Source: a virus | Lineage: Duplodnaviria; Caudoviricetes | DNA length: 59,874 nt | IMG/VR virus record: IMGVR_UViG_3300020045_005987 | Location: 1-59,874 of that record | Direction: 5' to 3' (one strand) | In this document: piece after piece, positions 1 to 59,874 of the stretch | How the letters are laid out: every line of letters begins with the position of its first letter | How positions within the stretch are numbered: the first letter of the stretch is position 1 | Made by a program: the position numbers and the translations under genes | Notes under the pieces: model-generated | What the model saw: only the letters and a program-made list of their open reading frames with translations | What the model was told of the DNA's origin: nothing | Database searches by the model: none

Positions 1-258
1 ATGCTAAAGTACATGTGTAATGTTTGTGGTTATATGCACCTGACGATGCATGAAGCCGCGCTTTGTCACCCTGACGTGGTAGTAAAGGAGTTTCCAGACT
101 TGCCTGACCGCGCCGCCGAACTACAACGTGCACCCGTCCAGCCCGCCATCGAACTGCTCCGAAAATTGAAAAATGAGACCGGCAATGGTCTTGACTTCAT
201 TTCGGAAGAAACTTGGGAAGAAATCAACGCAGTTCTCAAAACGGCGGGCGGCGGGTGA
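1..258 (+). CDS. Small hypothetical protein with N-terminal CxxC (may be 5'-truncated)
   Basis: ORF at window edge; YMCNVCG motif; 3' half overlaps attC-like inverted repeat. Confidence 0.55.
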   Translation: MLKYMCNVCGYMHLTMHEAALCHPDVVVKEFPDLPDRAAELQRAPVQPAIELLRKLKNETGNGLDFISEETWEEINAVLKTAGGG

Positions 259-274
259 CGCTCGCCCATTCTAC
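115..274. repeat. Degenerate attC-like imperfect inverted repeat
   Basis: GCCGAAC(115)+5 nt+cgtgcacccgtc-ca-gcccgcc pairs with ggcgggc-ggcgggtg-acg (243-260), leaving unpaired extra bases; right core ATTCTAC is degenerate. Confidence 0.5.
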
Positions 275-289
275 GGCTCGGAGGTAAAA

Positions 290-499
290 ATGGATTATGA
301 AAAAATAATAGATGACTGTCTAAAAATTGGCAATGATGGCAGTGCGTGGAACATAAAAAATTGGGATAACGCACGCACATATATTCGAGAAGCTATTTAT
401 GCTTCTCAACGCGACGACGGGCTGTGCGCGAATTGTGGTGAATCTAAAACGTTGGTTGTTTGCAAAGAGTGTCTCAATGAACTCGTCGCCAACCGCTAA
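290..499 (+). CDS. Small Zn-ribbon hypothetical protein
   Basis: GGAGG RBS before ATG 290; CxxC...CxxC. Confidence 0.65.
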   Translation: MDYEKIIDDCLKIGNDGSAWNIKNWDNARTYIREAIYASQRDDGLCANCGESKTLVVCKECLNELVANR

Positions 500-514
500 C
501 GCAAACCGTTGGGC
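404..514. repeat. Partial attC-like site
   Basis: Right arm cgctaacgcaaaccGTTGGGC (GTTRRRY at 508-514); inner inverted repeat gcgacga(411)/tcgtcgc(483); left arm incomplete. Confidence 0.45.
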
Positions 515-542
515 GCTGTCTTGCAAATGACGCAATTTGCCC

Positions 543-571
543 TTGAAATGTAATCGAAACTAGGTTAGTAT
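543..571 (+). promoter_or_regulatory. Sigma70-type promoter
   Basis: TTGAAA-17-TAGTAT preceded by AGGT; matches genome-wide consensus. Confidence 0.7.
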
Positions 572-575
572 ATTT

Positions 576-645
576 ATGGATGACGGTCACCTGTTCAAAG
601 CAGACTGGCCGAGAAGCCCCCGGCTCCTTCGGGGGCTTCGGTTTT
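576..645 (+). ncRNA. Candidate ~70-nt small RNA starting AUGGAUGA
   Basis: Lies between promoter 543-571 and terminator 613-645; no RBS; hairpin cggtca/tggccg. Confidence 0.5.
613..645 (+). terminator. Intrinsic terminator
   Basis: gaagccccc/gggggcttc stem followed by gtttt. Confidence 0.75.
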
Positions 646-650
646 AACCC

Positions 651-678
651 TTGAAATGCCGGGAATTTAATATATAAT
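651..678 (+). promoter_or_regulatory. Sigma70-type promoter
   Basis: TTGAAA-16-TATAAT. Confidence 0.6.
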
Positions 679-722
679 GAATTTTGTAATTGCATCCATC
701 TTATGAAAAGGAGAATAATAAA

Positions 723-1121
723 ATGACATTCGATCCATATGCTCGTCAATCACGTCCACCGGTCAGCAAAGATGACTGGTATCCCAAGCCCTCCAATGGC
801 AAGAAGAATGCCAAAAAGAGGCGGCTGATTCTTTTGCCCAACCGCAAGTATTTCAGGTACAAAGGTACGATGAAGCGGGTTAGGAAACAGCCTGATCTTC
901 CCAAGCAATGTGTTGTGATGCGATATAGACAGGGTGATGGAGAGGGTATTGCAGACCCATGTGGGTGGCTTGACCAGTCCAAGACATTGTTTTCCCCAAC
1001 CATGTCAGGGGATGGTTACGTTTTCCCATCCAAGATTAAGGCCAAAAAAGCAGTTTGGCATACTGTTATGCAATCAGATAAACCCGGTTCTCATGTTGAT
1101 TACAAGATAGTCGAGATATAA
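723..1121 (+). CDS. Basic hypothetical protein
   Basis: AAGGAG at 708 then ATG 723. Confidence 0.75.
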   Translation: MTFDPYARQSRPPVSKDDWYPKPSNGKKNAKKRRLILLPNRKYFRYKGTMKRVRKQPDLPKQCVVMRYRQGDGEGIADPCGWLDQSKTLFSPTMSGDGYVFPSKIKAKKAVWHTVMQSDKPGSHVDYKIVEI

Positions 1122-1130
1122 TTTGGATAT

Positions 1131-1313
1131 AACTGGTGCTGTCCCTGTGCTAACATACAGTGCGTCAATAATAGTGACGTAACAGATGATAAGGTAGTTA
1201 CAATCGCGATGACTGACCAACTTTCACTGTCCACGCAGATGTTGACCCTGATAATTTCGGAGCCTATTAGGAAGGCAGGCAATGGTTAACAGGTTTAACG
1301 CCGTCCGCCAGTT
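1131..1313 (+). ncRNA. Candidate multi-stem structured RNA upstream of replication initiator
   Basis: Closing stem aactggtg/cgccagtt; inner stems acagtg/cactgt, gtca/tgac, gtaac/gttac, gttaa/ttaac; no + strand ORF of 60 aa or more. Confidence 0.45.
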
Positions 1314-1325
1314 ATCTTGAACTTA

Positions 1326-1344
1326 CTGGATCATTCTTATCCAG
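1326..1344. promoter_or_regulatory. Palindrome CTGGAT-N7-ATCCAG, copy 1 of 3
   Basis: Same site with conserved GAAYTTA prefix at 5160 and 44578. Confidence 0.6.
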
Positions 1345-1364
1345 AGACATCCTTAAGGAGAATT

Positions 1365-2078
1365 ATGAGTGTTACAGCAATGGCTTTAGTGTTCAAGTAC
1401 AAGTTTCCAGAGCTAAAAACTGACGATGGGAAGATAGTTCCGGACTCTACATCAAAGTTCGTTATGATTGCTCTTGCCGACCATGCCAGTGATGATGGGG
1501 AGAATGCCTATATTGGTGTGCGTAGGGTTGTTGAGAAGACTCAGTTTTCCACTCAAACGGTTTGCAATGCCTTGAACGCCCTACGCCACAATGGTTTTAT
1601 TACGCTTGTTGGCAAGTCAAAAGTGGACACGAATAACTATACAATAAATTTAGACCGATTCCAGCCACTAGAATCGCAGGATTCTAGCCACCAGAATCCA
1701 AGGACTCCAGCCACTAGAACGAAACCATCATTTAAACCACCAGTTAAACCATTGGCGACAAAACCAACCCAACCCTCCCGGTCCAAACTCTTTATGGATG
1801 CGTTGGAGAAGCACTTTGGGATTGGGTTGAACGTGACCTTCAAGGCGCACAAAGACTTTTTGGTTTGGGCTGTGGACGAGAAACACATCACTCCGGAGCA
1901 GGTGGAATTTGCCTCAAATACTTGGGAGAATGATGAAGATATAAACTGGCATGGCAAACGCAAGCCGTCCATTCAGGCGATCACGGAGAATTGGAAGTTA
2001 TTGATTACTGGATTTGAAAAGCAAGCCTCGTCCACTGGTGGGCGAGATGATTTTATTGACATGAACGGTTTAGAATAA
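1365..2078 (+). CDS. Phage replication initiator, N-terminal HTH (lambda O/DnaD-like)
   Basis: KFVMIALADHASDDGENAY motif; internal iterons; upstream of DnaB; AAGGAG before ATG 1365. Confidence 0.8.
   Translation: MSVTAMALVFKYKFPELKTDDGKIVPDSTSKFVMIALADHASDDGENAYIGVRRVVEKTQFSTQTVCNALNALRHNGFITLVGKSKVDTNNYTINLDRFQPLESQDSSHQNPRTPATRTKPSFKPPVKPLATKPTQPSRSKLFMDALEKHFGIGLNVTFKAHKDFLVWAVDEKHITPEQVEFASNTWENDEDINWHGKRKPSIQAITENWKLLITGFEKQASSTGGRDDFIDMNGLE
1657..1720. repeat. Three 23-bp-period iterons (probable replication origin)
   Basis: gattccagccactagaatcgcag (1657), gattctagccaccagaatccaag (1680), gactccagccactagaac (1703). Confidence 0.75.
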
Positions 2079-2092
2079 ACAAGGAGATAATT

Positions 2093-2244
2093 ATGGGAAA
2101 GAACTCAGCAATTGCTTGGACGAACGATACATTCAATCTTTTTTTATTCGAGCGTTTTTCTTGAAGCAACTTGGTGGTCATCCTGACAAGCGGCACAATA
2201 TGTCTGATTTTCCGGAAGACCTTCGGGTCAGGGAGTACCCATGA
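2093..2244 (+). pseudogene. Internally deleted DUF5131 (phage Gp37/Gp68) remnant
   Basis: RBS+MGKNSAIAWTNDTFN, then out-of-frame AFFLKQLGG...PEDLRVREYP*; these are the typical termini of the family. Confidence 0.75.
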
Positions 2245-2426
2245 AATTAGGACTTAACATAGTTACTGAATGTCCGTTGTGTAAAAGCACAATGATTATT
2301 GCTGATCCGATAAAGCAGGATAGCTTGTCTGGTGAGCATAAAATAGAACAGCGGTGCGGTGATTGCAAACGCATTGTCGTTATGTGGTTGTCCATTGCTG
2401 TTAAAATGTGGGAGGTCAAATCATGA
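2241..2426 (+). CDS. Small Zn-ribbon protein
   Basis: CPLC...CGDC; coupled to neighbours. Confidence 0.6.
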   Translation: MKLGLNIVTECPLCKSTMIIADPIKQDSLSGEHKIEQRCGDCKRIVVMWLSIAVKMWEVKS

Positions 2427-2656
2427 AAGATTGGAAACCTCTTGCCATTCAAGAAGGGCGTATATGCCCTGAGTGCAAACAGCCTGTGGGTAAAAGTAAC
2501 TGGAAGGACATGCAGACTGAAAAGGGTTTGCGTTCGTGTTGGAACTGCCGTTATGCTCATTGGCAGATTCCCATTAATAATGAGCATTCCGGCAATGTTG
2601 AATCTGATAATGCGGATCGAGAAGCGTTTGCATATATTCGGGAGGGTTGTTTATGA
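2423..2656 (+). CDS. Small Zn-finger protein
   Basis: GGAGG RBS; CPEC...CWNC. Confidence 0.65.
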   Translation: MKDWKPLAIQEGRICPECKQPVGKSNWKDMQTEKGLRSCWNCRYAHWQIPINNEHSGNVESDNADREAFAYIREGCL

Positions 2657-2847
2657 ATTGCTATATCTGCCACCAACTCATTGAAGATTCTAGTAAAGCC
2701 CATGATGTTCATGCCAAGAATTGTCCGGCCAGCAACGTGTATGCCGATGCGCCTCTTGGACAGTCTCAGCTTGTGTTGTGCGGTTGCGATTTCAAGGCTC
2801 ATGCAGAGTGTTGCCCAGCTTGTTTATTCCTGCGAAACCTCACATAA
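2653..2847 (+). CDS. Small Cys-rich protein
   Basis: GGAGG RBS; multiple Cys/His. Confidence 0.6.
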   Translation: MNCYICHQLIEDSSKAHDVHAKNCPASNVYADAPLGQSQLVLCGCDFKAHAECCPACLFLRNLT

Positions 2848-2862
2848 TTATTGGATCCAGAC

Positions 2863-3105
2863 ATGATTGGCAAATTTGATTATTCTAGAAAACTGATGGC
2901 TCTACAAGGTTGGAGAAAATTGTTGGTTTATTGGTTGTTGACTATAAACTATGAAATGGAGATTTCCGACTTGATGATAGCTGATGTGGCTGAGTGCCGG
3001 TTGGATAAAGTCCCAACCCTCATGGAGGGTGTTATCAAGATTGCCAAACATGGAGCGATTGAAAGAATCCCCGATTGGGGATACATATACAAAACTGCAC
3101 CTTGA
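2863..3105 (+). CDS. Hypothetical protein
   Basis: ORF in gene-dense run. Confidence 0.45.
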   Translation: MIGKFDYSRKLMALQGWRKLLVYWLLTINYEMEISDLMIADVAECRLDKVPTLMEGVIKIAKHGAIERIPDWGYIYKTAP

Positions 3106-3130
3106 AATGCAGAGATTAATAACTTAGAAT
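3102..3130 (+). promoter_or_regulatory. Sigma70-type promoter of helicase
   Basis: TTGAAA-17-TAGAAT. Confidence 0.7.
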
Positions 3131-3163
3131 GAGTTATCATCCATTACCTAAAGGAGAATAATA

Positions 3164-4654
3164 ATGTCGGTTCCAGACCCTAATGATTCACAAGCACCCT
3201 CACAAGTGCCGCAGAGTACAGAAGCCGAGGAAGGTTTGCTCGGTTGTGTTTTGATTAATCCAGACGCGTATTATGAAGTCTGTGATTTGATCGTTTCTCT
3301 TGATTTCTATAGTAAAAAACGGCAATGGGTATGGGATGCTTTCGTCCTGCTTGTTGACGCAAAGACCCCGATAGATTTGTTGACTGTTTCAGAGGAACTT
3401 GATCGGGTTGGGCATTTGGATCAAATAGGAGGTTTTGCATATCTTAACGCCCTTATAAATCAATGCCCATCTTCGCTGAATGCTGTGGCTTATGCGCGAA
3501 TTATCGAGGGGTGTTCCATCAGACGCAAGATGATACAGAAAGCCAACAAGATTGCTTCGATTGCATATGATGAAAGCAAGTTGATCGAGGATGCCCTGTC
3601 TCAGTATGATGCAGTTTTCTCTGAACAGCAGTTGACATCATCTGCGACCGATGATACGGAAGATTCTGATGATGCATCCTTGGCTTTGATAGAAAGGATT
3701 ACATCGAAAACGCCTACTGGTGTCTTGTCCTACTTTCCAGAGTTTGACAAATATGATGCGCTTGGCGGATTTCCCATGGGTGGCACATTGTTGATGGGTG
3801 ATTCCAGTTTTGGAAAATCCGCAGTAGCCTTGCAGATTTGTGAACAGAATGCCCTTGCAGGAAATCAAGCCCTTTATATCGGACTTGAATCCACCAACGC
3901 CCAAATGGTAATTAGGCGCGTAGCTGGTGCCTCTGGTGTGGTTGGCGCGTCCAAGAAACTTAGAACTGCCTCGCTCACCGCACAGGAGGAAGAAGGTTTG
4001 CTCAAAGAGATACGCAATAATTATCAGGGAAAGTACAAAGGCAAGTTGAAGTTAAATTCTCGTGCCACTACTATTCGTCAGATAGAGAATGCCATTCGCA
4101 AACATAAGCCGAAGATATGTGTCATTGATCAAATATCACAGGTTACTGATATGCCGTCTACCAACCCGACCATGAACCTGCTCATGAATTTTGCTAGACT
4201 CAAGGCTCTTGGCAATAAATACAACTGCGCTGTGATCGTGGTGCATGCCATTTCCCCGGAAGAATCGCGCGTGTTTTTCAAGAAGAACCAAAAGTCCAGT
4301 GCTGGTAAAGTCCAAAAGAATGGTATCCCGAATATCAATGCAATTCCTTGGGCAAGCCAGATGAAATTCTTGGCGGATGTTATTTTGTTTCTGGTTCCGG
4401 AAGTCAATCAGAAGTTATCGGGTGTTGTCAAATATGAGATCATTATTTGGGTGATGAAGGATCGTGATGGAACTCGATTCACTGATTGCTGGTTTAATTA
4501 CGATTTAGTAATGCAGTGGTTTGAATCTAAGCCTGCTCCGTATAAATCATCGGCTCAAAGGCCATCTAGTTCACAAAGTCAAGTTCCAATGGTTGATTAT
4601 TCAATTGAAGATGAGCCCGAGTTTGACCAACTTGATTTTGACACTGTGAAATAA
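3164..4654 (+). CDS. dnaB: DnaB-like replicative helicase
   Basis: N-terminal PQSTEAEEGLLG...PIDLLTV; Walker A GDSSFGKS; Walker B ICVIDQ; KDRDG. Confidence 0.9.
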   Translation: MSVPDPNDSQAPSQVPQSTEAEEGLLGCVLINPDAYYEVCDLIVSLDFYSKKRQWVWDAFVLLVDAKTPIDLLTVSEELDRVGHLDQIGGFAYLNALINQCPSSLNAVAYARIIEGCSIRRKMIQKANKIASIAYDESKLIEDALSQYDAVFSEQQLTSSATDDTEDSDDASLALIERITSKTPTGVLSYFPEFDKYDALGGFPMGGTLLMGDSSFGKSAVALQICEQNALAGNQALYIGLESTNAQMVIRRVAGASGVVGASKKLRTASLTAQEEEGLLKEIRNNYQGKYKGKLKLNSRATTIRQIENAIRKHKPKICVIDQISQVTDMPSTNPTMNLLMNFARLKALGNKYNCAVIVVHAISPEESRVFFKKNQKSSAGKVQKNGIPNINAIPWASQMKFLADVILFLVPEVNQKLSGVVKYEIIIWVMKDRDGTRFTDCWFNYDLVMQWFESKPAPYKSSAQRPSSSQSQVPMVDYSIEDEPEFDQLDFDTVK

Positions 4655-4667
4655 TTGGAGAAAGTTA

Positions 4668-5144
4668 ATGAAATTGATAACGCTCACCCAAGGTCAATTC
4701 GCCAAAGTTGATGATGAAGATTTTGATGAACAGAATTTGTTTACTTGGCAAGCACGATGGAATCCTCAAACCAAGAGTTACTATGCACTTAGAACGGATT
4801 ATTCCCAAGGTGGGAAGAAATCTATTTTGATGCATCGTGAAATTATGAAAACTCCAAAAGGCATGATTTGTGATCATAGAAATCATGACACATTGTTTAA
4901 TTGCAAAGAAAATTTAAGGAATGTTACTAATTCTCAAAATGCAATGAATAGAAATAAAGCAAGCAATAATACAAGTGGATACAAGGGCGTGAGTAAGCAT
5001 AAGAACAAATGGGATGCACAGATAAAGAAAGATGGTAGATTGATGTTTTTGAAATCTTGCGCCACTGCCGAGGAAGCTGCTCGTGTTTATGATGACAAGG
5101 CTAAAGAATTATTTGGAGAATTTGCTCTTCTTAATTTCGGTTAA
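4668..5144 (+). CDS. HNH-AP2 homing endonuclease
   Basis: ITLTQG, MHREI, DHRNH..L.N..ENLR, NTSGYKGV, AA..YD; AT-rich. Confidence 0.9.
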   Translation: MKLITLTQGQFAKVDDEDFDEQNLFTWQARWNPQTKSYYALRTDYSQGGKKSILMHREIMKTPKGMICDHRNHDTLFNCKENLRNVTNSQNAMNRNKASNNTSGYKGVSKHKNKWDAQIKKDGRLMFLKSCATAEEAARVYDDKAKELFGEFALLNFG

Positions 5145-5159
5145 TCTTCCTTGAATTTA

Positions 5160-5178
5160 CTGGATCATTTCAATCCAG
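5160..5178. promoter_or_regulatory. Palindrome CTGGAT-N7-ATCCAG, copy 2
   Basis: 15 bp upstream of -35 at 5194. Confidence 0.6.
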
Positions 5179-5193
5179 TAACACCCTTGACCC

Positions 5194-5222
5194 TTGAAAT
5201 GTAATGCACAATAGGCTAGAAT
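5194..5222 (+). promoter_or_regulatory. Sigma70-type promoter
   Basis: TTGAAA-17-TAGAAT with AGGC. Confidence 0.75.
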
Positions 5223-5255
5223 ATATTCAATCATCCAATTATCAAAGGAGAAAAC

Positions 5256-6206
5256 ATGCAACAGCAAAATGAAAAACAAGGCAATGGTTGGGACTTGATA
5301 AAATCAGCAATGGATTATCTTCCATTGCTTGATCTGTCCACAGAATCCCTGCTCAAAGATTATGTGAATGTAAATTATGGTGATTTTTTGACCCGTTTCC
5401 TCTTGCGTATGGCTTTGGAGGATGGAAAGAATCTTGCCGGGATTGCCGAACTATCTTCCGTTTCTGTTTTAGGTGGTTTTGGTCGAAAGCTGAAAAAAGT
5501 TATTAAGGGAATAGCCAATGAACTCCACGAAAAAATTCTTGATCCCAAGAATGATGTTCTTGGTGTATTACATCCATCCTGTCATTTTTTGCATCTTGTT
5601 TCCGAGATGGATTTAGTGAAAATGCACATGGTTGCTTTATATCCATTCAGGGCACATGCAGTCAGGATGAATGAGTCTTTGTTTCAAGAGTGTGAAGATT
5701 TGGTGCTACTACCTTGCTATGAAAGTGCCACCTTGGATCATTTGTTTAGATTTGCAAAGATAAGCCTTCACGCGCATGATGGTTATGGTGGACAGGTTGG
5801 CAAGGCTTATGTAAGTTTATGGGAGGAATATCAGAATGTTTACAATGCTTCTGAATTAGAAATCAGTGCCGAGTATGCTGATTTTGCCGACGAGATTGGC
5901 AATATTATCCGTGAGAGCGACCAGTCCTTGTTCAACAAGCAAGATCCAATCTGGCTTTACAGGGCGTTGAATTTCTTTCACGATGACCCTAATATGTTGT
6001 ATGAATTTATAACCAAAAAAAGAAAGCAGTTCGACCTCATGCCGAGGTCTGGTCATTTTATGAGTGCCCTTGATTTGTTCCTGCATTCAAATACTGGAAT
6101 GCTTGAAACAGTTTATGGAGATCGTGTTGTCAAGTTGCTTGATTATCATATATCGTTATGTATACCGTATCAGGAGCTAAAGAAAGCCCATGAAGAAACA
6201 AATTGA
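5256..6206 (+). CDS. Hypothetical protein (316 aa)
   Basis: Promoter, TCATCCA and AAGGAG upstream. Confidence 0.8.
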   Translation: MQQQNEKQGNGWDLIKSAMDYLPLLDLSTESLLKDYVNVNYGDFLTRFLLRMALEDGKNLAGIAELSSVSVLGGFGRKLKKVIKGIANELHEKILDPKNDVLGVLHPSCHFLHLVSEMDLVKMHMVALYPFRAHAVRMNESLFQECEDLVLLPCYESATLDHLFRFAKISLHAHDGYGGQVGKAYVSLWEEYQNVYNASELEISAEYADFADEIGNIIRESDQSLFNKQDPIWLYRALNFFHDDPNMLYEFITKKRKQFDLMPRSGHFMSALDLFLHSNTGMLETVYGDRVVKLLDYHISLCIPYQELKKAHEETN

Positions 6207-7209
6207 TTTAGGCAGTTTCAGTATGCCGGTTGAGGACTATGTTTCAATGCTTTATAAATCCTTAGAAAAGCAGAGATTCCACCAAGCACAGCAACTTGTT
6301 GAAAAGAAATCTGGTGTAAAACCTAACAAGTTTGTTGATAAAACAATTCCCACTTTTATGCAAGCTGAGATAGATGGTCTTGGTAGTGAATTGCTTATTC
6401 TCCAACAGGAGAATGTCAAAATAAAGCAGGACAATACCTCCCTCCGTAATGAGAATCTTCGGTTGAATACTGTAATTGAAAAACTCAGGAAACAGCTTGC
6501 TCCGCAATATGAAAGTATGAAGAATCTGTTTGAAGAAATTGGGAGTGGACCCGCTCAATTGGATCATTCCAAATGGGACAAATGGATCGACAAGGTCAAG
6601 GGTAAGCAGAAGGATATGATCCTTGCTCTGCTTGAACATGGTGGAAGAATGAACCGCAAGCAACTTGGATTGTTGGTTGGCGTTGTTGCTTACGACAAGG
6701 GAGGAACGTTCAACACTTATGTTTCAGAGTTGACAACCCTTCGCCTTGTTGCGCGTGAAGGTGATGATATTGTTTTACAGGAGATCATTAAAATGGAACA
6801 TACAATGCAAGAGGATTTTGAACATTTCATGTCTTACAGTGGCCTTTGGCGTGAAACTGACGAAGTGAAAGCTAAGTTACTTCTCGCGTTTGATGCCGCG
6901 TGGACGCCTACTACCTATGGTGCGCGAGTCATTACTCAGGAACGTATGCGCCAAATTTCTGCTGAGGGATGGACACCCAAGCATGATGATGAACATAAGA
7001 TGCTCCAACTCGGAAGGGCGGCATTATGTTATTTGAAGTTTGGTTTATTACCAGCATATCCACAACTTGTAAATCCGCCAGATCGTTTATGGCCTTGGGA
7101 TGTTGAGTTTTGGAAACCATCGCAAGATCGAATTAAAAACCTTATAAAAGCTGGTGCTTTAATAGCCGCTGAAATTGACAGATTACAGAGAGAGAAAGAT
7201 GCCAAATAA
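6190..7209 (+). CDS. Composite ORF: coiled-coil/wHTH region fused to conserved phage domain (ERxRQ..EGWTPxHDD..WPW)
   Basis: Internal CAGGAG+ATG at 6793; short N-terminal stub. Confidence 0.7.
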   Translation: MKKQIDLGSFSMPVEDYVSMLYKSLEKQRFHQAQQLVEKKSGVKPNKFVDKTIPTFMQAEIDGLGSELLILQQENVKIKQDNTSLRNENLRLNTVIEKLRKQLAPQYESMKNLFEEIGSGPAQLDHSKWDKWIDKVKGKQKDMILALLEHGGRMNRKQLGLLVGVVAYDKGGTFNTYVSELTTLRLVAREGDDIVLQEIIKMEHTMQEDFEHFMSYSGLWRETDEVKAKLLLAFDAAWTPTTYGARVITQERMRQISAEGWTPKHDDEHKMLQLGRAALCYLKFGLLPAYPQLVNPPDRLWPWDVEFWKPSQDRIKNLIKAGALIAAEIDRLQREKDAK

Positions 7210-7330
7210 AAAGGAATATCCATTAGACAAAACCCTCGTCAACTATGGTTTGTCACGTATTGAATTCAAGGCCAGATTGGATGGGCAACACAATGTATGC
7301 CGTTATGCAAAGCTAAACTCTATGTTATAA
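7199..7330 (+). pseudogene. Truncated EndoVII-like gene N-terminus
   Basis: YGLSRIEF..RLDGQHNVC then frameshifted LCK; the next gene carries the same motif (YGITEDQW...QNGICPIC). Confidence 0.55.
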
Positions 7331-7350
7331 TTTAGTTAGGAGAATATAAC

Positions 7351-7956
7351 ATGAGTAAAAAGCGACCGTGTAGAGGATGTGGTAAGGAAAAGGATGCATC
7401 AGGAGCTAGGAGTCATTGGTGTTCTGAATGTAAAGAAAATCCATTGAATAGAATTTTAATAATTAACAGTATGTGCAAAGTTCATGATGTACACAAAACT
7501 GGTTTCCTGATTCAGAGCCATAAAAGCTCGGAAAAGTTTAAGTGTAAGATGTGTGAAAAAGAACGAAGAAAAAGAATGAGTGAAGATCCAGTTCAGCGAG
7601 AGAATTTTAAAAACTCTCAAAGAAAATATAGATTGTATATTAAGTATGGAATAACAGAAGATCAATGGGATGAGATTTACACATTACAAAACGGAATTTG
7701 TCCAATTTGTAAAAAGAATTTGCGTTTTAGGAGAGATTTGGTTGGTAAAATGCCAGCAGTAGATCATGACCACAGGACTGGTGTAATAAGAGGATTGGTT
7801 TGTCAATATCCATGTAACTATGTTTTAGGGTATTTACATGACAATTCTGATATGTTTTTATCTTGCTCTAAATATCTCAATAGTCCACCAACAAAAGGAA
7901 AAATAAATTTTGTTGTACCAGAAACTAGTATAGCTAAAAAATATAGACAAAAGTAA
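7351..7956 (+). CDS. Recombination endonuclease VII-like (HNH) nuclease
   Basis: CPIC...AVDHDHRTGVIRGLVC..CN..LG; AT-rich; TGTTATAAT upstream. Confidence 0.9.
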   Translation: MSKKRPCRGCGKEKDASGARSHWCSECKENPLNRILIINSMCKVHDVHKTGFLIQSHKSSEKFKCKMCEKERRKRMSEDPVQRENFKNSQRKYRLYIKYGITEDQWDEIYTLQNGICPICKKNLRFRRDLVGKMPAVDHDHRTGVIRGLVCQYPCNYVLGYLHDNSDMFLSCSKYLNSPPTKGKINFVVPETSIAKKYRQK

Positions 7957-8001
7957 AGTCCTATCTTCAAGAATTTGAAAGCCACAGACAAGGAGAAAGC
8001 C

Positions 8002-8802
8002 GTGACTGAAAACTATTTAACTGTTGATTTGTCCCTGCCGCAATCCAGTGAAATCAGGTCAATGTTCAAGGCCATAGAGCGTGTTCTGCCCGAGGACTTG
8101 ATAGCTGAATTCGATGGTCTTGTTCAGGCAGAGGACATGATGCAATGGTCTTATGGTGACAAGACCAATCAAATTTGGTCTGCTGTATCTGCTAAGAAGC
8201 TAAAGAATAAGAAGGGCAAGCCATACACATTCTTGGACATTTGCTTTTTTGTCAGTGTCAGGTTCTTGCGCCAGACCCGTTCTTTCAACACGGTCAAGAC
8301 ATGGGCTTTGGTTTGCAGGAGATATTCTCCTGTTGTTCGGCAACTCTACAATTATGAAGACATTTGGTTTGCCCATTTTGCTTATGCCGCTAAAAAGATA
8401 TTTGACGTGGATGATACAAATGGTAAAAAGAAATGGCAGAACGTGTTGAGTTTTTCGTACAATCAATCGCTCCGGCAGGGGTACACTGTTAGTGTTCAAC
8501 AGCTTGAATCCTATTTCGAGGGCAGGAAAAAGAACAAGTCAAACTTTGCCCCAACTGTTCATGACTTTGCGCTTGCTGATATTGATCTGTCACCCATTGA
8601 TGTTAATCAGGTGGCTACGATTCAATCTGATGCAGATACTCTGGAAGGGGAGTTTGGAGAAGCCATTCACAGGCTCGGCGGCATAGTCACCAGAATTTCT
8701 GCGAAATATCCCATAATTGGCGGATCAGTAAATCAGGCTTATGCTGTTTTGTCTAATGCTTTACGCGTGATCGTCAGCCCCAAGGAAGAAGAAATTGTAT
8801 AA
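8002..8802 (+). CDS. Hypothetical protein
   Basis: AAGGAG then GTG 8002. Confidence 0.75.
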   Translation: MTENYLTVDLSLPQSSEIRSMFKAIERVLPEDLIAEFDGLVQAEDMMQWSYGDKTNQIWSAVSAKKLKNKKGKPYTFLDICFFVSVRFLRQTRSFNTVKTWALVCRRYSPVVRQLYNYEDIWFAHFAYAAKKIFDVDDTNGKKKWQNVLSFSYNQSLRQGYTVSVQQLESYFEGRKKNKSNFAPTVHDFALADIDLSPIDVNQVATIQSDADTLEGEFGEAIHRLGGIVTRISAKYPIIGGSVNQAYAVLSNALRVIVSPKEEEIV

Positions 8803-8811
8803 GTAAATTCC

Positions 8812-8841
8812 TTGACGAACAAGTAAGTTACATATTATAAT
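8812..8841 (+). promoter_or_regulatory. Sigma70-type promoter
   Basis: TTGACG-18-TATAAT. Confidence 0.65.
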
Positions 8842-8859
8842 CCTTGATAGGAGAACTAA

Positions 8860-9276
8860 ATGCCCAAGAAAATGACTATAGCTGAACTGAAAGCCCTTTA
8901 TCATCCCCTAGCTGACCCCATTCCGGGAGATCCAAACCTGAGAACCAGCGCAACTGCCAAAGGGCATATACATAAAGTTAGTGCTGTTTGGCTCCCACCC
9001 GTTGGCGGTATGACACCTGCTGAGTATAGATACAAGTCAAAAACTCGTACCAAGAAGGCCACAAAGGTTGTCAAAAAATCACCGCCTTATCGTTTATTGG
9101 GCAATAAGAAAATTGCATGTTTGAGTGGGCGTGGTTGTGGCAATATTGTTTCCGAAAAGATTGGCACTTGTCGTGATTGTCGCCGCGCAGGAGTGTTGAA
9201 AGTCAAACGTCTTGCTTACAAGCAATCGAGAATTTCGAAGATGAAAAAGGAGAACAAGAAAAATGGCAAAAAATAA
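8860..9276 (+). CDS. Basic Cys-containing hypothetical protein
   Basis: AGGAG RBS; C-x4-C...CxxC. Confidence 0.7.
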   Translation: MPKKMTIAELKALYHPLADPIPGDPNLRTSATAKGHIHKVSAVWLPPVGGMTPAEYRYKSKTRTKKATKVVKKSPPYRLLGNKKIACLSGRGCGNIVSEKIGTCRDCRRAGVLKVKRLAYKQSRISKMKKENKKNGKK

Positions 9277-9517
9277 ACTTGACCAGCAAGCCTCGATCAC
9301 GTTTCAGGCTCCGCTATCCCGCAAAGAAGCCCTTGAACATCTGGCATTTCAGCTTGGACTTCGTCGTCTGGTGGACAGCAAGGAAACTGGTAATGTGTCT
9401 GCTGTTGTGAATCTGTTCATTGAATTTGCTTTCGAGTTCAAAGAGCAGTTTGCGGAATGGGTCAAAGCCCGCGCCACAAAAGCGATGAATAGTGAGGTGG
9501 TTTATGAAACCCATTAG
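9263..9517 (+). CDS. Small possible ribbon-helix-helix DNA-binding protein
   Basis: AAGGAG RBS; strand-helix-helix pattern (SITFQ...NVSAVV). Confidence 0.55.
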   Translation: MAKNKLDQQASITFQAPLSRKEALEHLAFQLGLRRLVDSKETGNVSAVVNLFIEFAFEFKEQFAEWVKARATKAMNSEVVYETH

Positions 9518-9758
9518 ATTTAGTCTTTGGTTTGAACCTAGTTACATGTGGGTAGGTGTGTCTTGGAAGGCCATATGGATGTGGGATTATATCAATTATG
9601 AAAAGCCTAAGAAAGTCTATATGATTTCTTTGCGTATTTTTATTACGGTTATTCCGACTCTGCCGCTCAGTATTGTTATTGATATACAGCGAGTAAAGTC
9701 GTTGCTCATAAACTTAAAAAAGGAGAGTGACCAGAGAATAGATAATAAAATTGTGTGA
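9504..9758 (+). CDS. Hypothetical protein
   Basis: GAGGTG RBS; overlaps upstream stop. Confidence 0.55.
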   Translation: MKPIRFSLWFEPSYMWVGVSWKAIWMWDYINYEKPKKVYMISLRIFITVIPTLPLSIVIDIQRVKSLLINLKKESDQRIDNKIV

Positions 9759-9818
9759 ATCAAATGTGTTGATAAATTGTGAATAATCCTCTAACAAACA
9801 TAGAAAAGGAAAAATAAA

Positions 9819-10706
9819 ATGTCTAACAAATACACAGATCAAACTTTGCAAGGTGACGCCTATGAAGTGTTGCCCGTTCCATCCTTCAACAAGATTTTTT
9901 GGCGAAGCGGTGACTCTCGTTTATCCCCATTGCTCGGCACAGATCCCGGCCAGTACCTCGGTGAATTTCGTTCCATGACCAAGATGCCGGCGACCAAAGA
10001 CCGTGAGGAAATCATCCTGCCGGTCCTGCCGTGGAAGATTGTCACTCGCAAGGCGGGGCGTGAATCGTACACCCGTTACTCTGCAACTGAAATGTCCTTC
10101 CGGCCAATTCGTGCCCGGCTACGCTATGTCCTGTTTCAGCGTGATAGTCAGGGTATTAAGGCCAAAGATGCCAATGGGCGGGATGTAATCCTGTCCATTA
10201 CCAAGACGTTCGTCAAGGGAAGTGGATTTACTCCGCAGAAGGAAGTTTTTGGCATGGTGTTTGATGATGCCGGAGTTTTCTCCACTTATGCCCTGCTGTC
10301 CATTGATGCATGGTCGTCCTTTATTTCGTATGATCGCGCTGTGAAAGAGTACGAAAAAATCGCCGTGCCTGATGGTCAGCTTGTTGTCTATCGCATTGGT
10401 ACGCGCGGCATTACGTTGAACACTGGTGAGGTTGTACCTAAGACAAGGACTTTTGGCGGTGGTGAAAGTGTTGACATTGAAGCCCTTGATCTTGATAATC
10501 CGTATTTCATGGATATCACTGATGACTTTGACAATATTTGGAATGCGGCTGAGAAATGGTCATCCTGCAAGAAGTGGAATGCCGAAACTGCCAAAGCCAA
10601 AGAAGCGCCAGTTACTTCCATCGGTGAAGTTGATATGAATACCGTCCTTGAAGTGTCGGATAACTTTCCTCATGGAACTCCCGGCGACGATGAATATCCT
10701 GCGTAA
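9819..10706 (+). CDS. Putative ssDNA-binding/annealing protein
   Basis: Beta-rich 295 aa with acidic tail GDDEYPA; function inferred. Confidence 0.5.
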   Translation: MSNKYTDQTLQGDAYEVLPVPSFNKIFWRSGDSRLSPLLGTDPGQYLGEFRSMTKMPATKDREEIILPVLPWKIVTRKAGRESYTRYSATEMSFRPIRARLRYVLFQRDSQGIKAKDANGRDVILSITKTFVKGSGFTPQKEVFGMVFDDAGVFSTYALLSIDAWSSFISYDRAVKEYEKIAVPDGQLVVYRIGTRGITLNTGEVVPKTRTFGGGESVDIEALDLDNPYFMDITDDFDNIWNAAEKWSSCKKWNAETAKAKEAPVTSIGEVDMNTVLEVSDNFPHGTPGDDEYPA

Positions 10707-10716
10707 TAAATAGTTA

Positions 10717-10850
10717 AATGACCTACTGCTTTGTGCGAGAATCAGAAGCACCTAGGCAACCCTGAGCGTAAACCGAAGGTTGAAAGCAGAAAGACGAATG
10801 CAAAAGTAAACCGCTGGTAGGTTCCATCTTCGGCAAAGTGGTAGGTCGTT
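10717..10850 (+). ncRNA. Structured intergenic/leader RNA
   Basis: 17-bp closing stem aatgacctactgctttg/caaagtggtaggtcgtt with three G-U pairs; inner hairpin aacc-gaa-ggtt. Confidence 0.55.
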
Positions 10851-10874
10851 ATCCATCCAAGTAAGGAGATAGAC

Positions 10875-12095
10875 ATGAGTGACATTTCAGTAAAGTTAAG
10901 TTTTGATTATTCCCCGGATACGAATTTTAGTCCTCCGCCATTTCCGTATGTGCCGAATGGAGTAAATGTTCTTGACATTAATAATGTTGATGCCATGCAG
11001 GATTACTTCAAGCAGTGTGGATGGTTTAGTATTTGGGGGAAGGAAATTGAGGGTATTGATGCATCCAAACCCGGCGGCTCCGCCTTTATTGGTTCTGATG
11101 ATAGTTGGTTGTATATGCGTAAGTCTGTAGAGTGGTTACCTGTTGGACAAATAGTTCCGCAACCTATTGTAAAATCCATCGAAGCCAAAGCCAACCTAAA
11201 GAAAGGTTCAGGAGCGAATAGCCCGATAGTAATCAGCATGAATTTGGATGGAGCTAGTTTTGCGTTCCTGCTTCACAAGATTGGATCTGGCACAAATGTC
11301 ATGGGTTTGTTGGGTTCTAATTTATTTCAATCTGAGTTAGGTTTGAAAAATGCCCGTATCCCATTTCCTGCGAACGCAACGTGGATCACGCATCCTCAGT
11401 ACCAAAAAGGAAGGAAAGTAAGTTCTTTGGCAATGGCGTTTAATACAGTCAATGTCAAGATAGATATTCAAACTAATCAGAATCTTGTAATCGGATGGAT
11501 GGCTATGCAGAATCCTTCGGGTGGTTCGATAGTTGGACCACCATCTGGTGGAGCTGTTCACAATTCCATGCCCATTGATGAAATGAGACGGTCTTATCCC
11601 AACACTGCCATTGCAAAACTTGTTGAATGGGGAGTTGCGAATAACTTTATTATGTTTGATCCTCCTATGGTCAGTACTCGCAATTATAAGAAACGCTATT
11701 CTCAGCAACAGCCAAATCTTTTTGACAGTGACAATATTGAGAGTTCAACGCTTTCGGCGGCTCTTGATACTTTTGTTCCTCCGCAAGAATTGGAACTTCC
11801 AGACTTATCCAGAGACGTGAAGTGGAAGTTGAATATTCGCGGGGTTGTCATCCTTGAAAAAGATGGTCAATTGTTATGGCCTCATGAAGTATTTGATCTG
11901 CACCAGATGGTTCAAGACAGCGAATCAATGGGTAGGCAGATTGCAGTTTCCTCCAATGAATACCAAAAGAGTGAGATTGAAGGATACAAGGATAATCTTG
12001 ACAAACAAATCGCCAAAGTACGTGCCTTGTTTGAATATCAGGCTCAGGTTGGCGAGAGTATTTCTTTACAGTCCAGAATTTTTGGAGAGGTGTGA
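10875..12095 (+). CDS. Hypothetical protein (406 aa)
   Basis: CATCCA+AAGGAG leader; no motif recognised. Confidence 0.85.
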   Translation: MSDISVKLSFDYSPDTNFSPPPFPYVPNGVNVLDINNVDAMQDYFKQCGWFSIWGKEIEGIDASKPGGSAFIGSDDSWLYMRKSVEWLPVGQIVPQPIVKSIEAKANLKKGSGANSPIVISMNLDGASFAFLLHKIGSGTNVMGLLGSNLFQSELGLKNARIPFPANATWITHPQYQKGRKVSSLAMAFNTVNVKIDIQTNQNLVIGWMAMQNPSGGSIVGPPSGGAVHNSMPIDEMRRSYPNTAIAKLVEWGVANNFIMFDPPMVSTRNYKKRYSQQQPNLFDSDNIESSTLSAALDTFVPPQELELPDLSRDVKWKLNIRGVVILEKDGQLLWPHEVFDLHQMVQDSESMGRQIAVSSNEYQKSEIEGYKDNLDKQIAKVRALFEYQAQVGESISLQSRIFGEV

Positions 12096-12096
12096 T

Positions 12097-12228
12097 ATGA
12101 AGTATGTTGGAATGTTTTGGCGTGGATTGTGGTTTCCTGTTCTGCGGCTATTTATTTTGTTAACGGCATTTGTAATCATGGTTTCTTATGGACCGGCACG
12201 TGCTATTGAGTGGCTGGATCAGCAATAA
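12097..12228 (+). CDS. Small membrane protein
   Basis: GAGGTG RBS; hydrophobic stretch. Confidence 0.55.
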   Translation: MKYVGMFWRGLWFPVLRLFILLTAFVIMVSYGPARAIEWLDQQ

Positions 12229-12229
12229 T

Positions 12230-12243
12230 TGGGAAGGTTCACA
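12230..12243. promoter_or_regulatory. Operator-like palindrome TGKGAA-N2-YTCMCA, copy 1
   Basis: tgggaaggttcaca; also at 16456 and 24125, each upstream of a promoter. Confidence 0.5.
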
Positions 12244-12279
12244 ATTTTAGCGCACCATTATTCACTTACTTGAATACCC

Positions 12280-12308
12280 TTGACAAATAGCATCGTATCG
12301 GATAGACT
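12280..12308 (+). promoter_or_regulatory. Sigma70-type promoter of MoxR-VWA operon
   Basis: TTGACA-17-TAGACT. Confidence 0.8.
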
Positions 12309-12348
12309 TAGTATTGTTGAATTCAAATCATCCATTAAAGGAGACAAT

Positions 12349-12444
12349 ATGAATAAAAAGCTTGTCATTTTGGTAGCGAATGCAATAATATGGGGATGGA
12401 TTGCATTTGGAATTTGGTTTTTAGTTGCAAGGGTTTTTAGTTAA
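12349..12444 (+). CDS. 31-aa single-pass membrane peptide
   Basis: TCATCCA+AAAGGAG; MNKKLVILVANAIIWGWIAFGIWFLVARVFS. Confidence 0.6.
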   Translation: MNKKLVILVANAIIWGWIAFGIWFLVARVFS

Positions 12445-12472
12445 TCATCCAACTTAAAAGGAGAAATAAGTT

Positions 12473-14470
12473 ATGCCAGCTAAATCAAAAGCAGTTGTAC
12501 AATCTGTCGGGCGCACATTCTCACAGCCTGACGAACTCCGGAACATTCTCGAACCTGTCATGCAAGCGGCAATGCTCGCGTGGCAGAATGTTTTGGTTGT
12601 GTCCAAGCCCGGATGTATTGCTGGTGACGCGATTGTCACCGTAAACCGCGCAGGCAACGGGCGTTCGCTTCCCATCAGTGAGCTTGTTGCTCGGCTGAAT
12701 GGCGGGAAGGTAACCACGAGAGGATGGGACTTATCCATCCCGACTTATATATCCATCGCAAAAGACGGGCTTGTTCGTTCTGTAAAGTTGAAGAATGCTT
12801 GGTGTTCAGGGACTAAAAAGACTTATACGTTGACCACAGCCTCGGGCCGTGAAATCCGCGCCACATCTGACCATCGTTTTATGCGGGAAGATGGTTCGTG
12901 GGCTGAACTAATTGACCTTAAATGGGGAGAGCCAATTTGTGTCAACATTGGCAAGTCTCAAAATGGGAATTCCAAAAAGAATGTCTACTTGGAGATTGTT
13001 ACCAAGTATCACCCGCACCAGAAAAGGAAAAGCAAATTGCTTGATGGGTCATACAGTCATGATGTTTTGGCGCACCGTTTGGCTTATGAAGCAAACATGA
13101 ACGGACTCACCTTCAATGATTATATTTACATTTTGAATCATGTTCCTGCTCAAGCGATGCAACTCCAATACCTACCGGAAGACATCCTTGTTCACCATAT
13201 TGATGAAAACATCAAAAACAATGACCCCGCGAATCTGCAAGCTGTAACCCTAGCCGAGCATCGGGCTATTCACTCTGCTACTGATTTTAAATATGTACTC
13301 GATCAAGTCGGTGTTGAGAAGGTCGAGAGATTGGATTACTTTGGTGAAGAACCGACATATGATATTGAGGTTGATGACGAGAGCCACAACTTCATAGCGA
13401 ATGGCTTTGTTGTTCACAACTGTGGCAAGTCCGAGATTTTGATGGCAATGGGCAAACAGGTATTTGGTCCCGATGTGTTCAATGGTCAGGATCGGACTTT
13501 CGTCCTGCCTTGCACTCCATCCACATTGCCCCCCGACATTGTAGGATATGCCAATCCTGTGTACAGTATTGATCCACAGGCTGAGGAAAAAGGCATTCCC
13601 TACTGGATCGTGAAAGGCACACCGGTTGATGAAGAAATCCTGTATTGCGTTCTTGAAGAAGCAACTCGTATTGGCGACCTCGGTGGTGATACGCTCGTTC
13701 ATGCCATGCATAACATCAGCAAGTTTCATCGTCCGCTTTACATTGCCAATGCAAACTGGTTGATTCCCACCCCTCGCAATGAGGCTTTGCGTGACCGGTT
13801 CAGCTTTACGATTTTCTATCAGCCGTCAGTGGTTGATATTGATGCGCTCGTTGCAAAGCCAACCATTAGTTCATGGCGTTTTGATCTTCCCACATTCGAA
13901 CAAATCGAACAGGTTCAGGCATGGACACGCGATTACATTCAAGCCCCGTTTGATTATCGTTGCAACTCGGTCATCATTGACCTGCTCAAGAATGTGCAAC
14001 GGGTATGTGAAGGCACAAGTTTCGAGTTCAACAACCGGCGCGTTTTCCAACTGCGCTCGATGTTGTATGCGATGGGTTGCCATGCCGAGGGCTCGAATGA
14101 CTTCACAGACATTCCCCGCATTGCCTTTGACGCTCTTGCCTATTCCTATCCAGTAGTGGACTTTCACGAGTCCAGCCAATGGCGCAAGATCATCATGAGT
14201 TTGGTTGATCGTGTCGAAACGGAAATTGCCGAGTTCAAGAGCAATGCTTATGCGGTTTGGAAAGGCATTTTTGCAGAGCATGCGGATCGTAGTGGAAACA
14301 TCAGTGCATCGCAACGGGACGCATTGAATCGCCAACTTGCCCAAACGTGGACCAGTTACGAGAAATCCTTGAAGACCGATTTCCCGAATGACAAGCGCGT
14401 TGCACAAGCCCTTGGTGAAATGTACTCGATCTACCGTGAATTGGTTTTGGGGAAAAACCCTTTGCGTTAG
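12473..14470 (+). CDS. MoxR/RavA-like AAA+ ATPase with intein
   Basis: Walker A SKPG|CGKS split by intein; PSTLPPDIVG; Walker B CVLEE; ALRDRF; adjacent VWA gene. Confidence 0.88.
   Translation: MPAKSKAVVQSVGRTFSQPDELRNILEPVMQAAMLAWQNVLVVSKPGCIAGDAIVTVNRAGNGRSLPISELVARLNGGKVTTRGWDLSIPTYISIAKDGLVRSVKLKNAWCSGTKKTYTLTTASGREIRATSDHRFMREDGSWAELIDLKWGEPICVNIGKSQNGNSKKNVYLEIVTKYHPHQKRKSKLLDGSYSHDVLAHRLAYEANMNGLTFNDYIYILNHVPAQAMQLQYLPEDILVHHIDENIKNNDPANLQAVTLAEHRAIHSATDFKYVLDQVGVEKVERLDYFGEEPTYDIEVDDESHNFIANGFVVHNCGKSEILMAMGKQVFGPDVFNGQDRTFVLPCTPSTLPPDIVGYANPVYSIDPQAEEKGIPYWIVKGTPVDEEILYCVLEEATRIGDLGGDTLVHAMHNISKFHRPLYIANANWLIPTPRNEALRDRFSFTIFYQPSVVDIDALVAKPTISSWRFDLPTFEQIEQVQAWTRDYIQAPFDYRCNSVIIDLLKNVQRVCEGTSFEFNNRRVFQLRSMLYAMGCHAEGSNDFTDIPRIAFDALAYSYPVVDFHESSQWRKIIMSLVDRVETEIAEFKSNAYAVWKGIFAEHADRSGNISASQRDALNRQLAQTWTSYEKSLKTDFPNDKRVAQALGEMYSIYRELVLGKNPLR
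12614..13420 (+). mobile_element. 269-aa intein with HNH endonuclease
   Basis: Starts CIAGD; block B ATSDHRF; ends HNFIANGFVVHN/C; HNH VHHIDENIKNNDPANL. Confidence 0.92.
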
Positions 14471-14475
14471 TAACT

Positions 14476-14536
14476 TTGCGAGCATAATGACGCTGTAAAC
14501 GGTGTTATCTGAAACTAAGTTTTAGTCCCTCCGCAA
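14476..14536 (+). ncRNA. Three-way-junction structured leader of VWA gene
   Basis: ttgcg/cgcaa closing; hairpins acgctg-taaa-cggtgt and ctgaaac-taa-gttttag. Confidence 0.45.
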
Positions 14537-14561
14537 TCTTCATCCAACCAAGGAGAATATT

Positions 14562-16133
14562 ATGAGAAATGATAAAAAGAATGAAATGGTTTTTGGGAGC
14601 AAGTCAAAATTTACTGCCTCTCGCAATAAGTTTGTTGATCCCCTATCCCCAACCATTCAGCATGACTTAACAGCCAGCCAGAAGGTGACAGCTTTGAATG
14701 TTCCCTTGGCATCATTCGGCAATCCAGTGATAGATGATACCCAACGTGATTTGTTTTGGGCGATATACCTTGCCAATTCCAACTTGAAAGAAATATCGCC
14801 TGAGGGACGTGAGTCCGTTCGTGGTATTGTGGATTGGGTTCTCTCTGATCCAAACTTCAAGATGAATGTGTTTGCTCTTGCAAACCATAAGGTCAGTGCC
14901 GCGTCAGCCGCTTATTCAATGGTTGAACAATTGATGGAAATGCCACCTGTGCAGAAAGCCATGCAGGGTTTGGGTGAAGCTGAAAAGATGGAGGAAAATG
15001 CAGACCAGCTTGACAATGAAGCGCAGGATGAACAAAACCAGTCTGGTGATGGACAAGACTCCCAACCTAAAATGTCCCCAAAGCAGAAGCAAGCCCTAGC
15101 GGACAAGCTTCGCCAACAAGCACAGGATAAGCGCGATAAAGCCAACCAAATGTTGGACAGTGTAACCGGCAATGAAACCCGTTCTGGTAGATTTGCCCGT
15201 TCTGGTAGCTTTGCCCGTTCTGGTGCTGTAAAAGCTGGTGCCGAATTTGGCGAGAATGTTGCGGCATTTTTATCTGCATGGGGTATTGATGAAGGCAAAG
15301 GATTGATGCTTTCCCCGGACCAGATCATGTCGATAATGAAATCCTTGTCCTCAACAGGTATTGCAACCCTGACCTCGTTGATTGGTCGTGTGTATGGGAT
15401 TGCGAATGAAACTCTCAAAGGACGAGCACCAGTTCAGATTGTTGCTGATACTGCTGGTTATACCAAGAAGATTTTGAGCATGCATCCTGCGGAAAGATTC
15501 AAGTTGACTCATGCATACCCATTTCGTGATCAAGCGGTTGAAGATTGGTTAAAGCGCGGTCTTGGTGGAATTACCGAAACCATGCAATCGGTCAGAGAAG
15601 GAAACTTCATTTGCTTTGTTGATGGTTCTGGATCAATGTCCCAAATGGAACAGGGCGGAACTCGTGAGGAGATTGCTAAAGCCCTTGCCCTTGGTTTGTC
15701 CAAAGCCGCTATTGAAAATGGGCAGGAGATTATGCTTGCCACCTTTGGTACTGGTAGGGAGTTAACTGATTTGGTTGATAATCGCACCAGCTTTGACAAG
15801 CGTCTTGAATGGGCAAGCTTCATGTTTGATGGTGGTACGAGTATCAATTTTGCCTTGAATACCATGATGGACTTGATAATTGGTATGGATGAAGAAGAAC
15901 GTTTCAAGTCTGATCTTGTAATCATTACAGATGGTGAAGCAGGAGTGAGTGAAGCTACCAAAGATCGTCTGCTTGAAATCAAAGAGGCTTATGGTGTTCG
16001 GTTATTCCTGCTCATGATTACCGGTGAATCTGGTTATGATACATCTGACATTGTTGAAGTGGCTGACAAGATGATGAAGTTCAAGAACCTTGATGATGCC
16101 GCAACGACCCTGTCTGGATTGATATGGATGTAG
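14562..16133 (+). CDS. VWA (MIDAS) domain protein, ViaA/CoxE-like partner
   Basis: DGSGSM, GGT, LVIITDG. Confidence 0.9.
   Translation: MRNDKKNEMVFGSKSKFTASRNKFVDPLSPTIQHDLTASQKVTALNVPLASFGNPVIDDTQRDLFWAIYLANSNLKEISPEGRESVRGIVDWVLSDPNFKMNVFALANHKVSAASAAYSMVEQLMEMPPVQKAMQGLGEAEKMEENADQLDNEAQDEQNQSGDGQDSQPKMSPKQKQALADKLRQQAQDKRDKANQMLDSVTGNETRSGRFARSGSFARSGAVKAGAEFGENVAAFLSAWGIDEGKGLMLSPDQIMSIMKSLSSTGIATLTSLIGRVYGIANETLKGRAPVQIVADTAGYTKKILSMHPAERFKLTHAYPFRDQAVEDWLKRGLGGITETMQSVREGNFICFVDGSGSMSQMEQGGTREEIAKALALGLSKAAIENGQEIMLATFGTGRELTDLVDNRTSFDKRLEWASFMFDGGTSINFALNTMMDLIIGMDEEERFKSDLVIITDGEAGVSEATKDRLLEIKEAYGVRLFLLMITGESGYDTSDIVEVADKMMKFKNLDDAATTLSGLIWM
15178..15225 (+). repeat. In-frame 18-bp tandem repeat (RSGxFA, about 2.7 copies)
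   Basis: cccgttctggtag(a/c)tttg at 15178 and 15196, partial at 15214. Confidence 0.9.
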
Positions 16134-16423
16134 TCATGAATACATCGGAAGATGCAACCTTTATTCTTACGAAAGGCAAAAGGCATTTTGTCAAAGCCAA
16201 CCGATGGGAAGTTGTGTCATCGCCCTTGAATGGTTATCTGCGCGGGACACAACTCCCCACCAGCGAAGCCAAAAAGATGTTGAGTTATGGAGATTTTTAT
16301 GATGATGGTACATGCCTGCACATCTATCCCGAGGATGTTTTAGTTTGGGTGAAAGGTCGCAAGCTTTATTTGGATCAGGAATGTTGTACTGAATCCAGCA
16401 AGGAACTCTCTGGATTGAAATGA
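16124..16423 (+). CDS. Hypothetical protein
   Basis: Overlaps VWA stop. Confidence 0.65.
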   Translation: MDVVMNTSEDATFILTKGKRHFVKANRWEVVSSPLNGYLRGTQLPTSEAKKMLSYGDFYDDGTCLHIYPEDVLVWVKGRKLYLDQECCTESSKELSGLK

Positions 16424-16474
16424 TCTAGCATGTTCAAGAAACATTGCAATATTATTGGGAAGGCTCCCATTTAC

Positions 16475-16503
16475 TTGACATTCCTTGACAAATAGGCTAG
16501 ACT
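16475..16503 (+). promoter_or_regulatory. Sigma70-type promoter with upstream palindrome (16456-16469)
   Basis: TTGACA-17-TAGACT with AGGC. Confidence 0.8.
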
Positions 16504-16511
16504 TAAAACAT

Positions 16512-16576
16512 AAGAACTTTGATTGATGTGAATCAAGTCATCGTAAACAGTAGTTAGGAAACTGGTCGAGGTTCTT
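16512..16576 (+). ncRNA. Three-way-junction 5' leader
   Basis: 13-bp stem aagaactttgatt/ggtcgaggttctt; gatg/catc; GTAAA linker; cagt/actg. Confidence 0.5.
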
Positions 16577-16604
16577 TCCTTCATCCAAATAAGGAGAATA
16601 AAAG

Positions 16605-17552
16605 ATGTCTGAACTAAAAAGAGACGATGGAGTACTTGCCAGCATCATAGTTTTGATCGAATGGGGTGGAAAGAAACCGTCCAGCACTTGGTACAACCGC
16701 TTGCATCAGTATGGGTTGTATTCCCGAATGCCCGAATCTGCCAAAGAAGAATATAGTCTGTTTGATTGGCGCGCATCCCGCAATGGAACTCGAAAGAATG
16801 ATGAATATCGTGGTTTGATCCTCCAAGAGGGTGCGATCATGGTCAGCAATGTCCAGCTTGCAACAGACATCGCTTCATGGGCAAAGGCTGAGGGTTGTGT
16901 GTTCGTTCATGTCGGGCACATGATAACCAAGGAATTCAGCTTGGATGAACGTAGTCGAAATGCCTTCGAAACCCTGCAAAAGAATGTTGGCAAGCGCGGT
17001 CCGAAACGACAAGCCGAAGTTGGGCAATATGTCGTTACTTGTTTCAGCGAAGTAAAGACCTATCAGGTTGACCTTGAAGCCATTCCGTTCCAGTGCCCGT
17101 ATTGTGGTGGATCAAACATCCAAGCACGCATGGGCAAGGTGAATGTATTTCAGTCTGCCTTCGAAGGTGACAGCGTTGACTATTGGAAACGCACCCGCTT
17201 TGCTTCTGGTCAATTTGAAGTCCCTGAGTTGGTCAAGAATGTCCCCGGCAAGCCTGTTGCCAAATCCCCCAAATTGACCGTACCAGAAATTGAAGCACCT
17301 GTTTTGGTTGACCTGCCCGATGAATTGCAGGAGGAAATCAGAACAGACCTGATCAGATATTGGCATCTTTTGGATTTGGCATTCTGTGTCCAGAGATTCA
17401 GCAAGACACAGCGGATTGATGGTCGTTTGTTGGTCATCAATGCATTTATTGTCAGTGGTGGAATGTCTGTCATGTCCTTCAATCCCCCAAGCAATGGCGT
17501 GGATTTAGTTGATCTTTGCATCCTTGATAACCAGTTAGCTGAATATTTATAA
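16605..17552 (+). CDS. Protein with possible Cas2/PaaX/VapD-like N-terminal fold and central Zn ribbon
   Basis: IIVLIEW...YNRLHQYG...LQEGAIMV pattern; C..E...CPYCG. Confidence 0.5.
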   Translation: MSELKRDDGVLASIIVLIEWGGKKPSSTWYNRLHQYGLYSRMPESAKEEYSLFDWRASRNGTRKNDEYRGLILQEGAIMVSNVQLATDIASWAKAEGCVFVHVGHMITKEFSLDERSRNAFETLQKNVGKRGPKRQAEVGQYVVTCFSEVKTYQVDLEAIPFQCPYCGGSNIQARMGKVNVFQSAFEGDSVDYWKRTRFASGQFEVPELVKNVPGKPVAKSPKLTVPEIEAPVLVDLPDELQEEIRTDLIRYWHLLDLAFCVQRFSKTQRIDGRLLVINAFIVSGGMSVMSFNPPSNGVDLVDLCILDNQLAEYL

Positions 17553-17728
17553 TGCCTACAACCAAAGACACCAAAATTGACCGTGCTTACCTGCTTTGGG
17601 CAGAGTCCTTATCTTTTTACTTGGGTTTGTTGGAAAGCGGTCCAACTGATGACCCAAGACAGAAAAGACTTCGTCAATCAGCTTGGGAAAGGCTTGAACG
17701 AAGATGGCAAACTTTCATGGATGTGTGA
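17552..17728 (+). CDS. Small hypothetical protein (58 aa)
   Basis: TAATG coupling. Confidence 0.5.
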   Translation: MPTTKDTKIDRAYLLWAESLSFYLGLLESGPTDDPRQKRLRQSAWERLERRWQTFMDV

Positions 17729-17737
17729 GGAGATTAA

Positions 17738-18244
17738 ATGACCAAGGATTTTATCGAGTTTGATTACGGGAAACTTCCCAAGAATGTCCAAACACTTGTC
17801 AGGCGCATCGGCGCTGTGGACGAGAATGAAAATGTCTGGCTGGATGTACCACTGGATCAAGGAAGCCTCGTTGTGTATGCCAAAGATAAGAAAAACGGAG
17901 AGCATGAAGTTGACGTCTCCGAGGGCTGGATGCATCCTGTGGTTATCCTTCTGGACAAGGGACGCAAAGCCTATGTTCTTGAAGAAAATCCGCAGAAGAA
18001 TCAGGATGCCAGCGACCTTGAATTTTATGGTGACATTATCCGATGGGCGCGTTTGGGAGAGCAGAAGGACAAGGAAACCTGTTCTGCCATTACCATCATC
18101 CATGACCAGTTTGTAGTTTTCTTGGCATGCCTGAATTACATAACCAGCGGTAGTGAAGCACAGATTCGGTCCCGCCGTGGCCGTATTCAACGGGCAAAGA
18201 TGACAGCATGCCGGATTTGGCGTGAAGGTAAACAGAAAGAGTAA
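17738..18244 (+). CDS. Hypothetical protein
   Basis: GAGGAG RBS. Confidence 0.7.
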   Translation: MTKDFIEFDYGKLPKNVQTLVRRIGAVDENENVWLDVPLDQGSLVVYAKDKKNGEHEVDVSEGWMHPVVILLDKGRKAYVLEENPQKNQDASDLEFYGDIIRWARLGEQKDKETCSAITIIHDQFVVFLACLNYITSGSEAQIRSRRGRIQRAKMTACRIWREGKQKE

Positions 18245-18260
18245 GAACCAGAGGTAACCA

Positions 18261-18476
18261 ATGGACAAGACGCAGAAAAAGATAAAGCAGTTGAAGAAAA
18301 AAGCGTTTAAGTTATATTGCGCTTACATGGTTGATGCAGAATTGGTCTTGCCTTCTGCCGGCAAACACTTGGCGTATTATCTTTCGTCCAATTTTACCAA
18401 AACTCGTGATGAGTTCAATGCAGTGATGGATGAACTTAGCGAGATTGATCCTACTGCCCCAAGAGCAAGATTGTAA
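18261..18476 (+). CDS. Hypothetical protein
   Basis: GAGG RBS. Confidence 0.65.
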   Translation: MDKTQKKIKQLKKKAFKLYCAYMVDAELVLPSAGKHLAYYLSSNFTKTRDEFNAVMDELSEIDPTAPRARL

Positions 18477-18637
18477 GGAGATCAAATGCCAAAGCTTGTA
18501 TGTGTCACCTGTGAAACCTTTATTAGAAAGTTATTTGTTGACAATGTTGATCCCGGAGAACTCCAAGAAGATGAGGCTGTTCTTTGGCGCAAATGGCACC
18601 GCGAATTTTATCCAGAAAACTATTAAGGAGAAACCAA

Positions 18638-19312
18638 ATGAACCAGAAACAGATTGAAACGTTGAAATATGTATCCCTTATCAATCTCTTTGCCATGTTC
18701 GCTGTGGCTGTAACGCTTGCCGCAATCTCCATCGCATCATTGTTGCAGACAATCAGCGCGTTCAACAAAATGGCTGACCCGACCCTCCCGATCTTGGGCA
18801 TGCTGTTGCCCATTGCCTATGGCGTGTTGTTTCAGTATGGTCAGAATGCCGCGCTTTATATCCGTCAGCATTACTGTGACTCACGAACCATCTTTTACCT
18901 GTGGGAGTTTGGTGTGACATCCCGCCACATTGCAATGGGCGTGTTTATTGTCTGCGCTTTTGTAGATGCCGCCACCAATGTTCTTTGGTTTTACCGTAGT
19001 GTTGAACCATCCGGGGACATTTTGACAGATTCCTTGGTGATGGCAATCGGATACCCAAGTATGATACTTGTCGTCTTTGCCGAGGAGGTCTTTGGTCGTG
19101 TCCTGCAAGCCCTCCGCCGCGTGATGAATGAGTACAAGTCCATCAAACAGCGCGAGAAAGCCAGCGGAATAATTGAAGAATCTCGTCATCCTGCTAATCT
19201 TTATCCGCGTGGAAATTCTACTTACCCATCCCCGGCAGTCCAGCGCGGATTTCGCAGTTACGTTCCTCCAGAGCCGAAGTATATGGATCTAAATGATGAG
19301 GATAACAAATGA
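18638..19312 (+). CDS. Four-TM membrane protein
   Basis: AAGGAG RBS; four hydrophobic segments. Confidence 0.75.
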   Translation: MNQKQIETLKYVSLINLFAMFAVAVTLAAISIASLLQTISAFNKMADPTLPILGMLLPIAYGVLFQYGQNAALYIRQHYCDSRTIFYLWEFGVTSRHIAMGVFIVCAFVDAATNVLWFYRSVEPSGDILTDSLVMAIGYPSMILVVFAEEVFGRVLQALRRVMNEYKSIKQREKASGIIEESRHPANLYPRGNSTYPSPAVQRGFRSYVPPEPKYMDLNDEDNK

Positions 19313-20271
19313 AGCTTATTTCACTTACACAAGGTAAATCCGCTAAGATTAATGACCATTGGTATGATTATTTAATGCAGTGGAAATGGTCAGCATACAA
19401 AGATTCTAGGTCAAATAAATGGTACGCAACTCGCATAGAAGGTACACGACCAAATAGGAAACAGATTTTGATGCACCGTGTAGTCAGTGGTTGTAAACAT
19501 GGCGAAATGGTTGACCATCGTGACGGGGATGGTCTAAACAATCAAGACGAAAACCTCAGGACTTGCACAAATTCACAAAATCAAGCCAACCGCCAAAAAC
19601 CGTCTAACAATACAAGTGGTTGGAAGGGTGTACAAAAGACAAGAAATAGAAAGTTCATCGCTAGGCTTGTAAAGAATAAGGTTACTGTTTTTTGTAAAAC
19701 ATTCAAATCTGGCATTGATGCCGCAAAAGCTTACGACACTGCCGCTATCGAACATTTCGGAGATTTTGCTAACTTAAATTTTTCTAAGGAATCTAATCTA
19801 ATGTTCAACCCAAAGCCTAAGCCACCCAAAAAAGAAGCCAAGCCTCCCAAACGAATTCTGGTAAAAGCATTGGCTGATAGGCGTAAGTTTAGCAGGACAG
19901 AACGTTCACAACTCGAATCCGAATTAGTTACGCTTTGTTCAAAATATGTCAGGCTCCGCGATGGTAATCAATGCGTTACTTGTGGATCACAGCAAGAACT
20001 TACCTGCTCCCATTTTATTAAACGAGCAAAGCAGATAGTTAGTTATGATGTTGAAGTTAATCTGAATTGTCAATGCCTGACCTGCAATGGTATCCATAAC
20101 CGCGATGAGTCCGCCTATATGGCCTATTTGATAAAGAAGCATGGTTTGGCAAAGGTTGAAGTGTTAAAGGCATTGAATGGTATTTCTTATTTTAGATGGA
20201 GTGTTATTGAACTTCGAGATATGGTCGAAGATATGAAAAAGAAACTGGAGAGTTTATATGGAAGATCGTAA
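19309..20271 (+). CDS. HNH-AP2 endonuclease fused in frame to NinG/Rap-like nuclease
   Basis: N-terminal HNH-AP2 motifs; from ATG 19801 SKYVRLRD..CVTCG..SHF..N...QC..CN. Confidence 0.8.
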   Translation: MKLISLTQGKSAKINDHWYDYLMQWKWSAYKDSRSNKWYATRIEGTRPNRKQILMHRVVSGCKHGEMVDHRDGDGLNNQDENLRTCTNSQNQANRQKPSNNTSGWKGVQKTRNRKFIARLVKNKVTVFCKTFKSGIDAAKAYDTAAIEHFGDFANLNFSKESNLMFNPKPKPPKKEAKPPKRILVKALADRRKFSRTERSQLESELVTLCSKYVRLRDGNQCVTCGSQQELTCSHFIKRAKQIVSYDVEVNLNCQCLTCNGIHNRDESAYMAYLIKKHGLAKVEVLKALNGISYFRWSVIELRDMVEDMKKKLESLYGRS

Positions 20272-20512
20272 TCATGTAGGTCAGGGCATGACAATGTCCA
20301 AGATGGTGGATGGAAAACCTGTCCCTCGTCATGCCATCAAAGGTGACACAATTGCAAGGATGGACATGATTGTAGAAATGGATCAGCGCAGGAAGAAATA
20401 TGTTGCCGAGCAGGATTGGGCGAATCTTGCCAAACTTGCCGAGGAATATTTCCTGCTTGGTGCTGTGACTATGGCTGGTGAAGTGTCCAGAGAAATACCG
20501 TCTATAAAATAG
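20258..20512 (+). CDS. Hypothetical protein
   Basis: GGAG RBS; overlap. Confidence 0.6.
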   Translation: MEDRNHVGQGMTMSKMVDGKPVPRHAIKGDTIARMDMIVEMDQRRKKYVAEQDWANLAKLAEEYFLLGAVTMAGEVSREIPSIK

Positions 20513-20596
20513 TAGCAAAAGTCACCCATACCAAACATCATAATTTTCTGTAGCGTGGCTTAGGATCAATCTGGACGCGATGTTTTGGAGATAGTT

Positions 20597-21013
20597 ATGA
20601 AGAAACTGCCCGAATATACCTGTGATTGCCAAGAATGCCAGTCCATGTGCCATTTTCCCTGCATGGGTACACCTGATGAAATGCAAGCCATTATTTCAGC
20701 GGGTTATGCCTTCTCAAATCGGTTGGTGGTATGCAGTGACAACCATTCGCAGTTGCACTTTACGGTTGTGAAGCCTCGCAGAGTAGATGGGTTTTGTGTG
20801 TTTTTCGAGAAAGGCAAATGTAAACTGCACGATGCAGGGTTGAAACCACTGGAAGGACGGATCGCCATTCATGGAAGTCAGATTGTTAGAAAGACTTTCT
20901 ATCGCAATCTTGCCCGATATTGGGATACCAAGAAGGGACGTGCATTGATTGAACGTATCAGATTGGAGAATAATCGTCCCGAGAATCCGTACAAAGGTGA
21001 CGAACATGAGTAA
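20597..21013 (+). CDS. YkgJ-like Cys-cluster protein
   Basis: CxxCxxxC...CVFF...CKLH..KP. Confidence 0.7.
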   Translation: MKKLPEYTCDCQECQSMCHFPCMGTPDEMQAIISAGYAFSNRLVVCSDNHSQLHFTVVKPRRVDGFCVFFEKGKCKLHDAGLKPLEGRIAIHGSQIVRKTFYRNLARYWDTKKGRALIERIRLENNRPENPYKGDEHE

Positions 21014-21344
21014 CCATCCTGTGTTGGGTAAGAATGAGCCTGATTTTGTCGGTCAGGTATTGGGTACTGGCTATTTGAGTTTTGAGTCCAGTGTTGGCAT
21101 GGATGGGTTAGCCAAAGAGGTTGACGATGGAAAAGGTCTTGACATTCTTGCCCTTGTGGCACGTCACGAAGGTCAGGGATCACTTAGAAAGTTTATTGCT
21201 CTTGCCAAAGAGCATTATGACAAGATTTACATTTGGAGTGTTTGGAATAGATTCCTCCCCGCAGTCCTTGTTCGTTATGGATTTATGCCATTTGTAAGAT
21301 TTGAAGATGGTCATAAAATTGATGGCTATCGTTGGTGCAAATAG
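21006..21344 (+). CDS. Possible GNAT-fold protein
   Basis: LDILALV..HEGQG...N...L.RYGF. Confidence 0.5.
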   Translation: MSNHPVLGKNEPDFVGQVLGTGYLSFESSVGMDGLAKEVDDGKGLDILALVARHEGQGSLRKFIALAKEHYDKIYIWSVWNRFLPAVLVRYGFMPFVRFEDGHKIDGYRWCK

Positions 21345-21358
21345 GTCAAGGGAATTAC

Positions 21359-21387
21359 TTGACATCATGCTGGTAATAGGATAGATT
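21359..21387 (+). promoter_or_regulatory. Sigma70-type promoter
   Basis: TTGACA-17-TAGATT with AGGA. Confidence 0.75.
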
Positions 21388-21411
21388 TAGTACACATCCA
21401 AAAGGAGAATT

Positions 21412-22029
21412 ATGACAACCATCACAGATGAACAGCTTTTTCATTATGTAAGCAAACAAGCCAAGGTCATATCTGAAATGGCAGAGAAATTTCCCAATTT
21501 GCCTATACTTACAATTGTAGTTATGGCGGGTGATCTCATGTCCAGAGACATTGCAGATTATCATGTTCAGAAAAAGGGTTGGAGTGTCAAGAGGGCTGGT
21601 TTTCTTGTCGGGTCGTATGCTCGTCTTGACTGGTACGTGGATCAATATGAAAATGGCAACCTGCCATTGAGGGACTTGCTCGATCTTTTGCCCGAGGAAT
21701 GGCCGGGTTGTGACCCTGATGACACAGATCCAAAGTTCTTGAAGTTGTGGAAAAAGGCTTGGAAGAAGAATGGGGAATTGTATTTGTTTGACGGTCCCGC
21801 CCTACCTCCCAAACCCATATTGACTGTCTACCGTGGACAGTTTAAAGCCACTGATCCTTTGGGAATTGCTTGGACAACAGATAAAAAGATTGCTCGAAAA
21901 TTTGCCAATGGTGCCAGTTTACTGGTTGATATTCAAGGTGTTGTTTTGACCCGCAGGATAAGGATTAGTGATGTATATGCTTATTTGACCGGTCGTGGCG
22001 AGAGTGGGATCATCTGTGATCCTCTGTGA
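21412..22029 (+). CDS. ADP-ribosyltransferase-like fold protein (degenerate motifs)
   Basis: TVYRG...GIAWTTD..IA.KFA...RGESGII. Confidence 0.5.
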   Translation: MTTITDEQLFHYVSKQAKVISEMAEKFPNLPILTIVVMAGDLMSRDIADYHVQKKGWSVKRAGFLVGSYARLDWYVDQYENGNLPLRDLLDLLPEEWPGCDPDDTDPKFLKLWKKAWKKNGELYLFDGPALPPKPILTVYRGQFKATDPLGIAWTTDKKIARKFANGASLLVDIQGVVLTRRIRISDVYAYLTGRGESGIICDPL

Positions 22030-22057
22030 TCCCAAGAAATTATTGAAGGAGTGATTT

Positions 22058-22276
22058 ATGCCAAACGAATTGACCCAAGCAGAGATACATGTCCTTGGTT
22101 ATTTGGGAATGAATGGTGGCCTTAAAGCAGGTGGATTTACCTGCTCATTGATTGAAGCCATCTTCCATGCTGACTGGATTAATACTACAAAACTTTATTC
22201 AGTGTATCCCGAATATGTGGATGCTGTGAAAGCTTGGACAGAAGGCGATCTTGCACAGAGGTCTGGAAATGGCTAA
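22058..22276 (+). CDS. Small conserved phage protein
   Basis: AAGGAG; GGFT.SLIEAI.HAD..N..KL...YPE. Confidence 0.7.
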   Translation: MPNELTQAEIHVLGYLGMNGGLKAGGFTCSLIEAIFHADWINTTKLYSVYPEYVDAVKAWTEGDLAQRSGNG

Positions 22277-23006
22277 GATGATTGGAAAAATTGTATCTTC
22301 TTCGTTGGACGATGATAGAGAAAAAAAGGTCTTTGAAGAGATGGTCAGGATGGTTCAAGGTTCTGATGTATTTGTTGGTAGTGGATTTAGCGAAACTTAT
22401 GCTGAACAGTTGAAAGCTTACACTTATGGAACTGCAAATAGTTCCACAAGCACGAGTCAAGGCAAGTATGTTTATATAGGTTTGTATGTGCATGTTGCAC
22501 ACTGGCCTGTTATTGAAATCTCTGGCGCGGAACCGTATTTAGTTTGCACAAATAGATTTTGCGGTATGGTTGATAAACCAGTGTATGATCCTTCAACTAA
22601 TGAGTATTTTAGAAATGAATATAGAGTTGTACATTACAATGGTTTTGGTCAGTCATTGGAAGGTCTTTGTAAAGAATGTGCCAATCCGTTGACGAAAATT
22701 AAAAGAACGTCATATACCAGCAAACTTGCTTTGTCGAAAATGGTGTATCCACATCTTCCAGAGAATATGTTTCGATCCCTTGAAAGTGAAAGTAGTAAAA
22801 TTATGTATGTAATCCCTGTTCTTGAACCTGAGAATGTTGCCAAACTTGGTGGGACTGTTATAAAGGATCAAGTCAATTTGATGAAGGTTGTTATAGATGC
22901 GTTCTCTAGGAGTGTTGGAGTTTATCCGGAGTGGAATGTATTATGCGCCTGCCTTGAACGGGCTGGTGCAAAGTTTCAAGTTATGCGTGGTTTGTTAATC
23001 ATCTAG
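22269..23006 (+). CDS. Hypothetical protein with CxxC pairs (AT-rich)
   Basis: ORF coupled to upstream gene. Confidence 0.65.
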   Translation: MAKMIGKIVSSSLDDDREKKVFEEMVRMVQGSDVFVGSGFSETYAEQLKAYTYGTANSSTSTSQGKYVYIGLYVHVAHWPVIEISGAEPYLVCTNRFCGMVDKPVYDPSTNEYFRNEYRVVHYNGFGQSLEGLCKECANPLTKIKRTSYTSKLALSKMVYPHLPENMFRSLESESSKIMYVIPVLEPENVAKLGGTVIKDQVNLMKVVIDAFSRSVGVYPEWNVLCACLERAGAKFQVMRGLLII

Positions 23007-23020
23007 TAAAGGAGAATATA

Positions 23021-23809
23021 ATGGCACTAACAAAGACACTTAGGTTTGATGAGGATGTTCTACAAGCCCTAAAAGAAATGGAATGGGCTTCGGATGGTTT
23101 GTCTGCAAGGATCACCAGTCAATTGGACAGACCTTTGTACGAGAAGCTTATGAAGGCTCTTAAGCCCATGTCTGGTAAATGGATCAAGCAATCCAAGATG
23201 CATGTTTTCGATTATGACCCGCGCTCTATGGTTGAAGGCTTGCTTGAATCTGGCTCACTGGTTGTTGAGAAGGATGGATTTTTCGAGACACCAGAAATCA
23301 TAGTCCGTATTATGATTGACAAGGCTGATATTAGCAAGAACATGTCAGTGCTTGAACCGTCTGCCGGCAAGGGTGCGATAGCCAAGTTATTGAAGCAGAA
23401 GACTGACAGTCTTTTCTTGATCGAGAAGAATGTGGATCGTGCCACCTTGTTACAGCTTGAAGGATATTCTGTTTGGATTGGCGATTTTCTGCAATACGAT
23501 CCAGAATGTTCCTTGCCGTATAAGCGCATTGTAATGAATCCTCCGTTTGAAGAAGCTCAGGATCAGGCACACGTTATGAAGGCGTACAATCTTCTTGCCA
23601 AGGATGGTCGTTTGGTTGCCATCATGGGCGAACATGCCTTCTTTGCCGAGGATAAGAAGTCAATGGAATTCCGGGCATGGTTACAAATCATGGGTGCTGT
23701 GGTTGAAAAGCTTTCAGAAGGTTCGTTCAAATCCAGCGGGACTGGCGTGAATGCCCGTATCGTTGTTATCAATTGTCAACCAGAGAAAAAGGTCAAGGTG
23801 AAGAAATGA
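23021..23809 (+). CDS. N6-adenine class I SAM methyltransferase
   Basis: FFETP, VLEPSAGKG, GDFL, IVMNPPF. Confidence 0.9.
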   Translation: MALTKTLRFDEDVLQALKEMEWASDGLSARITSQLDRPLYEKLMKALKPMSGKWIKQSKMHVFDYDPRSMVEGLLESGSLVVEKDGFFETPEIIVRIMIDKADISKNMSVLEPSAGKGAIAKLLKQKTDSLFLIEKNVDRATLLQLEGYSVWIGDFLQYDPECSLPYKRIVMNPPFEEAQDQAHVMKAYNLLAKDGRLVAIMGEHAFFAEDKKSMEFRAWLQIMGAVVEKLSEGSFKSSGTGVNARIVVINCQPEKKVKVKK

Positions 23810-24120
23810 GACAGACAACTGATGCCCCTGCTCCAAAGCTTAAACTTCACGAAAGTGAAACCTTGCTGGTTCAAGATGGTATCAAGCGAACAGCGGTCAA
23901 TTTGATAGCCAAGGGCATTAATGATCTATATGCCCTTGAATGTTTGCGCCTTACAAGCTTTGGGCTTGCTGACGTAAGCAGGGTTGTCCTTCCAACCTTT
24001 GAAGAATGGATCAATGACCCTCGCTTTGAAGGCGTGATGAAGCCCTATGGCCTCGAAGAAACCAGACAGGCTGTGATGGAATACAGACAAGCACAGGTTG
24101 ATGATTTTATGAATGGTTAA
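23806..24120 (+). CDS. Hypothetical protein
   Basis: ATGA overlap. Confidence 0.6.
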   Translation: MRQTTDAPAPKLKLHESETLLVQDGIKRTAVNLIAKGINDLYALECLRLTSFGLADVSRVVLPTFEEWINDPRFEGVMKPYGLEETRQAVMEYRQAQVDDFMNG

Positions 24121-24190
24121 TTTATGTGAAACTTCCCAACTTTAGTAGCCTTGCAAATAACTTGCAACCAGATATTTTACTTGAAATTCC

Positions 24191-24219
24191 TTGAAAAATA
24201 GGATGGTATAGGTTAGAAT
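24191..24219 (+). promoter_or_regulatory. Sigma70-type promoter (palindrome at 24125-24138 upstream)
   Basis: TTGAAA-17-TAGAAT with AGGT. Confidence 0.75.
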
Positions 24220-24262
24220 GTAGGTATAGATAAAATTTCATCCCAAACAAGGAGATAGACAA

Positions 24263-24646
24263 ATGATAAGAACATTTCGTGCAGTATGGTATTCGGAAGC
24301 CGGGGATTTGATTATAGGCAGTTTGGTTGATAAGATGACTGCCTTTGGTCAGGTGGAAACTTTGAAGAAATATGGTCGCGTTGCTTGGGTTGAAGATAAT
24401 GAAAGCCGCCCCGTTGATGAGAATGGTGATCCATTGCCGGTTGAGTTGATCTTCCACAAGATTGAGCCTGTATCCAAGATTGATTTTGTTGCCCGATCAC
24501 AGCGTTTGATTGACGCTGGTGTGGTTGACCAGAATGGTGGTTTGTTTCCTTATGCTGGTTATGACAATCATCGTCACCGTGGTAATCCCCTGCCTGCTGA
24601 AATGGTGGACGATGACCAGTGCTTTGATAATGGGTTGGGATTATGA
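24263..24646 (+). CDS. Hypothetical protein
   Basis: AAGGAG RBS. Confidence 0.75.
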   Translation: MIRTFRAVWYSEAGDLIIGSLVDKMTAFGQVETLKKYGRVAWVEDNESRPVDENGDPLPVELIFHKIEPVSKIDFVARSQRLIDAGVVDQNGGLFPYAGYDNHRHRGNPLPAEMVDDDQCFDNGLGL

Positions 24647-24849
24647 ATTACAAACTTGTTGATCTTAGCAAAAGCCATCTGAAAGAAATGGATCATGACG
24701 GTGTATTCACTGAACTTGAAGACGCAGAGACTTATGCAATTGGTCTGTTTCATGACACAACTCCGATTGGTATCTTCTCTGGTGATTCGGATATTACCAG
24801 TGATGCTCCCACCAGCATTGTTTATGGTGGGAATGTTTATTCGGCATAG
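24643..24849 (+). CDS. Hypothetical protein
   Basis: ATGA overlap. Confidence 0.65.
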   Translation: MNYKLVDLSKSHLKEMDHDGVFTELEDAETYAIGLFHDTTPIGIFSGDSDITSDAPTSIVYGGNVYSA

Positions 24850-24881
24850 TTATCATCCAAGCCATAAAGGAGAATTAAAAA

Positions 24882-25123
24882 ATGAACTTCGAAGAATATA
24901 AGACCCATTGGCGCACATGAATGGCAACTTGCACTTCCGTTTCAAGCCAGAGGCAATAAAAGCCCTGAATGTGAATGCTGGCAGGCTGCTTAAATGGCTC
25001 CGTACCGAAGAAGATGTGATTACCGAATTAGGATACACAGCGAAGGAAGCGAAAGAATACTTTCACAGAAATTCGCACATCCTACCCAGCAACGTGAAAT
25101 TATTGGGAGCGTCTAATCAATGA
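24882..25123 (+). pseudogene. Deletion remnant: 12-aa start plus out-of-frame DUF4942-like C-terminus
   Basis: RBS+MNFEEYKTHWRT*; other frame AHMNGNLHFRF...ALNVNAGRLLKWL. Confidence 0.55.
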
Positions 25124-25129
25124 CAATAC

Positions 25130-25158
25130 TTGAAATGCAAGGAATTCTAGGATAGAAT
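25130..25158 (+). promoter_or_regulatory. Sigma70-type promoter
   Basis: TTGAAA-17-TAGAAT with AGGA. Confidence 0.75.
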
Positions 25159-25191
25159 ATTTTTGAAACCCAAATCATAAGGAGATAAAAA

Positions 25192-27180
25192 ATGGAGTTC
25201 AGTGATTTTCAGAAAGTATTTGCCTCCCACTCAAAAGAAGTGTTGAAATATGACAACCTTTTCGTCCTTGATGTCGATAAGGACTTGCTGTGGGCTACGT
25301 ATTTGAACGGATTCCCTCCAGAGTTCAATCAGGTGTATCGGGAACGGCGTGAGTTTGATTGCTCATGTTGTCGTCACTTCATCAAGAATGCTGGAGCGTT
25401 GGTTGCAATCACTCCCGACTATGAAGTTGTCACGCTTTGGGACTTCGACACCAATGATGAGTGCTACCAGCCCATGCTCGAAGCCATGGGCGAATTTTTT
25501 CGGTCCCGTATCCAAGGTACGTTTTTTGCCAAGCAGAAAGTCTTTGGAGCAAAGACCACCCTTGAACAATTGGACAAGGGCGTGAAGAAGTGGCACCATT
25601 TGTACCTTGAAGTCCCTGACAAATATGTCACCAATGACGTTGCTGAGAAGAAGGAAACCTGCCGCGCTACTGCTCAGGTATTTGATCGTTCATTGAATGA
25701 GTTAAGCCCTGAAAGCGTAATGATCGCTCTTGAACTCATTGACGAAAAGATGTTATATCGCGGCGATGAGTGGAAGAACCCTCTCCTGACATTCCAAGGA
25801 TTGCAAAATGACTTCCTATCCCTTGATGATTACCACAGGGAGAGATTTGTGTGGCGACAGTCTTTGAAGGTTGGTGGCAATGTTGCGAGAATTCGCAACA
25901 ACAGTGTCGGCACATTGTTGACTGACTTGACTGGTGGAATGGAAGTTGATCAAGCCCTGTGCCGTTGGGAAGGTGTGATGGCTCCCACCAATTACAAACG
26001 CCCCAAGGCCGTGTTCACGAAGAAGATGGTAGAGGAAGCCGCGAAGACAGCAGAGGAATTGGGTCTGTCTGATAGCTTGCATCGTCGCTTTGCAACCATT
26101 GAAGACATCACCATTAACAATGTTTTATGGGTGAATAAGGGAGCAAAGAAGCGTGGCGGAAAGTTAGGTGCTTTCCAGCAACTTGCTGATAATGTTCAAG
26201 TCAATCCGCGCAATGTAAACGCTCAAAGTATCAATGTCGAAGACTTCATTCAGCACATTGGAGAACTCCAGAGCCTTGAAGTGTTGTTTGAAGGTCGTCA
26301 CTCTGGCAACCTTGTTTCGCTCATTTCACCCATGTACGAATCCATCCCACTGACAAAATGGGATAACGGGTTTACATGGGCGTACAATGGCAACATTGCC
26401 GATAGCATGAAGGAGCAGGTCAAAGCTGCTGGCGGATTTGCTGATGGTGTGTTGCGCTTCTCAATTCGTTGGAACGACGGCAATGGTGATACGAGCGACT
26501 ATGACGCTCATTGCCGCACCCCGCATGGTGTGATTTATTATAGTAACAAAGTAGTTGGTCGTGGGATGTTGGATGTTGATATTATCCACCCGACTGGCGT
26601 TGCTGTAGAAAATATCACTTGGCGCGAGAAGCAGGATATTCCTGTTGGCAAGTATGATTTCTTTGTGCGTTGTTACAATGCCCGAAATAGCCAAATGTTT
26701 GATGCTGAAATCGAAGCTGATGGTGAAGTTTTCCAGTTCACATATCCACATCGAATGAATACTGGAGAGGATGTTGCGATCTCCAGCGTCACATGGAACG
26801 GGCGTGAATTCAGCATAAAGAATCATCTTGAAGAAACTGCCGCTCTTGGGAAAGAAGTGTGGGGTGTTGGTACTGGAGTATTCTCGCCAGTTTCGACTGT
26901 AATGTTTTCCCCGAACCATTGGGACGATAATGCAATTGGAAATCGTCATTACTTCTTTATGCTCCAAAACTGCAAGAATGATGGTCAGCCGAATGGATTC
27001 TATAATGAATTCCTGCCCGAAGGTTTGACAAAGCACCGCAAAGTTTTTGAGGCATTGGGTAGCCAGATGAAGGTTGAAAAGTCAGACGTTCAATTGTCCG
27101 GTCTTGGGTTTAGCACCACAAAGCGTGATAACCTGATTGTCAGAGTTGATGGCGGTCAGATATTGAAAATCATATTCTAA
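25192..27180 (+). CDS. Large conserved phage protein with YfaP-like domain
   Basis: DCSCCRHFI; LRFSIRWN..DYDAHC...LDVDI...AVENITW. Confidence 0.8.
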   Translation: MEFSDFQKVFASHSKEVLKYDNLFVLDVDKDLLWATYLNGFPPEFNQVYRERREFDCSCCRHFIKNAGALVAITPDYEVVTLWDFDTNDECYQPMLEAMGEFFRSRIQGTFFAKQKVFGAKTTLEQLDKGVKKWHHLYLEVPDKYVTNDVAEKKETCRATAQVFDRSLNELSPESVMIALELIDEKMLYRGDEWKNPLLTFQGLQNDFLSLDDYHRERFVWRQSLKVGGNVARIRNNSVGTLLTDLTGGMEVDQALCRWEGVMAPTNYKRPKAVFTKKMVEEAAKTAEELGLSDSLHRRFATIEDITINNVLWVNKGAKKRGGKLGAFQQLADNVQVNPRNVNAQSINVEDFIQHIGELQSLEVLFEGRHSGNLVSLISPMYESIPLTKWDNGFTWAYNGNIADSMKEQVKAAGGFADGVLRFSIRWNDGNGDTSDYDAHCRTPHGVIYYSNKVVGRGMLDVDIIHPTGVAVENITWREKQDIPVGKYDFFVRCYNARNSQMFDAEIEADGEVFQFTYPHRMNTGEDVAISSVTWNGREFSIKNHLEETAALGKEVWGVGTGVFSPVSTVMFSPNHWDDNAIGNRHYFFMLQNCKNDGQPNGFYNEFLPEGLTKHRKVFEALGSQMKVEKSDVQLSGLGFSTTKRDNLIVRVDGGQILKIIF

Positions 27181-27197
27181 GAAAAGGAGATTCCGAA

Positions 27198-27572
27198 ATG
27201 GACAATTTGTTTATGCAAGCAAGCAAGATGGGCGTTACCTTCAACTTCAAAGGCACAATCACGGTGAACGACCTGTGGGATTTGTCGCAGAAAGACCTTG
27301 ACAAAATCTATCGTGACCTCACTGCTGAACAACGTGCAGTGAGCGGCGACAGCCTCATGGAAGAACGCAAGGCAAACACTGAACTCGAAGTGAAGATCGA
27401 GGTCGTCAAAGCCGTGTTCGAGCAGAAGAAGCAGGATGCCGCTGACAACCTTGCCCGCGCCAAGAACAAGGAGCGCAAGGAGCGGTTGAAGGAATTGCTC
27501 GACAAGAAGCAGGACGAGCAATTCAGTTCCCTGCCCGTCGAAGAAATCCAGAAGATGATCGATGAATTGTAG
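27198..27572 (+). CDS. Coiled-coil conserved phage protein, partner of upstream gene
   Basis: F...KG.ITV.DLWDL motif; AAGGAG. Confidence 0.8.
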   Translation: MDNLFMQASKMGVTFNFKGTITVNDLWDLSQKDLDKIYRDLTAEQRAVSGDSLMEERKANTELEVKIEVVKAVFEQKKQDAADNLARAKNKERKERLKELLDKKQDEQFSSLPVEEIQKMIDEL

Positions 27573-27590
27573 GTGAATCGAACATTAGGC

Positions 27591-27618
27591 AAAGGACAGA
27601 ATAAACCCTGTCCTTTTT
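27591..27618 (+). terminator. Intrinsic terminator
   Basis: aaaggacag/ctgtccttt plus T-run. Confidence 0.8.
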
Positions 27619-27625
27619 GATTTTC

Positions 27626-27655
27626 TTGATATTCAGGGTGGATATGGTGTAAAAT
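27626..27655 (+). promoter_or_regulatory. Promoter for packaging region
   Basis: TTGATA-18-TAAAAT. Confidence 0.5.
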
Positions 27656-27776
27656 GCAACTGGATTACATTTCTCCTCCCCAAACCCGCTTGGCTTTGGT
27701 CAGGCGGGCGAGGATGACAAGGAAGTTGCTGGATTAAAATGATCCTTCGAATTGGACACAAATTATAGGAATTAGA

Positions 27777-28106
27777 ATGACTCAAATCCTAATCTTTAGC
27801 GCGATAATCAGTTTCTTCATCTGGCACGGTTGGCGCACTCATAACAAATGGGTAATCAGCTATATAGGGCAAAGGCAGTTTTACCGAAGCATTTATTTAT
27901 TCATGCCCTCTTGGAGATTGGCGCGATGGATAAAACTCAATCTTTCGGGTCATCGGTGCAAGTGGTGTAGAACGACACAGAGAATTGATTGTCATCATCG
28001 TTACTACCAAATCATGGGAAAGTTCTCAGTATTATATTTTGAGTGGCTTATGCCTTGGGTATTGGAGTGCTTGTGCCGAAGTTGCCACGATGAAGTTCAT
28101 GGATAA
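27777..28106 (+). CDS. HNH-like protein with N-terminal hydrophobic segment
   Basis: CKWC...DCHHR.Y...LC.SCH..VH; near terminase. Confidence 0.65.
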   Translation: MTQILIFSAIISFFIWHGWRTHNKWVISYIGQRQFYRSIYLFMPSWRLARWIKLNLSGHRCKWCRTTQRIDCHHRYYQIMGKFSVLYFEWLMPWVLECLCRSCHDEVHG

Positions 28107-28109
28107 ATA

Positions 28110-28280
28110 ATGACAGATGTAACAGATAAGCCAAATGAATTGAAACCATTAAGCAAGAAGCATAGACGCTTTCTTGATGAATATCTGATTTGTTTCAACG
28201 CAACTCAGGCATATTTAACGGTTTATCCGGAGTCAACATATGAGTCAGCACGGGTAAGTGCAAGTAATTTAGAGTTATAA
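28110..28280 (+). pseudogene. Truncated terminase small subunit (HTH N-terminus only)
   Basis: LSKKHRRFLDEYL..FNATQAY..VYP...YESARVSAS then stop at 56 aa. Confidence 0.7.
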
Positions 28281-28353
28281 TCTATTCAAACAAATCTCCC
28301 GCAACGTTGGACACGTCCGGGAGAAAGACCAAGCGCATTGGAGGCGCATTAAT

Positions 28354-28833
28354 ATGGACATTTTAGCACAAAAGCACATGTCGTATGAAGAAGCCATAAA
28401 GCTTGTGGCTGAAATTGAGAACTTCGATTCGAGAGAGTTTTGCACAGATGGCAAGCCAGACATATTCAAGTTGTTTGCAAAGAAAAAGAGCAACATGATA
28501 ACGTCGTTTGCGGTTGACAATGAAAATAAGGTTGTCAAAATCAAGCTTAAGGGCGACCACTCAGAATATGTTTACTTGATACGCTCAGCGTCTTGCTTCA
28601 CAAAAATTGAACATACGGACAATCTAAAAAAAAGATTTGCCAGTATAGACACAAGCAGTCCAGAGAAAATAACAATTTACTATTCAAAGGTCGTAAGAAA
28701 TAGAGTCAATCTCGAAAGAAAACTTCACTCTATATTTTCAGAAAAGCGAACAAAAGGCGAATGGTTCTTATTGTCTGATGAAGATTTGCAGGAAGCAAAA
28801 GCCATCATAAATTCAAGCGTGGATGATAAATGA
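28354..28833 (+). CDS. T5orf172/GIY-YIG-like domain protein
   Basis: YVYLI...KIEHT..L.KR...TSSP...LE..LH..F...GEWF.L. Confidence 0.8.
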   Translation: MDILAQKHMSYEEAIKLVAEIENFDSREFCTDGKPDIFKLFAKKKSNMITSFAVDNENKVVKIKLKGDHSEYVYLIRSASCFTKIEHTDNLKKRFASIDTSSPEKITIYYSKVVRNRVNLERKLHSIFSEKRTKGEWFLLSDEDLQEAKAIINSSVDDK

Positions 28834-30107
28834 GCGACTTAACTTGGACACCCATAAAAATTAGAATCGGGCAAATTCGCCCATGGACTGACAACCCGCG
28901 CATGAGTACCAAAGCGCAGGCGGAGCGGTTGATACAATCCGAGCAGGAATTGGGACAAATCCAAACGCTTGCAGTATCACCTTTTGATGGTGATTTTGTG
29001 GACTTGTACGATGGTCATCAAAGATATTCGGCGTGGATGACTGTCAAGCCACGTGACTTTGAAGTTGTTGCTTTACAGTCTAATCGTCCATTGCGCGAGG
29101 ATGAACGGCGCAAGGTTGCGATATTGCTTCACACCGCCACAGGTGGCTGGAATTGGCAAACCATCAGTGGCTGGACGGTGGGCGAGTTGAAGCAATGGGG
29201 ATTAATTTCAAAAGAAAATATCAAAGGCTGGCAAACTAACATCACAAACGTCAAAGAGATTATAGCGGCTGAAACAGCAGATAGCATTGACGCGGAAGCT
29301 CAAATGGAGAGAGCTGACGAATTACAGCAAAAGTGGAATGTAAAAGAAGGCGATTTGTGGAAGTGCGGAAATCATTTATTACTTTGTGGTGATAGCGCAA
29401 AACGAGAATACGTCTCGAAGGTTATGTGTAGCGATAAAGCTACCCTACTTTTTACTGATCCGCCCTATGGAGTGTCGATAGGTGACAAGAATAAGTTCCT
29501 GAACAAGTTCCAGAAGTCAGGACGAGTCCTGACTTCTATCGAATCGGATGACGCGACTGCGGAAGTTTTAGGTGACATGCTTTTACAGGTATTTACTCTT
29601 TCCAAGGAATTTTTAGCGGAGGACTGCTCAATCTTTGTTTGCAGTCCGCAGGGTGGAAGTCTTGGAATAATGATGATGATGATGATGAGGGATGCGGGAA
29701 TGGAGGTTCGTCATGTGCTTAATTGGGTAAAAAATAGTCCAACCTTTTCTTTTGGGCGGCTAGATTATGAGTACAAACACGAACCCATTTTGTTTACATG
29801 GATAAAGAAGCATAAGAAAATAATGAATGGGCAGTTCAAAAATAGTGTTTGGACAGTCGACAAGCCAATGGCGAATAAAGAACACCCAACTATGAAGCCT
29901 GTTGAATTGTACGAAAACGCCCTACTAAACCACACCGACAACGGTGATATTCTTTATGAGCCATTTGGAGGGAGTGGTACTGGAATGATTGCAGCGGAGA
30001 ATACAAAACGTGTTTGTAGAATGATTGAACTTACTCCACGATATTGTTCTGTGATTCTTGAACGCTTCCACACCGCCTTTCCCGATGAAGAAATAAAGCT
30101 GCTTTAA
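28830..30107 (+). CDS. ParB-like N-terminus + DNA N6/N4 methyltransferase
   Basis: NPR, DGHQR; FTDPPYG, HPTMKP, EPFGGSGT. Confidence 0.9.
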   Translation: MSDLTWTPIKIRIGQIRPWTDNPRMSTKAQAERLIQSEQELGQIQTLAVSPFDGDFVDLYDGHQRYSAWMTVKPRDFEVVALQSNRPLREDERRKVAILLHTATGGWNWQTISGWTVGELKQWGLISKENIKGWQTNITNVKEIIAAETADSIDAEAQMERADELQQKWNVKEGDLWKCGNHLLLCGDSAKREYVSKVMCSDKATLLFTDPPYGVSIGDKNKFLNKFQKSGRVLTSIESDDATAEVLGDMLLQVFTLSKEFLAEDCSIFVCSPQGGSLGIMMMMMMRDAGMEVRHVLNWVKNSPTFSFGRLDYEYKHEPILFTWIKKHKKIMNGQFKNSVWTVDKPMANKEHPTMKPVELYENALLNHTDNGDILYEPFGGSGTGMIAAENTKRVCRMIELTPRYCSVILERFHTAFPDEEIKLL

Positions 30108-30129
30108 GCAGATTAAGCGTGTCTATCTA

Positions 30130-30555
30130 ATGGCAAACAAGAAACTAACTATTAACGAAGTAGTAACCGCCCTAAATAACGCAAGAGGACTGAAAACTCT
30201 TGCGGCTGATGCGTTGGGAGTGACGTACAATACAATTGAGCGTTACATCAAAGCGTCTGTTACAGCACAAGAGACAATCAAGGCGGCGCGTCACAAAAGG
30301 ACAGACTTCGCCAAATCTAAACTTGACGAAGCATTGATGCGGGGCGAATCGTGGGCGATTATGTTCACACTGAAAAACAAGGTCGACCCTGACGCAGAGT
30401 TTGTTGGAGAGAGGCACGCGGTAGATAGTAATATTATCGAAATAAACCAGTCCACACCGAAGCCGGTACTCAGGCGGATTGCCGCTGGAATGTCCCCCAT
30501 GCTGGCTTTTACAGAATATGCTAGTGGAATAAACGCTGACAAATATGGTAAATAA
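30130..30555 (+). CDS. terS: Probable terminase small subunit (HTH)
   Basis: HTH plus AIMFTLK; directly upstream of TerL. Confidence 0.7.
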   Translation: MANKKLTINEVVTALNNARGLKTLAADALGVTYNTIERYIKASVTAQETIKAARHKRTDFAKSKLDEALMRGESWAIMFTLKNKVDPDAEFVGERHAVDSNIIEINQSTPKPVLRRIAAGMSPMLAFTEYASGINADKYGK

Positions 30556-32077
30556 TGTTGATTACCAGTCCAAAGCACAAGCCCTGCTTTTGCTGATGGA
30601 TGAAAGTGAAGAAAATCCATACAAGGTATTTCAGGAAAAGTATTATAACGATCCTGCTGGCTTCGTGCGGGATTGTTTTATTTGGGGCGAAAATGAAAAT
30701 GGAGCATCTGATTATCAAAATGATGTAATGGCTAATTTAGCAAAAAGTCGGCGTGTATCGCTTCGGGGACCTCACGGACTTGGGAAAACGGGGCTTGCGG
30801 CATGGCTGATATTGTGGTTTGCTCTGACCCGTGATGGTCAAGATTGGAAGATACCCTGTACTGCTTCGGCATGGAGACAGTTATCCAAGTTTCTCATGCC
30901 TGAACTCCACAAATGGGCAAGGCGATTGAAATGGGAAATTATAGGACGTGCCCCATTCAAGAATAATGTTGAACTTTTAGACTTATCCCTGAAATTAAAT
31001 ACAGGTGAAGCTTTTGCTCTTGCATCTGATAATTCAGCATTGATTGAAGGAGCACATGCGGATAATATTTTATACCTCTTTGATGAAGCAAAGACCATTC
31101 CAGATGATACATGGGACGCAGCCGAAGGCGCGTTGTCAGTCGGTAGTGCTTACATGCTCGCAATCTCCACGCCAGGCGAACCGATAGGCAGATTTTATGA
31201 AATACAATCTCATAAGACTGGATTTGAGGACTGGCATGTTATCAAGGTAACAAAAGACCAGACAATCAAAGCGGGGCGTATGAGCAGGGAATGGGCAAAT
31301 CAAAGACTTATTCAATGGGGCAATGAATCGGCTGTTTATCAAAACAGGGTTGAAGGCGAATTTGCTTCGAGTGATGAAGATACAATTATCAGCCTGGCAT
31401 GGGTTGAACGTGCCAATGAACGATGGCTTGCCAGAAAAGAAGCAGACAATTTCGGGGAGGTTACTGGACTTGGAGCCGACATTGGGCGCGGCGGTGATCC
31501 ATCCGTGATTTGTTTACAATGCAGTAATGCCATAAAGGAATTCAGGCGCATTGAAAACAAGGATGTGATGTCTATTGCGGGCTTAGTAAATGGATTATTG
31601 CAATTACACAAAAAGGCCAAAGCATCTATTGACGTTATAGGGATTGGAGCAGGAGTTGTGGACAGACTTCGAGAGGAAAAGGAATTAGCCCCGCGTATAA
31701 TCGCATTTAATGCTTCGTCACATACAGACTCAAAAGATAGGTCAGGTGAATTAGGTTTTATCAATATGCGGTCTGCTTCATGGTGGGCGGTGCGTGAGTT
31801 GTTGCAAAATGATGAAATAGACCTACCCCACGATGATGAATTAACGGGTGAATTGGTTTCTCCCAAATGGAAAGTCATGTCCGGTGGTAAAATACAAGTC
31901 GAAAGCAAGGATGATATTAAAAAACGGCTTGGACGTTCCACGAATTATGCTGATACTGTTATTCAAGTCTTTGCGCCCTCACAGAAAAAATCATTCTCTC
32001 TAAATCCCATTGCTTCACAAAGCAATTATATTTCTGGCAGTGTCTCTGATAATACTAATTCAAGACCAAAGTTTTAG
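30545..32077 (+). CDS. terL: Terminase large subunit
   Basis: GPHGLGKT, LFDEA, ISTP, GADIGRGGD, ESKDDIKKRLGRS. Confidence 0.95.
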   Translation: MVNNVDYQSKAQALLLLMDESEENPYKVFQEKYYNDPAGFVRDCFIWGENENGASDYQNDVMANLAKSRRVSLRGPHGLGKTGLAAWLILWFALTRDGQDWKIPCTASAWRQLSKFLMPELHKWARRLKWEIIGRAPFKNNVELLDLSLKLNTGEAFALASDNSALIEGAHADNILYLFDEAKTIPDDTWDAAEGALSVGSAYMLAISTPGEPIGRFYEIQSHKTGFEDWHVIKVTKDQTIKAGRMSREWANQRLIQWGNESAVYQNRVEGEFASSDEDTIISLAWVERANERWLARKEADNFGEVTGLGADIGRGGDPSVICLQCSNAIKEFRRIENKDVMSIAGLVNGLLQLHKKAKASIDVIGIGAGVVDRLREEKELAPRIIAFNASSHTDSKDRSGELGFINMRSASWWAVRELLQNDEIDLPHDDELTGELVSPKWKVMSGGKIQVESKDDIKKRLGRSTNYADTVIQVFAPSQKKSFSLNPIASQSNYISGSVSDNTNSRPKF

Positions 32078-32107
32078 GCTTAAGTTTTTAATCATGGAGT
32101 ATATATC

Positions 32108-33652
32108 ATGTCAAATGAAGGATTGATTTCAGATGCTCTTAGGCTTACACAGCCTGTTTTATCTCTGTCAATGGATGTGGATGACGCATTCAAAGGTTGG
32201 ATCAAATCCAGTGGTGCCAAGGTTGCTTTGTATCGAGATTATGAACGTGGATCGCATCGTGCTGTAATTACCACGCAGATGCGTAAGATGCTTCGGCTCA
32301 CTGCTGATGATTCCGGTCTGGTTGACTTCAATGATAATTACATGCAGATTGTTGTTGACAAAATGGCTGGAAGGTTGCATGTCAATGAAGTTACTCTTAG
32401 TGATACGGATCAAGATAAGGCGTGGCTATCCCCGTTATTGGAGTTCAATAATTGGGATGCATTACAGGGAACTGTTTTTCGTGGAGCAATCCGCGATGGG
32501 GATAGTTATTTGATGGTTGATCCTGAGACACTGGAATGGACAAGCGAAGCGGCGTATGATGGATTTTCTGGTGTGTTTGCCCTGTTTGATAATAATATGA
32601 ACACGCCTTATTGGGCTTGTAAGCTTTGGTCAGAGGCCAGTTCAGAGGGACAGGATGAAGTCATGCGGCTTGTGGTGTATGAGCCTGACAAAGTCAGTTA
32701 TTGGCGCGGGGAGAGTGATGGTAGTGAATTAAAGGCTGACAATGTGGTTGAAACTTCCACAATCAAAGAACCGTTTATTTTGAAGGAGGGCGAGGAATTA
32801 CCAGAGTTTATAAATGTTCGTCCGTGGCCTTTGCCGTCTCAAACAATTCCTATTATCCACTTTGTCAACAAGTATGACAACTATTCTGACAGTGGAGAAA
32901 GTGAAATTCGCCCCGGCATTCCATTGCAGGATGTGTTGAACAGAACCCTGCACAGCATGGTTATGGCTAGCGAGTTTGCCGCGTTCAATATCCTGTGGTC
33001 AAAGGGAATTGCGTTGGACGTTACTGCAATACAACCCGGTGCAGTGTTGAATCTTCTGCTCAAAGATTCCAATGGCAATGTTATTACAGATCTAACGCCA
33101 GAAGCAACTGCCTTCTTGCAAGCCGTGGCTGTTGGACAATTCACAGGGACGGACATCGGCCAGTACACAAATCAAATTGACAAGATTGTGCGCGAGATCA
33201 GTCAGGTCACACAGACCCCGATATATGGGATCACGAACCAAGGCGCTGTGTCTGGTGAGGCATTGAAACAGCTTGAAATCGGGTTGATCGGGAAGTGCGA
33301 GAGATTCCAACGTCAGAACACGGATGCCATTCGGGATTTGATCAAGTTGTCTGCCGAGATTCAAAAGACCTTCAATACTACTTACGAAGGTACTCCGCCT
33401 GAGATCAAGACTGTGGCTGTGGCATGGAAATCACCTGAAATTCTAGACGTTTCGCAACAGCTAACTGTTATTTCACAAATTCGACGCGATAATCCCGGAC
33501 TTTTCACGGATGACTTTTATCGTGCAAGGATTGGCGGATTATTAGGCATGAACCAGACGGACATCTCCAAAGAAGGGGTTGCGGCTAAAAATGAGGCGAG
33601 TTTGAACCTGCTTGCTTTGACAGGTGGGGATGGAAGCATCCCGCCTGTTTAG
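32108..33652 (+). CDS. Portal protein (SPP1-like)
   Basis: Follows TerL; N...VVD, PIIHF.N, SGEALK. Confidence 0.9.
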   Translation: MSNEGLISDALRLTQPVLSLSMDVDDAFKGWIKSSGAKVALYRDYERGSHRAVITTQMRKMLRLTADDSGLVDFNDNYMQIVVDKMAGRLHVNEVTLSDTDQDKAWLSPLLEFNNWDALQGTVFRGAIRDGDSYLMVDPETLEWTSEAAYDGFSGVFALFDNNMNTPYWACKLWSEASSEGQDEVMRLVVYEPDKVSYWRGESDGSELKADNVVETSTIKEPFILKEGEELPEFINVRPWPLPSQTIPIIHFVNKYDNYSDSGESEIRPGIPLQDVLNRTLHSMVMASEFAAFNILWSKGIALDVTAIQPGAVLNLLLKDSNGNVITDLTPEATAFLQAVAVGQFTGTDIGQYTNQIDKIVREISQVTQTPIYGITNQGAVSGEALKQLEIGLIGKCERFQRQNTDAIRDLIKLSAEIQKTFNTTYEGTPPEIKTVAVAWKSPEILDVSQQLTVISQIRRDNPGLFTDDFYRARIGGLLGMNQTDISKEGVAAKNEASLNLLALTGGDGSIPPV

Positions 33653-33761
33653 GTATAATGTGGATGTGTCGGTGACAGTCCGAGGTCTGATGGATAATTC
33701 CAGAATATGACAGGTAGATGACCCACATTCTTGATGACATAAACCCATAAGGAGTTGAAAA

Positions 33762-33979
33762 ATGTTGAGCATTGAAAATTACTACATGGAAATGTTCAAG
33801 AAGAACTCTCTTACACTTTTTGGCACAAACGACATTAACCCCGATTTGATTTGAAAAGATTAAAGGTTGTTAAAGAATCAGCTGAAGAATTTCAGTGCTT
33901 GTATTGTGGAAGCCCAAATGATATTGAGCATACTCATTGCAAGAAATGTGGTGCGCCTCGTTCGTTTGTGATAGGATAA
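33762..33979 (+). pseudogene. Frameshifted or deleted Zn-ribbon gene
   Basis: RBS+30-aa ORF, then other frame CLYCGSPN...CKKCGAP*. Confidence 0.5.
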
Positions 33980-33983
33980 TCTC

Positions 33984-34253
33984 ATGAATTCAGTTCCCTC
34001 TCAGTTAGATATTCCCGAATATGATTATTTTATAGTCCTTGAATTGCCGATGAATAAATTTCTTCGTCGTCAATTAGGTATTAATAAGGCAAAACGTGTT
34101 ATTCGTAATAATCCAAATTGGGCGTCGCAGATACAGACCTTGATTAAGACTCGCAAACCTTGTTCTTGTTATATGTGTGGTCATCGTAGAGAGTATTTTG
34201 GCGAAACTCGGCAAGAGATTAAATCCAAGTTAATAATGCAGGAAACAGAATAA
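33984..34253 (+). CDS. Small phage protein (CSCxMCG motif)
   Basis: KPCSCYMCG.RR.YFG.T.QE. Confidence 0.65.
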   Translation: MNSVPSQLDIPEYDYFIVLELPMNKFLRRQLGINKAKRVIRNNPNWASQIQTLIKTRKPCSCYMCGHRREYFGETRQEIKSKLIMQETE

Positions 34254-35393
34254 ATGCCGAGTTATGTGATAGATGCCAATGTAAGAAAAAGGCTTGTTGC
34301 TGATTATGCAAAGGCGGCCACGCCCATGCTTGTTCAGATCAAGCGCATATCCACGTCACCTGCCAGTAAAATGCAGAAAGCGTTGCGTGAATTCGATCAG
34401 GAAGCGCAAGGCTTGACGGAAAAGGGGCAACCCATATCACAGGACAATTCTGTGCTACAGAACGCTCTCAGAGCTTTGGGAGAGGTTTTTTCAAGTACAG
34501 AGTCGTTGATTAAGGCCAATGATGGCGTGATTCAAGCTTCCGGGCAGAAAAATGCCCCGCCAGCGGTCACGGCAAAGGTTTTTATAAAGGCCAGCGATCA
34601 ATTGACACGGCGCGGTGTTGATCCCCTCAGTCTCAAGGGTCAGAAAGAACTTCAAAAGACAGTGGATAAATCCGGTGCAAACTGGATCATGCCCAAGGAT
34701 GCCGAGGATTTTGCCGAGGACTTTATTTCGTCTGCCGCATGGATCTCAAAGATGGAGAATTGGGGAGCGGGTTATGCACAGTTGACAGCCAATGTAATTT
34801 TGGAGGGTATTCGCAATGGAGTTGGTCCAATAGCATCCGCGTCACAGTTAAGGCAATATGCTCAGAACATTCCTGTATCAGCGGCGGAGACTCTGACACG
34901 GACATTACAGTTGACAAGTTATCGGGAAGCCAGTATTGCAATGGAACAAATGAACGGAGGATTTATTATTGGAAAGATACGCATTTGTGCCTTGCAACCT
35001 ACTTCGTGTTTGGCGTGCATTGCTCTACATGGGACCGAACTTGCCCCGGGTGAGCGAGTTGACGATCATTACAATGGCATGTGTAGTGAGTTTTATCAGG
35101 TTCCGGGTGGGGATGAATTCCCCCCACTCATGCAGGCTGATAGTACACCAGGCAATAGGCAGTTTGTGCCATTTCAGAAGGGTGAGGAGTGGTTTGCTGG
35201 ATTATCACCTGAACGTCAAGCCATGCAAGTGTCATTTGCCTCAAGTCCTGCCAAGTTGGCCGCATATCAAGATGGAGTAGAATTGAGGGAGTTTATTACG
35301 GATCACAATGATGATGTGTTTGGTCATCAGATTGTGGAGAACTCGCTTAAGGGTATTGGTCAGGAAAAGTATTATGTTCGTAATCAGCCATAG
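34254..35393 (+). CDS. MuF-like minor head protein
   Basis: RT....YR, SCLACIALHG, DHYNGMC. Confidence 0.85.
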   Translation: MPSYVIDANVRKRLVADYAKAATPMLVQIKRISTSPASKMQKALREFDQEAQGLTEKGQPISQDNSVLQNALRALGEVFSSTESLIKANDGVIQASGQKNAPPAVTAKVFIKASDQLTRRGVDPLSLKGQKELQKTVDKSGANWIMPKDAEDFAEDFISSAAWISKMENWGAGYAQLTANVILEGIRNGVGPIASASQLRQYAQNIPVSAAETLTRTLQLTSYREASIAMEQMNGGFIIGKIRICALQPTSCLACIALHGTELAPGERVDDHYNGMCSEFYQVPGGDEFPPLMQADSTPGNRQFVPFQKGEEWFAGLSPERQAMQVSFASSPAKLAAYQDGVELREFITDHNDDVFGHQIVENSLKGIGQEKYYVRNQP

Positions 35394-35404
35394 AAAGGAT
35401 CAAA

Positions 35405-35644
35405 ATGGATAAGATAGTTTGGAGAGTAACGATTACTGCTGATTTTGCCACAACACACAGAGACATGGAAGAATTCTCTTTTCTTTTTTCTACTCGAACT
35501 GTTTATGATATTACTGATGCCATAAAACAGGCGGTTGATTTCTTTGGTGAAAATACTGGTGGAAAGGAAGAATTAATTGCATCGTTTTGGGTGACCAAAG
35601 TAGAATGCCTTGGTGCTATCATGTCGGAGTTGAAGGTCAAATAG
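35405..35644 (+). CDS. Hypothetical protein
   Basis: AAGGA RBS. Confidence 0.6.
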   Translation: MDKIVWRVTITADFATTHRDMEEFSFLFSTRTVYDITDAIKQAVDFFGENTGGKEELIASFWVTKVECLGAIMSELKVK

Positions 35645-35645
35645 T

Positions 35646-36006
35646 ATGGATGTATTGAGTCATGTTGGAATATCTTTGTCTTGTTGGAAAATGTTCAAGA
35701 TTAGGTTTTGGAGGTGGTTCAATAAGATTGACAAGGCGCAAAGAATCATACTTGATGAACTGGAGGACTCCGTTGAGCACAGTCCTGATAGATGAACAAA
35801 GAATGCTCGAAGTCTGGAATGAAACTCTTGATCCAGAGAAGGTTATTGAATGGTTCAAAACTCTTTCCGGCAGACAGCAAATAGAATTGATGGATGCCAT
35901 CAAAGCCAGAGCCGATTTGTATCAGCAATTGAACAATGGTTTTGTTGATACAAGGAACGCGATCATGAACGGCATTTTGTGTGATGCAGGGAATATAGGA
36001 GCCTGA
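35646..36006 (+). other. Hypothetical gene, possibly frameshifted near 35790
   Basis: 49-aa ORF 35646-35795 overlaps a second frame that runs to 36006. Confidence 0.35.
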
Positions 36007-36024
36007 TTAATTGAGGATTAGATT

Positions 36025-36237
36025 ATGGATGAAAAAGAACATTCACAGCTTGCAAGTCAAGTGTTTGATTTTTTATATACCGCCTCTCGGCAGGAATTAA
36101 TTGATTTGGGATTTAGGCTTGGAGAAAAAGCCGATTCACTTGATCCTTATATTAAATTTATTGTTCCTCTATGTCATGGCATTAGAAATGGCACCACTTG
36201 GGATGTGCCTTTTGAAATACCAGAATTGGATGACTAA
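36025..36237 (+). CDS. Hypothetical protein
   Basis: GAGGA RBS. Confidence 0.6.
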   Translation: MDEKEHSQLASQVFDFLYTASRQELIDLGFRLGEKADSLDPYIKFIVPLCHGIRNGTTWDVPFEIPELDD

Positions 36238-36467
36238 TGAAAAAGACACTGCATGGTAAAAGGCACTTACGCGCACGCGCGCCCATGATTGCCGCCAGAA
36301 ACAGAAAACGAATGGCAAAGTTCATGCGTGGGTATGATGCTTTTTTGGTGTTTTCAAAGCAGTTGACCACTGTGCTGGTTGACATGACTGTTGCTTTTGA
36401 GAATATTGGAAAATATGCAACCCAAATTGCCAATACAATCCAGAATAAGGCTGTGTCTAATGGCTAA
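36237..36467 (+). CDS. Hypothetical protein
   Basis: TAATG coupling. Confidence 0.55.
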   Translation: MKKTLHGKRHLRARAPMIAARNRKRMAKFMRGYDAFLVFSKQLTTVLVDMTVAFENIGKYATQIANTIQNKAVSNG

Positions 36468-36630
36468 CTAGGAGCGTAAGAATGTTGATACACTTGATTA
36501 TTTGTGGTGTTCTGTTATTGCTCGGGTTGGTTGTTTACAGCTTGCTTGTTATGTCAGTAGATGATGAAGACTCATAGCGAAACCATGTTGTCGGATTTGG
36601 TAATATCTTATAGCTTCATGGAAAAGTGAG

Positions 36631-37467
36631 GTGAAATTGAGTAAAAATATTGATGTGCTTATAACGGCATTGAGTGATATGCACTCTGGTGGAACAACCG
36701 CACTGTTCCCAAACCATAAAATGGAATGGGGAAAGGCGAAAAATAGAAATCACTCTCCTAACTCTAAACAGTTGAAAATGCATGATCTGTTTATCAGGTC
36801 TGCCAAATACGCAAAAAATAATCGTGGTGGTCAAATGGTAATAGTCCACAATGGAGATGCAATTGAGGGGATTCATCATCAGACTATAGAAATTGTGTCT
36901 AATGTTTGGGACGATCATGTGGACATACATGAAACTCTGATGAATGAATTCATGAAGAAATCAGGTTTTGCAAAAAACAAAGGGGACAAGCTGTATTATA
37001 CGATTGGAACGGAATCCCACACTGGTGAAAAAGAAGAAGAAATAGCAAGACACCTAAACGCTGATGGTGTGTTTCAGCATGTCGAAATTGAAATCAATGG
37101 GCGGTTGGTTTGGTTCCTGCATCATGGGCCCTCAAAGGGACATGGAGCGAATGAAGGAAATGCCCTTCGCAACTTCCTGAGAGATATTTATTTTAACTGC
37201 CAGAAGCATAATACCCGCCCACCCGATGTTGTCTTTACAGGACATGTTCATACACCTTGTTACAACACTTTTGTGTTTGACATGCACACAATACACGGAA
37301 TTATATGTCCCTCGTTTCAGTCCAAGACGCGCTATGCTCACAGGGCGGCGCCTGTTGAACGAAACGAGGTTGGTTCGGCATTTCTAAAGATTACGGCAGG
37401 CGGGGACATAAGGACACCCTATTTTCTGAAAGAGACAAGTGAGTTACTGGACAAGGTGAAGTTATGA
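36631..37467 (+). CDS. Calcineurin-like metallophosphoesterase
   Basis: SDMHSG, GDAIEG, GTESH, HHG, GHVH. Confidence 0.85.
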   Translation: MKLSKNIDVLITALSDMHSGGTTALFPNHKMEWGKAKNRNHSPNSKQLKMHDLFIRSAKYAKNNRGGQMVIVHNGDAIEGIHHQTIEIVSNVWDDHVDIHETLMNEFMKKSGFAKNKGDKLYYTIGTESHTGEKEEEIARHLNADGVFQHVEIEINGRLVWFLHHGPSKGHGANEGNALRNFLRDIYFNCQKHNTRPPDVVFTGHVHTPCYNTFVFDMHTIHGIICPSFQSKTRYAHRAAPVERNEVGSAFLKITAGGDIRTPYFLKETSELLDKVKL

Positions 37468-37551
37468 AAATATATTACCTAACTGCGTTATTGGCTGTTC
37501 TTATAGCCGTGATGTATATATTCAAATTGAGCCAACGTGGATACGATATGT

Positions 37552-37581
37552 TTTACAAAATACCTACACATAGGCTATAAT
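37552..37581 (+). promoter_or_regulatory. Promoter for candidate ncRNA
   Basis: TTTACA-18-TATAAT with AGGC. Confidence 0.6.
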
Positions 37582-37584
37582 ATT

Positions 37585-37817
37585 TTTGAGTGAACAGTAC
37601 AGCGCTGCTGACAGAGAAGCGGTTGCAACCGCGAAGCAGTTATACAAAACAGGAATTTAGTTGCTCGACAACTTGCCTGAGACGGTGACAGGAGTTCCGT
37701 ATGGTACTCGTACAATTCCGTTCTCGTATTGTTCTCAAACCAGCGACCTTGCAAGGTTTCCAAGATGCTGAAATCACGTCAAGCGGCTGGTTGGGAGAGA
37801 CTGATCACCTCTCCCAA
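37585..37817 (+). ncRNA. Candidate ~235-nt highly structured RNA
   Basis: Nested stems gaacagtac/gtattgttc, gctgct/agcagt, ggaatt/aattcc, agttg/caact, cctg/cagg, aaccagc/gctggtt; final hairpin tgggagag/ctctccca. Confidence 0.6.
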
Positions 37818-37847
37818 ATAATGAAAAGAATTTTATGGAGTCCAAAA

Positions 37848-38051
37848 ATGTCGAACAATGAAGATACTATTTTCGAGAAACACAGGTCATTTTGGATGAC
37901 GTTGCGTGAGGCATTATTGAGTATTAATAATGAATTAGAAATTAATCTGCGAATTTTCCCAACAACTTCACAGATCCGCAAAAGCTACAAGGCTGGTCTA
38001 AAATCCAGTGATGAAACTCAGGAGATACATCCTGCCGATAAGGCCACTTGA
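37848..38051 (+). CDS. Small hypothetical protein
   Basis: GGAG then ATG 37848. Confidence 0.55.
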   Translation: MSNNEDTIFEKHRSFWMTLREALLSINNELEINLRIFPTTSQIRKSYKAGLKSSDETQEIHPADKAT

Positions 38052-38076
38052 TTTTATTGGCAAATGGTAGTATGCT
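38048..38076 (+). promoter_or_regulatory. Promoter for scaffold/capsid operon
   Basis: TTGATT-17-TATGCT; followed by GC-rich leader hairpin 38109-38148. Confidence 0.55.
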
Positions 38077-38196
38077 TTTTGTAATCGAATAACCACGGTA
38101 GTCCAACTGGAGCGCCGATCTTGACAGAAATGTCTTGGTCGGCGCTCCTTAATTTAATCGCCTCGCCAGCGTAAAAGGCGAAGGACAAATACCACA

Positions 38197-38853
38197 ATGT
38201 TGACAGAAGCTGAACTCAAAGCGATTTTGGATACACCCGAAGCCGAAAGAACGGCTGAACAGAAAAAGGCTCTTACTGACTTCTTTGCCGCCGCAGGGCG
38301 TACAACTGATCCAGATACAGCGAAGAAAGATGATAAGCGCGAGACACCTGCAACATGGGCTGAGATTTTTGAACATCCTCGGTTCAAGGAACTCACGCAA
38401 GCCGCGAAGGATGCTAAAACCCGTGCTGATGCGCTTGAAAAAGCCGCTCAGGATCAAGAACGTGAGGCTCTTGAAAAACAGCAAAACTATCAGAAGCTTT
38501 ACGAGAAGGCTCAGGCTGAGATCACAAGTTTGAAGCCTAAAGCCGAACAGCTTGACTCGATGGAAAAAACGTTGTCGTCATTATTGGACGCGGAGATCAA
38601 ATCTCTGCCCGAACAGTTTCAGGACGTTGTGCCTGATGGCTTGACCACTCAGCAAAAACTTGACTGGTTGAGCAAGAACAAAGTCAAGTTTGTGAAACCC
38701 GAAGGTTTTGACATTGGTGCTGGCAAGAATGGCGCGAAGGAAAACAAACAGAAGGCTACCGAACTCACGCCGGAAGAAAAGCAACTTGCCAGAGACTTTG
38801 GCATGACCGAGGAAGAATATTTCAAGAACAAAGACAAGGAAGTACCTGCCTAA
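38197..38853 (+). CDS. Capsid scaffolding protein
   Basis: Coiled coil; C-terminal LT.EE..LA..FGMT.EEY. Confidence 0.85.
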   Translation: MLTEAELKAILDTPEAERTAEQKKALTDFFAAAGRTTDPDTAKKDDKRETPATWAEIFEHPRFKELTQAAKDAKTRADALEKAAQDQEREALEKQQNYQKLYEKAQAEITSLKPKAEQLDSMEKTLSSLLDAEIKSLPEQFQDVVPDGLTTQQKLDWLSKNKVKFVKPEGFDIGAGKNGAKENKQKATELTPEEKQLARDFGMTEEEYFKNKDKEVPA

Positions 38854-38945
38854 CTGGCATAGCAACAAAGAACAATTCTCTGCGTCCACGATGACGTAAA
38901 ACCCGAACGAGAATAAAAGTTTACGTTTAGACAAGGAGAATAAAT

Positions 38946-39386
38946 ATGGCCGCTCCAACTTATACATGGCGTTTTGGTTACGATCTCTTTGGTGATCGTG
39001 TCCCAAAGATTGTCACCCTCGAAGCCACCGCCAGTCTTGAAACAAAAGTTGGCACCGCGTTGATAATGTCCAGTGGACAGGTTGACGAGGCTACTGCCAG
39101 CGTTGTTTTGTTTTTAGGCTTGGCCGCAGAGGAAACAGCCGCCGCTCTTTCAGCCGCCGATCCGATCAAGGTTGAGCTTATTGCGCCCGGCATGGTGATT
39201 ATCGGCACTGCTGATGCAGATGCCTCCGCTCTTGCTGGTTTCAATGGCAAGACTTATGACTTCAACACTGATGGCTCACTCGATGTGGGCGATTCCAGTG
39301 GTGGATGTCTGTCCGTTCTAAAGACAGAAGATGCTGGTCTTACTGTCCATTGTGTCGTCAACAGCCAGTTGATGGCCGTGTGCTAA
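38946..39386 (+). CDS. Capsid decoration/cement protein
   Basis: Between scaffold and capsid; small and beta-rich. Confidence 0.65.
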   Translation: MAAPTYTWRFGYDLFGDRVPKIVTLEATASLETKVGTALIMSSGQVDEATASVVLFLGLAAEETAAALSAADPIKVELIAPGMVIIGTADADASALAGFNGKTYDFNTDGSLDVGDSSGGCLSVLKTEDAGLTVHCVVNSQLMAVC

Positions 39387-39398
39387 AAGGAGAATGAG

Positions 39399-40325
39399 AT
39401 GCCTAATCCTATGCTTTCCGTTCAATGGCCGCGTTTCATTCTGCCCATTATCCGCAAGGAATGGTATGCACGAATGGCGCTTACTGCGTCACCCGCGATG
39501 CAGTTTTTCAATATTCAATCAGCGACTAGCTCAGTTGAATATTCACAAGGTATCGGCTCTTTCGGGCTGGTGCCTGAGTATAACTCTGCTGATGCAGAGG
39601 GCAATCCTGCGGCTATCCAGTATGATAGCTTCGAGGCTTTGTACGAAACCACATTTACGCACAAGGAATATGCCAAGGGCGTATCCATTGAGCGCAAATT
39701 GTGGGATGACGATCAGCAAGGTTTGATCAAGCGCAAGGCTCAGAACTTGGGCTTCTCGTTTGGTACAACCCGCGCGTCACACGCTTCAAGCGTGTTCAAC
39801 AATGCCTTCGCAACCGTTTTGGGTGGAGATGCAAAGGTTCTTTGTGCTTCCGATCACCCAACCAACAAGAGTGGCTTGACCACTTTCAGTAACCTCGGTT
39901 CAACAGCCCTGTCCTATGAATCTGTTATCGCCGCGATTGTTGCCGGCAATGACATGAATGATGATCGCTCAAATCCTTTGCCGGTCATGTACGATGTTTT
40001 GTATGTGCCGACTGCCCTGCAAGCCAAGGCTTATGAGATCACGAAGGCTCTTGCCAAGCCCGGTGGTGCGGATAACGATGCCAATTTCCTGACCTCAAAG
40101 GGTCTGCAAGTTGTCGTTGACCCGTATCTGACCGATGCGAATAACTGGTTCATGCTTGACACAAACCTGTCCCGCTTGCACCTGATGTGGTTCAACCGTG
40201 TTCTGCCCGAAATTGCGCTTGATCCTTCCAGCGACTATAACTTGGTCGCCAAGTATCGTGGCTACATGCGTTACAGCTTCGGTTGGGACGATGCCCGCTT
40301 TATCTTTGGAGCGAATGTCACCTAA
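39399..40325 (+). CDS. Major capsid protein (Mu gpT-like family)
   Basis: DDQQG.I, GGD...LC..DHP, L.VP..L, RYSFGW.D.R...G. Confidence 0.9.
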   Translation: MPNPMLSVQWPRFILPIIRKEWYARMALTASPAMQFFNIQSATSSVEYSQGIGSFGLVPEYNSADAEGNPAAIQYDSFEALYETTFTHKEYAKGVSIERKLWDDDQQGLIKRKAQNLGFSFGTTRASHASSVFNNAFATVLGGDAKVLCASDHPTNKSGLTTFSNLGSTALSYESVIAAIVAGNDMNDDRSNPLPVMYDVLYVPTALQAKAYEITKALAKPGGADNDANFLTSKGLQVVVDPYLTDANNWFMLDTNLSRLHLMWFNRVLPEIALDPSSDYNLVAKYRGYMRYSFGWDDARFIFGANVT

Positions 40326-40388
40326 ACAGTGACCTATTGCATGACGGTGTAAGCCTTGCGCCCAAGCCGTCATGTTAGGAGAATTCTA

Positions 40389-41354
40389 ATGACTACTTTT
40401 GGTGATCAAGTTTTTATGCATGGCGGTGTCCCTGTTGCCTCCGCTCTTGCCGCTCTTGGGCTTGCTGGTGGGAAGTTCTATTTCTGTGATCCCACTCATG
40501 GAACAGCCAATGCCGATGGAAAGACTCCTGGCTCTGCAAATAGCAGTCTGCTTACCATGTACAACCTGCTTCGCGATGGATACAACGATGCGGTTGTTCT
40601 GATTGGTGGTGCGACGGCTTATACCCCAAGCGCCGCGTTTGTATGGTCGAAGAATTACGCCCATCTCATCGGTGCTGTGAATGGCCTGCCCGGTATGGGT
40701 CAACGTGCGCGTATCGTGAACAGCGCAACTTATGATCTTGCCACATTGTTCACGCTGTCCGGTTCCGGATGCTTGGTCGATGGCATTCAGTTCTTTGATG
40801 GCAAGGATAGTGCGGCTGATGGTGCGTGTGTGTTGGTCAGTGGATCACGCAATATGCTCAGTCGTCTTTTCGTGGCTGGCATGGGTGATGCAACTGCCTC
40901 CGGTCCGTTCTCACGTGCAGGATCATATTCCCTCAAGATCAGCGGTTCCGAGAACACTGTTGACCAGTCCACAATCGGATTGGATACCGTCGCTCGTACT
41001 GCGGCCAACGCCGAGTTGATCGTTTCTGGCGCGCGCAATCGTATCAATAACAGCGAAATTCGCTCACAGTCCACCACTGCCGGCAAGTTCCTTGTTACGA
41101 TTGATAATACTGCGGATATGCGTGATGTTCAGTTCAATAATGTGTTGTTCTACAATTACACATCCAATTGGGCTACAGGCATCACAGATGCTATCAATAT
41201 CCCTGCCGGTGGCAACACAGTTCAGGTCATCATTGACTCCCTGTGCCGCTTTGTGGGTGTTGGAATGGGCGTTGCCAATAACCTGACCCACATTTATGGT
41301 TCCGGTCCAGTCCCGAATGCTGGCTTCGGAATTGCTGTCAATCCGACCACGTAA
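40389..41354 (+). CDS. Beta-helix virion protein (capsid fibre/decoration candidate)
   Basis: G.D.N.G.TP-like start and repeated beta strands; follows capsid gene. Confidence 0.65.
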   Translation: MTTFGDQVFMHGGVPVASALAALGLAGGKFYFCDPTHGTANADGKTPGSANSSLLTMYNLLRDGYNDAVVLIGGATAYTPSAAFVWSKNYAHLIGAVNGLPGMGQRARIVNSATYDLATLFTLSGSGCLVDGIQFFDGKDSAADGACVLVSGSRNMLSRLFVAGMGDATASGPFSRAGSYSLKISGSENTVDQSTIGLDTVARTAANAELIVSGARNRINNSEIRSQSTTAGKFLVTIDNTADMRDVQFNNVLFYNYTSNWATGITDAINIPAGGNTVQVIIDSLCRFVGVGMGVANNLTHIYGSGPVPNAGFGIAVNPTT

Positions 41355-41363
41355 GGAGTCAAT

Positions 41364-41558
41364 ATGTTGACAGTCAAATCCTCGTTTACCCTGAATGGCA
41401 AGGACTATGTTGAAGGCGATCAAGTGGATGAAACCCTGCTTGAAGCAGACGACCTTACCGATTTGATCTCGCGCGATATTCTGGTTGCTGAAAAGAAATC
41501 AGCCCCGCGCAAGGCAAAAGCTGATAAGGCCGATGCCGAGTCCGAGCCTGTTAAATAA
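41364..41558 (+). CDS. Small head-associated protein
   Basis: AAGGAG; NGKDY.EGD. Confidence 0.7.
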   Translation: MLTVKSSFTLNGKDYVEGDQVDETLLEADDLTDLISRDILVAEKKSAPRKAKADKADAESEPVK

Positions 41559-41564
41559 ACTTAT

Positions 41565-41597
41565 AAACAGAGGCGGTCTTAACCACCGCCTCTGTTT
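41565..41597 (+). terminator. Intrinsic terminator after head genes
   Basis: aaacagaggcggt/accgcctctgttt. Confidence 0.8.
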
Positions 41598-41603
41598 GAG
41601 GAT

Positions 41604-41987
41604 ATGCCGATGAGTGCTACTGGAATCTTACAGGCCGCGACGGTTATTGCCAAGACCACCCAAACCATATTGAAAGAAGTCCTTGGTTGTGAAAATTATG
41701 ACTTCTTGACATTGTTTTTTGAGTACGTCAAGGGCGATGAAACTGGTTTGATTATCACTCCGAGTGTTTTGCGGACGAAAACAGGGACGGCCTTCCCTTA
41801 TGCTGTGGCTGTGGCCGCAACTGGCGCGTTTACCGTCACAGATACAAAGCTGACATTAACTGCCAGCAAGTCAAGTTACATCACGTTCGATGTGCGTGGT
41901 ATTGATTTCATGAAGTTCACGCAGGGTGGTTCGAACAATGATGGAACTCCAACCGGCACGCTTGCCGCTTCTTATACGATGAAATAA
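41604..41987 (+). CDS. Virion structural protein
   Basis: Position; beta-rich. Confidence 0.65.
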   Translation: MPMSATGILQAATVIAKTTQTILKEVLGCENYDFLTLFFEYVKGDETGLIITPSVLRTKTGTAFPYAVAVAATGAFTVTDTKLTLTASKSSYITFDVRGIDFMKFTQGGSNNDGTPTGTLAASYTMK

Positions 41988-42367
41988 TGGCCTTTACATT
42001 TGATCCTGCCCTTGCTGACAATGTCTCTTTGGTACGTTTCCATATTGGAGATGTTAACGAAGATGGTTTTTACCTACATGATGAGACGATCCAGTATTTT
42101 GTAACTGCTGGAAGTGTTGGTTCTGCTGTAATTGCCTGCATAAAGCACATCATTACGCAGTTGAGTGTTCCAAACTTCAATCTGGATTGGATGTCTGTCA
42201 GCGTTGGTGAGGCAAGACAGGGTTACGAAAAGCTTTTGAAGGACAAACAGATCGAGTTTGGAATTCAAACAGCCATTGCATCTGCTTCAATCTCTTTGCC
42301 GCATCGAATTGATAGTTACGATGTGGCTGATGAGAATGGTGAGTTTGACGATCCCGGAGATCCATAA
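41987..42367 (+). CDS. Head-tail adaptor
   Basis: FTFDP...VRFHIGD...DE.I. Confidence 0.8.
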   Translation: MAFTFDPALADNVSLVRFHIGDVNEDGFYLHDETIQYFVTAGSVGSAVIACIKHIITQLSVPNFNLDWMSVSVGEARQGYEKLLKDKQIEFGIQTAIASASISLPHRIDSYDVADENGEFDDPGDP

Positions 42368-42759
42368 TGGGCTTGCGAATGGCGAGTAATCGCCTTGTCA
42401 ATCATCTACAGAACCGTGTTTCGTCAGGCTTTTTTGGCGATTCTGGTATTTTGTTGCAGGATGCCGGGACCGGTACGTTTGACGATAACAATACCGAAAC
42501 CATCGTCACTACTGAGGTTCCTGTGGATTGCAGTTTTACCGATAAGCCCTCCATGGAGAATTGGCGCGATTATGCAGACATTGAACAGGTGGATGCCGAG
42601 GTTCGTTTTACAGGCCATTCCCCTGCCAAGGGCAATCGGTTCAAGGTTACTGGACGGTTCGATACAAATTCTTATGTCAACAAGACTTTCGAGATCGTTG
42701 GTATTCGCAACCGTGATGTTTTTGGGTATGTGTGTGCGCTTAAGGCAGTTTCAGTATGA
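42367..42759 (+). CDS. Head closure protein
   Basis: Synteny and size. Confidence 0.7.
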   Translation: MGLRMASNRLVNHLQNRVSSGFFGDSGILLQDAGTGTFDDNNTETIVTTEVPVDCSFTDKPSMENWRDYADIEQVDAEVRFTGHSPAKGNRFKVTGRFDTNSYVNKTFEIVGIRNRDVFGYVCALKAVSV

Positions 42760-43142
42760 AGAAATCAGACTTCGTAATTGACCCAAGTTCTTTGAAGAAA
42801 GCCTTGAAGGATGTCAATCTCAATGGGAATGATGTGCTTCAAATCGAAGGCGCGGGTGCGTATACTCTTGTGAATGGCATGCGTATGCGCGTGCCCAAAG
42901 ATACACATGCTACTGAGAACAGTATTCGCCCTCACATTATTGTCGCCACTGATACCCTCGTCATTGATGAGGTTGGACCCGAGACTGATTATGCCTATAA
43001 CATCGAATACGGTATCAAGTCCAAGCCGAATTATCCCATTCAGCCGTTTATCAGGCCGACTGCGTTTGAGGATTTTGCGAAAGTCATAAAGGCAATCGGT
43101 ACCGCCTTTGGTCAGATCGTGGTGTCGAGATGGCCGACATAA
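42756..43142 (+). CDS. HK97 gp10-like neck protein
   Basis: VP.DT, YA..IEYG, QPFIRP. Confidence 0.85.
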   Translation: MKKSDFVIDPSSLKKALKDVNLNGNDVLQIEGAGAYTLVNGMRMRVPKDTHATENSIRPHIIVATDTLVIDEVGPETDYAYNIEYGIKSKPNYPIQPFIRPTAFEDFAKVIKAIGTAFGQIVVSRWPT

Positions 43143-43519
43143 AAACCTGTGTTGTTTCCCATTGCAACGCGTCAGGAACGATTGTGGCGGCTTTTGCCAA
43201 CAGGATCACACCTGACCACATTCCAGACAATCAGGCTTATCCACATGCCCGAATTTTGCAGATTGGTACTGACCAGAGATACCACTTCAAAGGTGAGAAT
43301 GGCCGTAAATGCCTTATTCAAATTGATGTGTATGATGACGATCTGGTTGGAGCGGATGCAAATGCTGAAATCATAAGGCTTGCGTTCTCTGGTTATAAAG
43401 GTCAGATGGGCACGATTGATGCAGGAATGGTCAAGGCTCATATTGTCTCTGGTGAATGGAATGTTGAAGCGAGAAATTTCCATAGAATAATTGAATTAGA
43501 AATTTCTACAAACGGATAA
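43130..43519 (+). CDS. Tail terminator (DUF3168-like)
   Basis: RI.P...P....YP, IQIDVY. Confidence 0.8.
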   Translation: MADIKTCVVSHCNASGTIVAAFANRITPDHIPDNQAYPHARILQIGTDQRYHFKGENGRKCLIQIDVYDDDLVGADANAEIIRLAFSGYKGQMGTIDAGMVKAHIVSGEWNVEARNFHRIIELEISTNG

Positions 43520-43544
43520 CGGATAGATGTGGAGATAAGCACAA

Positions 43545-43802
43545 ATGGATAACAATAATTCAGAACAGGAATATCTTGGGAAGTTTCCCAAGAATAAAAA
43601 ATCATTTTCTCAGGACAAAGCCCCTGCCCCGAAGGTTTACTTCGAGAAAAGCATGTGGAAGGGAATCATCCCTACTTACAAATGTTCGTCCTGTGAACAT
43701 TGGGATGACCTTGATGGGATCATCCTGCATGTTGTTGTGCATGTCCCCGAGGATGAGCGTGATGCTCTGCTTGAAAAATTACTATTACTAAAGGAGAACT
43801 AA
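43545..43802 (+). CDS. Small C2H2-like Zn-finger protein
   Basis: YKCSSC...H...H. Confidence 0.65.
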   Translation: MDNNNSEQEYLGKFPKNKKSFSQDKAPAPKVYFEKSMWKGIIPTYKCSSCEHWDDLDGIILHVVVHVPEDERDALLEKLLLLKEN

Positions 43803-43803
43803 T

Positions 43804-44181
43804 ATGGCCGATCCTACTGTTATCACAGTTCAGAATATCTTAGCCCCGTTTGCCGCTGTTGGGGCGGGTGCTGCCGATTTCACGTTTGCCGCTGGTACTC
43901 CAACAGATGGTGATACGTTCGTTTGTACAGGTCGTGAAATTCTTATTGTAAACAATACTGATGTAGCAACCAAGTACATCACTGTTGTTTCAGTGGACGA
44001 TGAAACAAATCGTTCCGAGAATATCACCACCTATTCATTGGCCGCTGGTGATTTTGCCGTGTTTGGAGTTGGTCTGACCAATTCGAAAGGATGGAAGTCC
44101 AGTGCTGGCACGATTCGAATCACTGTTGAGGATGCCGATGTGAAGGTTGCCGTCTTGCGCCTGCCTGCCGGTTTCCCATAA
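43804..44181 (+). CDS. Virion protein, paralog A
   Basis: 125 aa; FVCTGREIL...VLRLPAGFP. Confidence 0.8.
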   Translation: MADPTVITVQNILAPFAAVGAGAADFTFAAGTPTDGDTFVCTGREILIVNNTDVATKYITVVSVDDETNRSENITTYSLAAGDFAVFGVGLTNSKGWKSSAGTIRITVEDADVKVAVLRLPAGFP

Positions 44182-44191
44182 GGAGTAGATT

Positions 44192-44569
44192 ATGACAACT
44201 TTAATTGCCGCTGGCCTCAATTTGCTTGCCGCTCCGTTCGCGGATCAGCCCATTGCCAATGCTTTGAATATTGCATGGCAAACAGGTACGGTGGGTGGTG
44301 AACATTTCGTTTGCACTGGCCGTGAAATCCTGTTGATCCGCAATGACAGTGGCACAAACACTGTGACAGTTTCGAGTGTTGATAATGACAAGGGTCGTCA
44401 GGAGGATTTGGCGGCTTATGAAATTACCGGCACAGAAATTGCCGTGTGGACCGGGGGTTTGACCAATGCCAAAGGCTGGAAGCAGACCAATGGCACGATT
44501 GTGGTTACGGCCACAACGGGTACTGCTGTTTCCTTCGCTGTCCTGCGTTTGCCGGCAGGTTTCCCATAA
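44192..44569 (+). CDS. Virion protein, paralog B
   Basis: 125 aa; same motifs as paralog A. Confidence 0.8.
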   Translation: MTTLIAAGLNLLAAPFADQPIANALNIAWQTGTVGGEHFVCTGREILLIRNDSGTNTVTVSSVDNDKGRQEDLAAYEITGTEIAVWTGGLTNAKGWKQTNGTIVVTATTGTAVSFAVLRLPAGFP

Positions 44570-44577
44570 GGAATTTA

Positions 44578-44596
44578 CTGGATGATTTTTATCCAG
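44578..44596. promoter_or_regulatory. Palindrome CTGGAT-N7-ATCCAG, copy 3
   Basis: Directly upstream of tail tube RBS. Confidence 0.6.
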
Positions 44597-44615
44597 AAAG
44601 TTCAAGGAGAATAAT

Positions 44616-45047
44616 ATGACAAGTTCCGCGTTTTGGGCTTATGGCTCACTCTTACAGGCTGGTGATGGAGCAGTATCGGAGGCTTTTACCAGTATTGCCG
44701 AGATCACTGAACTGACTCCGCCTCAAATGTCCCGTGATGAAATCGAGGTTTCTCATTATTCGTCAACGAGTGGCTACCGCGAGTTCATTGCTGGTTGGCG
44801 TGATGGTGGAGAGGTTTCTGCCAAAGCCAATTGGCTCCCGACCAATGCCACACAGGATGGCACCACTGGTTTGCTCGAATCCTTCAATGATGACGTTGTT
44901 CATAATTGGAAGATCGTGCTTCCGGGTTCAGTAGCGACCATCTCGTTCTCGGGTTTTTTGACGGCTTATGAACCTGACCTTCCGATGGAAGAACAAGGCT
45001 CTCTGTCGTTTACGATTAAAATTACCGGCAAGCCGACCATTGCATAA
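44616..45047 (+). CDS. Tail tube protein
   Basis: IEVSH.....YREFI.G.RDGGEV; TIKITGKP. Confidence 0.9.
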   Translation: MTSSAFWAYGSLLQAGDGAVSEAFTSIAEITELTPPQMSRDEIEVSHYSSTSGYREFIAGWRDGGEVSAKANWLPTNATQDGTTGLLESFNDDVVHNWKIVLPGSVATISFSGFLTAYEPDLPMEEQGSLSFTIKITGKPTIA

Positions 45048-45195
45048 TCATGAAGTCAATCGCGATCGTGCTCTTGGAAGGTGAGTTGTCTTTGTTGCGC
45101 TGGTTGTTAGCCAACGGATTTGCTCGTGACATGAAAGTGAAGTCGCGGGTTCTTGGAACGATCTTGAATATCAGACAGTCCATAGGAAGGTTGAA

Positions 45196-45630
45196 ATGTC
45201 AAATAGTTTAACTCGTGAAGAAATTCTTGCCCTTGAAGACATCACCACCAAGGAAGTTGTAGTTCCTGAGAAGATTCCCGTATGGGGAGGCAACACATTC
45301 AGGATCAAGCAATTGACCAGAGGCCAACAGGACGAATATTTACAGCGTCAATATGGCTCTACCAGATTGAAGCAGGATAGAAAAGCCAAGAACCAAGAAA
45401 TCTCTGCTGTCAATCTTTACGGTCATGATGCGTGGATTTGTATTTCTGGTATCGTGGATGATAATGGCAAATCGTTGTTTCAAAGTGGCGATGAGGCCAA
45501 GTTGAAGAACAAAAGCGGTGAAGCAGTAGGATGGCTTGCGCGTGAAATTGTGAAATTTTCCGGCATGCTGGATGATGTTACTCCCGATGGTAAAGATACA
45601 AATCTTGAGGAAGAAGCAAAAAACTCATAG
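45196..45630 (+). CDS. Tail assembly chaperone (gpG-like)
   Basis: LTREEIL, WGG, ends EEAKNS. Confidence 0.85.
   Translation: MSNSLTREEILALEDITTKEVVVPEKIPVWGGNTFRIKQLTRGQQDEYLQRQYGSTRLKQDRKAKNQEISAVNLYGHDAWICISGIVDDNGKSLFQSGDEAKLKNKSGEAVGWLAREIVKFSGMLDDVTPDGKDTNLEEEAKNS
45618..45624 (+). promoter_or_regulatory. -1 ribosomal frameshift slippery site A AAA AAC
   Basis: -1 frame is open from 45624 into ORF ending 45968. Confidence 0.85.
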
Positions 45631-45968
45631 CCAACCCGGACGATTTATTTGATCTGCGTCTTGGGTTGGCGTTTGGGGATTTGCACCTTACCAAAGTCAG
45701 ATCGCTCCCATATCCACTGTATAAAAAGTGGAAGTTGTTCTACATGCTTGAACCTTGGGGATGGGAGAACTCTGAGTATCTGATGGCCGCTATTGTTGCT
45801 AAACTTCACAATATTAACCTTACTAAAGGCAAAGGCAAGCCGCCCTCTGAATTCATGCGAGACATGGTAAAGGAACTTCTCGAAGTGTTGAAGGAACAGC
45901 CTGATCCAACTGCAATGGATAGAGAAACTCTTATCAAGCACATAAAAAAGGACTTTCGAATAAAGTGA
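45624..45968 (+). CDS. Frameshift extension of tail chaperone (gpGT-like)
   Basis: No own RBS; LEPWG motif; abuts tape measure. Confidence 0.75.
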   Translation, partial: LIANPDDLFDLRLGLAFGDLHLTKVRSLPYPLYKKWKLFYMLEPWGWENSEYLMAAIVAKLHNINLTKGKGKPPSEFMRDMVKELLEVLKEQPDPTAMDRETLIKHIKKDFRIK

Positions 45969-47623
45969 CCACTGCCGCCGCAAGCATAAGTGCTACTTTG
46001 ACTCTTGATACTTCGCAATATGATGCCGGTTTGAAATCTGCCGGATCGCAGGCGGATACTTTCGCATCCAAGATGAAAAACGTAGGCAAGACCATGCAAC
46101 AGGTCGGCGCGGGCATGACCATTGGTTTGACGTTGCCTATCGTGGCGTTTGGTGCATCATCAGTAAACTCAGCGATGGAAGCCGAATCTGCTATGGCCGA
46201 GTTGGAAGCTGTGATCGAATCCACAGGCGGAAAAGCCGGGGTTACAGCATGGCAAGTGGAGGCATTAGCCAGACAGTTTCAAAGTGTTACAAAATTCTCT
46301 GATGAAGCCATCATGAATGGCGAGTCAATGTTGTTGACATTTACAAATATTGGAGAGGAGGTATTCCCACAAGCCACAGAAGCCATGCTTAATATGGCTG
46401 AGAAATTTGGAAGTATTGAGAGTGCTTCAATTCAATTAGGCAAGGCTCTTAATGATCCTGTGGCTGGTGCTACTGCGTTGAAGCGGGTTGGTGTTGCTTT
46501 ATCTGATGAACAGGAACAGCAGATTAAAGACTTTATGGCTGTCAATGATCTTGCATCGGCTCAAGGTGTCATTCTAAGAGAACTCGAAATTGAATTTGGT
46601 GGACTTGCCGAGGCCGCTGGTGCTACATCTTCCGGTCAAATGGCTCAGTTTACCAATAGATTGGATGACATGAAAGAAGTTATTGGATTGGCTTTAATCC
46701 CTGTGTTGATTCGTTTTATGGAAGCTGTCACTCCATTGATTGATAAATTTAGAGATGCAAGTCCGACAACGCAGAATTGGATCATTGCCATTTTTGCGCT
46801 TATTGCCGCCGCAGGTCCTTTGATCTCTATTTTTGGGACGATACTTACTGTTGTGACTTCTTTTGGTGCGGTTGCAGTTCCTGTGTTGATTGGGATTGCT
46901 TTAGCGTTGGGATTTTTAGCTTTACCCATTGCTATTGTCGCCGCAGTTTGGGGCGCGTTTTATCTTGCAGTTACTAATAATTTGCTTGGTATTCGGGACA
47001 AATTACAGGGTGTTATAGCCTTTATTGATGCTTTGCGGAATGGTGTATCGTTATTATTTGAAGATGGATCAGGGGCTTTAGCTGACTTAGCTATTGCTTT
47101 TGGATTTTCCGAGGAAGCCGCGATGAAGTTCTTTGGCAATGTGTTCTTTATAGTTTCCGGAGTAATCAAGCTTTTCAAAGGTGATTTGTTTAATGCCATC
47201 AAAGATTTTGCTGTTGTATTTGGTATAACTAATCCCATGTTCGATGCTTGGTTTGCTAGGATCATAGGTGGTTTTGTTGGAATAATTAATACGATCAAAA
47301 ATGTTGTTAATGCCATAATTTCTATGGCTAAGACTTTGGCAAGTATCGTAATCCCTGCCGCATTACGACCCGGAAGCCCAACTCCATTTGAAATGGGATT
47401 GCGTGGAATTACGTCTGCCATGAACACATTGACTGGTCAAGCCTTGCCCAAACTCACTGGTGGATTGAGTGTCACTCAGGCCATTACTGGCGTGGCTGGT
47501 GGCAATGCAGGAGCGTCCAACAAGTCAACAGTAATCAATATCAATAACCCTGTGACTGAAACGTCTGACAAATCCATCAGGCGCACAATGAAGAATTTGA
47601 GTTACCTTGGAGTTGAGAAATAA
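45965..47623 (+). CDS. Tape measure protein (552 aa)
   Basis: LTLPI, LGKALNDP, hydrophobic repeats, GSPTP. Confidence 0.9.
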   Translation: MTTAAASISATLTLDTSQYDAGLKSAGSQADTFASKMKNVGKTMQQVGAGMTIGLTLPIVAFGASSVNSAMEAESAMAELEAVIESTGGKAGVTAWQVEALARQFQSVTKFSDEAIMNGESMLLTFTNIGEEVFPQATEAMLNMAEKFGSIESASIQLGKALNDPVAGATALKRVGVALSDEQEQQIKDFMAVNDLASAQGVILRELEIEFGGLAEAAGATSSGQMAQFTNRLDDMKEVIGLALIPVLIRFMEAVTPLIDKFRDASPTTQNWIIAIFALIAAAGPLISIFGTILTVVTSFGAVAVPVLIGIALALGFLALPIAIVAAVWGAFYLAVTNNLLGIRDKLQGVIAFIDALRNGVSLLFEDGSGALADLAIAFGFSEEAAMKFFGNVFFIVSGVIKLFKGDLFNAIKDFAVVFGITNPMFDAWFARIIGGFVGIINTIKNVVNAIISMAKTLASIVIPAALRPGSPTPFEMGLRGITSAMNTLTGQALPKLTGGLSVTQAITGVAGGNAGASNKSTVININNPVTETSDKSIRRTMKNLSYLGVEK

Positions 47624-48409
47624 ATGACACAGGCATGGTCTTTTGGCGGAGTATTGCTTGATACGTTTGGTGTAATCACCAAGCTTGATGACTCTTTGGA
47701 TCTTCCAGAACGTCGTGGCGAGAATCATATGGTTCCAATGCATCATGGAACTATATTTGTCGAGAAATACTTTGATGAAAGAGCCGTTGCGTTTGGTGTA
47801 ACGATAAAAGGTTTGACCATTGCTGATGTGCAGGAGAGATATGATGCCCTTCGTAAACTGATTGGCGTTCGAACACAGCAAACTCTGATGTATTACTTGG
47901 ATGATGGGACAATTCGAACTGCTCAGGCCAGTGTCAAACGTGCCCTGTCTGTGAGTCACGAATCCCCCTTGGTGACAAGGCTTGTTCTTGAGTTTTCGCT
48001 GGCAAATCCGTTTTTCAGGTTGAGTACTGCCATTGCTGACAATGAGACAACGATTGATGCATCACCCAAGGCGATGACTGTCAATAATCCCGGCACAGTG
48101 GAGGAACGGGATGCGACGATTATCCTGACCGGTCCACTGCAAAACACAGTCATCACGAATTCCACTAATGGGTGCACGTTGACTTATACGGGCACGATTG
48201 CATCCCCAAGAGTTGTGACAATCTCGACTGATGCATATGGTCAGTATGTTGCTACAGACGATTTGGGAGCGAATAAGATTGGAGTGATTACTCATTCCGG
48301 AGATGCGGCACTGATGCGTTTTGATCCGGGCGATAACGTTTTATCAATTACAGATGCAACTGCCACAACTGGAAAAGTCAAGGTTACGTTTAATGCACCG
48401 TTTTTATAG
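47624..48409 (+). CDS. Distal tail protein (Dit)
   Basis: After TMP; NPFF, NPG, PGDN.L. Confidence 0.8.
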   Translation: MTQAWSFGGVLLDTFGVITKLDDSLDLPERRGENHMVPMHHGTIFVEKYFDERAVAFGVTIKGLTIADVQERYDALRKLIGVRTQQTLMYYLDDGTIRTAQASVKRALSVSHESPLVTRLVLEFSLANPFFRLSTAIADNETTIDASPKAMTVNNPGTVEERDATIILTGPLQNTVITNSTNGCTLTYTGTIASPRVVTISTDAYGQYVATDDLGANKIGVITHSGDAALMRFDPGDNVLSITDATATTGKVKVTFNAPFL

Positions 48410-48415
48410 GAACAA

Positions 48416-51400
48416 ATGGCTGACACTGATAAGCTTGAATGGAGATTATTTGATACAGATCTAACCACTACCATGGACATAGTACCGTCCAAGTCTGGTA
48501 GCGGGTTGTACTTTGAGTTGAATGAACCCGGAAGTGGGATGATCAAAATCCAACTTGACAGTGCCGCCGCCGGAGATGTTTCGTCTGGTAGATTTTTACG
48601 TAATTCGTTTCGGGGTGGAGTTAGAGGTGGATTTTTTGCTGAGAACATAAAGAAGGTTTACGCAGATCGCTCCGAGGGTGGAGGACGTGTCTTATCTGTT
48701 ACTGGACGAGGACCGCTTGCCCTGCTTGATGATGCCATTGTTTTTGATGAAGCGTCAGGTTCTACTCGTGATTATACGGCCATGACAAAAGCCGGGATAA
48801 TGATCGAATTGATTGATGAAGCACAGGCAAGAGGAGCATTAGCAAATCTGACTTATGATTTTACGGCTGTGGTTGACAGTGATGGGGTGGCTTGGACTGA
48901 TAGCGAATATTATAGTTTGGCTGTTGGAACTTCCCTGCTGGACGTGGCAAGACAGTTCGCGCGCGCGGGAGAGTTTGATTTTGATATTGTTTTATCAGGA
49001 TCAAGCTTTGTTTTAAGTGCGTACAAAAATGGGAAGGGTACTGACAAATCTGAGACTATCTATTTTAGGGTTGGAAAAAACTGTGAAGAAGTTAATTCCG
49101 ATGAGCGTGGGGATAAGATCAAGAACGTCCTGCGGGTTGCGTATAAGGATGGGTACATAACGTCCAGCGATCCGACCTCGATCACAAATCGCAGGAGACG
49201 TGAAGAACTTTTTAATGTCAAACAGGCTCAGACATCTTCATCAGCTATGACTGCTGGTGCGGCAAAACTTGCGTTGACAAAAGACCCCAAGTTTCAAATA
49301 GCGTTGCGAGTTTTCGATGATGCTGGTGTCAATGTATTTGTTGATTATGATCTTGGGGACACTGTCATGCTTGACAATTCCGGTACTGAAACGGCTTATC
49401 GAATTTATGGTTTACAGGTGGATTTTGACGAGACTGGTAATGCCAGCGTTGTAGTTGAACTTAACTCGACCATGTATGACAATGATGTTCGGATGTCTCA
49501 GGATTTGGATTGGCTTCTTGATCAGTGGAATACTGCGTATGATGCTGGTTTATTGGAAGTTAGTTTTTGGGCGGCATTGGGATTGTCTAGTGATACCATT
49601 GTGAATGAAGGCATCTCGGCGATGCACATAATAGGGGATGAAATATATATAGGCACGCTTAACACGTCTGTTTTAGGCGGATTGACCGACCCGACTTTGG
49701 GAACTTTTTTTTGGTATAACTTCAAGACTGGCGTTTGGGGTTCGGCATATGCTGGCGGAGGTATCCGCACATTCGCATCAATTGGAACTAATTTATATAT
49801 TGGGTTGGCGTTGGGTGCGGTGGAACTTTATGATACCATCACCAAGCCCGCAATGGCAACAGACGTATTAAGCTTTGATTGGTCTTTTGAAACTAATCTA
49901 ACAGACGTGCGGGCGATGGCCGCTATTGGAACTGATTTGTATGTCGGTGGATATTTCGATTCTGCGGACGATGGTACTGGAGGAGCAACGGCGGCATTGC
50001 ATATCTGCAAATATGACACGTTGACCGACACTGTTTCAGCTATCGGAGCAGGGGCAAATAATAAGATTTGGTCTTTTGCTGTGAGTGGCTCCACTTTATA
50101 TATGGGCGGGGAGTTTACGACCCTTGATGGAGGCGCGGCAGTAAGAGTTGGAAAACTTATAAGCACAACTTACTCAGCTTTGGGCGCTGGGTTGGATGGG
50201 ACTGTTTATGCCCTCGCAATTAGCGGATCAAATCTAATCGCTGGCGGTGCGTTCACTGGCAAGATAGCAGAATGGGATACGTCCGCTTGGGCTGTCTTGG
50301 GTGGAGGAGTTAATAATACAGTCTACGGGCTTGCGGTTTATCTCGCTGATATTTATGCAGTGGGCGCATTCACTGATGTCGGAAATAGAATCGCGGTGTA
50401 CAGCGGCGGAGCGTGGCGGGCTTTGGCCGAAGGGCTAAATGATACCTGCTATGCAATTGTTCTCAACAACGAGGATGTTTATGTTGGCGGAAAATTTACA
50501 ACCGCAGGATTGAAAACAGCAATTGGAGTCGCGGCTTATTTCAACAACTTTGACAGCCTGATGGATTATGCGGGAGCGTATAGTTCATTCGATATGGGGG
50601 CGGCTATTCATGCGGCCGCCGCATCCGCTATCACTGATACAGATGAAGTTCCATTTTGGGAGGCGACTGCCAATGGTCTTCGAAAGATCACGTGGGCTAA
50701 TATAAAGACAACACTTAAGACTTACTTTGATACGCTTTATGCTGATTTGGTTCAAACAGCGGGGCGGGTGATAATATCTGACCCCGTATCTGGAGAGGTA
50801 ACAACAGATGCGACCCTGAAATTTAATTCTGATAACGCCTCAAAGCAATTGCACTTGGGAATAGTCAACGGGACAACAGGAAATTATATTTTCAATCAGG
50901 GTAATGAGGGCGGGTCTGCGATTCACTTTATGGAAACTTACGGCGCGGGTGCGATAGGTTCGTTTGTTTCTGGTATTCGCGCGCAGGGTACGCAGGAAGT
51001 CCCCACCGCAGTTTTAGCCAATGATCTTATATTGCGCTTGCGCGCGCGAGCGTATTATGACGCTGGGCTTTTAGCCAACACGACAGCAGAAATAAGATTG
51101 GTAGCTGACGAAAACCACAGCGTAACAAACCAAGGGTCAAGAATTGAGTTTCTGGCAACTCCGAACGGAAGCACTGTTGCTTCAATTGCAACAACATTGA
51201 CGCTTTACGGAACGGGTGCGGCAACTCTGGCGGGGAGATTGACAAGTGCGGGTCATACTATAGACACCAATTCCACAACTGCGTTATTAGTAGAACAGGA
51301 CGGCGTAAAAGATAATGTGTTTATTGTTGATACTACCAACGCAAGAGTTGGAATAGGAATTGTTCCCACATTAGCCTCATTGCACATAGAAGAAACAAGG

Positions 51401-52906
51401 ACACAAACAACATCTATTTTTGGAGAAGGTGGATTTTATATAAAAGAGACAGTGTCGCCTTCTGGTTCTTCGTCTGCAAATATAAGTGGTGGAACTTTTT
51501 ACGTAGTTCCAACTGGGGCTAATAACATTACTGGAAACATATTTGCACTTCAAGGATATGTTGATAATGCCAATACTGGAACAATAGAAACAATCTCTGG
51601 ATATTCGCTAACATTAAACAATGCTGGAATTGGGGTGATAAACAATGCGGTTGGAGTGCTTCCGCTTATAAGGTCGTCAAGTGGGACTATTGTTACGGCG
51701 GCCTCAATTTACACAAGCGTGCAGGCGTTTGGCGGAGCAATAACAACCGCTCACGGAATCTATATATCCGCACCAACTAAATCGGGCGCAGGAACAATAG
51801 GCACGACTTATGGAATTAGAATTTTTAATCAGGGATTTGTTGTACCGACGGTTGCGGCTTATGGTTTGTATCTTGGTAATCAAACAGGAGCGCCAGCGAA
51901 CTATGCGATTTTTACCAATGCTGGCCTAAATAGTTTTGGGGATCAATTAGCTATTGTTGGAAGTGCAGACCGACAACAGTTAATCGTCACAGGCTTTACA
52001 ACGCAGGCAGTTGCAACCCCGATGGCTCAAATCACCCGCAACGATACAGCGGCTGGCCTCTCGGCCATGCTCGGGCTTACCGCTCTTGGAAGCGGGGCAA
52101 ACGGGGACGGTGGGTCAATTCTGCTCAAAGGAAAAACAAGTACAACTGCCGCGCAGTCAATGGCAACAATTGATTATCGCTTTATCAATGCTACTCACGC
52201 ATCCTACACAACTGCTCTTAGATTTTATGCCCATGATGTGGCGGGGGCTAGGTTGGGAATTGAAATAGAAGCGAGTGGTTCAGTGGCGAAACTTGGGTTC
52301 TTTGGCGCGACAACCATCGTACAACCTGCAAATACAACCGACCTTAGAACTGCAATTATAAATCTTGGCTTGCTTGCATCAGGCGGAGCTACTCCCCTTG
52401 ACCTGAACGGTGGTGCTATTTCCAATGCAACTAAAAAAGACTCTGGCATCCACCAGTCAATGTCTATTACCTATATTGACGGGACGGGAACGGCGGGTGC
52501 GGATAACACGGCGCAGACGGTAAAGACTATTACCCTTCCTGCAAACTCCATGACTCAGGTAGGCGACAGAATACGAATTAGAACCTACTGGAGAGGCGAT
52601 ACAGGTACGGCCATAACTGGAACAAATAAACTCGGCCCGGCTGGTTCGGAAGTAGCCATTTCCGACACTACAGATTTAGGCGGGGCTACCCTGCAAGTGA
52701 ATGAAGCGTGGCTACATTATATTGATAACACTCATGCCAATATTATCGAGAATGAGGCAGGCGGGGTTGGCGCATTGTCTGCTCCGAATGTAGCTGGATT
52801 TACGTGGAATGCCTCGCAAGATATTATCTTTACTCAATCAGCGGCGGTTAATAATCATTGCGTTCTTTTTGCTCTTATTGTAGATCGCTTTCCAAGGGGG
52901 GTATAA
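48416..52906 (+). CDS. Tail tip/receptor-binding protein: Tal-like N-terminus, beta-propeller repeats, fibre
   Basis: LNEPGSG, YDLGD; repeated V.ALA......LY.GG.FT; G/T/A-rich C-terminus. Confidence 0.85.
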   Translation: MADTDKLEWRLFDTDLTTTMDIVPSKSGSGLYFELNEPGSGMIKIQLDSAAAGDVSSGRFLRNSFRGGVRGGFFAENIKKVYADRSEGGGRVLSVTGRGPLALLDDAIVFDEASGSTRDYTAMTKAGIMIELIDEAQARGALANLTYDFTAVVDSDGVAWTDSEYYSLAVGTSLLDVARQFARAGEFDFDIVLSGSSFVLSAYKNGKGTDKSETIYFRVGKNCEEVNSDERGDKIKNVLRVAYKDGYITSSDPTSITNRRRREELFNVKQAQTSSSAMTAGAAKLALTKDPKFQIALRVFDDAGVNVFVDYDLGDTVMLDNSGTETAYRIYGLQVDFDETGNASVVVELNSTMYDNDVRMSQDLDWLLDQWNTAYDAGLLEVSFWAALGLSSDTIVNEGISAMHIIGDEIYIGTLNTSVLGGLTDPTLGTFFWYNFKTGVWGSAYAGGGIRTFASIGTNLYIGLALGAVELYDTITKPAMATDVLSFDWSFETNLTDVRAMAAIGTDLYVGGYFDSADDGTGGATAALHICKYDTLTDTVSAIGAGANNKIWSFAVSGSTLYMGGEFTTLDGGAAVRVGKLISTTYSALGAGLDGTVYALAISGSNLIAGGAFTGKIAEWDTSAWAVLGGGVNNTVYGLAVYLADIYAVGAFTDVGNRIAVYSGGAWRALAEGLNDTCYAIVLNNEDVYVGGKFTTAGLKTAIGVAAYFNNFDSLMDYAGAYSSFDMGAAIHAAAASAITDTDEVPFWEATANGLRKITWANIKTTLKTYFDTLYADLVQTAGRVIISDPVSGEVTTDATLKFNSDNASKQLHLGIVNGTTGNYIFNQGNEGGSAIHFMETYGAGAIGSFVSGIRAQGTQEVPTAVLANDLILRLRARAYYDAGLLANTTAEIRLVADENHSVTNQGSRIEFLATPNGSTVASIATTLTLYGTGAATLAGRLTSAGHTIDTNSTTALLVEQDGVKDNVFIVDTTNARVGIGIVPTLASLHIEETRTQTTSIFGEGGFYIKETVSPSGSSSANISGGTFYVVPTGANNITGNIFALQGYVDNANTGTIETISGYSLTLNNAGIGVINNAVGVLPLIRSSSGTIVTAASIYTSVQAFGGAITTAHGIYISAPTKSGAGTIGTTYGIRIFNQGFVVPTVAAYGLYLGNQTGAPANYAIFTNAGLNSFGDQLAIVGSADRQQLIVTGFTTQAVATPMAQITRNDTAAGLSAMLGLTALGSGANGDGGSILLKGKTSTTAAQSMATIDYRFINATHASYTTALRFYAHDVAGARLGIEIEASGSVAKLGFFGATTIVQPANTTDLRTAIINLGLLASGGATPLDLNGGAISNATKKDSGIHQSMSITYIDGTGTAGADNTAQTVKTITLPANSMTQVGDRIRIRTYWRGDTGTAITGTNKLGPAGSEVAISDTTDLGGATLQVNEAWLHYIDNTHANIIENEAGGVGALSAPNVAGFTWNASQDIIFTQSAAVNNHCVLFALIVDRFPRGV

Positions 52907-53848
52907 ATGACAATTAAATCTATTGCTCAATTCGATTTTGTTTGTGACACAATAGCCGAAAGAGATTCGGTTACTCAATTCGGTTCTGAGGGTTGGAGAT
53001 GTTTTGTAAAAGATGATGGCACATTAAACGGCAGATCGTATGTCTTGACTGGTGGAGTTTGGATTTCTTCCCAGCCTGCTGGTTCGGGGGGAGGGCCGCA
53101 CACCCATCCCGAAAGCGAGGTAACTAATCTAGTAACCGACCTAAGCGGAAAAGCCGCATCTACTCACACGCATGATTATGAGCCTGCAAACATCAATATA
53201 CAATCACACATTTTATCCACCCACGCGCCTGCGAACGCACAAAAGAACAGCGATATTTTACAAGCCGAGATTGAAGCGAAACTGACTGGAGTTATATCAA
53301 GCCACTCGCACGCGGGAGGGGGTTCCGCTCTTGGGGTAGTAGATGATTTACAAATATCCATCCTTCAAACCGATGGTACTTTAAATGCGGCATTGGGTGT
53401 ACAGACATGGTGTGGAACGAATAAGGCAACGCAGGATGTATTCACGGTAGAGGCCAACACAACTTATAAAGTGCGCGGCCAGTTATATATAAACACAGGA
53501 GCGACCACTCACACTACCGCGATGGCTTGGGCTTTGGCTACTGCAACAGTGACAAGTTTTCAATATCAGGTTTTATTGTGGAGTGCCGCGCTCAATGCGA
53601 TTGCAACCGCTCAAAGTACTGTCCATGTTTCAGGCGTGGCTTCGAAAGTTCTGAATGCGACTAGCACGGCAGTTTATACGATTATCCAATTTGAGGGTAT
53701 TCTAGTGACTGGCACTGGTGGTACAATCACGCCACAGATCAATTTTTCAGCCAACCCGACAGGCACAAATCTAATGAAAGCAGGTTCTTGGATTTCGTTT
53801 TCCAAGATCGGCGCGAATAGTTTTGTTGAATCTGGTGGATGGGCTTAG
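52907..53848 (+). CDS. Tail fibre/accessory protein
   Basis: HTH/HSH repeats; beta-sandwich C-terminus. Confidence 0.75.
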   Translation: MTIKSIAQFDFVCDTIAERDSVTQFGSEGWRCFVKDDGTLNGRSYVLTGGVWISSQPAGSGGGPHTHPESEVTNLVTDLSGKAASTHTHDYEPANINIQSHILSTHAPANAQKNSDILQAEIEAKLTGVISSHSHAGGGSALGVVDDLQISILQTDGTLNAALGVQTWCGTNKATQDVFTVEANTTYKVRGQLYINTGATTHTTAMAWALATATVTSFQYQVLLWSAALNAIATAQSTVHVSGVASKVLNATSTAVYTIIQFEGILVTGTGGTITPQINFSANPTGTNLMKAGSWISFSKIGANSFVESGGWA

Positions 53849-53858
53849 GAGTATAAAA

Positions 53859-54155
53859 ATGGCAATACCAAATAATGTTCAACAAAACATCCTAGTTGCA
53901 ATGCAACAGAAATCCATCTCTCTTTTGCAGGATAGGAATACGCTTTTATATATCACTCAAATGTGGGCAAACGAAGGACTGGCTTCTCTGGCTGATATTG
54001 ATATACAGTCTTTGGCTGATTTTGTGGGAGTGACAGCAACAGAGGCTCTTGCCGCCAAGCAAGCAATGGACGCAATCTTAACTACGCTTGGAGATCCCGG
54101 AACGGCCGGCACAAATGCGTATAAATTGCTTAAGCTTGCAAATAACATACCGTAA
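53859..54155 (+). CDS. Hypothetical protein
   Basis: AGGAG RBS. Confidence 0.7.
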   Translation: MAIPNNVQQNILVAMQQKSISLLQDRNTLLYITQMWANEGLASLADIDIQSLADFVGVTATEALAAKQAMDAILTTLGDPGTAGTNAYKLLKLANNIP

Positions 54156-54168
54156 AAAAGGATTCGAA

Positions 54169-54603
54169 ATGACCCCCATAAAAATTTCTCTCAAGAAAAT
54201 TGTGAACTCTGCCGAGGCTCTTATTAAGCTCGGAAATGAAAAGATAGTTTGCAAAAACTCAGGCAAGATTACTTATGCTATCTCAAAGAACATTGCTCAA
54301 ACCGATCCGCATGTGATTGCCTTCCAGAAAAGCCAACAAAACTTGATGGAGAAATACCGTGTTTTGACAAAGGTTCCGTTTATTGATGCGAATAAGCAAT
54401 TAACCTTTGAAGAAAAATGGATCATCCCTCCGAAAGATCAAAAAGCATACGAAGCTGAGATTGAAGAAATTTTGGCCGAGGAAATAGAACTTGAAATTCG
54501 TCCAGTTGTATTTCCTGAACCGACAGAAGAAAGTTCATTGCCGTTAAGTTCTGTTGACTTGTATCTGCTGGATTGGATGGTTTCGATTGAAGGTTATGAA
54601 TAA
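54169..54603 (+). CDS. Hypothetical protein (post-fibre chaperone-like)
   Basis: AAGGA RBS; YAISKN...KY. Confidence 0.7.
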   Translation: MTPIKISLKKIVNSAEALIKLGNEKIVCKNSGKITYAISKNIAQTDPHVIAFQKSQQNLMEKYRVLTKVPFIDANKQLTFEEKWIIPPKDQKAYEAEIEEILAEEIELEIRPVVFPEPTEESSLPLSSVDLYLLDWMVSIEGYE

Positions 54604-54733
54604 TCGCAAACGAGTACTGCTTTTGTGCTTGTTTGTAGATTTGTTTCTGATTTTACTTGTCTTGGTTATTTATGCTGTTGTTGTGTTTGGGATTGACAAC
54701 CCCATCATTATGTTCGATCAAGGATATTTCTGA
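54596..54733 (+). CDS. 45-aa single-TM protein (lysis accessory candidate)
   Basis: Hydrophobic; TGATG-coupled to lysin. Confidence 0.5.
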   Translation: MNNRKRVLLLCLFVDLFLILLVLVIYAVVVFGIDNPIIMFDQGYF

Positions 54734-56439
54734 TGGCGAATTTAGTTGGACCCGATGTTAGTTTCTATCAGGATGATGACGAAACTCCGAGACAGATTGA
54801 TTTCTTGAAAATGTCTCAGGAGGCTGGTTATGTCATCATCCGTGCTGGTCAGCGAAATTGGGTTGATCCTGACTTCGCCTATAACTGGCAACAGGCCAAG
54901 TTGTATAAATTGCCGCGCGGGTCATATTGGTTTTATGACAGTCGTTATGAACCAGTTGCACAGGCTGAACTTTGGGCGGAAGCTTTTCAGGGTGACTTTG
55001 GAGAACTTCCGTTATTTGCAGACTTTGAGAAGGAAACATGGACGCCGGGTCCGTATGCTGGATGGAAGAATTACAAGATATTCTTGGAACGGATCAAGAA
55101 GCTTGCCATTACGAAAGAGATTGCAATTTACACGGCGTATTATCATTGGAAAGATGATGTTAATGTGCCTGTGGCAGAGCAACCGTATTTCTCTCAGTTC
55201 CCTCTATGGATTGCCAATTATGGTGCTACCTCGCCGTTGATCCCTGCTCCATGGAGTGATGGAGAGTGGCTTTTCTGGCAGTACACTGAATCTGGTGATG
55301 GGAAGAAGTATGGGGCGGAAAGTAATAATATTGACCTGAACTATTTTCACGGTGACTTGATTTCGTTTCGTGAACGCTTTGGGCTGGATGCGCCTGACGT
55401 GCGCCCGTTGGATGTCGAGAGCCATACCACCCCGTTTGAAGGTGTTCAATTGCATCGTGTGTTTAGACATGGATCGTGGTGCAGTGTGGCCGTGATCGAG
55501 CCTGAGGGTAAAAGATTTCTTGTCACTCCGTTCAAGATGCGTACAACCTCACAGGCGGCCAAAGATTTGAAGGCACAGCTTGTCATGAATGGCGGAGCGC
55601 ATAATTCAGCGCGTGCCATTGGTTTGCATGTGACTGAGGCTCGTCAATTGCAGGGTCAGGATGAGTTTGAACCGTTTTGTAATTTTGGGTCGTATCAGAT
55701 GCCAACCATTGAATATTATGATTCAAGGATCATGAAATACAACTCACTTGCTGGCAAGCGAATGATCGTTGAGAATGGTTTGATAAGCCCAAACACATCA
55801 GCCGCGTGGTATGAACTCCATCCAAGAACATTGATTGGTGTGGATGGTTCTGGCCGGTCTGTCTGGTGCACAATAGACGGTAGACAAAATCCGTACAGCA
55901 AGGGTGCAACCCTCTTTGAAGCGGCAATGGTCATGGTTGAATTTGGGTGTGTACGTGCCATTGATCTTGATGGTGGTGGAAGTACCGCACTTTGTTTACA
56001 ACGCGATGGATCTTATAATGTTGTGAACTATCCCATAGATACGGGTATCCCGGGCAAAGAGCGAATAGTTGGTAATCATATTGCAATGTTTGTTGGTGGA
56101 ATCACTGATCCGCCACAAGGAGAAAGCATGAGATACAAAGTTTTAATAGCTGTAAAACCAAGACCGACTCCGGCCATTGCCGGTGGATCAAAGCCAAACC
56201 TGCCTGTTGGATATGAGTTTGACAGTACAGTAATGGTAAATGGCACCCCTGCTGGCACAACGTTTGTGCAATTGCCAGATGGTGATTATGTGCCGTTGAT
56301 CTATCTTGGCAAGGAATATGTCAAGGAGATTCCTGTGACCGTTCCATCACCTGTTGTTTATCCTCCGTTTGTTTTCCTGCAATTGCCGGATGCAAATGGC
56401 ATATTGCAACCCGGCAAGTTCTATGATGTCAGGATATGA
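54733..56439 (+). CDS. Endolysin: GH25 muramidase + NAGPA/phosphodiester-glycosidase domain
   Basis: DVSFYQ, G.YWF, DFE, LWIA.Y, FWQY, IDLN; PRTLIG, DGRQ, LDGGGST. Confidence 0.88.
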   Translation: MANLVGPDVSFYQDDDETPRQIDFLKMSQEAGYVIIRAGQRNWVDPDFAYNWQQAKLYKLPRGSYWFYDSRYEPVAQAELWAEAFQGDFGELPLFADFEKETWTPGPYAGWKNYKIFLERIKKLAITKEIAIYTAYYHWKDDVNVPVAEQPYFSQFPLWIANYGATSPLIPAPWSDGEWLFWQYTESGDGKKYGAESNNIDLNYFHGDLISFRERFGLDAPDVRPLDVESHTTPFEGVQLHRVFRHGSWCSVAVIEPEGKRFLVTPFKMRTTSQAAKDLKAQLVMNGGAHNSARAIGLHVTEARQLQGQDEFEPFCNFGSYQMPTIEYYDSRIMKYNSLAGKRMIVENGLISPNTSAAWYELHPRTLIGVDGSGRSVWCTIDGRQNPYSKGATLFEAAMVMVEFGCVRAIDLDGGGSTALCLQRDGSYNVVNYPIDTGIPGKERIVGNHIAMFVGGITDPPQGESMRYKVLIAVKPRPTPAIAGGSKPNLPVGYEFDSTVMVNGTPAGTTFVQLPDGDYVPLIYLGKEYVKEIPVTVPSPVVYPPFVFLQLPDANGILQPGKFYDVRI

Positions 56440-57245
56440 ACAGTAGAATTTTCCTGAACTTTGATGAGAAGTTATATGAGTACGGTGAACGCGCTCAGAA
56501 TTTTACCTATCCCCGCAGGGCGCAATTGCTTACCCATCCAGAGATGACAGCCGGTCCAAAGCGTCAGAATCTCTTGGATTTCACTAATGTCGCAATATAC
56601 AATCCTGTTACTGGCAGGATGGTCTTGGGAGATCCGGATGTACGGCAGTATCATGTTGTTACCGGCCAGACTGACGTTTCGCTATATCCAGAGATCGAGG
56701 AATGGTATTTTAGTCTGTACGAGGAAACTGCTCCGGTCGGCCAGTCCTTGACAGATACAAAGAAATACTATGCCGATGCTACAATGGGATCAAAAGCTTG
56801 TTTCAACAAGCATTCATGGGATGATGGATGGCGCTCGGTGATCCTGCAAGAGAACATGCAAAATGAAAGTCTGCGTGCACAACCAACTATTTTCCGAGGA
56901 TGGACGATTGAAGTTTTGCGTGCTCCGTTTTTGGTCGGTAACGTGGAAAAGCAATGGCGGGTTGCGTTCAGAGTGTTGAACATAAACAGGCCGCAAGATT
57001 TTCTGAATATGCGGTATTCTGATCCACGTAATCGCATCTACATGGGGCCGATGATAAATTGGCGGGTTGAATCTCGCACCGTCCGAGGAGCGAAGCCTAG
57101 TAACCCGATAGGCCGTGGAGAACCGTTTCCGGGCAATGCTCCGCATATTCTTATTTCGAATAAAGACGAGGCTCAGATTGAATTATCAGAAATTCGTTGG
57201 CTGTCAGATGACAGTATCCCAAATCCGTATTGGAGTGAAACATAA
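56436..57245 (+). CDS. Hypothetical protein in lysis module
   Basis: ATGA-coupled to lysin. Confidence 0.75.
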   Translation: MNSRIFLNFDEKLYEYGERAQNFTYPRRAQLLTHPEMTAGPKRQNLLDFTNVAIYNPVTGRMVLGDPDVRQYHVVTGQTDVSLYPEIEEWYFSLYEETAPVGQSLTDTKKYYADATMGSKACFNKHSWDDGWRSVILQENMQNESLRAQPTIFRGWTIEVLRAPFLVGNVEKQWRVAFRVLNINRPQDFLNMRYSDPRNRIYMGPMINWRVESRTVRGAKPSNPIGRGEPFPGNAPHILISNKDEAQIELSEIRWLSDDSIPNPYWSET

Positions 57246-57523
57246 TGGCATTATCCACATCAGACAAAGTTTTCAATGGCGAGATTCTCGCGTCCGCGCG
57301 CGAGAAACTAAAAGGTATTAAGGAGGCAAAACGCATTTCCAAGAAAGACAGAGTCTTTGCAGAGGTATTGGATTTAATTGTAATGTTCATGCAGGAGGAT
57401 CATCCAAAGACAAAGCAAATGTATTCCACCTATCGCCCGATGGTTATAGTTGGAATGATTGCCATAACTGCAATTGTTACAGGATTGGCAACTGGTAAAA
57501 TTAGTATAAGTTTTTCCCCGTAA
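57245..57523 (+). CDS. C-terminal TM protein (holin-like)
   Basis: One C-terminal TM. Confidence 0.55.
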   Translation: MALSTSDKVFNGEILASAREKLKGIKEAKRISKKDRVFAEVLDLIVMFMQEDHPKTKQMYSTYRPMVIVGMIAITAIVTGLATGKISISFSP

Positions 57524-57565
57524 ATCACAGTTGTATCTGTGGTCAAATTAAAAGGAGCATAAAAA

Positions 57566-57883
57566 ATGATTGAGTTGATTGAATTGTTTTCGAATTTGTG
57601 GGTTGCCATCAGTGGCGCGACCCCGGAAGCCATTGTAAAGGCTTTGTTCGTTCTGGTTGCCATCTTTGTCCTGCGTTTGGTCAAAGTGCTTCCAGATTCA
57701 AAATGGGCACGTGCGACGAATGTGGTCATGTCGGTTCTGCTTAGTGGTATCACCAATTCAACTGCCACGCCGCAGGAAGTCGCGGTGTTGACCCTGACCA
57801 TGGCGTTCTCGTCAGGTTTATGGGATTTGATCGCGGTGATCTATGCGGCCAAGTCCGGCAAGCCTAAACCATTTTCGACCTAA
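57566..57883 (+). CDS. Probable holin (2-3 TM)
   Basis: AAGGAG; hydrophobic helices, SGLWD, basic tail. Confidence 0.65.
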   Translation: MIELIELFSNLWVAISGATPEAIVKALFVLVAIFVLRLVKVLPDSKWARATNVVMSVLLSGITNSTATPQEVAVLTLTMAFSSGLWDLIAVIYAAKSGKPKPFST

Positions 57884-57890
57884 GTTAAAC

Positions 57891-57923
57891 AAATCAGGAC
57901 ACGTCGCAAGCGTGTCCTGATTT
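57891..57923 (+). terminator. Intrinsic terminator ending late operon
   Basis: aaatcaggacacg/cgtgtcctgattt. Confidence 0.8.
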
Positions 57924-58457
57924 AGTTCATGCCAATGTAGGTACGTACTCATCTCTTTTCGGTATCTAGTGGCGAGAAGATTATAAACGAATTTAGTCCG
58001 GACTAAATAAATTGGTCCGGACATTTTCGTTAAAAACCTCTTGGAGAAAAGTTCAAGTAACTTCCCTGAACATTAGAATAACATTAGAAATATTTTGGCT
58101 GTTTTGGCTTGGATTGTTCGAACTCTCGAAACACCGGAAAACATGCTCTAAATCGCGTCAGGAACGCCGTAGCTAAACGAATCAATAAAAACCATACAAT
58201 CTATCATCCTTTAGATTTTGACGCGTCTTTAATGTAATTCTCATAATTAGTAAATTGGTCTTTCTAAACCCTTGACTTAATTTGGATTTATAAGTAAGTC
58301 CCTTGATATTGATTATAGCATTGAAGACAGATTCTCATAAAACTATTGACTTTAAATTTGACCTATATTAGAGATAACATTATAATTATTTAATAATTAT
58401 TAAATGCCCGCGACGTGGATGTCCGGGCAAATGACCCTAGTACTTGGAGGTACTAAG

Positions 58458-59042
58458 ATGAAAAAGATTATAACAAAGATTGTAAAGAATTGTGCTACAT
58501 GTGGTAATAAATTTTACGTATTCGACAACGCGACAGGTAAATTACAAAAATATTGTAGTATTGAATGTCGTAATGAAATGGCTGGTCGTCGTAATAAGAA
58601 GGGTAATTTAGTTGAAAGGAAATGCGCTAATTGTGAGGAATCATTTATTCCAAAAGTTTCGAATCAAAGATTTTGTTCAACTGATTGTAGGATCATAGAT
58701 GAAAAGAAGGGTTATTTTATTATTTATGAACGTGACCAATTTAGATGTATTTATTGTGGCAGAAGTCCAATTATAGATAATGTCTCATTGCATGTTGACC
58801 ACATAATTTCTGTAGTTGATGGTGGGAAGGATATTTCATTCAATTTAGTTACTGCTTGTAGCCAATGCAATTTATTAAAGTCTGACATTAAACTGAAACC
58901 AGAATCTATTGTACTAATTCAAAATGAAGTTAAAAGAAGAAATTTGATTTCAGGAATTAATGATTTACAAACCATAAAACTTTTTATGGGAGCAGAAAGA
59001 AGATTAGTCAAATCTCTTGACAGGAAAATCCTGACCGGATAG
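58458..59042 (+). CDS. HNH endonuclease with N-terminal Zn-finger repeats
   Basis: RD.FRC.YCG, LHVDH, GG...NLVTAC..CN..K; AT-rich. Confidence 0.9.
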   Translation: MKKIITKIVKNCATCGNKFYVFDNATGKLQKYCSIECRNEMAGRRNKKGNLVERKCANCEESFIPKVSNQRFCSTDCRIIDEKKGYFIIYERDQFRCIYCGRSPIIDNVSLHVDHIISVVDGGKDISFNLVTACSQCNLLKSDIKLKPESIVLIQNEVKRRNLISGINDLQTIKLFMGAERRLVKSLDRKILTG

Positions 59043-59045
59043 ACT
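59017..59045 (+). promoter_or_regulatory. Sigma70-type promoter
   Basis: TTGACA-17-TAGACT. Confidence 0.75.
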
Positions 59046-59079
59046 TAGAAAAAATATCCTAAACACATAAGGAGATAAA

Positions 59080-59451
59080 ATGAAAAGAAATATTTTTGGC
59101 AATCCGAAACTTGGTGCAATTCTGCACTACATTCACAAGTATTCCAATGAGCACAAATTCCCGCCCTGCATTCGCGAGATCCGTGCCGACTGCGATATAA
59201 GTTCAACTTCGGTTGTAAACTATTATCTGGATCATCTTGTCAAAGAAGGATACCTGACCAGAGAGAAGTTTATTTTCAGAGGGCTTGGGTTGACCCAAAA
59301 AGGATTTGCTTATGTGGGCGTCAAGATGATCGAGTGCCCTGTCTGTGGAAGCCACGTCGAGCAATCCGCTATTTCCGGGAAACATCCCACAAAAGCAGAT
59401 AATCGCCGGTCTGTTAATCTTGTTGGTGTAACAGGTTTGACACTCGAATGA
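59080..59451 (+). CDS. LexA DNA-binding-domain protein lacking protease domain
   Basis: FPPCIREI...ISSTSVVNYYL..L..EGYL.R; C-terminal CPVCG. Confidence 0.85.
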   Translation: MKRNIFGNPKLGAILHYIHKYSNEHKFPPCIREIRADCDISSTSVVNYYLDHLVKEGYLTREKFIFRGLGLTQKGFAYVGVKMIECPVCGSHVEQSAISGKHPTKADNRRSVNLVGVTGLTLE

Positions 59452-59474
59452 AATAAAATAAATAGGAGGTTGAA

Positions 59475-59696
59475 ATGACTGATTTGTTTTATCAGGGGCA
59501 TGTGTATGTGGACACTGGCGAGACTCCCTGTCCTCGCGAGGGGTGGGAGGATGGGTTAGTTGCCACCCAAACAGAAGATGGGACACCTGCTTGGTGGCAG
59601 GATGGGCATTTGTTTGTGCTTGATAAAGACCAGTCTGTGGACGTTCCAGTGTTTGCAAAATGGGCTGGTGTTATTAAACGCACTGTTGCTGGTTAA
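59475..59696 (+). CDS. Hypothetical protein
   Basis: AGGAGG RBS. Confidence 0.7.
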   Translation: MTDLFYQGHVYVDTGETPCPREGWEDGLVATQTEDGTPAWWQDGHLFVLDKDQSVDVPVFAKWAGVIKRTVAG

Positions 59697-59762
59697 ATAT
59701 GAGTTCAGCACTGCTCGGCGAGCACGAAGAACAAGAGCGTGGCCCCGCTCGCTGGACGCCGA

Positions 59763-59874
59763 ATGGGTAAGCAATTGCGCCCTGCGGGGATAGGTAAAAT
59801 TCTGAGCGCGTTCACCGTACTCATATAACTTCTCATCAAAGTTCAGGAAAATTCTACTGTTCATATCCTGACAT
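59763..59874 (-). repeat. Exact 112-bp inverted copy of 56426-56537
   Basis: Direct comparison; sits at contig end. Confidence 0.9.

What the first reader, a model, noticed from the sequence alone, without database searches (positions are those of the whole stretch)
543..645. Candidate sRNA whose 5' end (UGGAUGA) is complementary to the TCATCCA box before the SD of many genes
Seen: a consensus promoter (543-571) should start transcription at about 576-578. The RNA reads AUGGAUGAC, then a hairpin, then an intrinsic terminator (613-645), with no RBS. A new promoter (651) serves the next gene, so this unit appears to exist only to make a ~70-nt RNA. Its exposed 5' heptamer is the exact reverse complement of TCATCCA found next to the SD of early/middle genes, and the variant TCATCTA (22999) would still pair by G-U. 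Inference: a phage-encoded seed-pairing sRNA controls translation of a whole gene class (for example an early-to-late switch). I do not recognise this as a described system.
Basis: partly seen in the sequence, partly recalled or inferred. Interest (0 to 1): 0.85.

Follow-up and report, generated by a model that had tools for sequence, protein, structure and literature searches.

The report
Phage small RNA matching early-gene leaders
An uncultured phage carries a self-contained gene for a roughly 70-base RNA whose two exposed parts are complementary to a short box and to the ribosome-binding site shared by about ten early genes, which suggests one RNA switch for a whole gene class.

Summary
Window 543-645 holds a promoter of the phage's own type, TGGATGA at the predicted RNA 5' end, a hairpin and an intrinsic terminator. 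A second promoter follows at 651.

CATCCA lies 2-10 nt upstream of AGGAG in 10 early or middle genes: 9 of 22 + strand copies fall in leader windows (p 5e-12), and it is the top leader hexamer.

Only four records cover the syntenic spot (window, L006, L003, L004). All four carry the same unit. The base after CUCCU covaries with the base before AGGAG in box genes (U/A in the window, A/U in two relatives).

Best reading (0.6): a trans-acting phage sRNA that clamps box plus SD and represses translation of the early class.

Limits: there are no expression data and the host is unknown. The TSS may clip the first U. The seed flank does not covary, and a duplex-energy test was not significant.

This is a new variant of the known phage sRNAs.

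The parts
540..571 (+). Promoter of the small RNA: CCCTTGAAATG (-35 TTGAAA at 543-548), 17-nt spacer, -10 TAGTAT at 566-571
   Evidence: 9 of 12 matches; the same 10-mer is exact at 649, 3100 and 5192. BLAST finds 82% identity of 540-573 to the promoter at 5191-5224. A -35/-10 pair is present in 4 of 4 homologues.
576..645 (+). Predicted non-coding RNA of about 66-70 nt. The TSS is predicted at 576-579 and the 3' end in the U run 642-645.
   Evidence: Fold (z -3.25). No Rfam family matches. No tRNA. Homologues fold alike.
577..583 (+). 5' seed UGGAUGA, unpaired. It is the reverse complement of the leader box TCATCCA.
   Evidence: TGGATG is invariant in 4 of 4 homologues and starts 5-6 nt after the -10 in each.
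584..611 (+). Hairpin 1
   Evidence: A hairpin is present at this position in all 4 homologues with unrelated sequence in L003 and L004.
613..639 (+). Intrinsic terminator stem-loop, followed by GGUUUU (640-645)
   Evidence: In the alignment, 7 of 10 stem pairs show changes on both sides with the pair kept.
624..628 (+). Terminator loop CUCCU, an anti-SD-like motif complementary to AGGAG
   Evidence: loop. CTCCT is invariant and unpaired in 4 of 4 homologues. None of the 22 other terminator-like hairpins of the three phage records has CTCC in its loop.
651..678 (+). Separate promoter for the next gene (723-1121)
   Evidence: 11 of 12. A promoter directly after the terminator is seen in 4 of 4 homologues.
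693..698 (+). CATCCA box in the leader of gene 723 (132 aa, unknown function)
3137..3143 (+). TCATCCA box in the leader of the DnaB-type helicase gene 3164
   Evidence: Boxes also sit in the helicase leaders of L006 and L007, with a CCATCCG variant in L008.
5231..5237 (+). TCATCCA box in the leader of gene 5256
10854..10859 (+). CATCCA box in the leader of gene 10875
12328..12334 (+). TCATCCA box in the leader of the small ORF 12349
12445..12451 (+). TCATCCA box in the leader of gene 12473 (intein-bearing protein)
14540..14546 (+). TCATCCA box in the leader of gene 14562 (VWA-domain protein)
16581..16587 (+). TCATCCA box in the leader of gene 16605
21395..21400 (+). CATCCA box in the leader of gene 21412
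24853..24859 (+). TCATCCA box before an SD and a 12-codon ORF at 24882
22999..23005 (+). Variant box TCATCTA in the leader of the DNA methyltransferase gene 23021. Other variants: TATCCA before genes 1365, 18638 and 44616, and CATCCC before 24263.

Best explanation
Window 543-645 is the gene of a trans-acting, non-coding phage sRNA of about 66-70 nt. It is made from a promoter of the same type as the early promoters and ended by its own intrinsic terminator.

The RNA exposes two short elements. One is UGGAUG(A) at its very 5' end. The other is CUCCU(U) in the terminator loop. Together they are complementary to the two conserved elements of a class of phage leaders: (U)CAUCCA, a gap of 2-10 nt, then AAGGAGA.

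I propose that the RNA binds both elements and so covers the ribosome-binding site. This would repress translation of about 10-15 early or middle genes (replication and DNA metabolism) as the RNA accumulates. Late structural genes lack the box and would escape.

Shown from sequence and comparison: the anatomy of the unit, its conservation, both complementarities and the box enrichment.

Inferred: that the RNA is made, that it pairs in vivo, that both contacts form on one mRNA, and that the outcome is repression.
For: 1. **Self-contained unit.** Promoter, unpaired 5' end, hairpin, terminator, then a new promoter.
2. **Syntenic conservation.** The unit is present in 4 of 4 records that cover the spot. 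It lies between a LexA-type wHTH gene (with or without a small gene after it) and the first early gene. All four fold as free 5' end, hairpin and terminator, with z -3.25, -2.71, -5.35 and -6.95.
3. **Pattern of conservation.** Apart from the promoter hexamers, the only invariant blocks are TGGATG and CTCCT. In the terminator stem, 7 of 10 pairs changed on both sides with the pair kept.
4. **Position of the seed.** TGGATG starts 5 nt (window, L004) or 6 nt (L006, L003) after the -10. That puts it at the predicted transcript start in every case.
5. **Box enrichment.** Window: 9 of 22 + strand CATCCA in leader windows, p 4.8e-12, top of 4096 hexamers. G002: 4 of 31, p 2.7e-4, top hexamer. G001: 3 of 20, p 0.002. 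The reversed word is never in a leader window (0 of 7, 0 of 5 and 0 of 12). Boxes also precede SDs in L005 (2), L006 (1), L007 (1) and L009 (1), and never on the other strand.
6. **Specificity of the loop motif.** CTCC sits in the loop of the sRNA terminator only. The other 22 terminator-like hairpins (10 in the window, 5 in G001, 7 in G002) have none.
7. **Two-sided change between the RNA and its targets.** The window loop reads CUCCU-U, and box genes have A before AGGAG in 9 of 9, against 23 of 40 other genes (p 0.019). The G001 and G002 loops read CUCCU-A, and box genes have T in 6 of 8, against 18 of 71 (p 0.008). Window versus relatives gives p 0.0023. In G002, 5 of 6 box sites read TAGGAGAA, the exact complement of the 8 nt around the motif in its RNA, the first 2 of which the fold pairs.
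8. **Seed flank within the window.** 7 of 10 boxes have T before CATCCA, matching A583.
9. **Preference for the final A.** Among leader CATCCN boxes of the window, A is the last base in 10 of 12. This argues that the U of UGGAUG is in the RNA.
10. **Precedents.** Phage sRNAs that pair around an RBS exist, such as c4 and sar (review PMC12197685, sections 2 and 7 read). Terminator loops of sRNAs can drive regulation, with a dual 5'/3' action in SdsR (PMC11979758, abstract and headings only).
Against: - No expression data of any kind. No sequencing run was listed for the window.
- By the usual rule that the TSS is the 7th base after the -10, transcription would start at the first G (window, L004) or at the U (L006, L003). 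The seed may therefore be only GGAUG(A).
- Pairing is short: 6-8 bp at the seed and 5-8 bp at the loop.
- The seed flank does not covary across phages. The G001 and G002 RNAs have C after UGGAUG, but their boxes are preceded by G at only 1 of 9 sites, and by T at 5 of 9.
- The L006 loop flank is C while its one box gene has A.
- A duplex-energy count was not significant against random 9-mers. In the window, 43, 25 and 21 of 300 random 9-mers reached the observed count at the three thresholds, and the test was not significant in G001 and G002. Any anti-SD-like 9-mer hits every leader. Against shuffled seeds, 7 of 500 reached it.
- The relatives have few boxes (3 in G001, 4-6 in G002), and CATCCA is not the top leader hexamer in G001.
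- In the RNA the seed lies 5' of the loop motif, while in the mRNA the box lies 5' of the SD. The two contacts therefore cannot be one continuous duplex and need a folded, clamp-like geometry.
- The box is invariant across phages whose helicases are only about 50% identical. A conserved host or protein reader would explain that equally well.
- No RNA chaperone gene was recognised, and the host is unknown.
Confidence: 0.6

Rival explanations
1. The RNA and the pairing are the same, but the outcome is opposite or different. Binding at the box stabilises or activates the early mRNAs. Several boxes lie within a few nt of the predicted mRNA 5' end, so a duplex there could protect against 5'-end-dependent decay. 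Alternatively the RNA marks the mRNAs for cleavage rather than blocking ribosomes.
For: In 3 of the 5 promoter-proximal box genes of the window, the box starts 7-9 nt after the -10, at about +1 to +3 of the mRNA (3138, 5232, 21395). The RNA is driven by the same promoter type as its targets, which also fits a co-factor role.
Against: The second conserved element is an anti-SD motif, and it covaries with the SD flank. That is hard to reconcile with activating translation. Five of the 10 boxes in the window have no recognisable promoter nearby and so are internal to transcripts (my reading of the sequence).
Confidence: 0.15
2. The CAUCCA box is read at the RNA level by a protein or host factor, such as a translational repressor of the T4 RegA kind, a nuclease or a ribosomal component. 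The small RNA is either an antagonist that masks the box or unrelated to it.
For: The box is invariant across phages with 45-66% helicase identity. The seed flank does not covary. Short pairing alone may be too weak.
Against: This needs two coincidences conserved in 4 of 4 phages: the exact complement of the box at the RNA 5' end, and the complement of the SD in its terminator loop, with flank covariation. No RNA-binding regulator was recognised among the 40 window proteins scanned, 10 of them in two libraries. Absence of a hit is weak evidence, however.
Confidence: 0.12
3. There is no trans function. The unit is a terminated leader or attenuator (like the lambda PR'-tR' 6S transcript awaiting an antiterminator), or simply the terminator of the upstream operon next to tandem promoters. 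The TGGATG is then incidental.
For: There is no terminator between the upstream gene (stop at 499) and the unit, so upstream transcripts would also end at 613-645. The U run is short (4 U), so some read-through into gene 723 is likely.
Against: A second promoter follows the terminator directly in 4 of 4 homologues, which makes antitermination unnecessary. Conservation is concentrated in the two single-stranded motifs while the stems drift. A plain terminator has no need of a conserved loop or of a conserved sequence at +1. The unit precedes early genes, not late ones.
Confidence: 0.08
4. CATCCA/TGGATG is a DNA operator near +1 for the adjacent LexA-type wHTH regulator. Its closeness to the SD is a by-product of short leaders. 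The copy at the RNA promoter is simply an inverted operator.
For: A wHTH gene lies just upstream of the unit in all four records. Five of the 10 window boxes, and most boxes in relatives, lie 7-20 nt after a -10 element.
Against: Every leader box has the same orientation: 10 of 10 in the window, 3 of 3 in G001, 6 of 6 in G002, and 0 on the other strand in any locus. Five window boxes have no promoter. A 6-bp site without dyad symmetry is unlike an HTH-dimer operator. The model does not explain the anti-SD loop or its covariation.
Confidence: 0.05
5. The unit encodes a leaderless micro-peptide that starts at the NTG directly before GATG (ATG, GTG, TTG and ATG in the four phages).
For: In 4 of 4 homologues the base before TGGATG gives a possible start codon.
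Against: Three of four bases would do so by chance, so all four has a chance probability of about 0.32. The peptides would be 23, 7, more than 25 and 20 aa and share nothing beyond Met-Asp. One runs through the terminator. GTG and TTG are poor leaderless starts (recalled).
Confidence: 0.02

Closest known systems
c4 antisense RNA of phages P1 and P7 (review PMC12197685, section 7 read)
   Same: It is a phage-encoded small RNA whose complementary sequences sit in exposed loops. They pair with short sites around a ribosome-binding site and so block translation. Recognition is by more than one short element.
   Different: c4 acts on one target (ant) within an immunity operon. As I recall, it is processed from the same transcript rather than made from its own promoter. 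Here there is a free-standing promoter-terminator unit, a seed at the 5' end plus a terminator loop, and about 10 dispersed targets that share a box. There was no Rfam match to any family, C4 and sar included: nothing at gathering thresholds, and only a 13.8-bit chance-level sar hit on the opposite strand.
Trans-acting phage sRNAs VpdS (VP882) and PreS/LPR1 (lambda) (review PMC12197685, section 2 read; bioRxiv 10.1101/2024.10.31.621285, abstract and outline only)
   Same: They are phage-encoded base-pairing sRNAs that act in trans on mRNAs during lytic growth. VpdS affects both phage and host mRNAs.
   Different: Those are Hfq-dependent RNAs of enterobacterial or vibrio phages. Their described key targets are host genes (dnaN for PreS) or a mixed set. 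Neither is described as reading a box shared by a whole class of the phage's own leaders. Whether this RNA uses Hfq could not be tested.
Enterobacterial sRNAs with a 5'-terminal seed and a Rho-independent terminator (RybB and OmrA/B type, recalled), and SdsR with dual 5'/terminator-loop action (PMC11979758, abstract and headings only)
   Same: The architecture matches: a seed at the very 5' end, an internal hairpin and a terminator, with many targets through one short conserved seed. A terminator loop contributes to regulation.
   Different: Those are cellular regulons of stress responses. For SdsR, the paper's heading says the loop acts 'likely without base-pairing'. Here the loop is a direct complement of the SD and covaries with its flank.
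T4 RegA translational repressor (PMC3014915, listing and abstract only; details recalled)
   Same: The proposed logic is the same: one early phage product shuts off translation of many early mRNAs by occupying their initiation regions.
   Different: RegA is a protein that recognises loosely defined sites. Here the proposed repressor is an RNA that reads a defined 6-7-nt box plus the SD.
Lambda 6S (PR'-tR') and OOP short transcripts (review PMC12197685, section 2 read)
   Same: They are short phage transcripts made from a constitutive-looking promoter and ended by a nearby terminator.
   Different: 6S is the terminated start of the late operon, and OOP is cis-antisense to cII. This unit is followed by its own downstream promoter, overlaps no gene in antisense, and is complementary to dispersed sites.

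Membership tests
Trans-acting base-pairing sRNA (bacterial or phage) | Independent transcription unit: own promoter and intrinsic terminator | tested here: met
   By sequence prediction only. Promoter at 543-571 and terminator at 613-645. Both are conserved in 4 of 4 homologues. No transcript data.
Trans-acting base-pairing sRNA (bacterial or phage) | Non-coding: no SD and no conserved ORF | tested here: met
   The possible peptides of 23, 7, more than 25 and 20 aa are unrelated.
Trans-acting base-pairing sRNA (bacterial or phage) | Conserved single-stranded seed while the structured parts drift with compensatory changes | tested here: met
   TGGATG and CTCCT are the only invariant blocks. Seven of 10 terminator pairs are compensatory. 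The 5' end is unpaired in 4 of 4 folds.
Trans-acting base-pairing sRNA (bacterial or phage) | Complementary sites in translation-initiation regions of several mRNAs, more than chance | tested here: met
   p 4.8e-12 (window), 2.7e-4 (G002) and 0.002 (G001). A duplex-energy count against random 9-mers was not significant.
Trans-acting base-pairing sRNA (bacterial or phage) | Covariation between the RNA and its targets | tested here: inconclusive
   Loop flank against the base before AGGAG covaries (p 0.0023, 0.008 and 0.019). The seed flank does not, and the single L006 box gene does not fit.
Trans-acting base-pairing sRNA (bacterial or phage) | The RNA is expressed and changes target expression | not testable with these tools
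   No run was listed. The host is unknown.
Hfq-class sRNA | Hfq-binding module (terminator with a long U tail, A/U-rich site) and an Hfq-bearing host | tested here: inconclusive
   The U tails are 4 (window, L006), 4 (L003) and 7 (L004). The host is unknown. No chaperone gene was found in the window.
Rfam families of phage RNAs (C4, sar and all others) | Covariance-model match at the gathering score | tested here: not met
   Zero matches in the whole window at gathering thresholds. The best permissive hits on 520-720 score 19.4 bits or less against cut-offs of 41-100.
Lambda-type terminated late leader (PR'-tR' 6S) under Q antitermination | The terminator is the only gate between the promoter and the downstream (late) operon | tested here: not met
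   A separate promoter follows the terminator in 4 of 4 homologues, and the downstream genes belong to the early or replication class.

The most novel reading that the evidence does not exclude
The RNA is a two-pronged 'RBS clamp'. Its 5' end reads a class-defining box and its terminator loop reads the SD itself. A single 70-nt RNA would thus give a phage an RNA counterpart of T4 RegA: timed translational shut-off of its whole early or replication module. The module, with its RNA and boxes, moves as a unit between phages whose structural genes are unrelated. In at least one relative (L004 4132-4213) a second small RNA follows directly and displays CAUCCA in its own terminator loop. It could act as a target mimic that titrates the first RNA, giving an RNA-only timer circuit.
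Probability: 0.3. Interest if true: 0.85.

Novelty: new variant of a known kind. Interest (0 to 1): 0.72.

Why it matters
Phage-encoded base-pairing RNAs are known. The described ones act in cis-antisense, on single immunity targets, or mainly on host genes. That is what the 2025 review lists (PMC12197685, sections 2 and 7 read), and five full-text searches found no CATCCA leader box and no phage sRNA with an anti-SD terminator loop.

If this reading holds, it would be a regulon-scale control of a phage's own temporal gene class by one short RNA. Specificity would be written as a 6-7-nt box next to the SD. It would also be a natural example of cooperative two-site recognition (5' seed plus terminator loop).

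The idea is directly testable with reporters and compensatory mutations in any tractable host. The parts are compact enough to serve as an orthogonal translational switch. The finding also shows that such circuits can be recognised from metagenomic sequence alone.

Tried and rejected
**Looking for relatives**
- Megablast of 1-3000 against isolate phages found no match.
- tblastn of the protein at 12473-14470 and of TerL found only distant hits.
- Single-protein scans of IMG/VR with gene 723 and with the helicase found none.
- The helicase alignment A1 found two IMG/VR contigs and seven metagenome contigs, and nothing in GTDB genomes.
- Alignments A2 and A6 re-found the same two IMG/VR contigs.
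None of the 118 has the -10, CTCCT and T-run signature.
- The pattern TCATCCA-N1-9-AAGGAGAATA in IMG/VR gave 95 stretches. Only the known G002 contig carries the RNA. One other (L204) has two boxes but no RNA in the 9.8 kb held, and I took it as chance.
- TerL, portal and two other late proteins of the window have no counterpart in G001 or G002. Only the early module could therefore be compared.

**Expression.** No RNA holder was listed, and no run at all.

**Statistics that did not help**
- Duplex-energy counts of the 9-nt seed against 74, 61 and 66 leaders, compared with random 9-mers, were not significant. At the three thresholds, 43, 25 and 21 of 300 random 9-mers reached the count in the window, 98 or more of 300 in G001, and 102 or more of 300 in G002. 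The shared SD makes any C/U-rich 9-mer hit everything.
- With shuffled seeds, 7 of 500 reached the observed 17 of 74.

**Readings considered and dropped**
- Pairing of the box with the 16S rRNA tail. The box is upstream of the SD with variable spacing, and the host is unknown, so this was not testable.
- A -35-like or activator box role for CATCCA. The spacing to any -10-like word is inconsistent.
- A minus-strand ORF over the unit (474-749, 91 aa). It is not conserved in L006.
- A leaderless peptide (see rivals).
- Cis pairing of the seed with the box at 693 on read-through transcripts. The downstream leaders of L003 and L006 lack an exact box.

**Other limits.** No supplements of papers were opened.
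Full report
**What the window is.** The 59,874-base window is a whole IMG/VR virus record. It is linear, and CheckV estimates it 60% complete. All long ORFs lie on the + strand. It has no tRNA, no Rfam match and no close isolate relative. The first 25 kb or so encode replication and DNA-metabolism functions:
- a replication initiator (1365),
- a DnaB-type helicase (3164),
- endonuclease VII (7351),
- an intein-bearing protein (12473),
- a VWA protein (14562),
- a methyltransferase (23021).

Terminase, portal and tail genes follow.

**Check of the observation.** The unit is as described.
- TTGAAA-17-TAGTAT at 543-571 matches 9 of 12 consensus positions. It belongs to the phage's own promoter type: the 10-mer CCTTGAAATG is exact at 541, 649, 3100 and 5192, and 540-573 is 82% identical to the promoter at 5191-5224.
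- TGGATGA occupies 577-583.
- The RNA from 576 folds with its first 8 nt free, then hairpin 584-611, then an 11-bp terminator at 613-639 with loop CUCCU, then GGUUUU. Free energy is -33.1 kcal/mol, z -3.25, and 0 of 200 shuffles fold as well.
- A stronger promoter (11 of 12) begins at 651 and serves gene 723.

**The box.** CATCCA occurs 22 times on the + strand. Ten copies are followed after 2-10 nt by AGGAG and a start codon. None of the 48 copies on the other strand is. With ORFs of at least 30 aa, 9 of 22 copies fall in leader windows that make up 1.3% of the sequence (p 4.8e-12). CATCCA is the commonest of all 4096 hexamers there, and the reversed word scores 0 of 7. All ten boxes lie before 25 kb.

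Five boxes follow a recognisable promoter. In three of these the box starts 7-9 nt after the -10. The other five have no recognisable promoter (my reading). About five more leaders carry one-base variants that would still pair, some through G-U: TATCCA (three leaders), CATCTA and CATCCC.

**Relatives.** Helicase homologues of 47-66% identity exist in metagenomes. An alignment of 19 of them (A1) retrieved two IMG/VR contigs: L003 in G001 (48.9 kb) and L004 in G002 (62.8 kb, complete). It also retrieved seven short metagenome contigs, L005-L011. The window shares only the early module with them, roughly 690-20,271. The late genes have no counterpart, so the early module is a mobile unit among mosaic phages.

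Boxes before SDs recur in these records: 3 of 20 + strand CATCCA in G001 (p 0.002), 4 of 31 in G002 (p 2.7e-4, top hexamer), and further copies in L005 (2), L006 (1), L007 (1) and L009 (1). None lies on the opposite strand. L008 has the variants CCATCCG and CCATCCT. L010 and L011 have none.

**The RNA in relatives.** Four records cover the position upstream of the homologue of gene 723 or of the first early gene: the window, L006, L003 and L004. All four carry, just after a LexA-type wHTH gene (with or without a small gene), the same unit:
- a -35/-10 pair,
- TGGATG starting 5 nt (window, L004) or 6 nt (L006, L003) after the -10,
- a hairpin,
- a terminator with a U run,
- then another promoter.

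Each folds with a free 5' end, with z -3.25, -2.71, -5.35 and -6.95. Outside the promoter hexamers the alignment has just two invariant blocks, TGGATG and CTCCT. Seven of 10 terminator pairs changed on both sides with the pair kept. This is the pattern expected of an RNA whose stems matter only as stems and whose single-stranded parts are read by sequence.

**A second complementary element.** The invariant CTCCT is the terminator loop in the window (CUCCU), L006 (CCUCCUC) and L003 (CCUCCUA). In L004 it lies in an unpaired stretch (CUCCUAG) inside a large terminator. It is the complement of AGGAG. Among 24 terminator-like hairpins found in the three long records, only the two sRNA terminators that the scan could capture have CTCC in the loop, against 0 of 22 others.

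The flank covaries with the targets.
- The window has CUCCU-U, and its box genes have A before AGGAG in 9 of 9, against 23 of 40 other genes (p 0.019).
- G001 and G002 have CUCCU-A, and their box genes have T in 6 of 8, against 18 of 71 (p 0.008).
- Window versus relatives gives p 0.0023.
- In G002, 5 of 6 box sites read TAGGAGAA, the exact complement of 8 nt in its RNA (the two U before the motif are paired in the predicted fold).

The one L006 box gene does not fit (loop flank C, target A).

**Mechanism proposed.** The RNA would be transcribed with the early genes, from the same promoter type. It would bind leaders of the form (U)CAUCCA-N2-10-AAGGAGA through its 5' end and its terminator loop. 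This would cover the ribosome-binding site and shut down translation of the early class as the RNA builds up. Box-less late genes would be spared.

The two contacts cannot form one continuous duplex, because the seed is 5' of the loop motif while the box is 5' of the SD. They would form a clamp in which the two short helices may stack on the mRNA strand. This geometry is inference.

Precedents exist for each ingredient. Phage RNAs pair around an RBS through loop sequences (c4, sar; PMC12197685, sections 2 and 7 read). Terminator loops are needed for regulation, and SdsR acts through both its 5' and 3' parts (PMC11979758, abstract and headings only).

**Evidence against, and limits.**
- There are no expression data, and no run was listed.
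- By the usual 7-nt rule the TSS falls on the first G (window, L004) or the U (L006, L003), so the seed might be GGAUG(A). On the other side, the strong preference for A as the last base of the box (10 of 12 CATCCN leaders of the window) argues that the U is transcribed.
- The base after UGGAUG (A in the window and L006, C in L003 and L004) does not covary with the base before the box. That base is T in 7 of 10 window boxes, which fits. In G001 and G002 it is G at 1 of 9 sites, T at 5 and A or C at the other 3.
- The duplex-energy test was not significant against random 9-mers and only modest against shuffled seeds (7 of 500).
- The relatives have few boxes.
- The host and any chaperone are unknown.
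- An invariant box across diverged phages would also fit a conserved protein or host reader.

**Rivals.** These are scored separately in the rival explanations:
- the same pairing with a stabilising or activating outcome;
- a protein reader of the box;
- a mere terminated leader or tandem-promoter arrangement;
- a DNA operator for the neighbouring wHTH protein, which is contradicted by the uniform orientation of 19 of 19 leader boxes in the three long records, by promoter-less boxes and by the anti-SD loop;
- a leaderless micro-peptide, whose products are not conserved.

**Comparison with what is known.** No Rfam family matches. The review of phage sRNAs (PMC12197685, sections 2 and 7 read) lists VpdS, PreS, 24B_1, PAK_P4 antisense RNAs, sar, OOP, aQ, IsrK, AgvB, AsxR and c4. 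None is described as reading a box shared by a class of the phage's own leaders. Full-text searches for the box, the seed, conserved motifs upstream of the SD in phage early genes, and anti-SD terminator loops in phage sRNAs found nothing relevant.

In logic it works like c4 (loops against an RBS) and like T4 RegA (early translational shut-off). In architecture it is like 5'-seed sRNAs. By sequence it is not a member of any curated family.

**Verdict.** Confidence that this is a trans-acting RNA pairing with the boxes is 0.6, and lower for repression as the outcome. Novelty is a new variant of a known kind. Interest is 0.72.

Noticed in passing
L004 4119-4213 (G002): Directly after the sRNA terminator lies a second small unit. 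It has an extended -10 (TGGTATAAT). The 82-nt RNA folds very stably (z -6.06). The 9-nt terminator loop reads CCAUCCAAA, so it displays the leader box itself. This is a possible target mimic or sponge for the UGGAUG RNA. A third structured piece follows at 4214-4345.
   Followed up: partly
window 495-514; G001 reverse-complement positions about 485-510, 815-840, 48578-48603 and 48819-48844; L011 about 3640-3665: A 20-nt element, GCTAACGCAAACCGTTGGGC, spans the stop codon of a small gene and a short inverted repeat. It sits just upstream of the sRNA promoter in the window. It recurs four times near the ends of G001 and, in diverged form, in L011. It may mark the 3' ends of a family of small paralogous genes. 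It is not linked to the sRNA in G001.
   Followed up: partly
window 44590-44616: The leader of late gene 44616 contains CTGGATGATTTTTATCCAG. This is a local hairpin in which a copy of the seed word pairs in cis with a variant box just upstream of the SD.
   Followed up: no
G002 reverse-complement position 46060 (leader of a 73-aa gene): Here the box sits in the loop of a small hairpin (GGGTG CATCCA ACCC) that starts 7 nt after a TAGAAT -10.
   Followed up: no
window 12473-14470: The 665-aa protein carries an intein with an HNH endonuclease (Pfam Intein_splicing, HNH_3). Its homologues in G001 and G002 match only the flanking roughly 350 aa, so they appear to lack the intein. One helicase homologue (P0006, 851 aa) also carries intein or LAGLIDADG-type domains.
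   Followed up: partly
window 59080-59696 and 1-499: In L006 the wHTH gene (LexA_DNA_bind) and a small gene lie directly upstream of the sRNA. Their homologues are at the far end of the window (59080-59451, and 59475-59696 at 83% identity). The record is therefore probably circularly permuted or terminally redundant, with two extra small genes (1-258, 290-499) inserted before the sRNA.
   Followed up: partly
window 690-20271 against G001 and G002: Only the early or replication module is shared with the two IMG/VR relatives. TerL, portal and two other late proteins have no counterpart there. This is a mosaic in which the module carrying the RNA and the boxes travels separately from the structural genes. 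TerL is closest (44-46%) to actinophage terminases, although the window's GC is 44%.
   Followed up: partly
L010 (7183 bases): This more distant relative (45% helicase identity) has no CATCCA box. Five of its 8 leaders instead read (G/C)AAT directly before AGGAGA, a different extended leader consensus.
   Followed up: no
L003 8300-8520 (G001): A noncoding leader of about 230 nt with its own promoter lies between the sRNA terminator and the first early gene. It contains long inverted repeats and has no box.
   Followed up: no
window 24854-24920: The tenth box and a strong SD precede only a 12-codon ORF (24882), which overlaps the start of a 71-aa TTG ORF (24908). This may be a leader peptide, a frameshifted gene or an assembly error.
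   Followed up: no

Follow-up and report, generated by a model that had tools for sequence, protein, structure and literature searches.

Closest Described Systems

Pairs made of a MoxR-type AAA+ ATPase and a VWA protein are widespread, and clients have been established for only a few of them; the RavA-ViaA pair, for instance, acts on respiratory complexes. We know of no phage-borne pair with a known target. For viruses, published accounts describe a MoxR-type pair, orf66/orf63, in Bacillus phage 0305phi8-36 (PMC2147016), the pair HrrHc1_240/245 within halovirus Hardycor1's replication/accessory module (PMC7911831) and p618/p892, a tail-assembly pair of the archaeal Acidianus two-tailed virus (PMC7159879). 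Bacterial MoxR-vWA ternary systems comprise VMAP, iSTAND, FtsH and beta-propeller types (Kaur et al., 2020; PMC7159879).

The stretch of DNA analyzed here (the window) comprises the 59,874 nt of IMG/VR record IMGVR_UViG_3300020045_005987 and bears on its + strand a block that includes a 406-aa protein gene (g406), a MoxR-like ATPase gene, a VWA gene, a 99-aa protein gene (g99) and a 315-aa protein gene (g315). Adjacent AAA and VWA(MIDAS) genes are common to the window and the three viral pairs above, and location in a replication/accessory module is common to it and Hardycor1, while the window adds two conserved large partner genes and an intein. The pair is a new divergent representative of the already known viral MoxR–VWA pairs. 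Its divergence is high, the ATPase passing no sequence-model cut-off, and it adjoins two families without known fold or function.

With E. coli RavA-ViaA the window shares a VWA gene directly after the ATPase gene, a C-terminal VWA domain with an intact MIDAS that aligns to ViaA residues 297-470, and RavA (3nbx) as the best fold match. However, the phage ATPase is just 15-16% identical to RavA and has no Pfam AAA_3 or AAA_5 match above cut-off. The alignment stops at RavA residue 304 of 481, no counterpart of the client-binding region being detected, and beyond the aligned region the phage protein is modelled to end in a helical tail of its own. The poly-acidic linker of the phage VWA protein, the intein-split ATPase and the phage-borne state of the pair are further differences. 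The likeness to the bacterial ternary systems lies in a MoxR-vWA couple with neighbouring conserved, system-specific large proteins (PMC7159879). In contrast to these systems, g406 and g315 match no Pfam family, in a Pfam set that may lack VMAP models, and the block showed no effector, peptidase or nucleotide-signalling domain. The host of the genes is also a phage and not a multicellular bacterium, although the source data accompanying that paper might list phage versions.

Gene Content and Synteny of the Block

Six ORFs had been listed in the original prediction (406-aa, 31-aa, ATPase, VWA, 99-aa and 315-aa), and all are present where it had placed them. The order g406–ATPase–VWA–(g99)–g315 was found at all four loci of sufficient reach (the window, L002, L010 and L006), so that the flanking genes, contrary to what would have told against the prediction, do accompany the pair in other genomes. 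The four large genes are contiguous in 4/4 informative loci at 28-58% protein identity, and the block is found in every related locus that extends to it. The VWA gene directly follows the ATPase gene at each of the seven loci with downstream sequence (the four above, L004, L005 and L007). The genes just upstream of g406 (between g275 and g406) are replaced from locus to locus, L002 having ERF and SSB genes there; neither g138 nor g295 of the window has a match in L002 or L010, and the small genes in the VWA–g315 interval vary among loci. Early genes g275 and g168 are likewise syntenic in L002 and L010. The block sits in a replication/recombination region (DnaB at 3164, endonuclease VII at 7351), 13 kb upstream of the terminase and portal genes.

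Loci with all four genes amount to three IMG/VR contigs (the window's record included) and a few metagenome contigs. Equal sizes of the largest contigs suggest further shared contigs, whose identity is deduced from these sizes: 17516 for ATPase, g315 and g406, 57353 for ATPase and g315, and 61662 for g315 and g406. The co-occurring loci are one rare, broadly syntenic lineage of uncultured siphovirus-like phages. Since all loci belong to one lineage and other early genes are syntenic too, the gene linkage is no independent evidence of a functional tie, and the adjacency of the four genes may reflect shared descent alone.

A MoxR-Like ATPase Interrupted by an Intein

The ATPase ORF (12473-14470, + strand) encodes a 665-aa precursor of a MoxR-like AAA+ protein. 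Its N-extein (residues 1-47; 12473-12613, +) ends in VVSKPG, the first half of Walker A, and is 78% identical to L002 residues 14-45, while its C-extein (C317 to R665; 13421-14470, +) starts with CGKSE, the second half, and is 58% identical to the L002 ATPase (E-value = 8e-153). The Walker A loop (SKPG/CGKS) is split between G47 and C317 by a 269-aa intein with an HNH endonuclease domain (C48 to N316; 12614-13420, +). Pfam matches on the 665-aa ORF are Intein_splicing (1e-16, 61.6 bits against a cut-off of 35.8) and HNH_3 (1.2e-6, 28.5 bits against 24.8), and Cys1, a TSDH (TxxH) block, the terminal HN and the +1 Cys are present. The Walker A motif of the window (GxxGxGK[ST]) is restored only by splicing: predicted excision would join SKPG to CGKSE and yield an active ATPase, the spliced product being expected at 396 aa from the sequence. 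The 17 other members of the ATPase family and all related loci lack the intein; the L002 homologue aligns on both sides of the insert and 16 other homologues are also uninterrupted at the site. The nearest matches of the intein in GenBank phages are stretches inside ThyX, RNR and DnaB genes (23-35% identity). P-loop inteins occur in phage and cellular ATPases, at sites of the DnaB, terminase, RFC and MCM type. With these the present one shares a HINT domain with an inserted HNH endonuclease in Walker A and the Cys1, TxxH, HN and +1 Cys residues, and it differs in that the host gene is a MoxR-like ATPase and the sole carrier among 18 family members. It is an ordinary P-loop intein.

The family (18 members, including the window's protein) keeps G45, G47 and K48 of Walker A invariant among 16 aligned homologues. 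The Walker B Glu (E119) is invariant in the family alignment, whereas the preceding Asp is variable. Most members have D there, the window's subclade has E (VLEE), and P0017 and P0018, which are the most distant members, have A or N. Full ATPase activity is not assured because this Asp is unconserved. Also kept are N151, R163/D164/R165/F166 and N246/R248, which we read from the alignment as probable sensor 1, arginine-finger (RDRF) and sensor 2 positions, respectively.

The AlphaFold2 (AF2) model of the intein-free L002 homologue (pLDDT 81.4, pTM 0.72) matched in Foldseek 2r44, which we take to be a MoxR-family protein, in first place and RavA (3nbx) in second (E-values of about 3-4e-7). On re-alignment with VIA, RavA 3nbx scored Z 20.2 (rmsd 3.3, 255 residues), MCM 15.9 and BchI 14.9, and hhalign with RavA aligned 136 core columns (E-value = 1e-4, probability 57%). 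No Pfam, NCBIfam or PDB sequence match of the ATPase reached threshold. On the L002 homologue, Pfam AAA_16 (0.0026), AAA_7 (0.053) and AAA_5 (0.091; 13.2 bits against a cut-off of 22) all remained below cut-off, the C-extein had no Pfam match, and a scan of the window with PF07726 gave no match. A profile search of PDB sequences returned just P-loop stretches of ClpC and midasin at E-values of at least 0.0017, and tblastn of the C-extein against 50,697 GenBank phage records found none at E<=0.001. The earlier assignment as a MoxR-like ATPase is upheld, with RavA as the top structural match, on fold similarity and motif order.

The VWA/MIDAS Partner

The VWA gene (14562-16133, +) encodes a 523-aa VWA/MIDAS adaptor with a conserved N-domain, a variable poly-acidic linker, a conserved middle domain and a C-terminal VWA domain. 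As had been claimed, this is a VWA protein: Pfam VWA_2 matches above cut-off (4e-9, 37.5 bits against 27) and the MIDAS motif (DGSGS...GGT...TDG) is intact, with D354, S356, S358, T426 and D457 invariant in 6/6 homologues. At the family level the protein is closest to the VWA domains of ViaA and a cobaltochelatase subunit, and hhalign aligned the VWA domain to E. coli ViaA residues 297-470 (probability 97.3%, E-value = 2.8e-11). Together with the RavA fold match this bears out the pairing of a MoxR-type ATPase with a VWA/MIDAS adaptor. Tblastn of the protein against the same 50,697 GenBank phage records gave none at E<=0.001. Assignment as a ViaA orthologue was rejected, as NCBIfam NF008230 matched at 4.9e-11 but with 42.5 bits against a cut-off of 500 and with only the VWA domain aligned.

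Flanking and Small Genes

The g406 gene (10875-12095, +) encodes a conserved 406-aa protein and in every informative locus immediately precedes the ATPase gene. No Pfam family matched it even at E<=10. It has eight homologous proteins, itself included, in a database of 5.8 billion, and 36 cluster representatives at E<=0.001 in one of 1.84 billion. Its identity to the L002 homologue is 29% (E-value = 8e-48) and to that of L010 28%; this is a fast-evolving family without detectable catalytic residues. Two small hydrophobic ORFs, both non-conserved, were annotated further on. One of 43 aa (12097-12228, +) has in its position an unrelated 66-aa ORF in L002 and none in L010, and one of 31 aa (12349-12444, +) has no counterpart in L002 or L010. 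The first 10 nt of g99 (16124-16423, +; 99 aa) lie within the end of the VWA gene. In L007 (54%) and L010 (44%) a homologue comes next after the VWA gene, and L002 and L006 have none.

The 315-aa product of g315 (16605-17552, +) contains a ferredoxin-like N-domain, a basic KRGPK linker, a three-Cys ribbon and a helical C-domain, and has 10 homologous proteins, itself included, in the database. In its AF2 model (pLDDT 69.1) the helical C-domain is confidently modelled and the N-domain ranges from about 35 to 80; Foldseek against PDB and BFVD gave no fold match at E<=0.001. The Cas2/PaaX-like fold proposed earlier is weakly supported. The N-domain is a generic beta-alpha-beta-beta-alpha-beta (ferredoxin-like) unit with a best VIA Z of 5.8, but Cas2 8ia4_A scored Z 4.5 at rank 35, level with dozens of unrelated proteins, and Cas2 5xvp_E reached an E-value of 1.0 in Foldseek. 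Likewise, the predicted Zn ribbon stands as a Cys ribbon with three invariant Cys only (C146, C164 and C167). A 222-aa relative in L012, a contig of a planctomycete Thermogutta MAG, covers the first two-thirds of g315 (residues 15-243, 27%, E-value = 7e-17) and carries the full CxxC...CxxC; no ATPase, VWA or g406 match was found within 7.2 kb of it. One g315 homologue is named 'HypA/HybF' by its source, and protein P0028 has a Pfam HypA match of 0.0084. HypA metallochaperone as an identity for g315 was rejected, hhalign to E. coli HypA giving a probability of 0.9% over 22 columns that span the CxxC knuckle only.

Possible Function and Alternatives

On balance, and with modest confidence, we favor a lineage-kept block in which the intein-split MoxR ATPase and a ViaA-like adaptor remodel a client, most likely g406 and/or g315. 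On the model of RavA-ViaA, CbbQ-CbbO and NorQ-NorD, we would expect the ATPase to form a hexameric ring and hydrolyze ATP; the VWA protein would dock on this ring, its MIDAS site gripping an acidic residue of the client, and hydrolysis would remodel or mature the client in early-to-middle infection, in keeping with a block in the replication/recombination region behind putative sigma-70-like promoters. The conserved neighbours g406 and/or g315 would be the likeliest clients or cofactors. This is the weakest step, its sole basis being conserved adjacency within one phage lineage: the client role claimed originally for the flanking genes has the adjacency kept at 4/4 loci in its favor, but the single lineage and the g315 relative without the pair speak against it. 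The two nevertheless provide concrete candidate clients and, if they bind the pair, a phage MoxR-VWA client system would be defined for the first time. The present worth is that of a tidy annotation result, namely a cryptic ATPase called, a P-loop intein and a warning about leaders. A bolder version, in which g406 and g315 are obligate clients or specificity subunits of a 'quaternary' MoxR-VWA machine for host takeover or counter-defence, a phage counterpart of the ternary systems, appears improbable to us; in it the CATCCA leader (see below), possibly separate and lineage-wide, would coordinate early gene expression.

A reading that is rather unlikely and still deserves serious weight is that the pair is real and acts on a host complex or another phage protein, g406 and g315 being independent genes adjacent to it through a young syntenic lineage. 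It would accommodate the synteny of g275 and g168 in L002 and L010, the L012 relative of g315 without the pair, the promoter- and terminator-like sites between units and the small genes that differ per locus in the VWA–g315 gap. It accounts less well for four large genes that remain contiguous in 4/4 loci at 28-58% identity while the genes upstream are swapped. Quite improbable is a counter-defence role, in which a host immune complex would be taken apart or sequestered by the pair, with specificity conferred by g406 or g315. Anti-defence genes are often in the phage early region, where this block is also located, and bacterial MoxR-vWA ternary systems have been proposed as conflict systems (PMC7159879). 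PADLOC, however, had no family for g406, VWA, g99 and g315, four of the five proteins, and on the ATPase only two P-loop-level matches (E-values of about 0.007-0.009), and nothing emerged in favor of this role as originally claimed. Patchy presence/absence is typical of anti-defence genes, whereas the block occurs in every related locus reaching it.

Slightly less probable again is a chelatase- or metallochaperone-like activity in the manner of CobS/CobT or BchI/BchD, with metal insertion and g315 as the metal-handling partner. The layout of the VWA protein, with an N-domain, a poly-acidic linker and a C-terminal VWA, resembles that of CobT and BchD. NCBIfam TIGR02442 (putative cobaltochelatase) matches at 1.3e-7, although with 30.5 bits against a cut-off of 779.45 and on the VWA domain only, and BchI, which is among the structural matches of the ATPase, lies 5 Z units below RavA. 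The HypA names around g315 are countered by the hhalign result for its family, and no Pfam CobS or CobT match was found. Least probable, and very much so, is a virion-assembly chaperone like the MoxR/VWA proteins of Acidianus two-tailed virus that have been implicated in the development of its tails, a viral precedent cited in two papers (PMC7911831; PMC7159879), because the block is found amid replication and recombination genes (DnaB and endonuclease VII; ERF and SSB in L002), with 13 kb between it and the downstream terminase and portal genes.

Leaders and Transcription Signals

It had been claimed that five genes of the block have CATCCA leaders, and these were located on the + strand with CATCCA 4-7 nt ahead of AGGAG: CATCCA-N4-AGGAG for g406 (10854-10868), the 31-aa ORF (12329-12343), the VWA gene (14541-14555) and g315 (16582-16596), and CATCCA-N7-AGGAG for the ATPase (12446-12463). 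Of three structured leaders predicted, that of g406 is clear, with a long hairpin (10717-10850, +) of an 18-bp outer stem around about 100 nt; the RNA fold of 10707-10856 reached -42.3 kcal/mol (z -3.0, matched by 0/200 shuffles). This hairpin is missing from L010, whose upstream ORF ends about 30 nt short of g406. For the VWA leader the result is borderline (z -2.3, 5/200 shuffles), while the overlapping stretches 16424-16520 and 16504-16604 ahead of g315 are not distinctive (z -1.8 and -1.6). For the 31-aa ORF, the leader is less stably folded than its shuffles (z +1.4).

A sigma-70-like promoter, TTGACA-17-TAGACT (12280-12308, +), with 10/12 consensus matches, precedes both the 31-aa ORF and the ATPase gene, and consensus scans also gave a terminator-like hairpin (16456-16469, +) followed by a promoter-like TTGACA-17-TAGACT (16475-16503, +); the promoter scan overall showed no enrichment (22 found against 21 expected from shuffles). 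Judged from these signals, g406 seems in the window to be transcribed separately from the ATPase-VWA-g99 run, and g315 separately from both.

The idea that each gene has its own regulatory leader holds in that the leaders exist, but they are not specific to the block. Over the whole window, there are 10 copies of CATCCA-N(2-10)-AGGAG on the + strand and none on the - strand, against 0.12 expected, ahead of 10 early genes, five of them outside the block, and a CATCCA leader is present in every related locus (25 sites in seven loci, + strand only). Early genes throughout the window and in the related phages bear this leader, so it is not block-specific: it belongs, lineage-wide, to the translation-initiation regions of early genes and lies outside this machine, a warning that the apparent 'regulatory leaders' are a genome-wide feature. 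The motif may be more unusual than the block itself.

Genomic setting and gene content of the block

Between 10875 and 17552 the window carries a cryptic RavA-like AAA+ gene with an intein, an adjoining gene for a MIDAS-bearing, ViaA-like adaptor and two conserved neighbours. All of the ORFs named in the original prediction were present where it had placed them. The block opens with g406 at 10875-12095 and continues with a 31-aa hydrophobic ORF at 12349-12444, preceded by a separate promoter-like site and a CATCCA leader, the ATPase precursor (665 aa) at 12473-14470, the VWA protein (523 aa) at 14562-16133, g99 at 16124-16423, which begins within the VWA gene (10-nt overlap), and g315 at 16605-17552. 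Directly after g406, a 43-aa hydrophobic ORF is located at 12097-12228. Both small hydrophobic ORFs lie outside the conserved block, because neither has a counterpart in L002 or L010, two related phage loci.

The window covers the whole of an IMG/VR virus record, which is linear, of 59,874 bp with a completeness estimate of about 60%, and nearly all of its long ORFs are on the plus strand. PHROG matches were obtained for a DnaB-like helicase at 3164-4654, as well as for a ParB/methyltransferase, a large terminase, a portal, a tape-measure protein and an endolysin, and Pfam added an endonuclease VII at 7351-7956 and an HNH_3 nuclease fused to a NinG-like domain at 19309-20271. A second HNH_3 nuclease gene, with a weak AP2-like domain, is found at 4668-5144. 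Given the PHROG and Pfam identities of the surrounding genes, the genome is siphovirus-like and the block falls within its early replication/recombination region. Neither Rfam families nor tRNAs were found in the window. Within 50,697 GenBank phage records, megablast returned no nucleotide relatives of the region and tblastn no match to the C-extein (the ATPase part after the intein) or the VWA protein. The relatives of the terminase are scattered over many phyla, and the host is not inferable from them.

The ATPase and its intein

The only Pfam matches of the 665-aa ORF were to an intein splicing domain at residues 98-316 (1e-16) and to an HNH_3 nuclease (1.2e-6); its junctions read ...VLVVSKPG/CIAGDAIV...FVVHN/CGKSEIL... 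The homologue in L002, a protein of 389 aa, reads GEPGNGKTE without interruption at this point and matches the ORF with 78% identity at residues 16-47 and 58% (E 8e-153) at 318-661. Since this homologue is continuous across the junction, the insert was identified as a 269-aa intein, extending from C48 to N316 (nt 12614-13420), and the spliced ATPase is predicted to have 396 aa. The intein displays Cys1, a TSDH block B, the terminal His-Asn and a +1 Cys, the last standing at a P-loop position where other members of the family have Tyr, Asn, Phe or Thr. Inteins inside P-loops are ordinary. Among 18 family proteins from a 5.8-billion-sequence collection the insert is present in the window's protein only, and it is absent from 7/7 related loci. 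The closest GenBank phage matches of the intein fall within ThyX, ribonucleotide reductase and DnaB genes (23-35% identity), and its HNH domain has no detectable kinship with the free-standing HNH genes at 4668-5144 and 19309-20271.

Sequence models do not recognise the ATPase as MoxR-like, whereas its predicted structure and the order of its motifs do point to that assignment. The C-extein alone gave no Pfam, PDB or PHROG match, a search of the window with PF07726 returned nothing, the intact L002 homologue produced only sub-threshold Pfam matches (AAA_16, AAA_7 and AAA_5), and the family profile matched only the P-loop stretches of ClpC and midasin among PDB sequences. By contrast, Foldseek with an AF2 model of the L002 homologue (16-sequence alignment, pLDDT 81.4, pTM 0.72) placed 2r44 and RavA on top (E about 3-4e-7) and MCM proteins next. 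Re-alignment of the model to RavA (3nbx) gave a Z of 20.2 with an rmsd of 3.3 Å over 255 residues, about 4 Z units over MCM (15.9) and BchI (14.9). Comparison of the family with E. coli RavA by hhalign covered 136 core columns, from Walker A to RDRF (E 1e-4, probability 57%). The alignment of the family keeps G45/G47/K48, E119, N151, R163-D164-R165-F166 and N246/R248, which we read as putative Walker A, Walker B Glu, sensor 1, arginine finger and sensor 2. In Walker B, the Glu is invariant across the family alignment (A1) but the Asp before it is not: the subclade of the window has Glu instead (VLEE), and P0017 and P0018 (37% identity), the most distant pair of members, have Ala or Asn. No ATPase relatives were recovered by IMG/VR scans with A1 and with the alignment of the distant ATPase pair (A7), nor by a GTDB genome scan with A1.

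The VWA partner

The C-terminal VWA domain of the 523-aa protein exceeds the Pfam cut-off, and its MIDAS motif (DGSGS, GGT, TDG) is unchanged in six homologues. Two conserved domains, an N-domain and a middle domain, precede the VWA domain and are joined by a poly-acidic linker rich in D/E/Q, whose length differs several-fold between homologues (a few dozen up to about 100 residues; columns about 160-260 of the VWA alignment, A4). Its best NCBIfam matches, both well under the equivalog cut-offs, cover the VWA parts of two models, ViaA (4.9e-11) and a putative cobaltochelatase subunit (1.3e-7), and hhalign against E. coli ViaA covered 169 columns with a probability of 97.3% (E 2.8e-11). In kind the protein is a ViaA-like adaptor, not an orthologue of ViaA. 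A profile scan with the VWA alignment led to two contigs only, both already known.

The flanking proteins g406 and g315

No Pfam family could be assigned to g406 even at E<=10, nor to 18 of its distant members that were scanned. Pfam DUF6744 was not detected in any of the block's proteins at E<=10. The g406 protein has eight database members, itself included, and a search of 1.84 billion at E<=0.001 yielded 36 cluster representatives. An IMG/VR scan with the alignment of its distant subfamily (A6) returned nothing, and ESM Atlas led to unnamed viral clusters only. As few of its polar residues are invariant, g406 would more likely have a binding or structural role than be an enzyme.

For g315, ten database members were counted, itself included. 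In its AF2 model (pLDDT 69.1), a ferredoxin-like N-domain is followed by the disordered basic linker KRGPK, a small ribbon and a helical C-domain (about residues 180-315), the last confidently modelled. Three Cys of the ribbon are invariant in the g315 alignment. Foldseek gave no match at E<=0.001 in PDB or BFVD, and PDB profile searches with g406 and g315 gave nothing below E 0.1. The best VIA Z was 5.8, with Cas2 at Z 4.5, level with many others; these fold searches were unspecific, and their lists were filled by the N-domain, with the C-terminal helical domain barely covered. A HypA-like identity, proposed by the name in one source and a weak Pfam match, was rejected on a profile comparison probability of 0.9%, and the 'LysW' lead of ESM Atlas (0.75) was not usable.

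Gene order in related loci

Related loci were drawn from IMG/VR and JGI metagenomes. The ATPase gene is followed by the VWA gene in 7/7 loci with downstream room (the window, L002, L004, L005, L006, L007 and L010), L003 being too short to show the gene after the ATPase. The order g406-ATPase-VWA-...-g315 was observed in all four loci reaching both sides, so the case envisaged against the original prediction, that the flanking genes never co-occur with the pair in other genomes, does not hold. Identities with the window for g406, ATPase, VWA and g315 are 29, 58, 53 and 48% in L002 and 28, 51, 39 and 39% in L010, and in L006 the contig breaks off within g406 on one side and within g315 on the other. 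After the VWA gene, g99 is found in three of the five loci with sequence there. Contigs of equal length in the protein tables hint at three further ones that genes of the block may share. L009, considered as a case of g315 without the pair, was dropped from the synteny count as uninformative, since a transposase of the IS1595 family runs off its contig end (2-922, minus strand; DDE_Tnp_IS1595, 1.5e-34), immediately upstream of the g315 homologue.

The meaning of this co-occurrence is limited, because all of the loci come from a single rare lineage, where synteny extends to the early genes g275 and g168. Between g275 and g406, however, gene content differs, with ERF and SSB in L002 and unrelated genes in the window. 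The evidence from co-occurrence is further limited by L012, a 7.2-kb contig of a Thermogutta MAG, where a relative of g315 exists without the pair: a 222-aa protein corresponding to g315 residues 15-243 (27% identity, E 7e-17) carries the full CxxC...CxxC ribbon, and no ATPase, VWA or g406 matches were found on that contig. In the same region (2434-6192), the g315-like gene adjoins one for a 213-aa protein that weakly resembles class-II glutamine amidotransferases (E 0.007); a 459-aa protein also encoded beside it may be an amidoligase.

Leaders and putative transcription units

The motif CATCCA-N(2-10)-AGGAG, in which AGGAG is the Shine-Dalgarno sequence, occurs at ten sites on the plus strand of the window (693, 3138, 5232, 10854, 12329, 12446, 14541, 16582, 21395 and 24854) and at none on the minus strand, with 0.12 expected. 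Five of them precede genes of the block, which agrees with the original prediction, but the other five lie ahead of genes at 690, 3164, 5256, 21412 and about 24880, and none is found in the structural half. With a spacing of 2-30 nt, the motif is again confined to the plus strand in every related locus examined (15 sites in six loci: five in L002 and two each in L010, L009, L006, L004 and L007), and several of these sites precede ATPase, VWA or g315 homologues. CATCCA marks early-gene leaders throughout the lineage and is no regulator of the block. A -10-like box (TAGAAT/TAGATT) ends 7-9 nt upstream of CATCCA in four cases, which would fit a transcript 5' end at the motif; other sites have no promoter nearby. 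Alternatively, RNA could be processed at CATCCA, or a phage RNA-binding factor could recognise it. Concerning the structured leaders that had been predicted, that of g406 folds clearly better than shuffles (z -3.0), and it is the only one that does.

Consensus scans alone located promoter-like sites (TTGACA-17-TAGACT) at 12280 and 16475, as well as a hairpin resembling a terminator at 16456, which together suggest that the block may form three transcription units; the promoter scan of the window was not enriched over shuffles.

Putative function of the pair

Adjacent MoxR-VWA pairs are known in other viruses, and for this reason the block is assigned to a known viral kind. The respective reports describe neighbouring MoxR/AAA and VWA genes in Bacillus phage 0305phi8-36 (PMC2147016) and, in a replication/accessory module, in haloarchaeal siphoviruses (PMC7911831), and such a pair in the tail system of an archaeal virus (PMC7159879). 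The block is a very divergent, newly found example, and the supplement of Kaur et al. (2020) may list phage versions. It has two orphan partner families, g406 and g315, whose functional link to the pair is a candidate one.

By analogy with RavA-ViaA, CbbQ-CbbO and NorQ-NorD, splicing would yield an active ATPase able to form a ring, the VWA adaptor would use its MIDAS site to link a client to this ring, and ATP hydrolysis would remodel the client early or in the middle of infection. The client would be g406 and/or g315, which is the weakest step of the model. The counter-defence role that had been put forward found no positive evidence in our analysis. The same applies to a chelatase-like reading of the pair, the cobaltochelatase match of the VWA protein being under its cut-off, and to a role in virion assembly, for which the archaeal virus tail system offers a precedent and the window places the pair among early genes.

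Other ORFs of the window

Two further proteins of the window deserve mention. Downstream of the tape-measure gene, a 1496-aa ORF (48416-52906) matched no PHROG family at E<=0.001. A 662-aa protein at 25192-27180 gave an end-to-end match with phrog_1735 (E 6e-219) and has relatives in 506 GenBank phage records, all with <60% identity and most numerous in Salmonella, Klebsiella and Bacillus phages; among the matches listed, these are named 'hypothetical protein' where annotated.

Follow-up and report, generated by a model that had tools for sequence, protein, structure and literature searches.

Genomic setting

The window analysed here is the whole 59,874-bp stretch of DNA deposited as an IMG/VR virus record, with an estimated completeness of about 60%. 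All its plausible genes are on the + strand. The left half holds a replication module (O-like initiator, DnaB-type helicase, endonuclease VII, HNH and NinG nucleases, methyltransferases). The region 37581-37847 is located inside the head module (Table 1). It is preceded by a 38-aa ORF, without family match, whose ATG overlaps the stop codon of a 278-aa ORF (36631-37467) in an ATGA motif. The 278-aa ORF gave sub-threshold matches only, to metallophosphoesterase or exonuclease-like proteins. No close relative of its product was found in scans of viral contigs and metagenome contigs, and it appears to be an orphan accessory gene. Gaps of at least 150 nt are rare in this genome, with only 12 in 59.9 kb. 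The largest gap without a + strand ORF of at least 45 aa separates the portal and head-morphogenesis genes (33653-33983, 331 nt).

Relatives of the capsid protein, at 72% identity or less, were found in 71 viral loci, in 80 metagenome loci and on one 130-kb contig of an Anaerolinea genome bin. Because of this contig, the host is probably a member of Anaerolineae. In the relatives, the interval between the morphogenesis and scaffold genes is a variable slot filled with different genes. The corresponding slot of the window (35394-38196) has no DNA homolog among 166 fetched loci.

Table 1 Features of the head module and of the region 37581-37847 (positions in the window)
Feature	Position	Strand	Description
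Large terminase (Terminase_6N)	30545-32077	+	family match
SPP1-type portal	32108-33652	+	family match
Head-morphogenesis protein	34254-35393	+	
38-aa hydrophobic small ORF	37464-37580	+	ORF list, sequence reading
Sigma-70-type promoter	37552-37581	+	TTTACA (37552-37557), 18-nt spacer, TATAAT (37576-37581); 11/12 matches
Domain 1 (predicted)	37586-37738	+	MFE -45.4 kcal/mol, z -1.76, 11/200 shuffles as good
Hairpin A	37604-37640	+	z -2.02
Palindrome GCGGTTGCAACCGC	37619-37632		perfect, 14 bp; as RNA, 5-bp stem and UGCA tetraloop
Hairpin B	37651-37678	+	z -0.74
Hairpin C	37679-37725	+	z -1.15; contains AGGAG (37690-37694) and ATG 37701, in frame
Domain 2 (predicted)	37740-37790	+	CCAGC/GCUGG closure; z -0.68, 49/200 shuffles as good; not significant alone
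Palindrome ACCTTGCAAGGT	37746-37757		perfect, 12 bp; inside domain 2; not a hairpin in MFE or centroid
GC hairpin UGGGAGAG/CUCUCCCA	37792-37816	+	9-nt loop; -13.1 kcal/mol, z -3.41, 0/200 shuffles as good
p67, 67-aa conserved small protein	37848-38051	+	GGAG at 37837-37840, 7 nt before ATG
Very strong hairpin	38109-38158	+	12 bp + 4 bp, GAAA loop; -31.9 kcal/mol, z -8.9
Conserved small hairpin and UAAAA..CGAAGGA translation-start element	38146-38198	+	covariation in 33 sequences
Scaffold-like 218-aa ORF	38197-38853	+	named from position; without significant family match
146-aa ORF	between scaffold-like ORF and major capsid protein	+	
Mu-gpT-like major capsid protein	39399-40325	+	family match

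A credible promoter of the phage's own family

The promoter-like site upstream of the region was already part of the preliminary description and is confirmed here. The 38-aa ORF ends within this site, which carries the extended -10 motif of the phage, TAGGCTATAAT, at 37571-37581. The general form of this motif, TAGGNTANANT (TAGGnTAnAnT), has 6 copies in the window, all 6 on the + strand, versus 0.93 expected. The other five copies belong to TTGAMA-17-TAGAnT promoters located 25-102 nt upstream of gene starts. On the + strand, 22 sigma-70-like sites reach at least 10/12 matches (about 10 expected) and 6 reach 11/12 (0.8 expected). We defined the TAGGnTAnAnT promoter family by an extended -10, a TTGAMA-like -35 at a distance of 17-18 nt, and a location on the coding strand ahead of a gene. 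The 37571-37581 site belongs to this family, departing from the other members in its spacer (18 instead of 17 nt) and its leader (260 instead of 25-102 nt). We consider this predicted promoter credible because it bears the phage's own extended -10 motif. Since it matches the phage's own family, transcription probably starts near 37588. The outer stem of domain 1 begins 4-5 nt past the -10 hexamer, a point that probably precedes the transcription start. A transcript starting near 37588 would lack most of the outermost UUUGA/UCAAA stem.

A near-consensus promoter family, TTGAMA-17-(ATAGGn)TAGAMT, is seen at 3102-3130, 5194-5222, 12280-12308, 16475-16503, 21359-21387, 24191-24219, 25130-25158 and 59017-59045. 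Most of these promoters are followed by a short leader with a CATCC box and a AAAGGAGA ribosome-binding site.

Start of the p67 gene

The source gene call places a 116-aa ORF at ATG 37701, behind an AGGAG located 6 nt before this codon. A HMMER scan of 1.84 billion representatives with the 116-aa reading retrieved 6 homologs of 48-89 aa. All six align solely within residues 50-109 (starting from 50-57), and five of them begin the alignment within their own first 5 residues. In a word-index search, the sole match of the 116-aa reading was its own entry (P0001), and a Protein Atlas search gave no usable match for p67. The coverage of residues 50-109 only, together with the GGAG ahead of ATG 37848, indicates that the conserved protein is the 67-aa one. 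We thus correct the gene start from 37701 to 37848. With this start, the region 37581-37847 is most likely untranslated, and the stretch is probably non-coding. Codon statistics speak neither for nor against translation of the 49-codon extension. Its codon score is 0.066, versus -0.20 and -0.26 for the other two frames, and 8.3% of simulations yield such an open frame by chance. Conditional on an open frame, its P value is 0.26, and the score is lower than that of 97% of in-frame windows from core genes.

The p67 homologs of 14/14 loci directly adjoin or overlap the upstream ORF (gap of 9 nt or less) and have no leader. Thus, the leader is dispensable for the conserved block. We also asked whether the leader derives by decay from the ORFs located ahead of p67 in relatives, and found no similarity. 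The ORF immediately preceding p67 in several relatives encodes a Cys-rich small protein with a C..C..WRGP.C motif (L048:3170-3574, L029:637-1047, L059:3358-3714, L176:2367-2600). This family is absent from the window.

Predicted fold of the leader

The + strand region has an MFE of -74.7 kcal/mol, with domain 1, domain 2 and the GC hairpin as successive elements. Both domains had been proposed before and are recovered in the MFE and centroid structures. Domain 1 is closed by UUGA/UCAA and GAACAGUAC/GUAUUGUUC, and its three inner hairpins form a four-way junction; domain 2 has the CCAGC/GCUGG closure. The domains fold identically in contexts of 237 and 613 nt. The description of the RNA as highly structured goes too far. 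The z score of the whole region is only -2.14 (7/200 shuffles as good), against -2.03 for the minus strand. By GC-adjusted rank, the region is 345th of 1493 contig windows of 160 nt and 108th of 994 windows of 240 nt, and many coding windows of the contig fold better. By z score, hairpin A (-2.02) and the last hairpin (-3.41) are the only elements of note. The leader is thus best described, in these predictions, as modestly structured, with local hairpins of ordinary stability for the contig.

The most stably folding windows of the contig are found elsewhere, at 57801-58040 (GC-adjusted z of about -4.1). Two 18-bp perfect palindromes, ATTTAGTCCGGACTAAAT and ATTTAATAATTATTAAAT, are located at 57991-58008 and 58388-58405, beside promoter-like sites in a 227-nt gap. 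This area may be a regulatory or origin-like region.

The hairpin that ends the predicted fold had been called terminator-like. Its tail, AAAUAAUG, is A-rich and takes the place of a U tract. A terminator scan made no + strand call at this hairpin, and no canonical + strand terminator was found between 37581 and 37848. Because of the missing U tract, the hairpin is not a canonical intrinsic (Rho-independent) terminator; the hairpin itself is significant. A discrete RNA of ~235 nt, as first proposed, is not supported, as no terminator was found ahead of the next gene. The first strong hairpin with a U-rich tail past the promoter is at 38109-38148, 3' of p67, and is followed by UUAAUUUAAU. The hairpin 38109-38158 is likely to be the 3' end or an attenuator of the unit.

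Twin TTGCAA palindromes

Two perfect TTGCAA-centred palindromes had been described as a pair of hairpins. Their positions and perfection are exact, but only the first forms a hairpin in the MFE and centroid structures. The 59.9 kb contain only 7 perfect palindromes of at least 12 bp, these two included. Likewise, of 44 TTGCAA sites, only these 2 have at least 3 flanking complementary pairs, versus 0.69 expected. Their centres are 126 bp apart, or about 12 helical turns, and their half-sites have nothing but the TTGCAA core in common. The relatives have 13 TTGCAA palindromes among 377 TTGCAA sites, none of them at the p67 leader position. The pair is clearly non-random and hints at a specific partner, which a generic leader does not explain. 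The proposal that the two loops kiss in a pRNA-like manner fares poorly. The loops are 4-nt tetraloops, one alone forms in the predicted fold, and Rfam gives no pRNA match. Tetraloops are generally too small for stable kissing.

Search for relatives of the leader

The impression that the RNA matches no known family was borne out in Rfam. Rfam 15 gave 0 matches at the gathering threshold for the whole window, and the window contains no tRNA or tmRNA. With E values up to 10, the interval 37400-37950 gave 5 chance-level matches, the best being Mu-gpT-DE with 15.6 bits for a gathering threshold of 49. A homolog search, suggested along with the preliminary description, found nothing in any collection searched. 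The leader had no blastn match in a phage database and 0 matches by blastn and nhmmer in 71, then 166 fetched loci; tblastx returned nothing below an E value of 0.2. A single-sequence covariance model (R1) run on 175 loci plus the window found itself and otherwise fragments with E values of at least 0.6, and gave 0 matches in 5 whole related virus records. BLAST against 401 Anaerolineae genomes yielded 2 short chance-level matches, and two Anaerolinea-type genomes yielded chance-level matches only.

Pattern scans led to the same picture. The two-palindrome pattern occurs in 2 stretches of viral contigs and 27 of genome contigs, the domain-1 closing-stem pattern in 48 stretches of viral contigs, and the hairpin A 20-mer in 4 stretches of genome contigs; none shows similarity beyond the pattern. 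A scan of viral contigs by the scaffold-like protein found nothing. Scans by the capsid protein found 71 + 3 + 80 loci; identity was 72% at most, and the leader element was absent throughout. On these searches, the leader is a single-copy orphan element.

A conserved module before the scaffold gene

Downstream of p67, the window shares with its relatives a module (38057-38198) in which an extended -10 promoter and a leader of 24-119 nt are followed by a long hairpin with its T run and by the gene. Examples are found in L116:602-747, L153:895-1037, L031:3850-3996 and L035:3551-3688, and the module leader of relatives often has a TGAATAA..GGCAAAG box. At the position of the window hairpin 38109-38158, relatives carry canonical terminators. 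Among 55 unique scaffold-gene upstream regions, 42 have a terminator-like hairpin, a count from a script that missed the window's own hairpin with its interrupted T run. Of these 42 regions, 30 also have an extended -10 or TATAAT promoter ahead of the hairpin, at a distance of 24-119 nt. An 11-sequence alignment shows compensatory changes in 12/13 predicted pairs. Rfam has no family for the module elements in 17 related loci. The module resembles a promoter-proximal terminator/attenuator or a small RNA gene.

A 5-bp hairpin, with a loop that is usually CGUU, separates the terminator from the scaffold ATG and is followed by UAAAACUCGAAAGGA. In an alignment of 33 sequences (A3), 87.9% of the cells of this hairpin are paired, versus 64.2% in shuffles, and 43 cells have double changes, versus 16; neither value was reached by any of 500 shuffles. 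Slid controls gave 25-47% paired. A covariance model of the element (R2) scores 30.6 bits at 38146-38198, by construction, as the window is in the seed alignment. It finds a second copy before the 146-aa gene (38870-38918, E value 0.006) and no match in the leader region 37581-37847. One related locus (L004) has two tandem copies of the element. The element is a candidate for either a translational operator or a processing site.

Dozens of related uncultivated phages (relatives of prophages in Anaerolineae genome bins) share this promoter-proximal terminator and covarying hairpin. The shared module makes late-gene control accessible to tests in a phage group without genetics, and is in this respect more useful than the leader.

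Interpretation of the region 37581-37847

We give roughly an even chance to a reading in which 37581-37847 belongs to a small transcription unit within the head module and forms its untranslated leader of ~260 nt. The unit would be transcribed by the host RNA polymerase from a promoter of the TAGGnTAnAnT type, with a start near 37588, and would continue through the leader and p67 to the strong hairpin with its U-rich tail. A transcript from the 37552 promoter would run into p67 and stop, if anywhere, at 38109-38148. This is the simplest reading because no terminator is met before the end of p67. In this reading, the sequence features, the promoter motif family, the p67 start and the lack of both homologs and a terminator ahead of p67 are shown, whereas we infer where the transcript starts and ends and what the fold may do. 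The likeliest roles of the leader would be generic: protection of the mRNA 5' end, spacing or modulation of p67 translation. Hairpin C would mask the alternative AGGAG/ATG at 37701. Several observations go against the leader reading. The domains keep their fold in the short and the long context, and the non-random palindrome pair hints at a specific partner. A length of 260 nt is unusual beside the leaders of the other TAGG-type promoters, and the frame from 37701 is open behind a strong AGGAG, so that part of the region could be translated.

If the start at 37701 were used, a 116-aa isoform of p67 would be made, the leader would be reduced to 37581-37700 and the structure downstream would be incidental. 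The well-spaced AGGAG, the frame open into p67, the source gene call, a codon score above those of the other two frames and the low rate of chance openness all argue for this isoform. We nevertheless find it unlikely: residues 1-49 are covered by 0/6 homologs and 5/6 start where ATG 37848 lies, the codon score has little weight once openness is given and falls below most core-gene windows, and both AGGAG and ATG are paired inside predicted hairpin C. The preliminary description had favoured a novel phage ncRNA. In this reading, a stand-alone structured RNA of ~230 nt, released by processing or by non-canonical termination at 37792-37816, would act in trans as a decoy, regulator or oligomer. 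What stands of it is the credible promoter, the probable lack of coding capacity given by homolog mapping, and the absence of an Rfam family; a modular fold stable to context, the low z score of the terminal hairpin and two palindromes able to form hairpins with an identical UUGCAA apex are also consistent with it. What does not stand is the terminator and the exceptional structure. The last hairpin lacks a U tract, whereas relatives and this phage use canonical terminators, the fold is ordinary for the contig and equalled by the minus strand, domain 2 is not significant, homologs are missing from every collection searched and the tetraloops are small for kissing. A stand-alone RNA is therefore improbable in our view.

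Control could also act at the DNA level, the TTGCAA palindromes being operators for a dimeric protein that gates the promoter or blocks elongation, a possibility compatible with a leader. The rarity of such palindromes in the window argues for it, as does the fact that both strands fold equally well. Against it, the half-sites match only in the core, no regulator was found nearby, the TTGCAA palindromes of relatives are absent from the p67 leader position and both sites are downstream of the promoter; we hold it to be very unlikely. The probability is similarly small that the stretch has no function and is a remnant of recombination at a junction in the hypervariable morphogenesis/scaffold slot, folding as its composition predicts. 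The slot has no DNA homolog in the 166 loci, different genes occupy it in relatives and the fold rank is ordinary, all of which would fit. However, the promoter motif belongs to the phage's own family, the palindrome pair is non-random, and phages rarely keep a 267-nt spacer, as the scarcity of gaps in this genome illustrates. Finally, p67 homologs are encoded immediately upstream of the scaffold/capsid promoter-leader-terminator module in 14/14 loci. A more speculative scheme, to which we give only a slim chance, would have an orphan cis-regulatory RNA or ncRNA whose two hairpins, identical in their UUGCAA apex, bind a common factor (a protein of phage or host) or each other and set the level of p67, with p67 in turn regulating the scaffold/capsid module. 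Such a two-tier late-gene switch, if true, would be new in phages related to prophages in Anaerolineae genome bins, and a twin-hairpin leader, if functional, would be a new phage regulatory RNA. As an untranslated leader, the region is of local interest for the annotation of an uncultivated phage, to which it adds a promoter.

Comparison with known systems

Several classes of structured RNA were compared with the leader. ToxI-like RNAs of type III toxin-antitoxin systems are recognised by tandem direct repeats of ~30-40 nt immediately upstream of an endoribonuclease toxin gene. The interval 37000-38400 has 0 tandem repeats and the flanking ORFs have no match to a toxin family, which argues against the antitoxin role once suggested. 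A retron msr-msd ncRNA was rejected as well. Closing inverted repeats are present, the neighbours are the 38-aa and 67-aa ORFs, and no reverse transcriptase match was obtained among 35 window ORFs scanned, at the thresholds used. Looked up as a possible RNA anti-CRISPR (a solitary CRISPR-repeat mimic), the hairpin A 20-mer gave 4 single non-arrayed matches in unrelated taxa, and the 401 Anaerolineae genomes yielded 2 single short matches at chance level, by exact-match and BLAST searches that would miss diverged repeats. As for riboswitch or attenuator features, Rfam shows no known aptamer and the leader has no terminator. In the 613-nt fold, domains 1-2 are not predicted to pair with the ribosome-binding site of p67.

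The packaging RNA (pRNA) of the phi29 family (Rfam RF00044) is also a phage-encoded multi-helix RNA near packaging and head genes, with oligomerisation by loop-loop pairing as a further proposed parallel. The leader differs from it in having no Rfam match even at E values up to 10 and no conservation that we could find, and this phage has a classical large terminase (Terminase_6N) with an SPP1-type portal. A pRNA-like identity is thus rejected. The lambda nut/boxB and HK022 put sites are hairpin RNAs, made close to the promoter, through which RNA polymerase comes to ignore terminators. Here too, hairpins follow a promoter and precede a strong terminator-like hairpin that comes before late structural genes. 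The resemblance is one of layout only, with no sequence or family match and no antiterminator protein found.

In lambda, the PR'-6S RNA-tR' arrangement combines a late promoter with a promoter-proximal terminator. The module before the scaffold gene is similar in its succession of promoter, hairpin with T run and first scaffold/capsid gene, seen in 30/55 regions. It differs in that no Q-like protein was found, in its position within the head module, where it comes behind the terminase and portal genes, and in the addition of the covarying 5-bp hairpin and UAAAACUCGAAAGGA at the ribosome-binding site.

The unit that contains the leader can also be compared with the moron-type or internal units of phage structural operons, which are promoter-gene-terminator cassettes as in lambdoid phages. 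Like them, it combines a small gene with a sigma-70-type promoter of its own and with a strong hairpin downstream, among head genes of the same direction, and it occupies a slot that is variable among relatives. Unlike them, p67 is kept in 14 related loci without the promoter or leader of the window, and the downstream hairpin is part of the conserved module rather than of a cassette. Novelty at this locus is thus limited to the promoter and its 260-nt leader.
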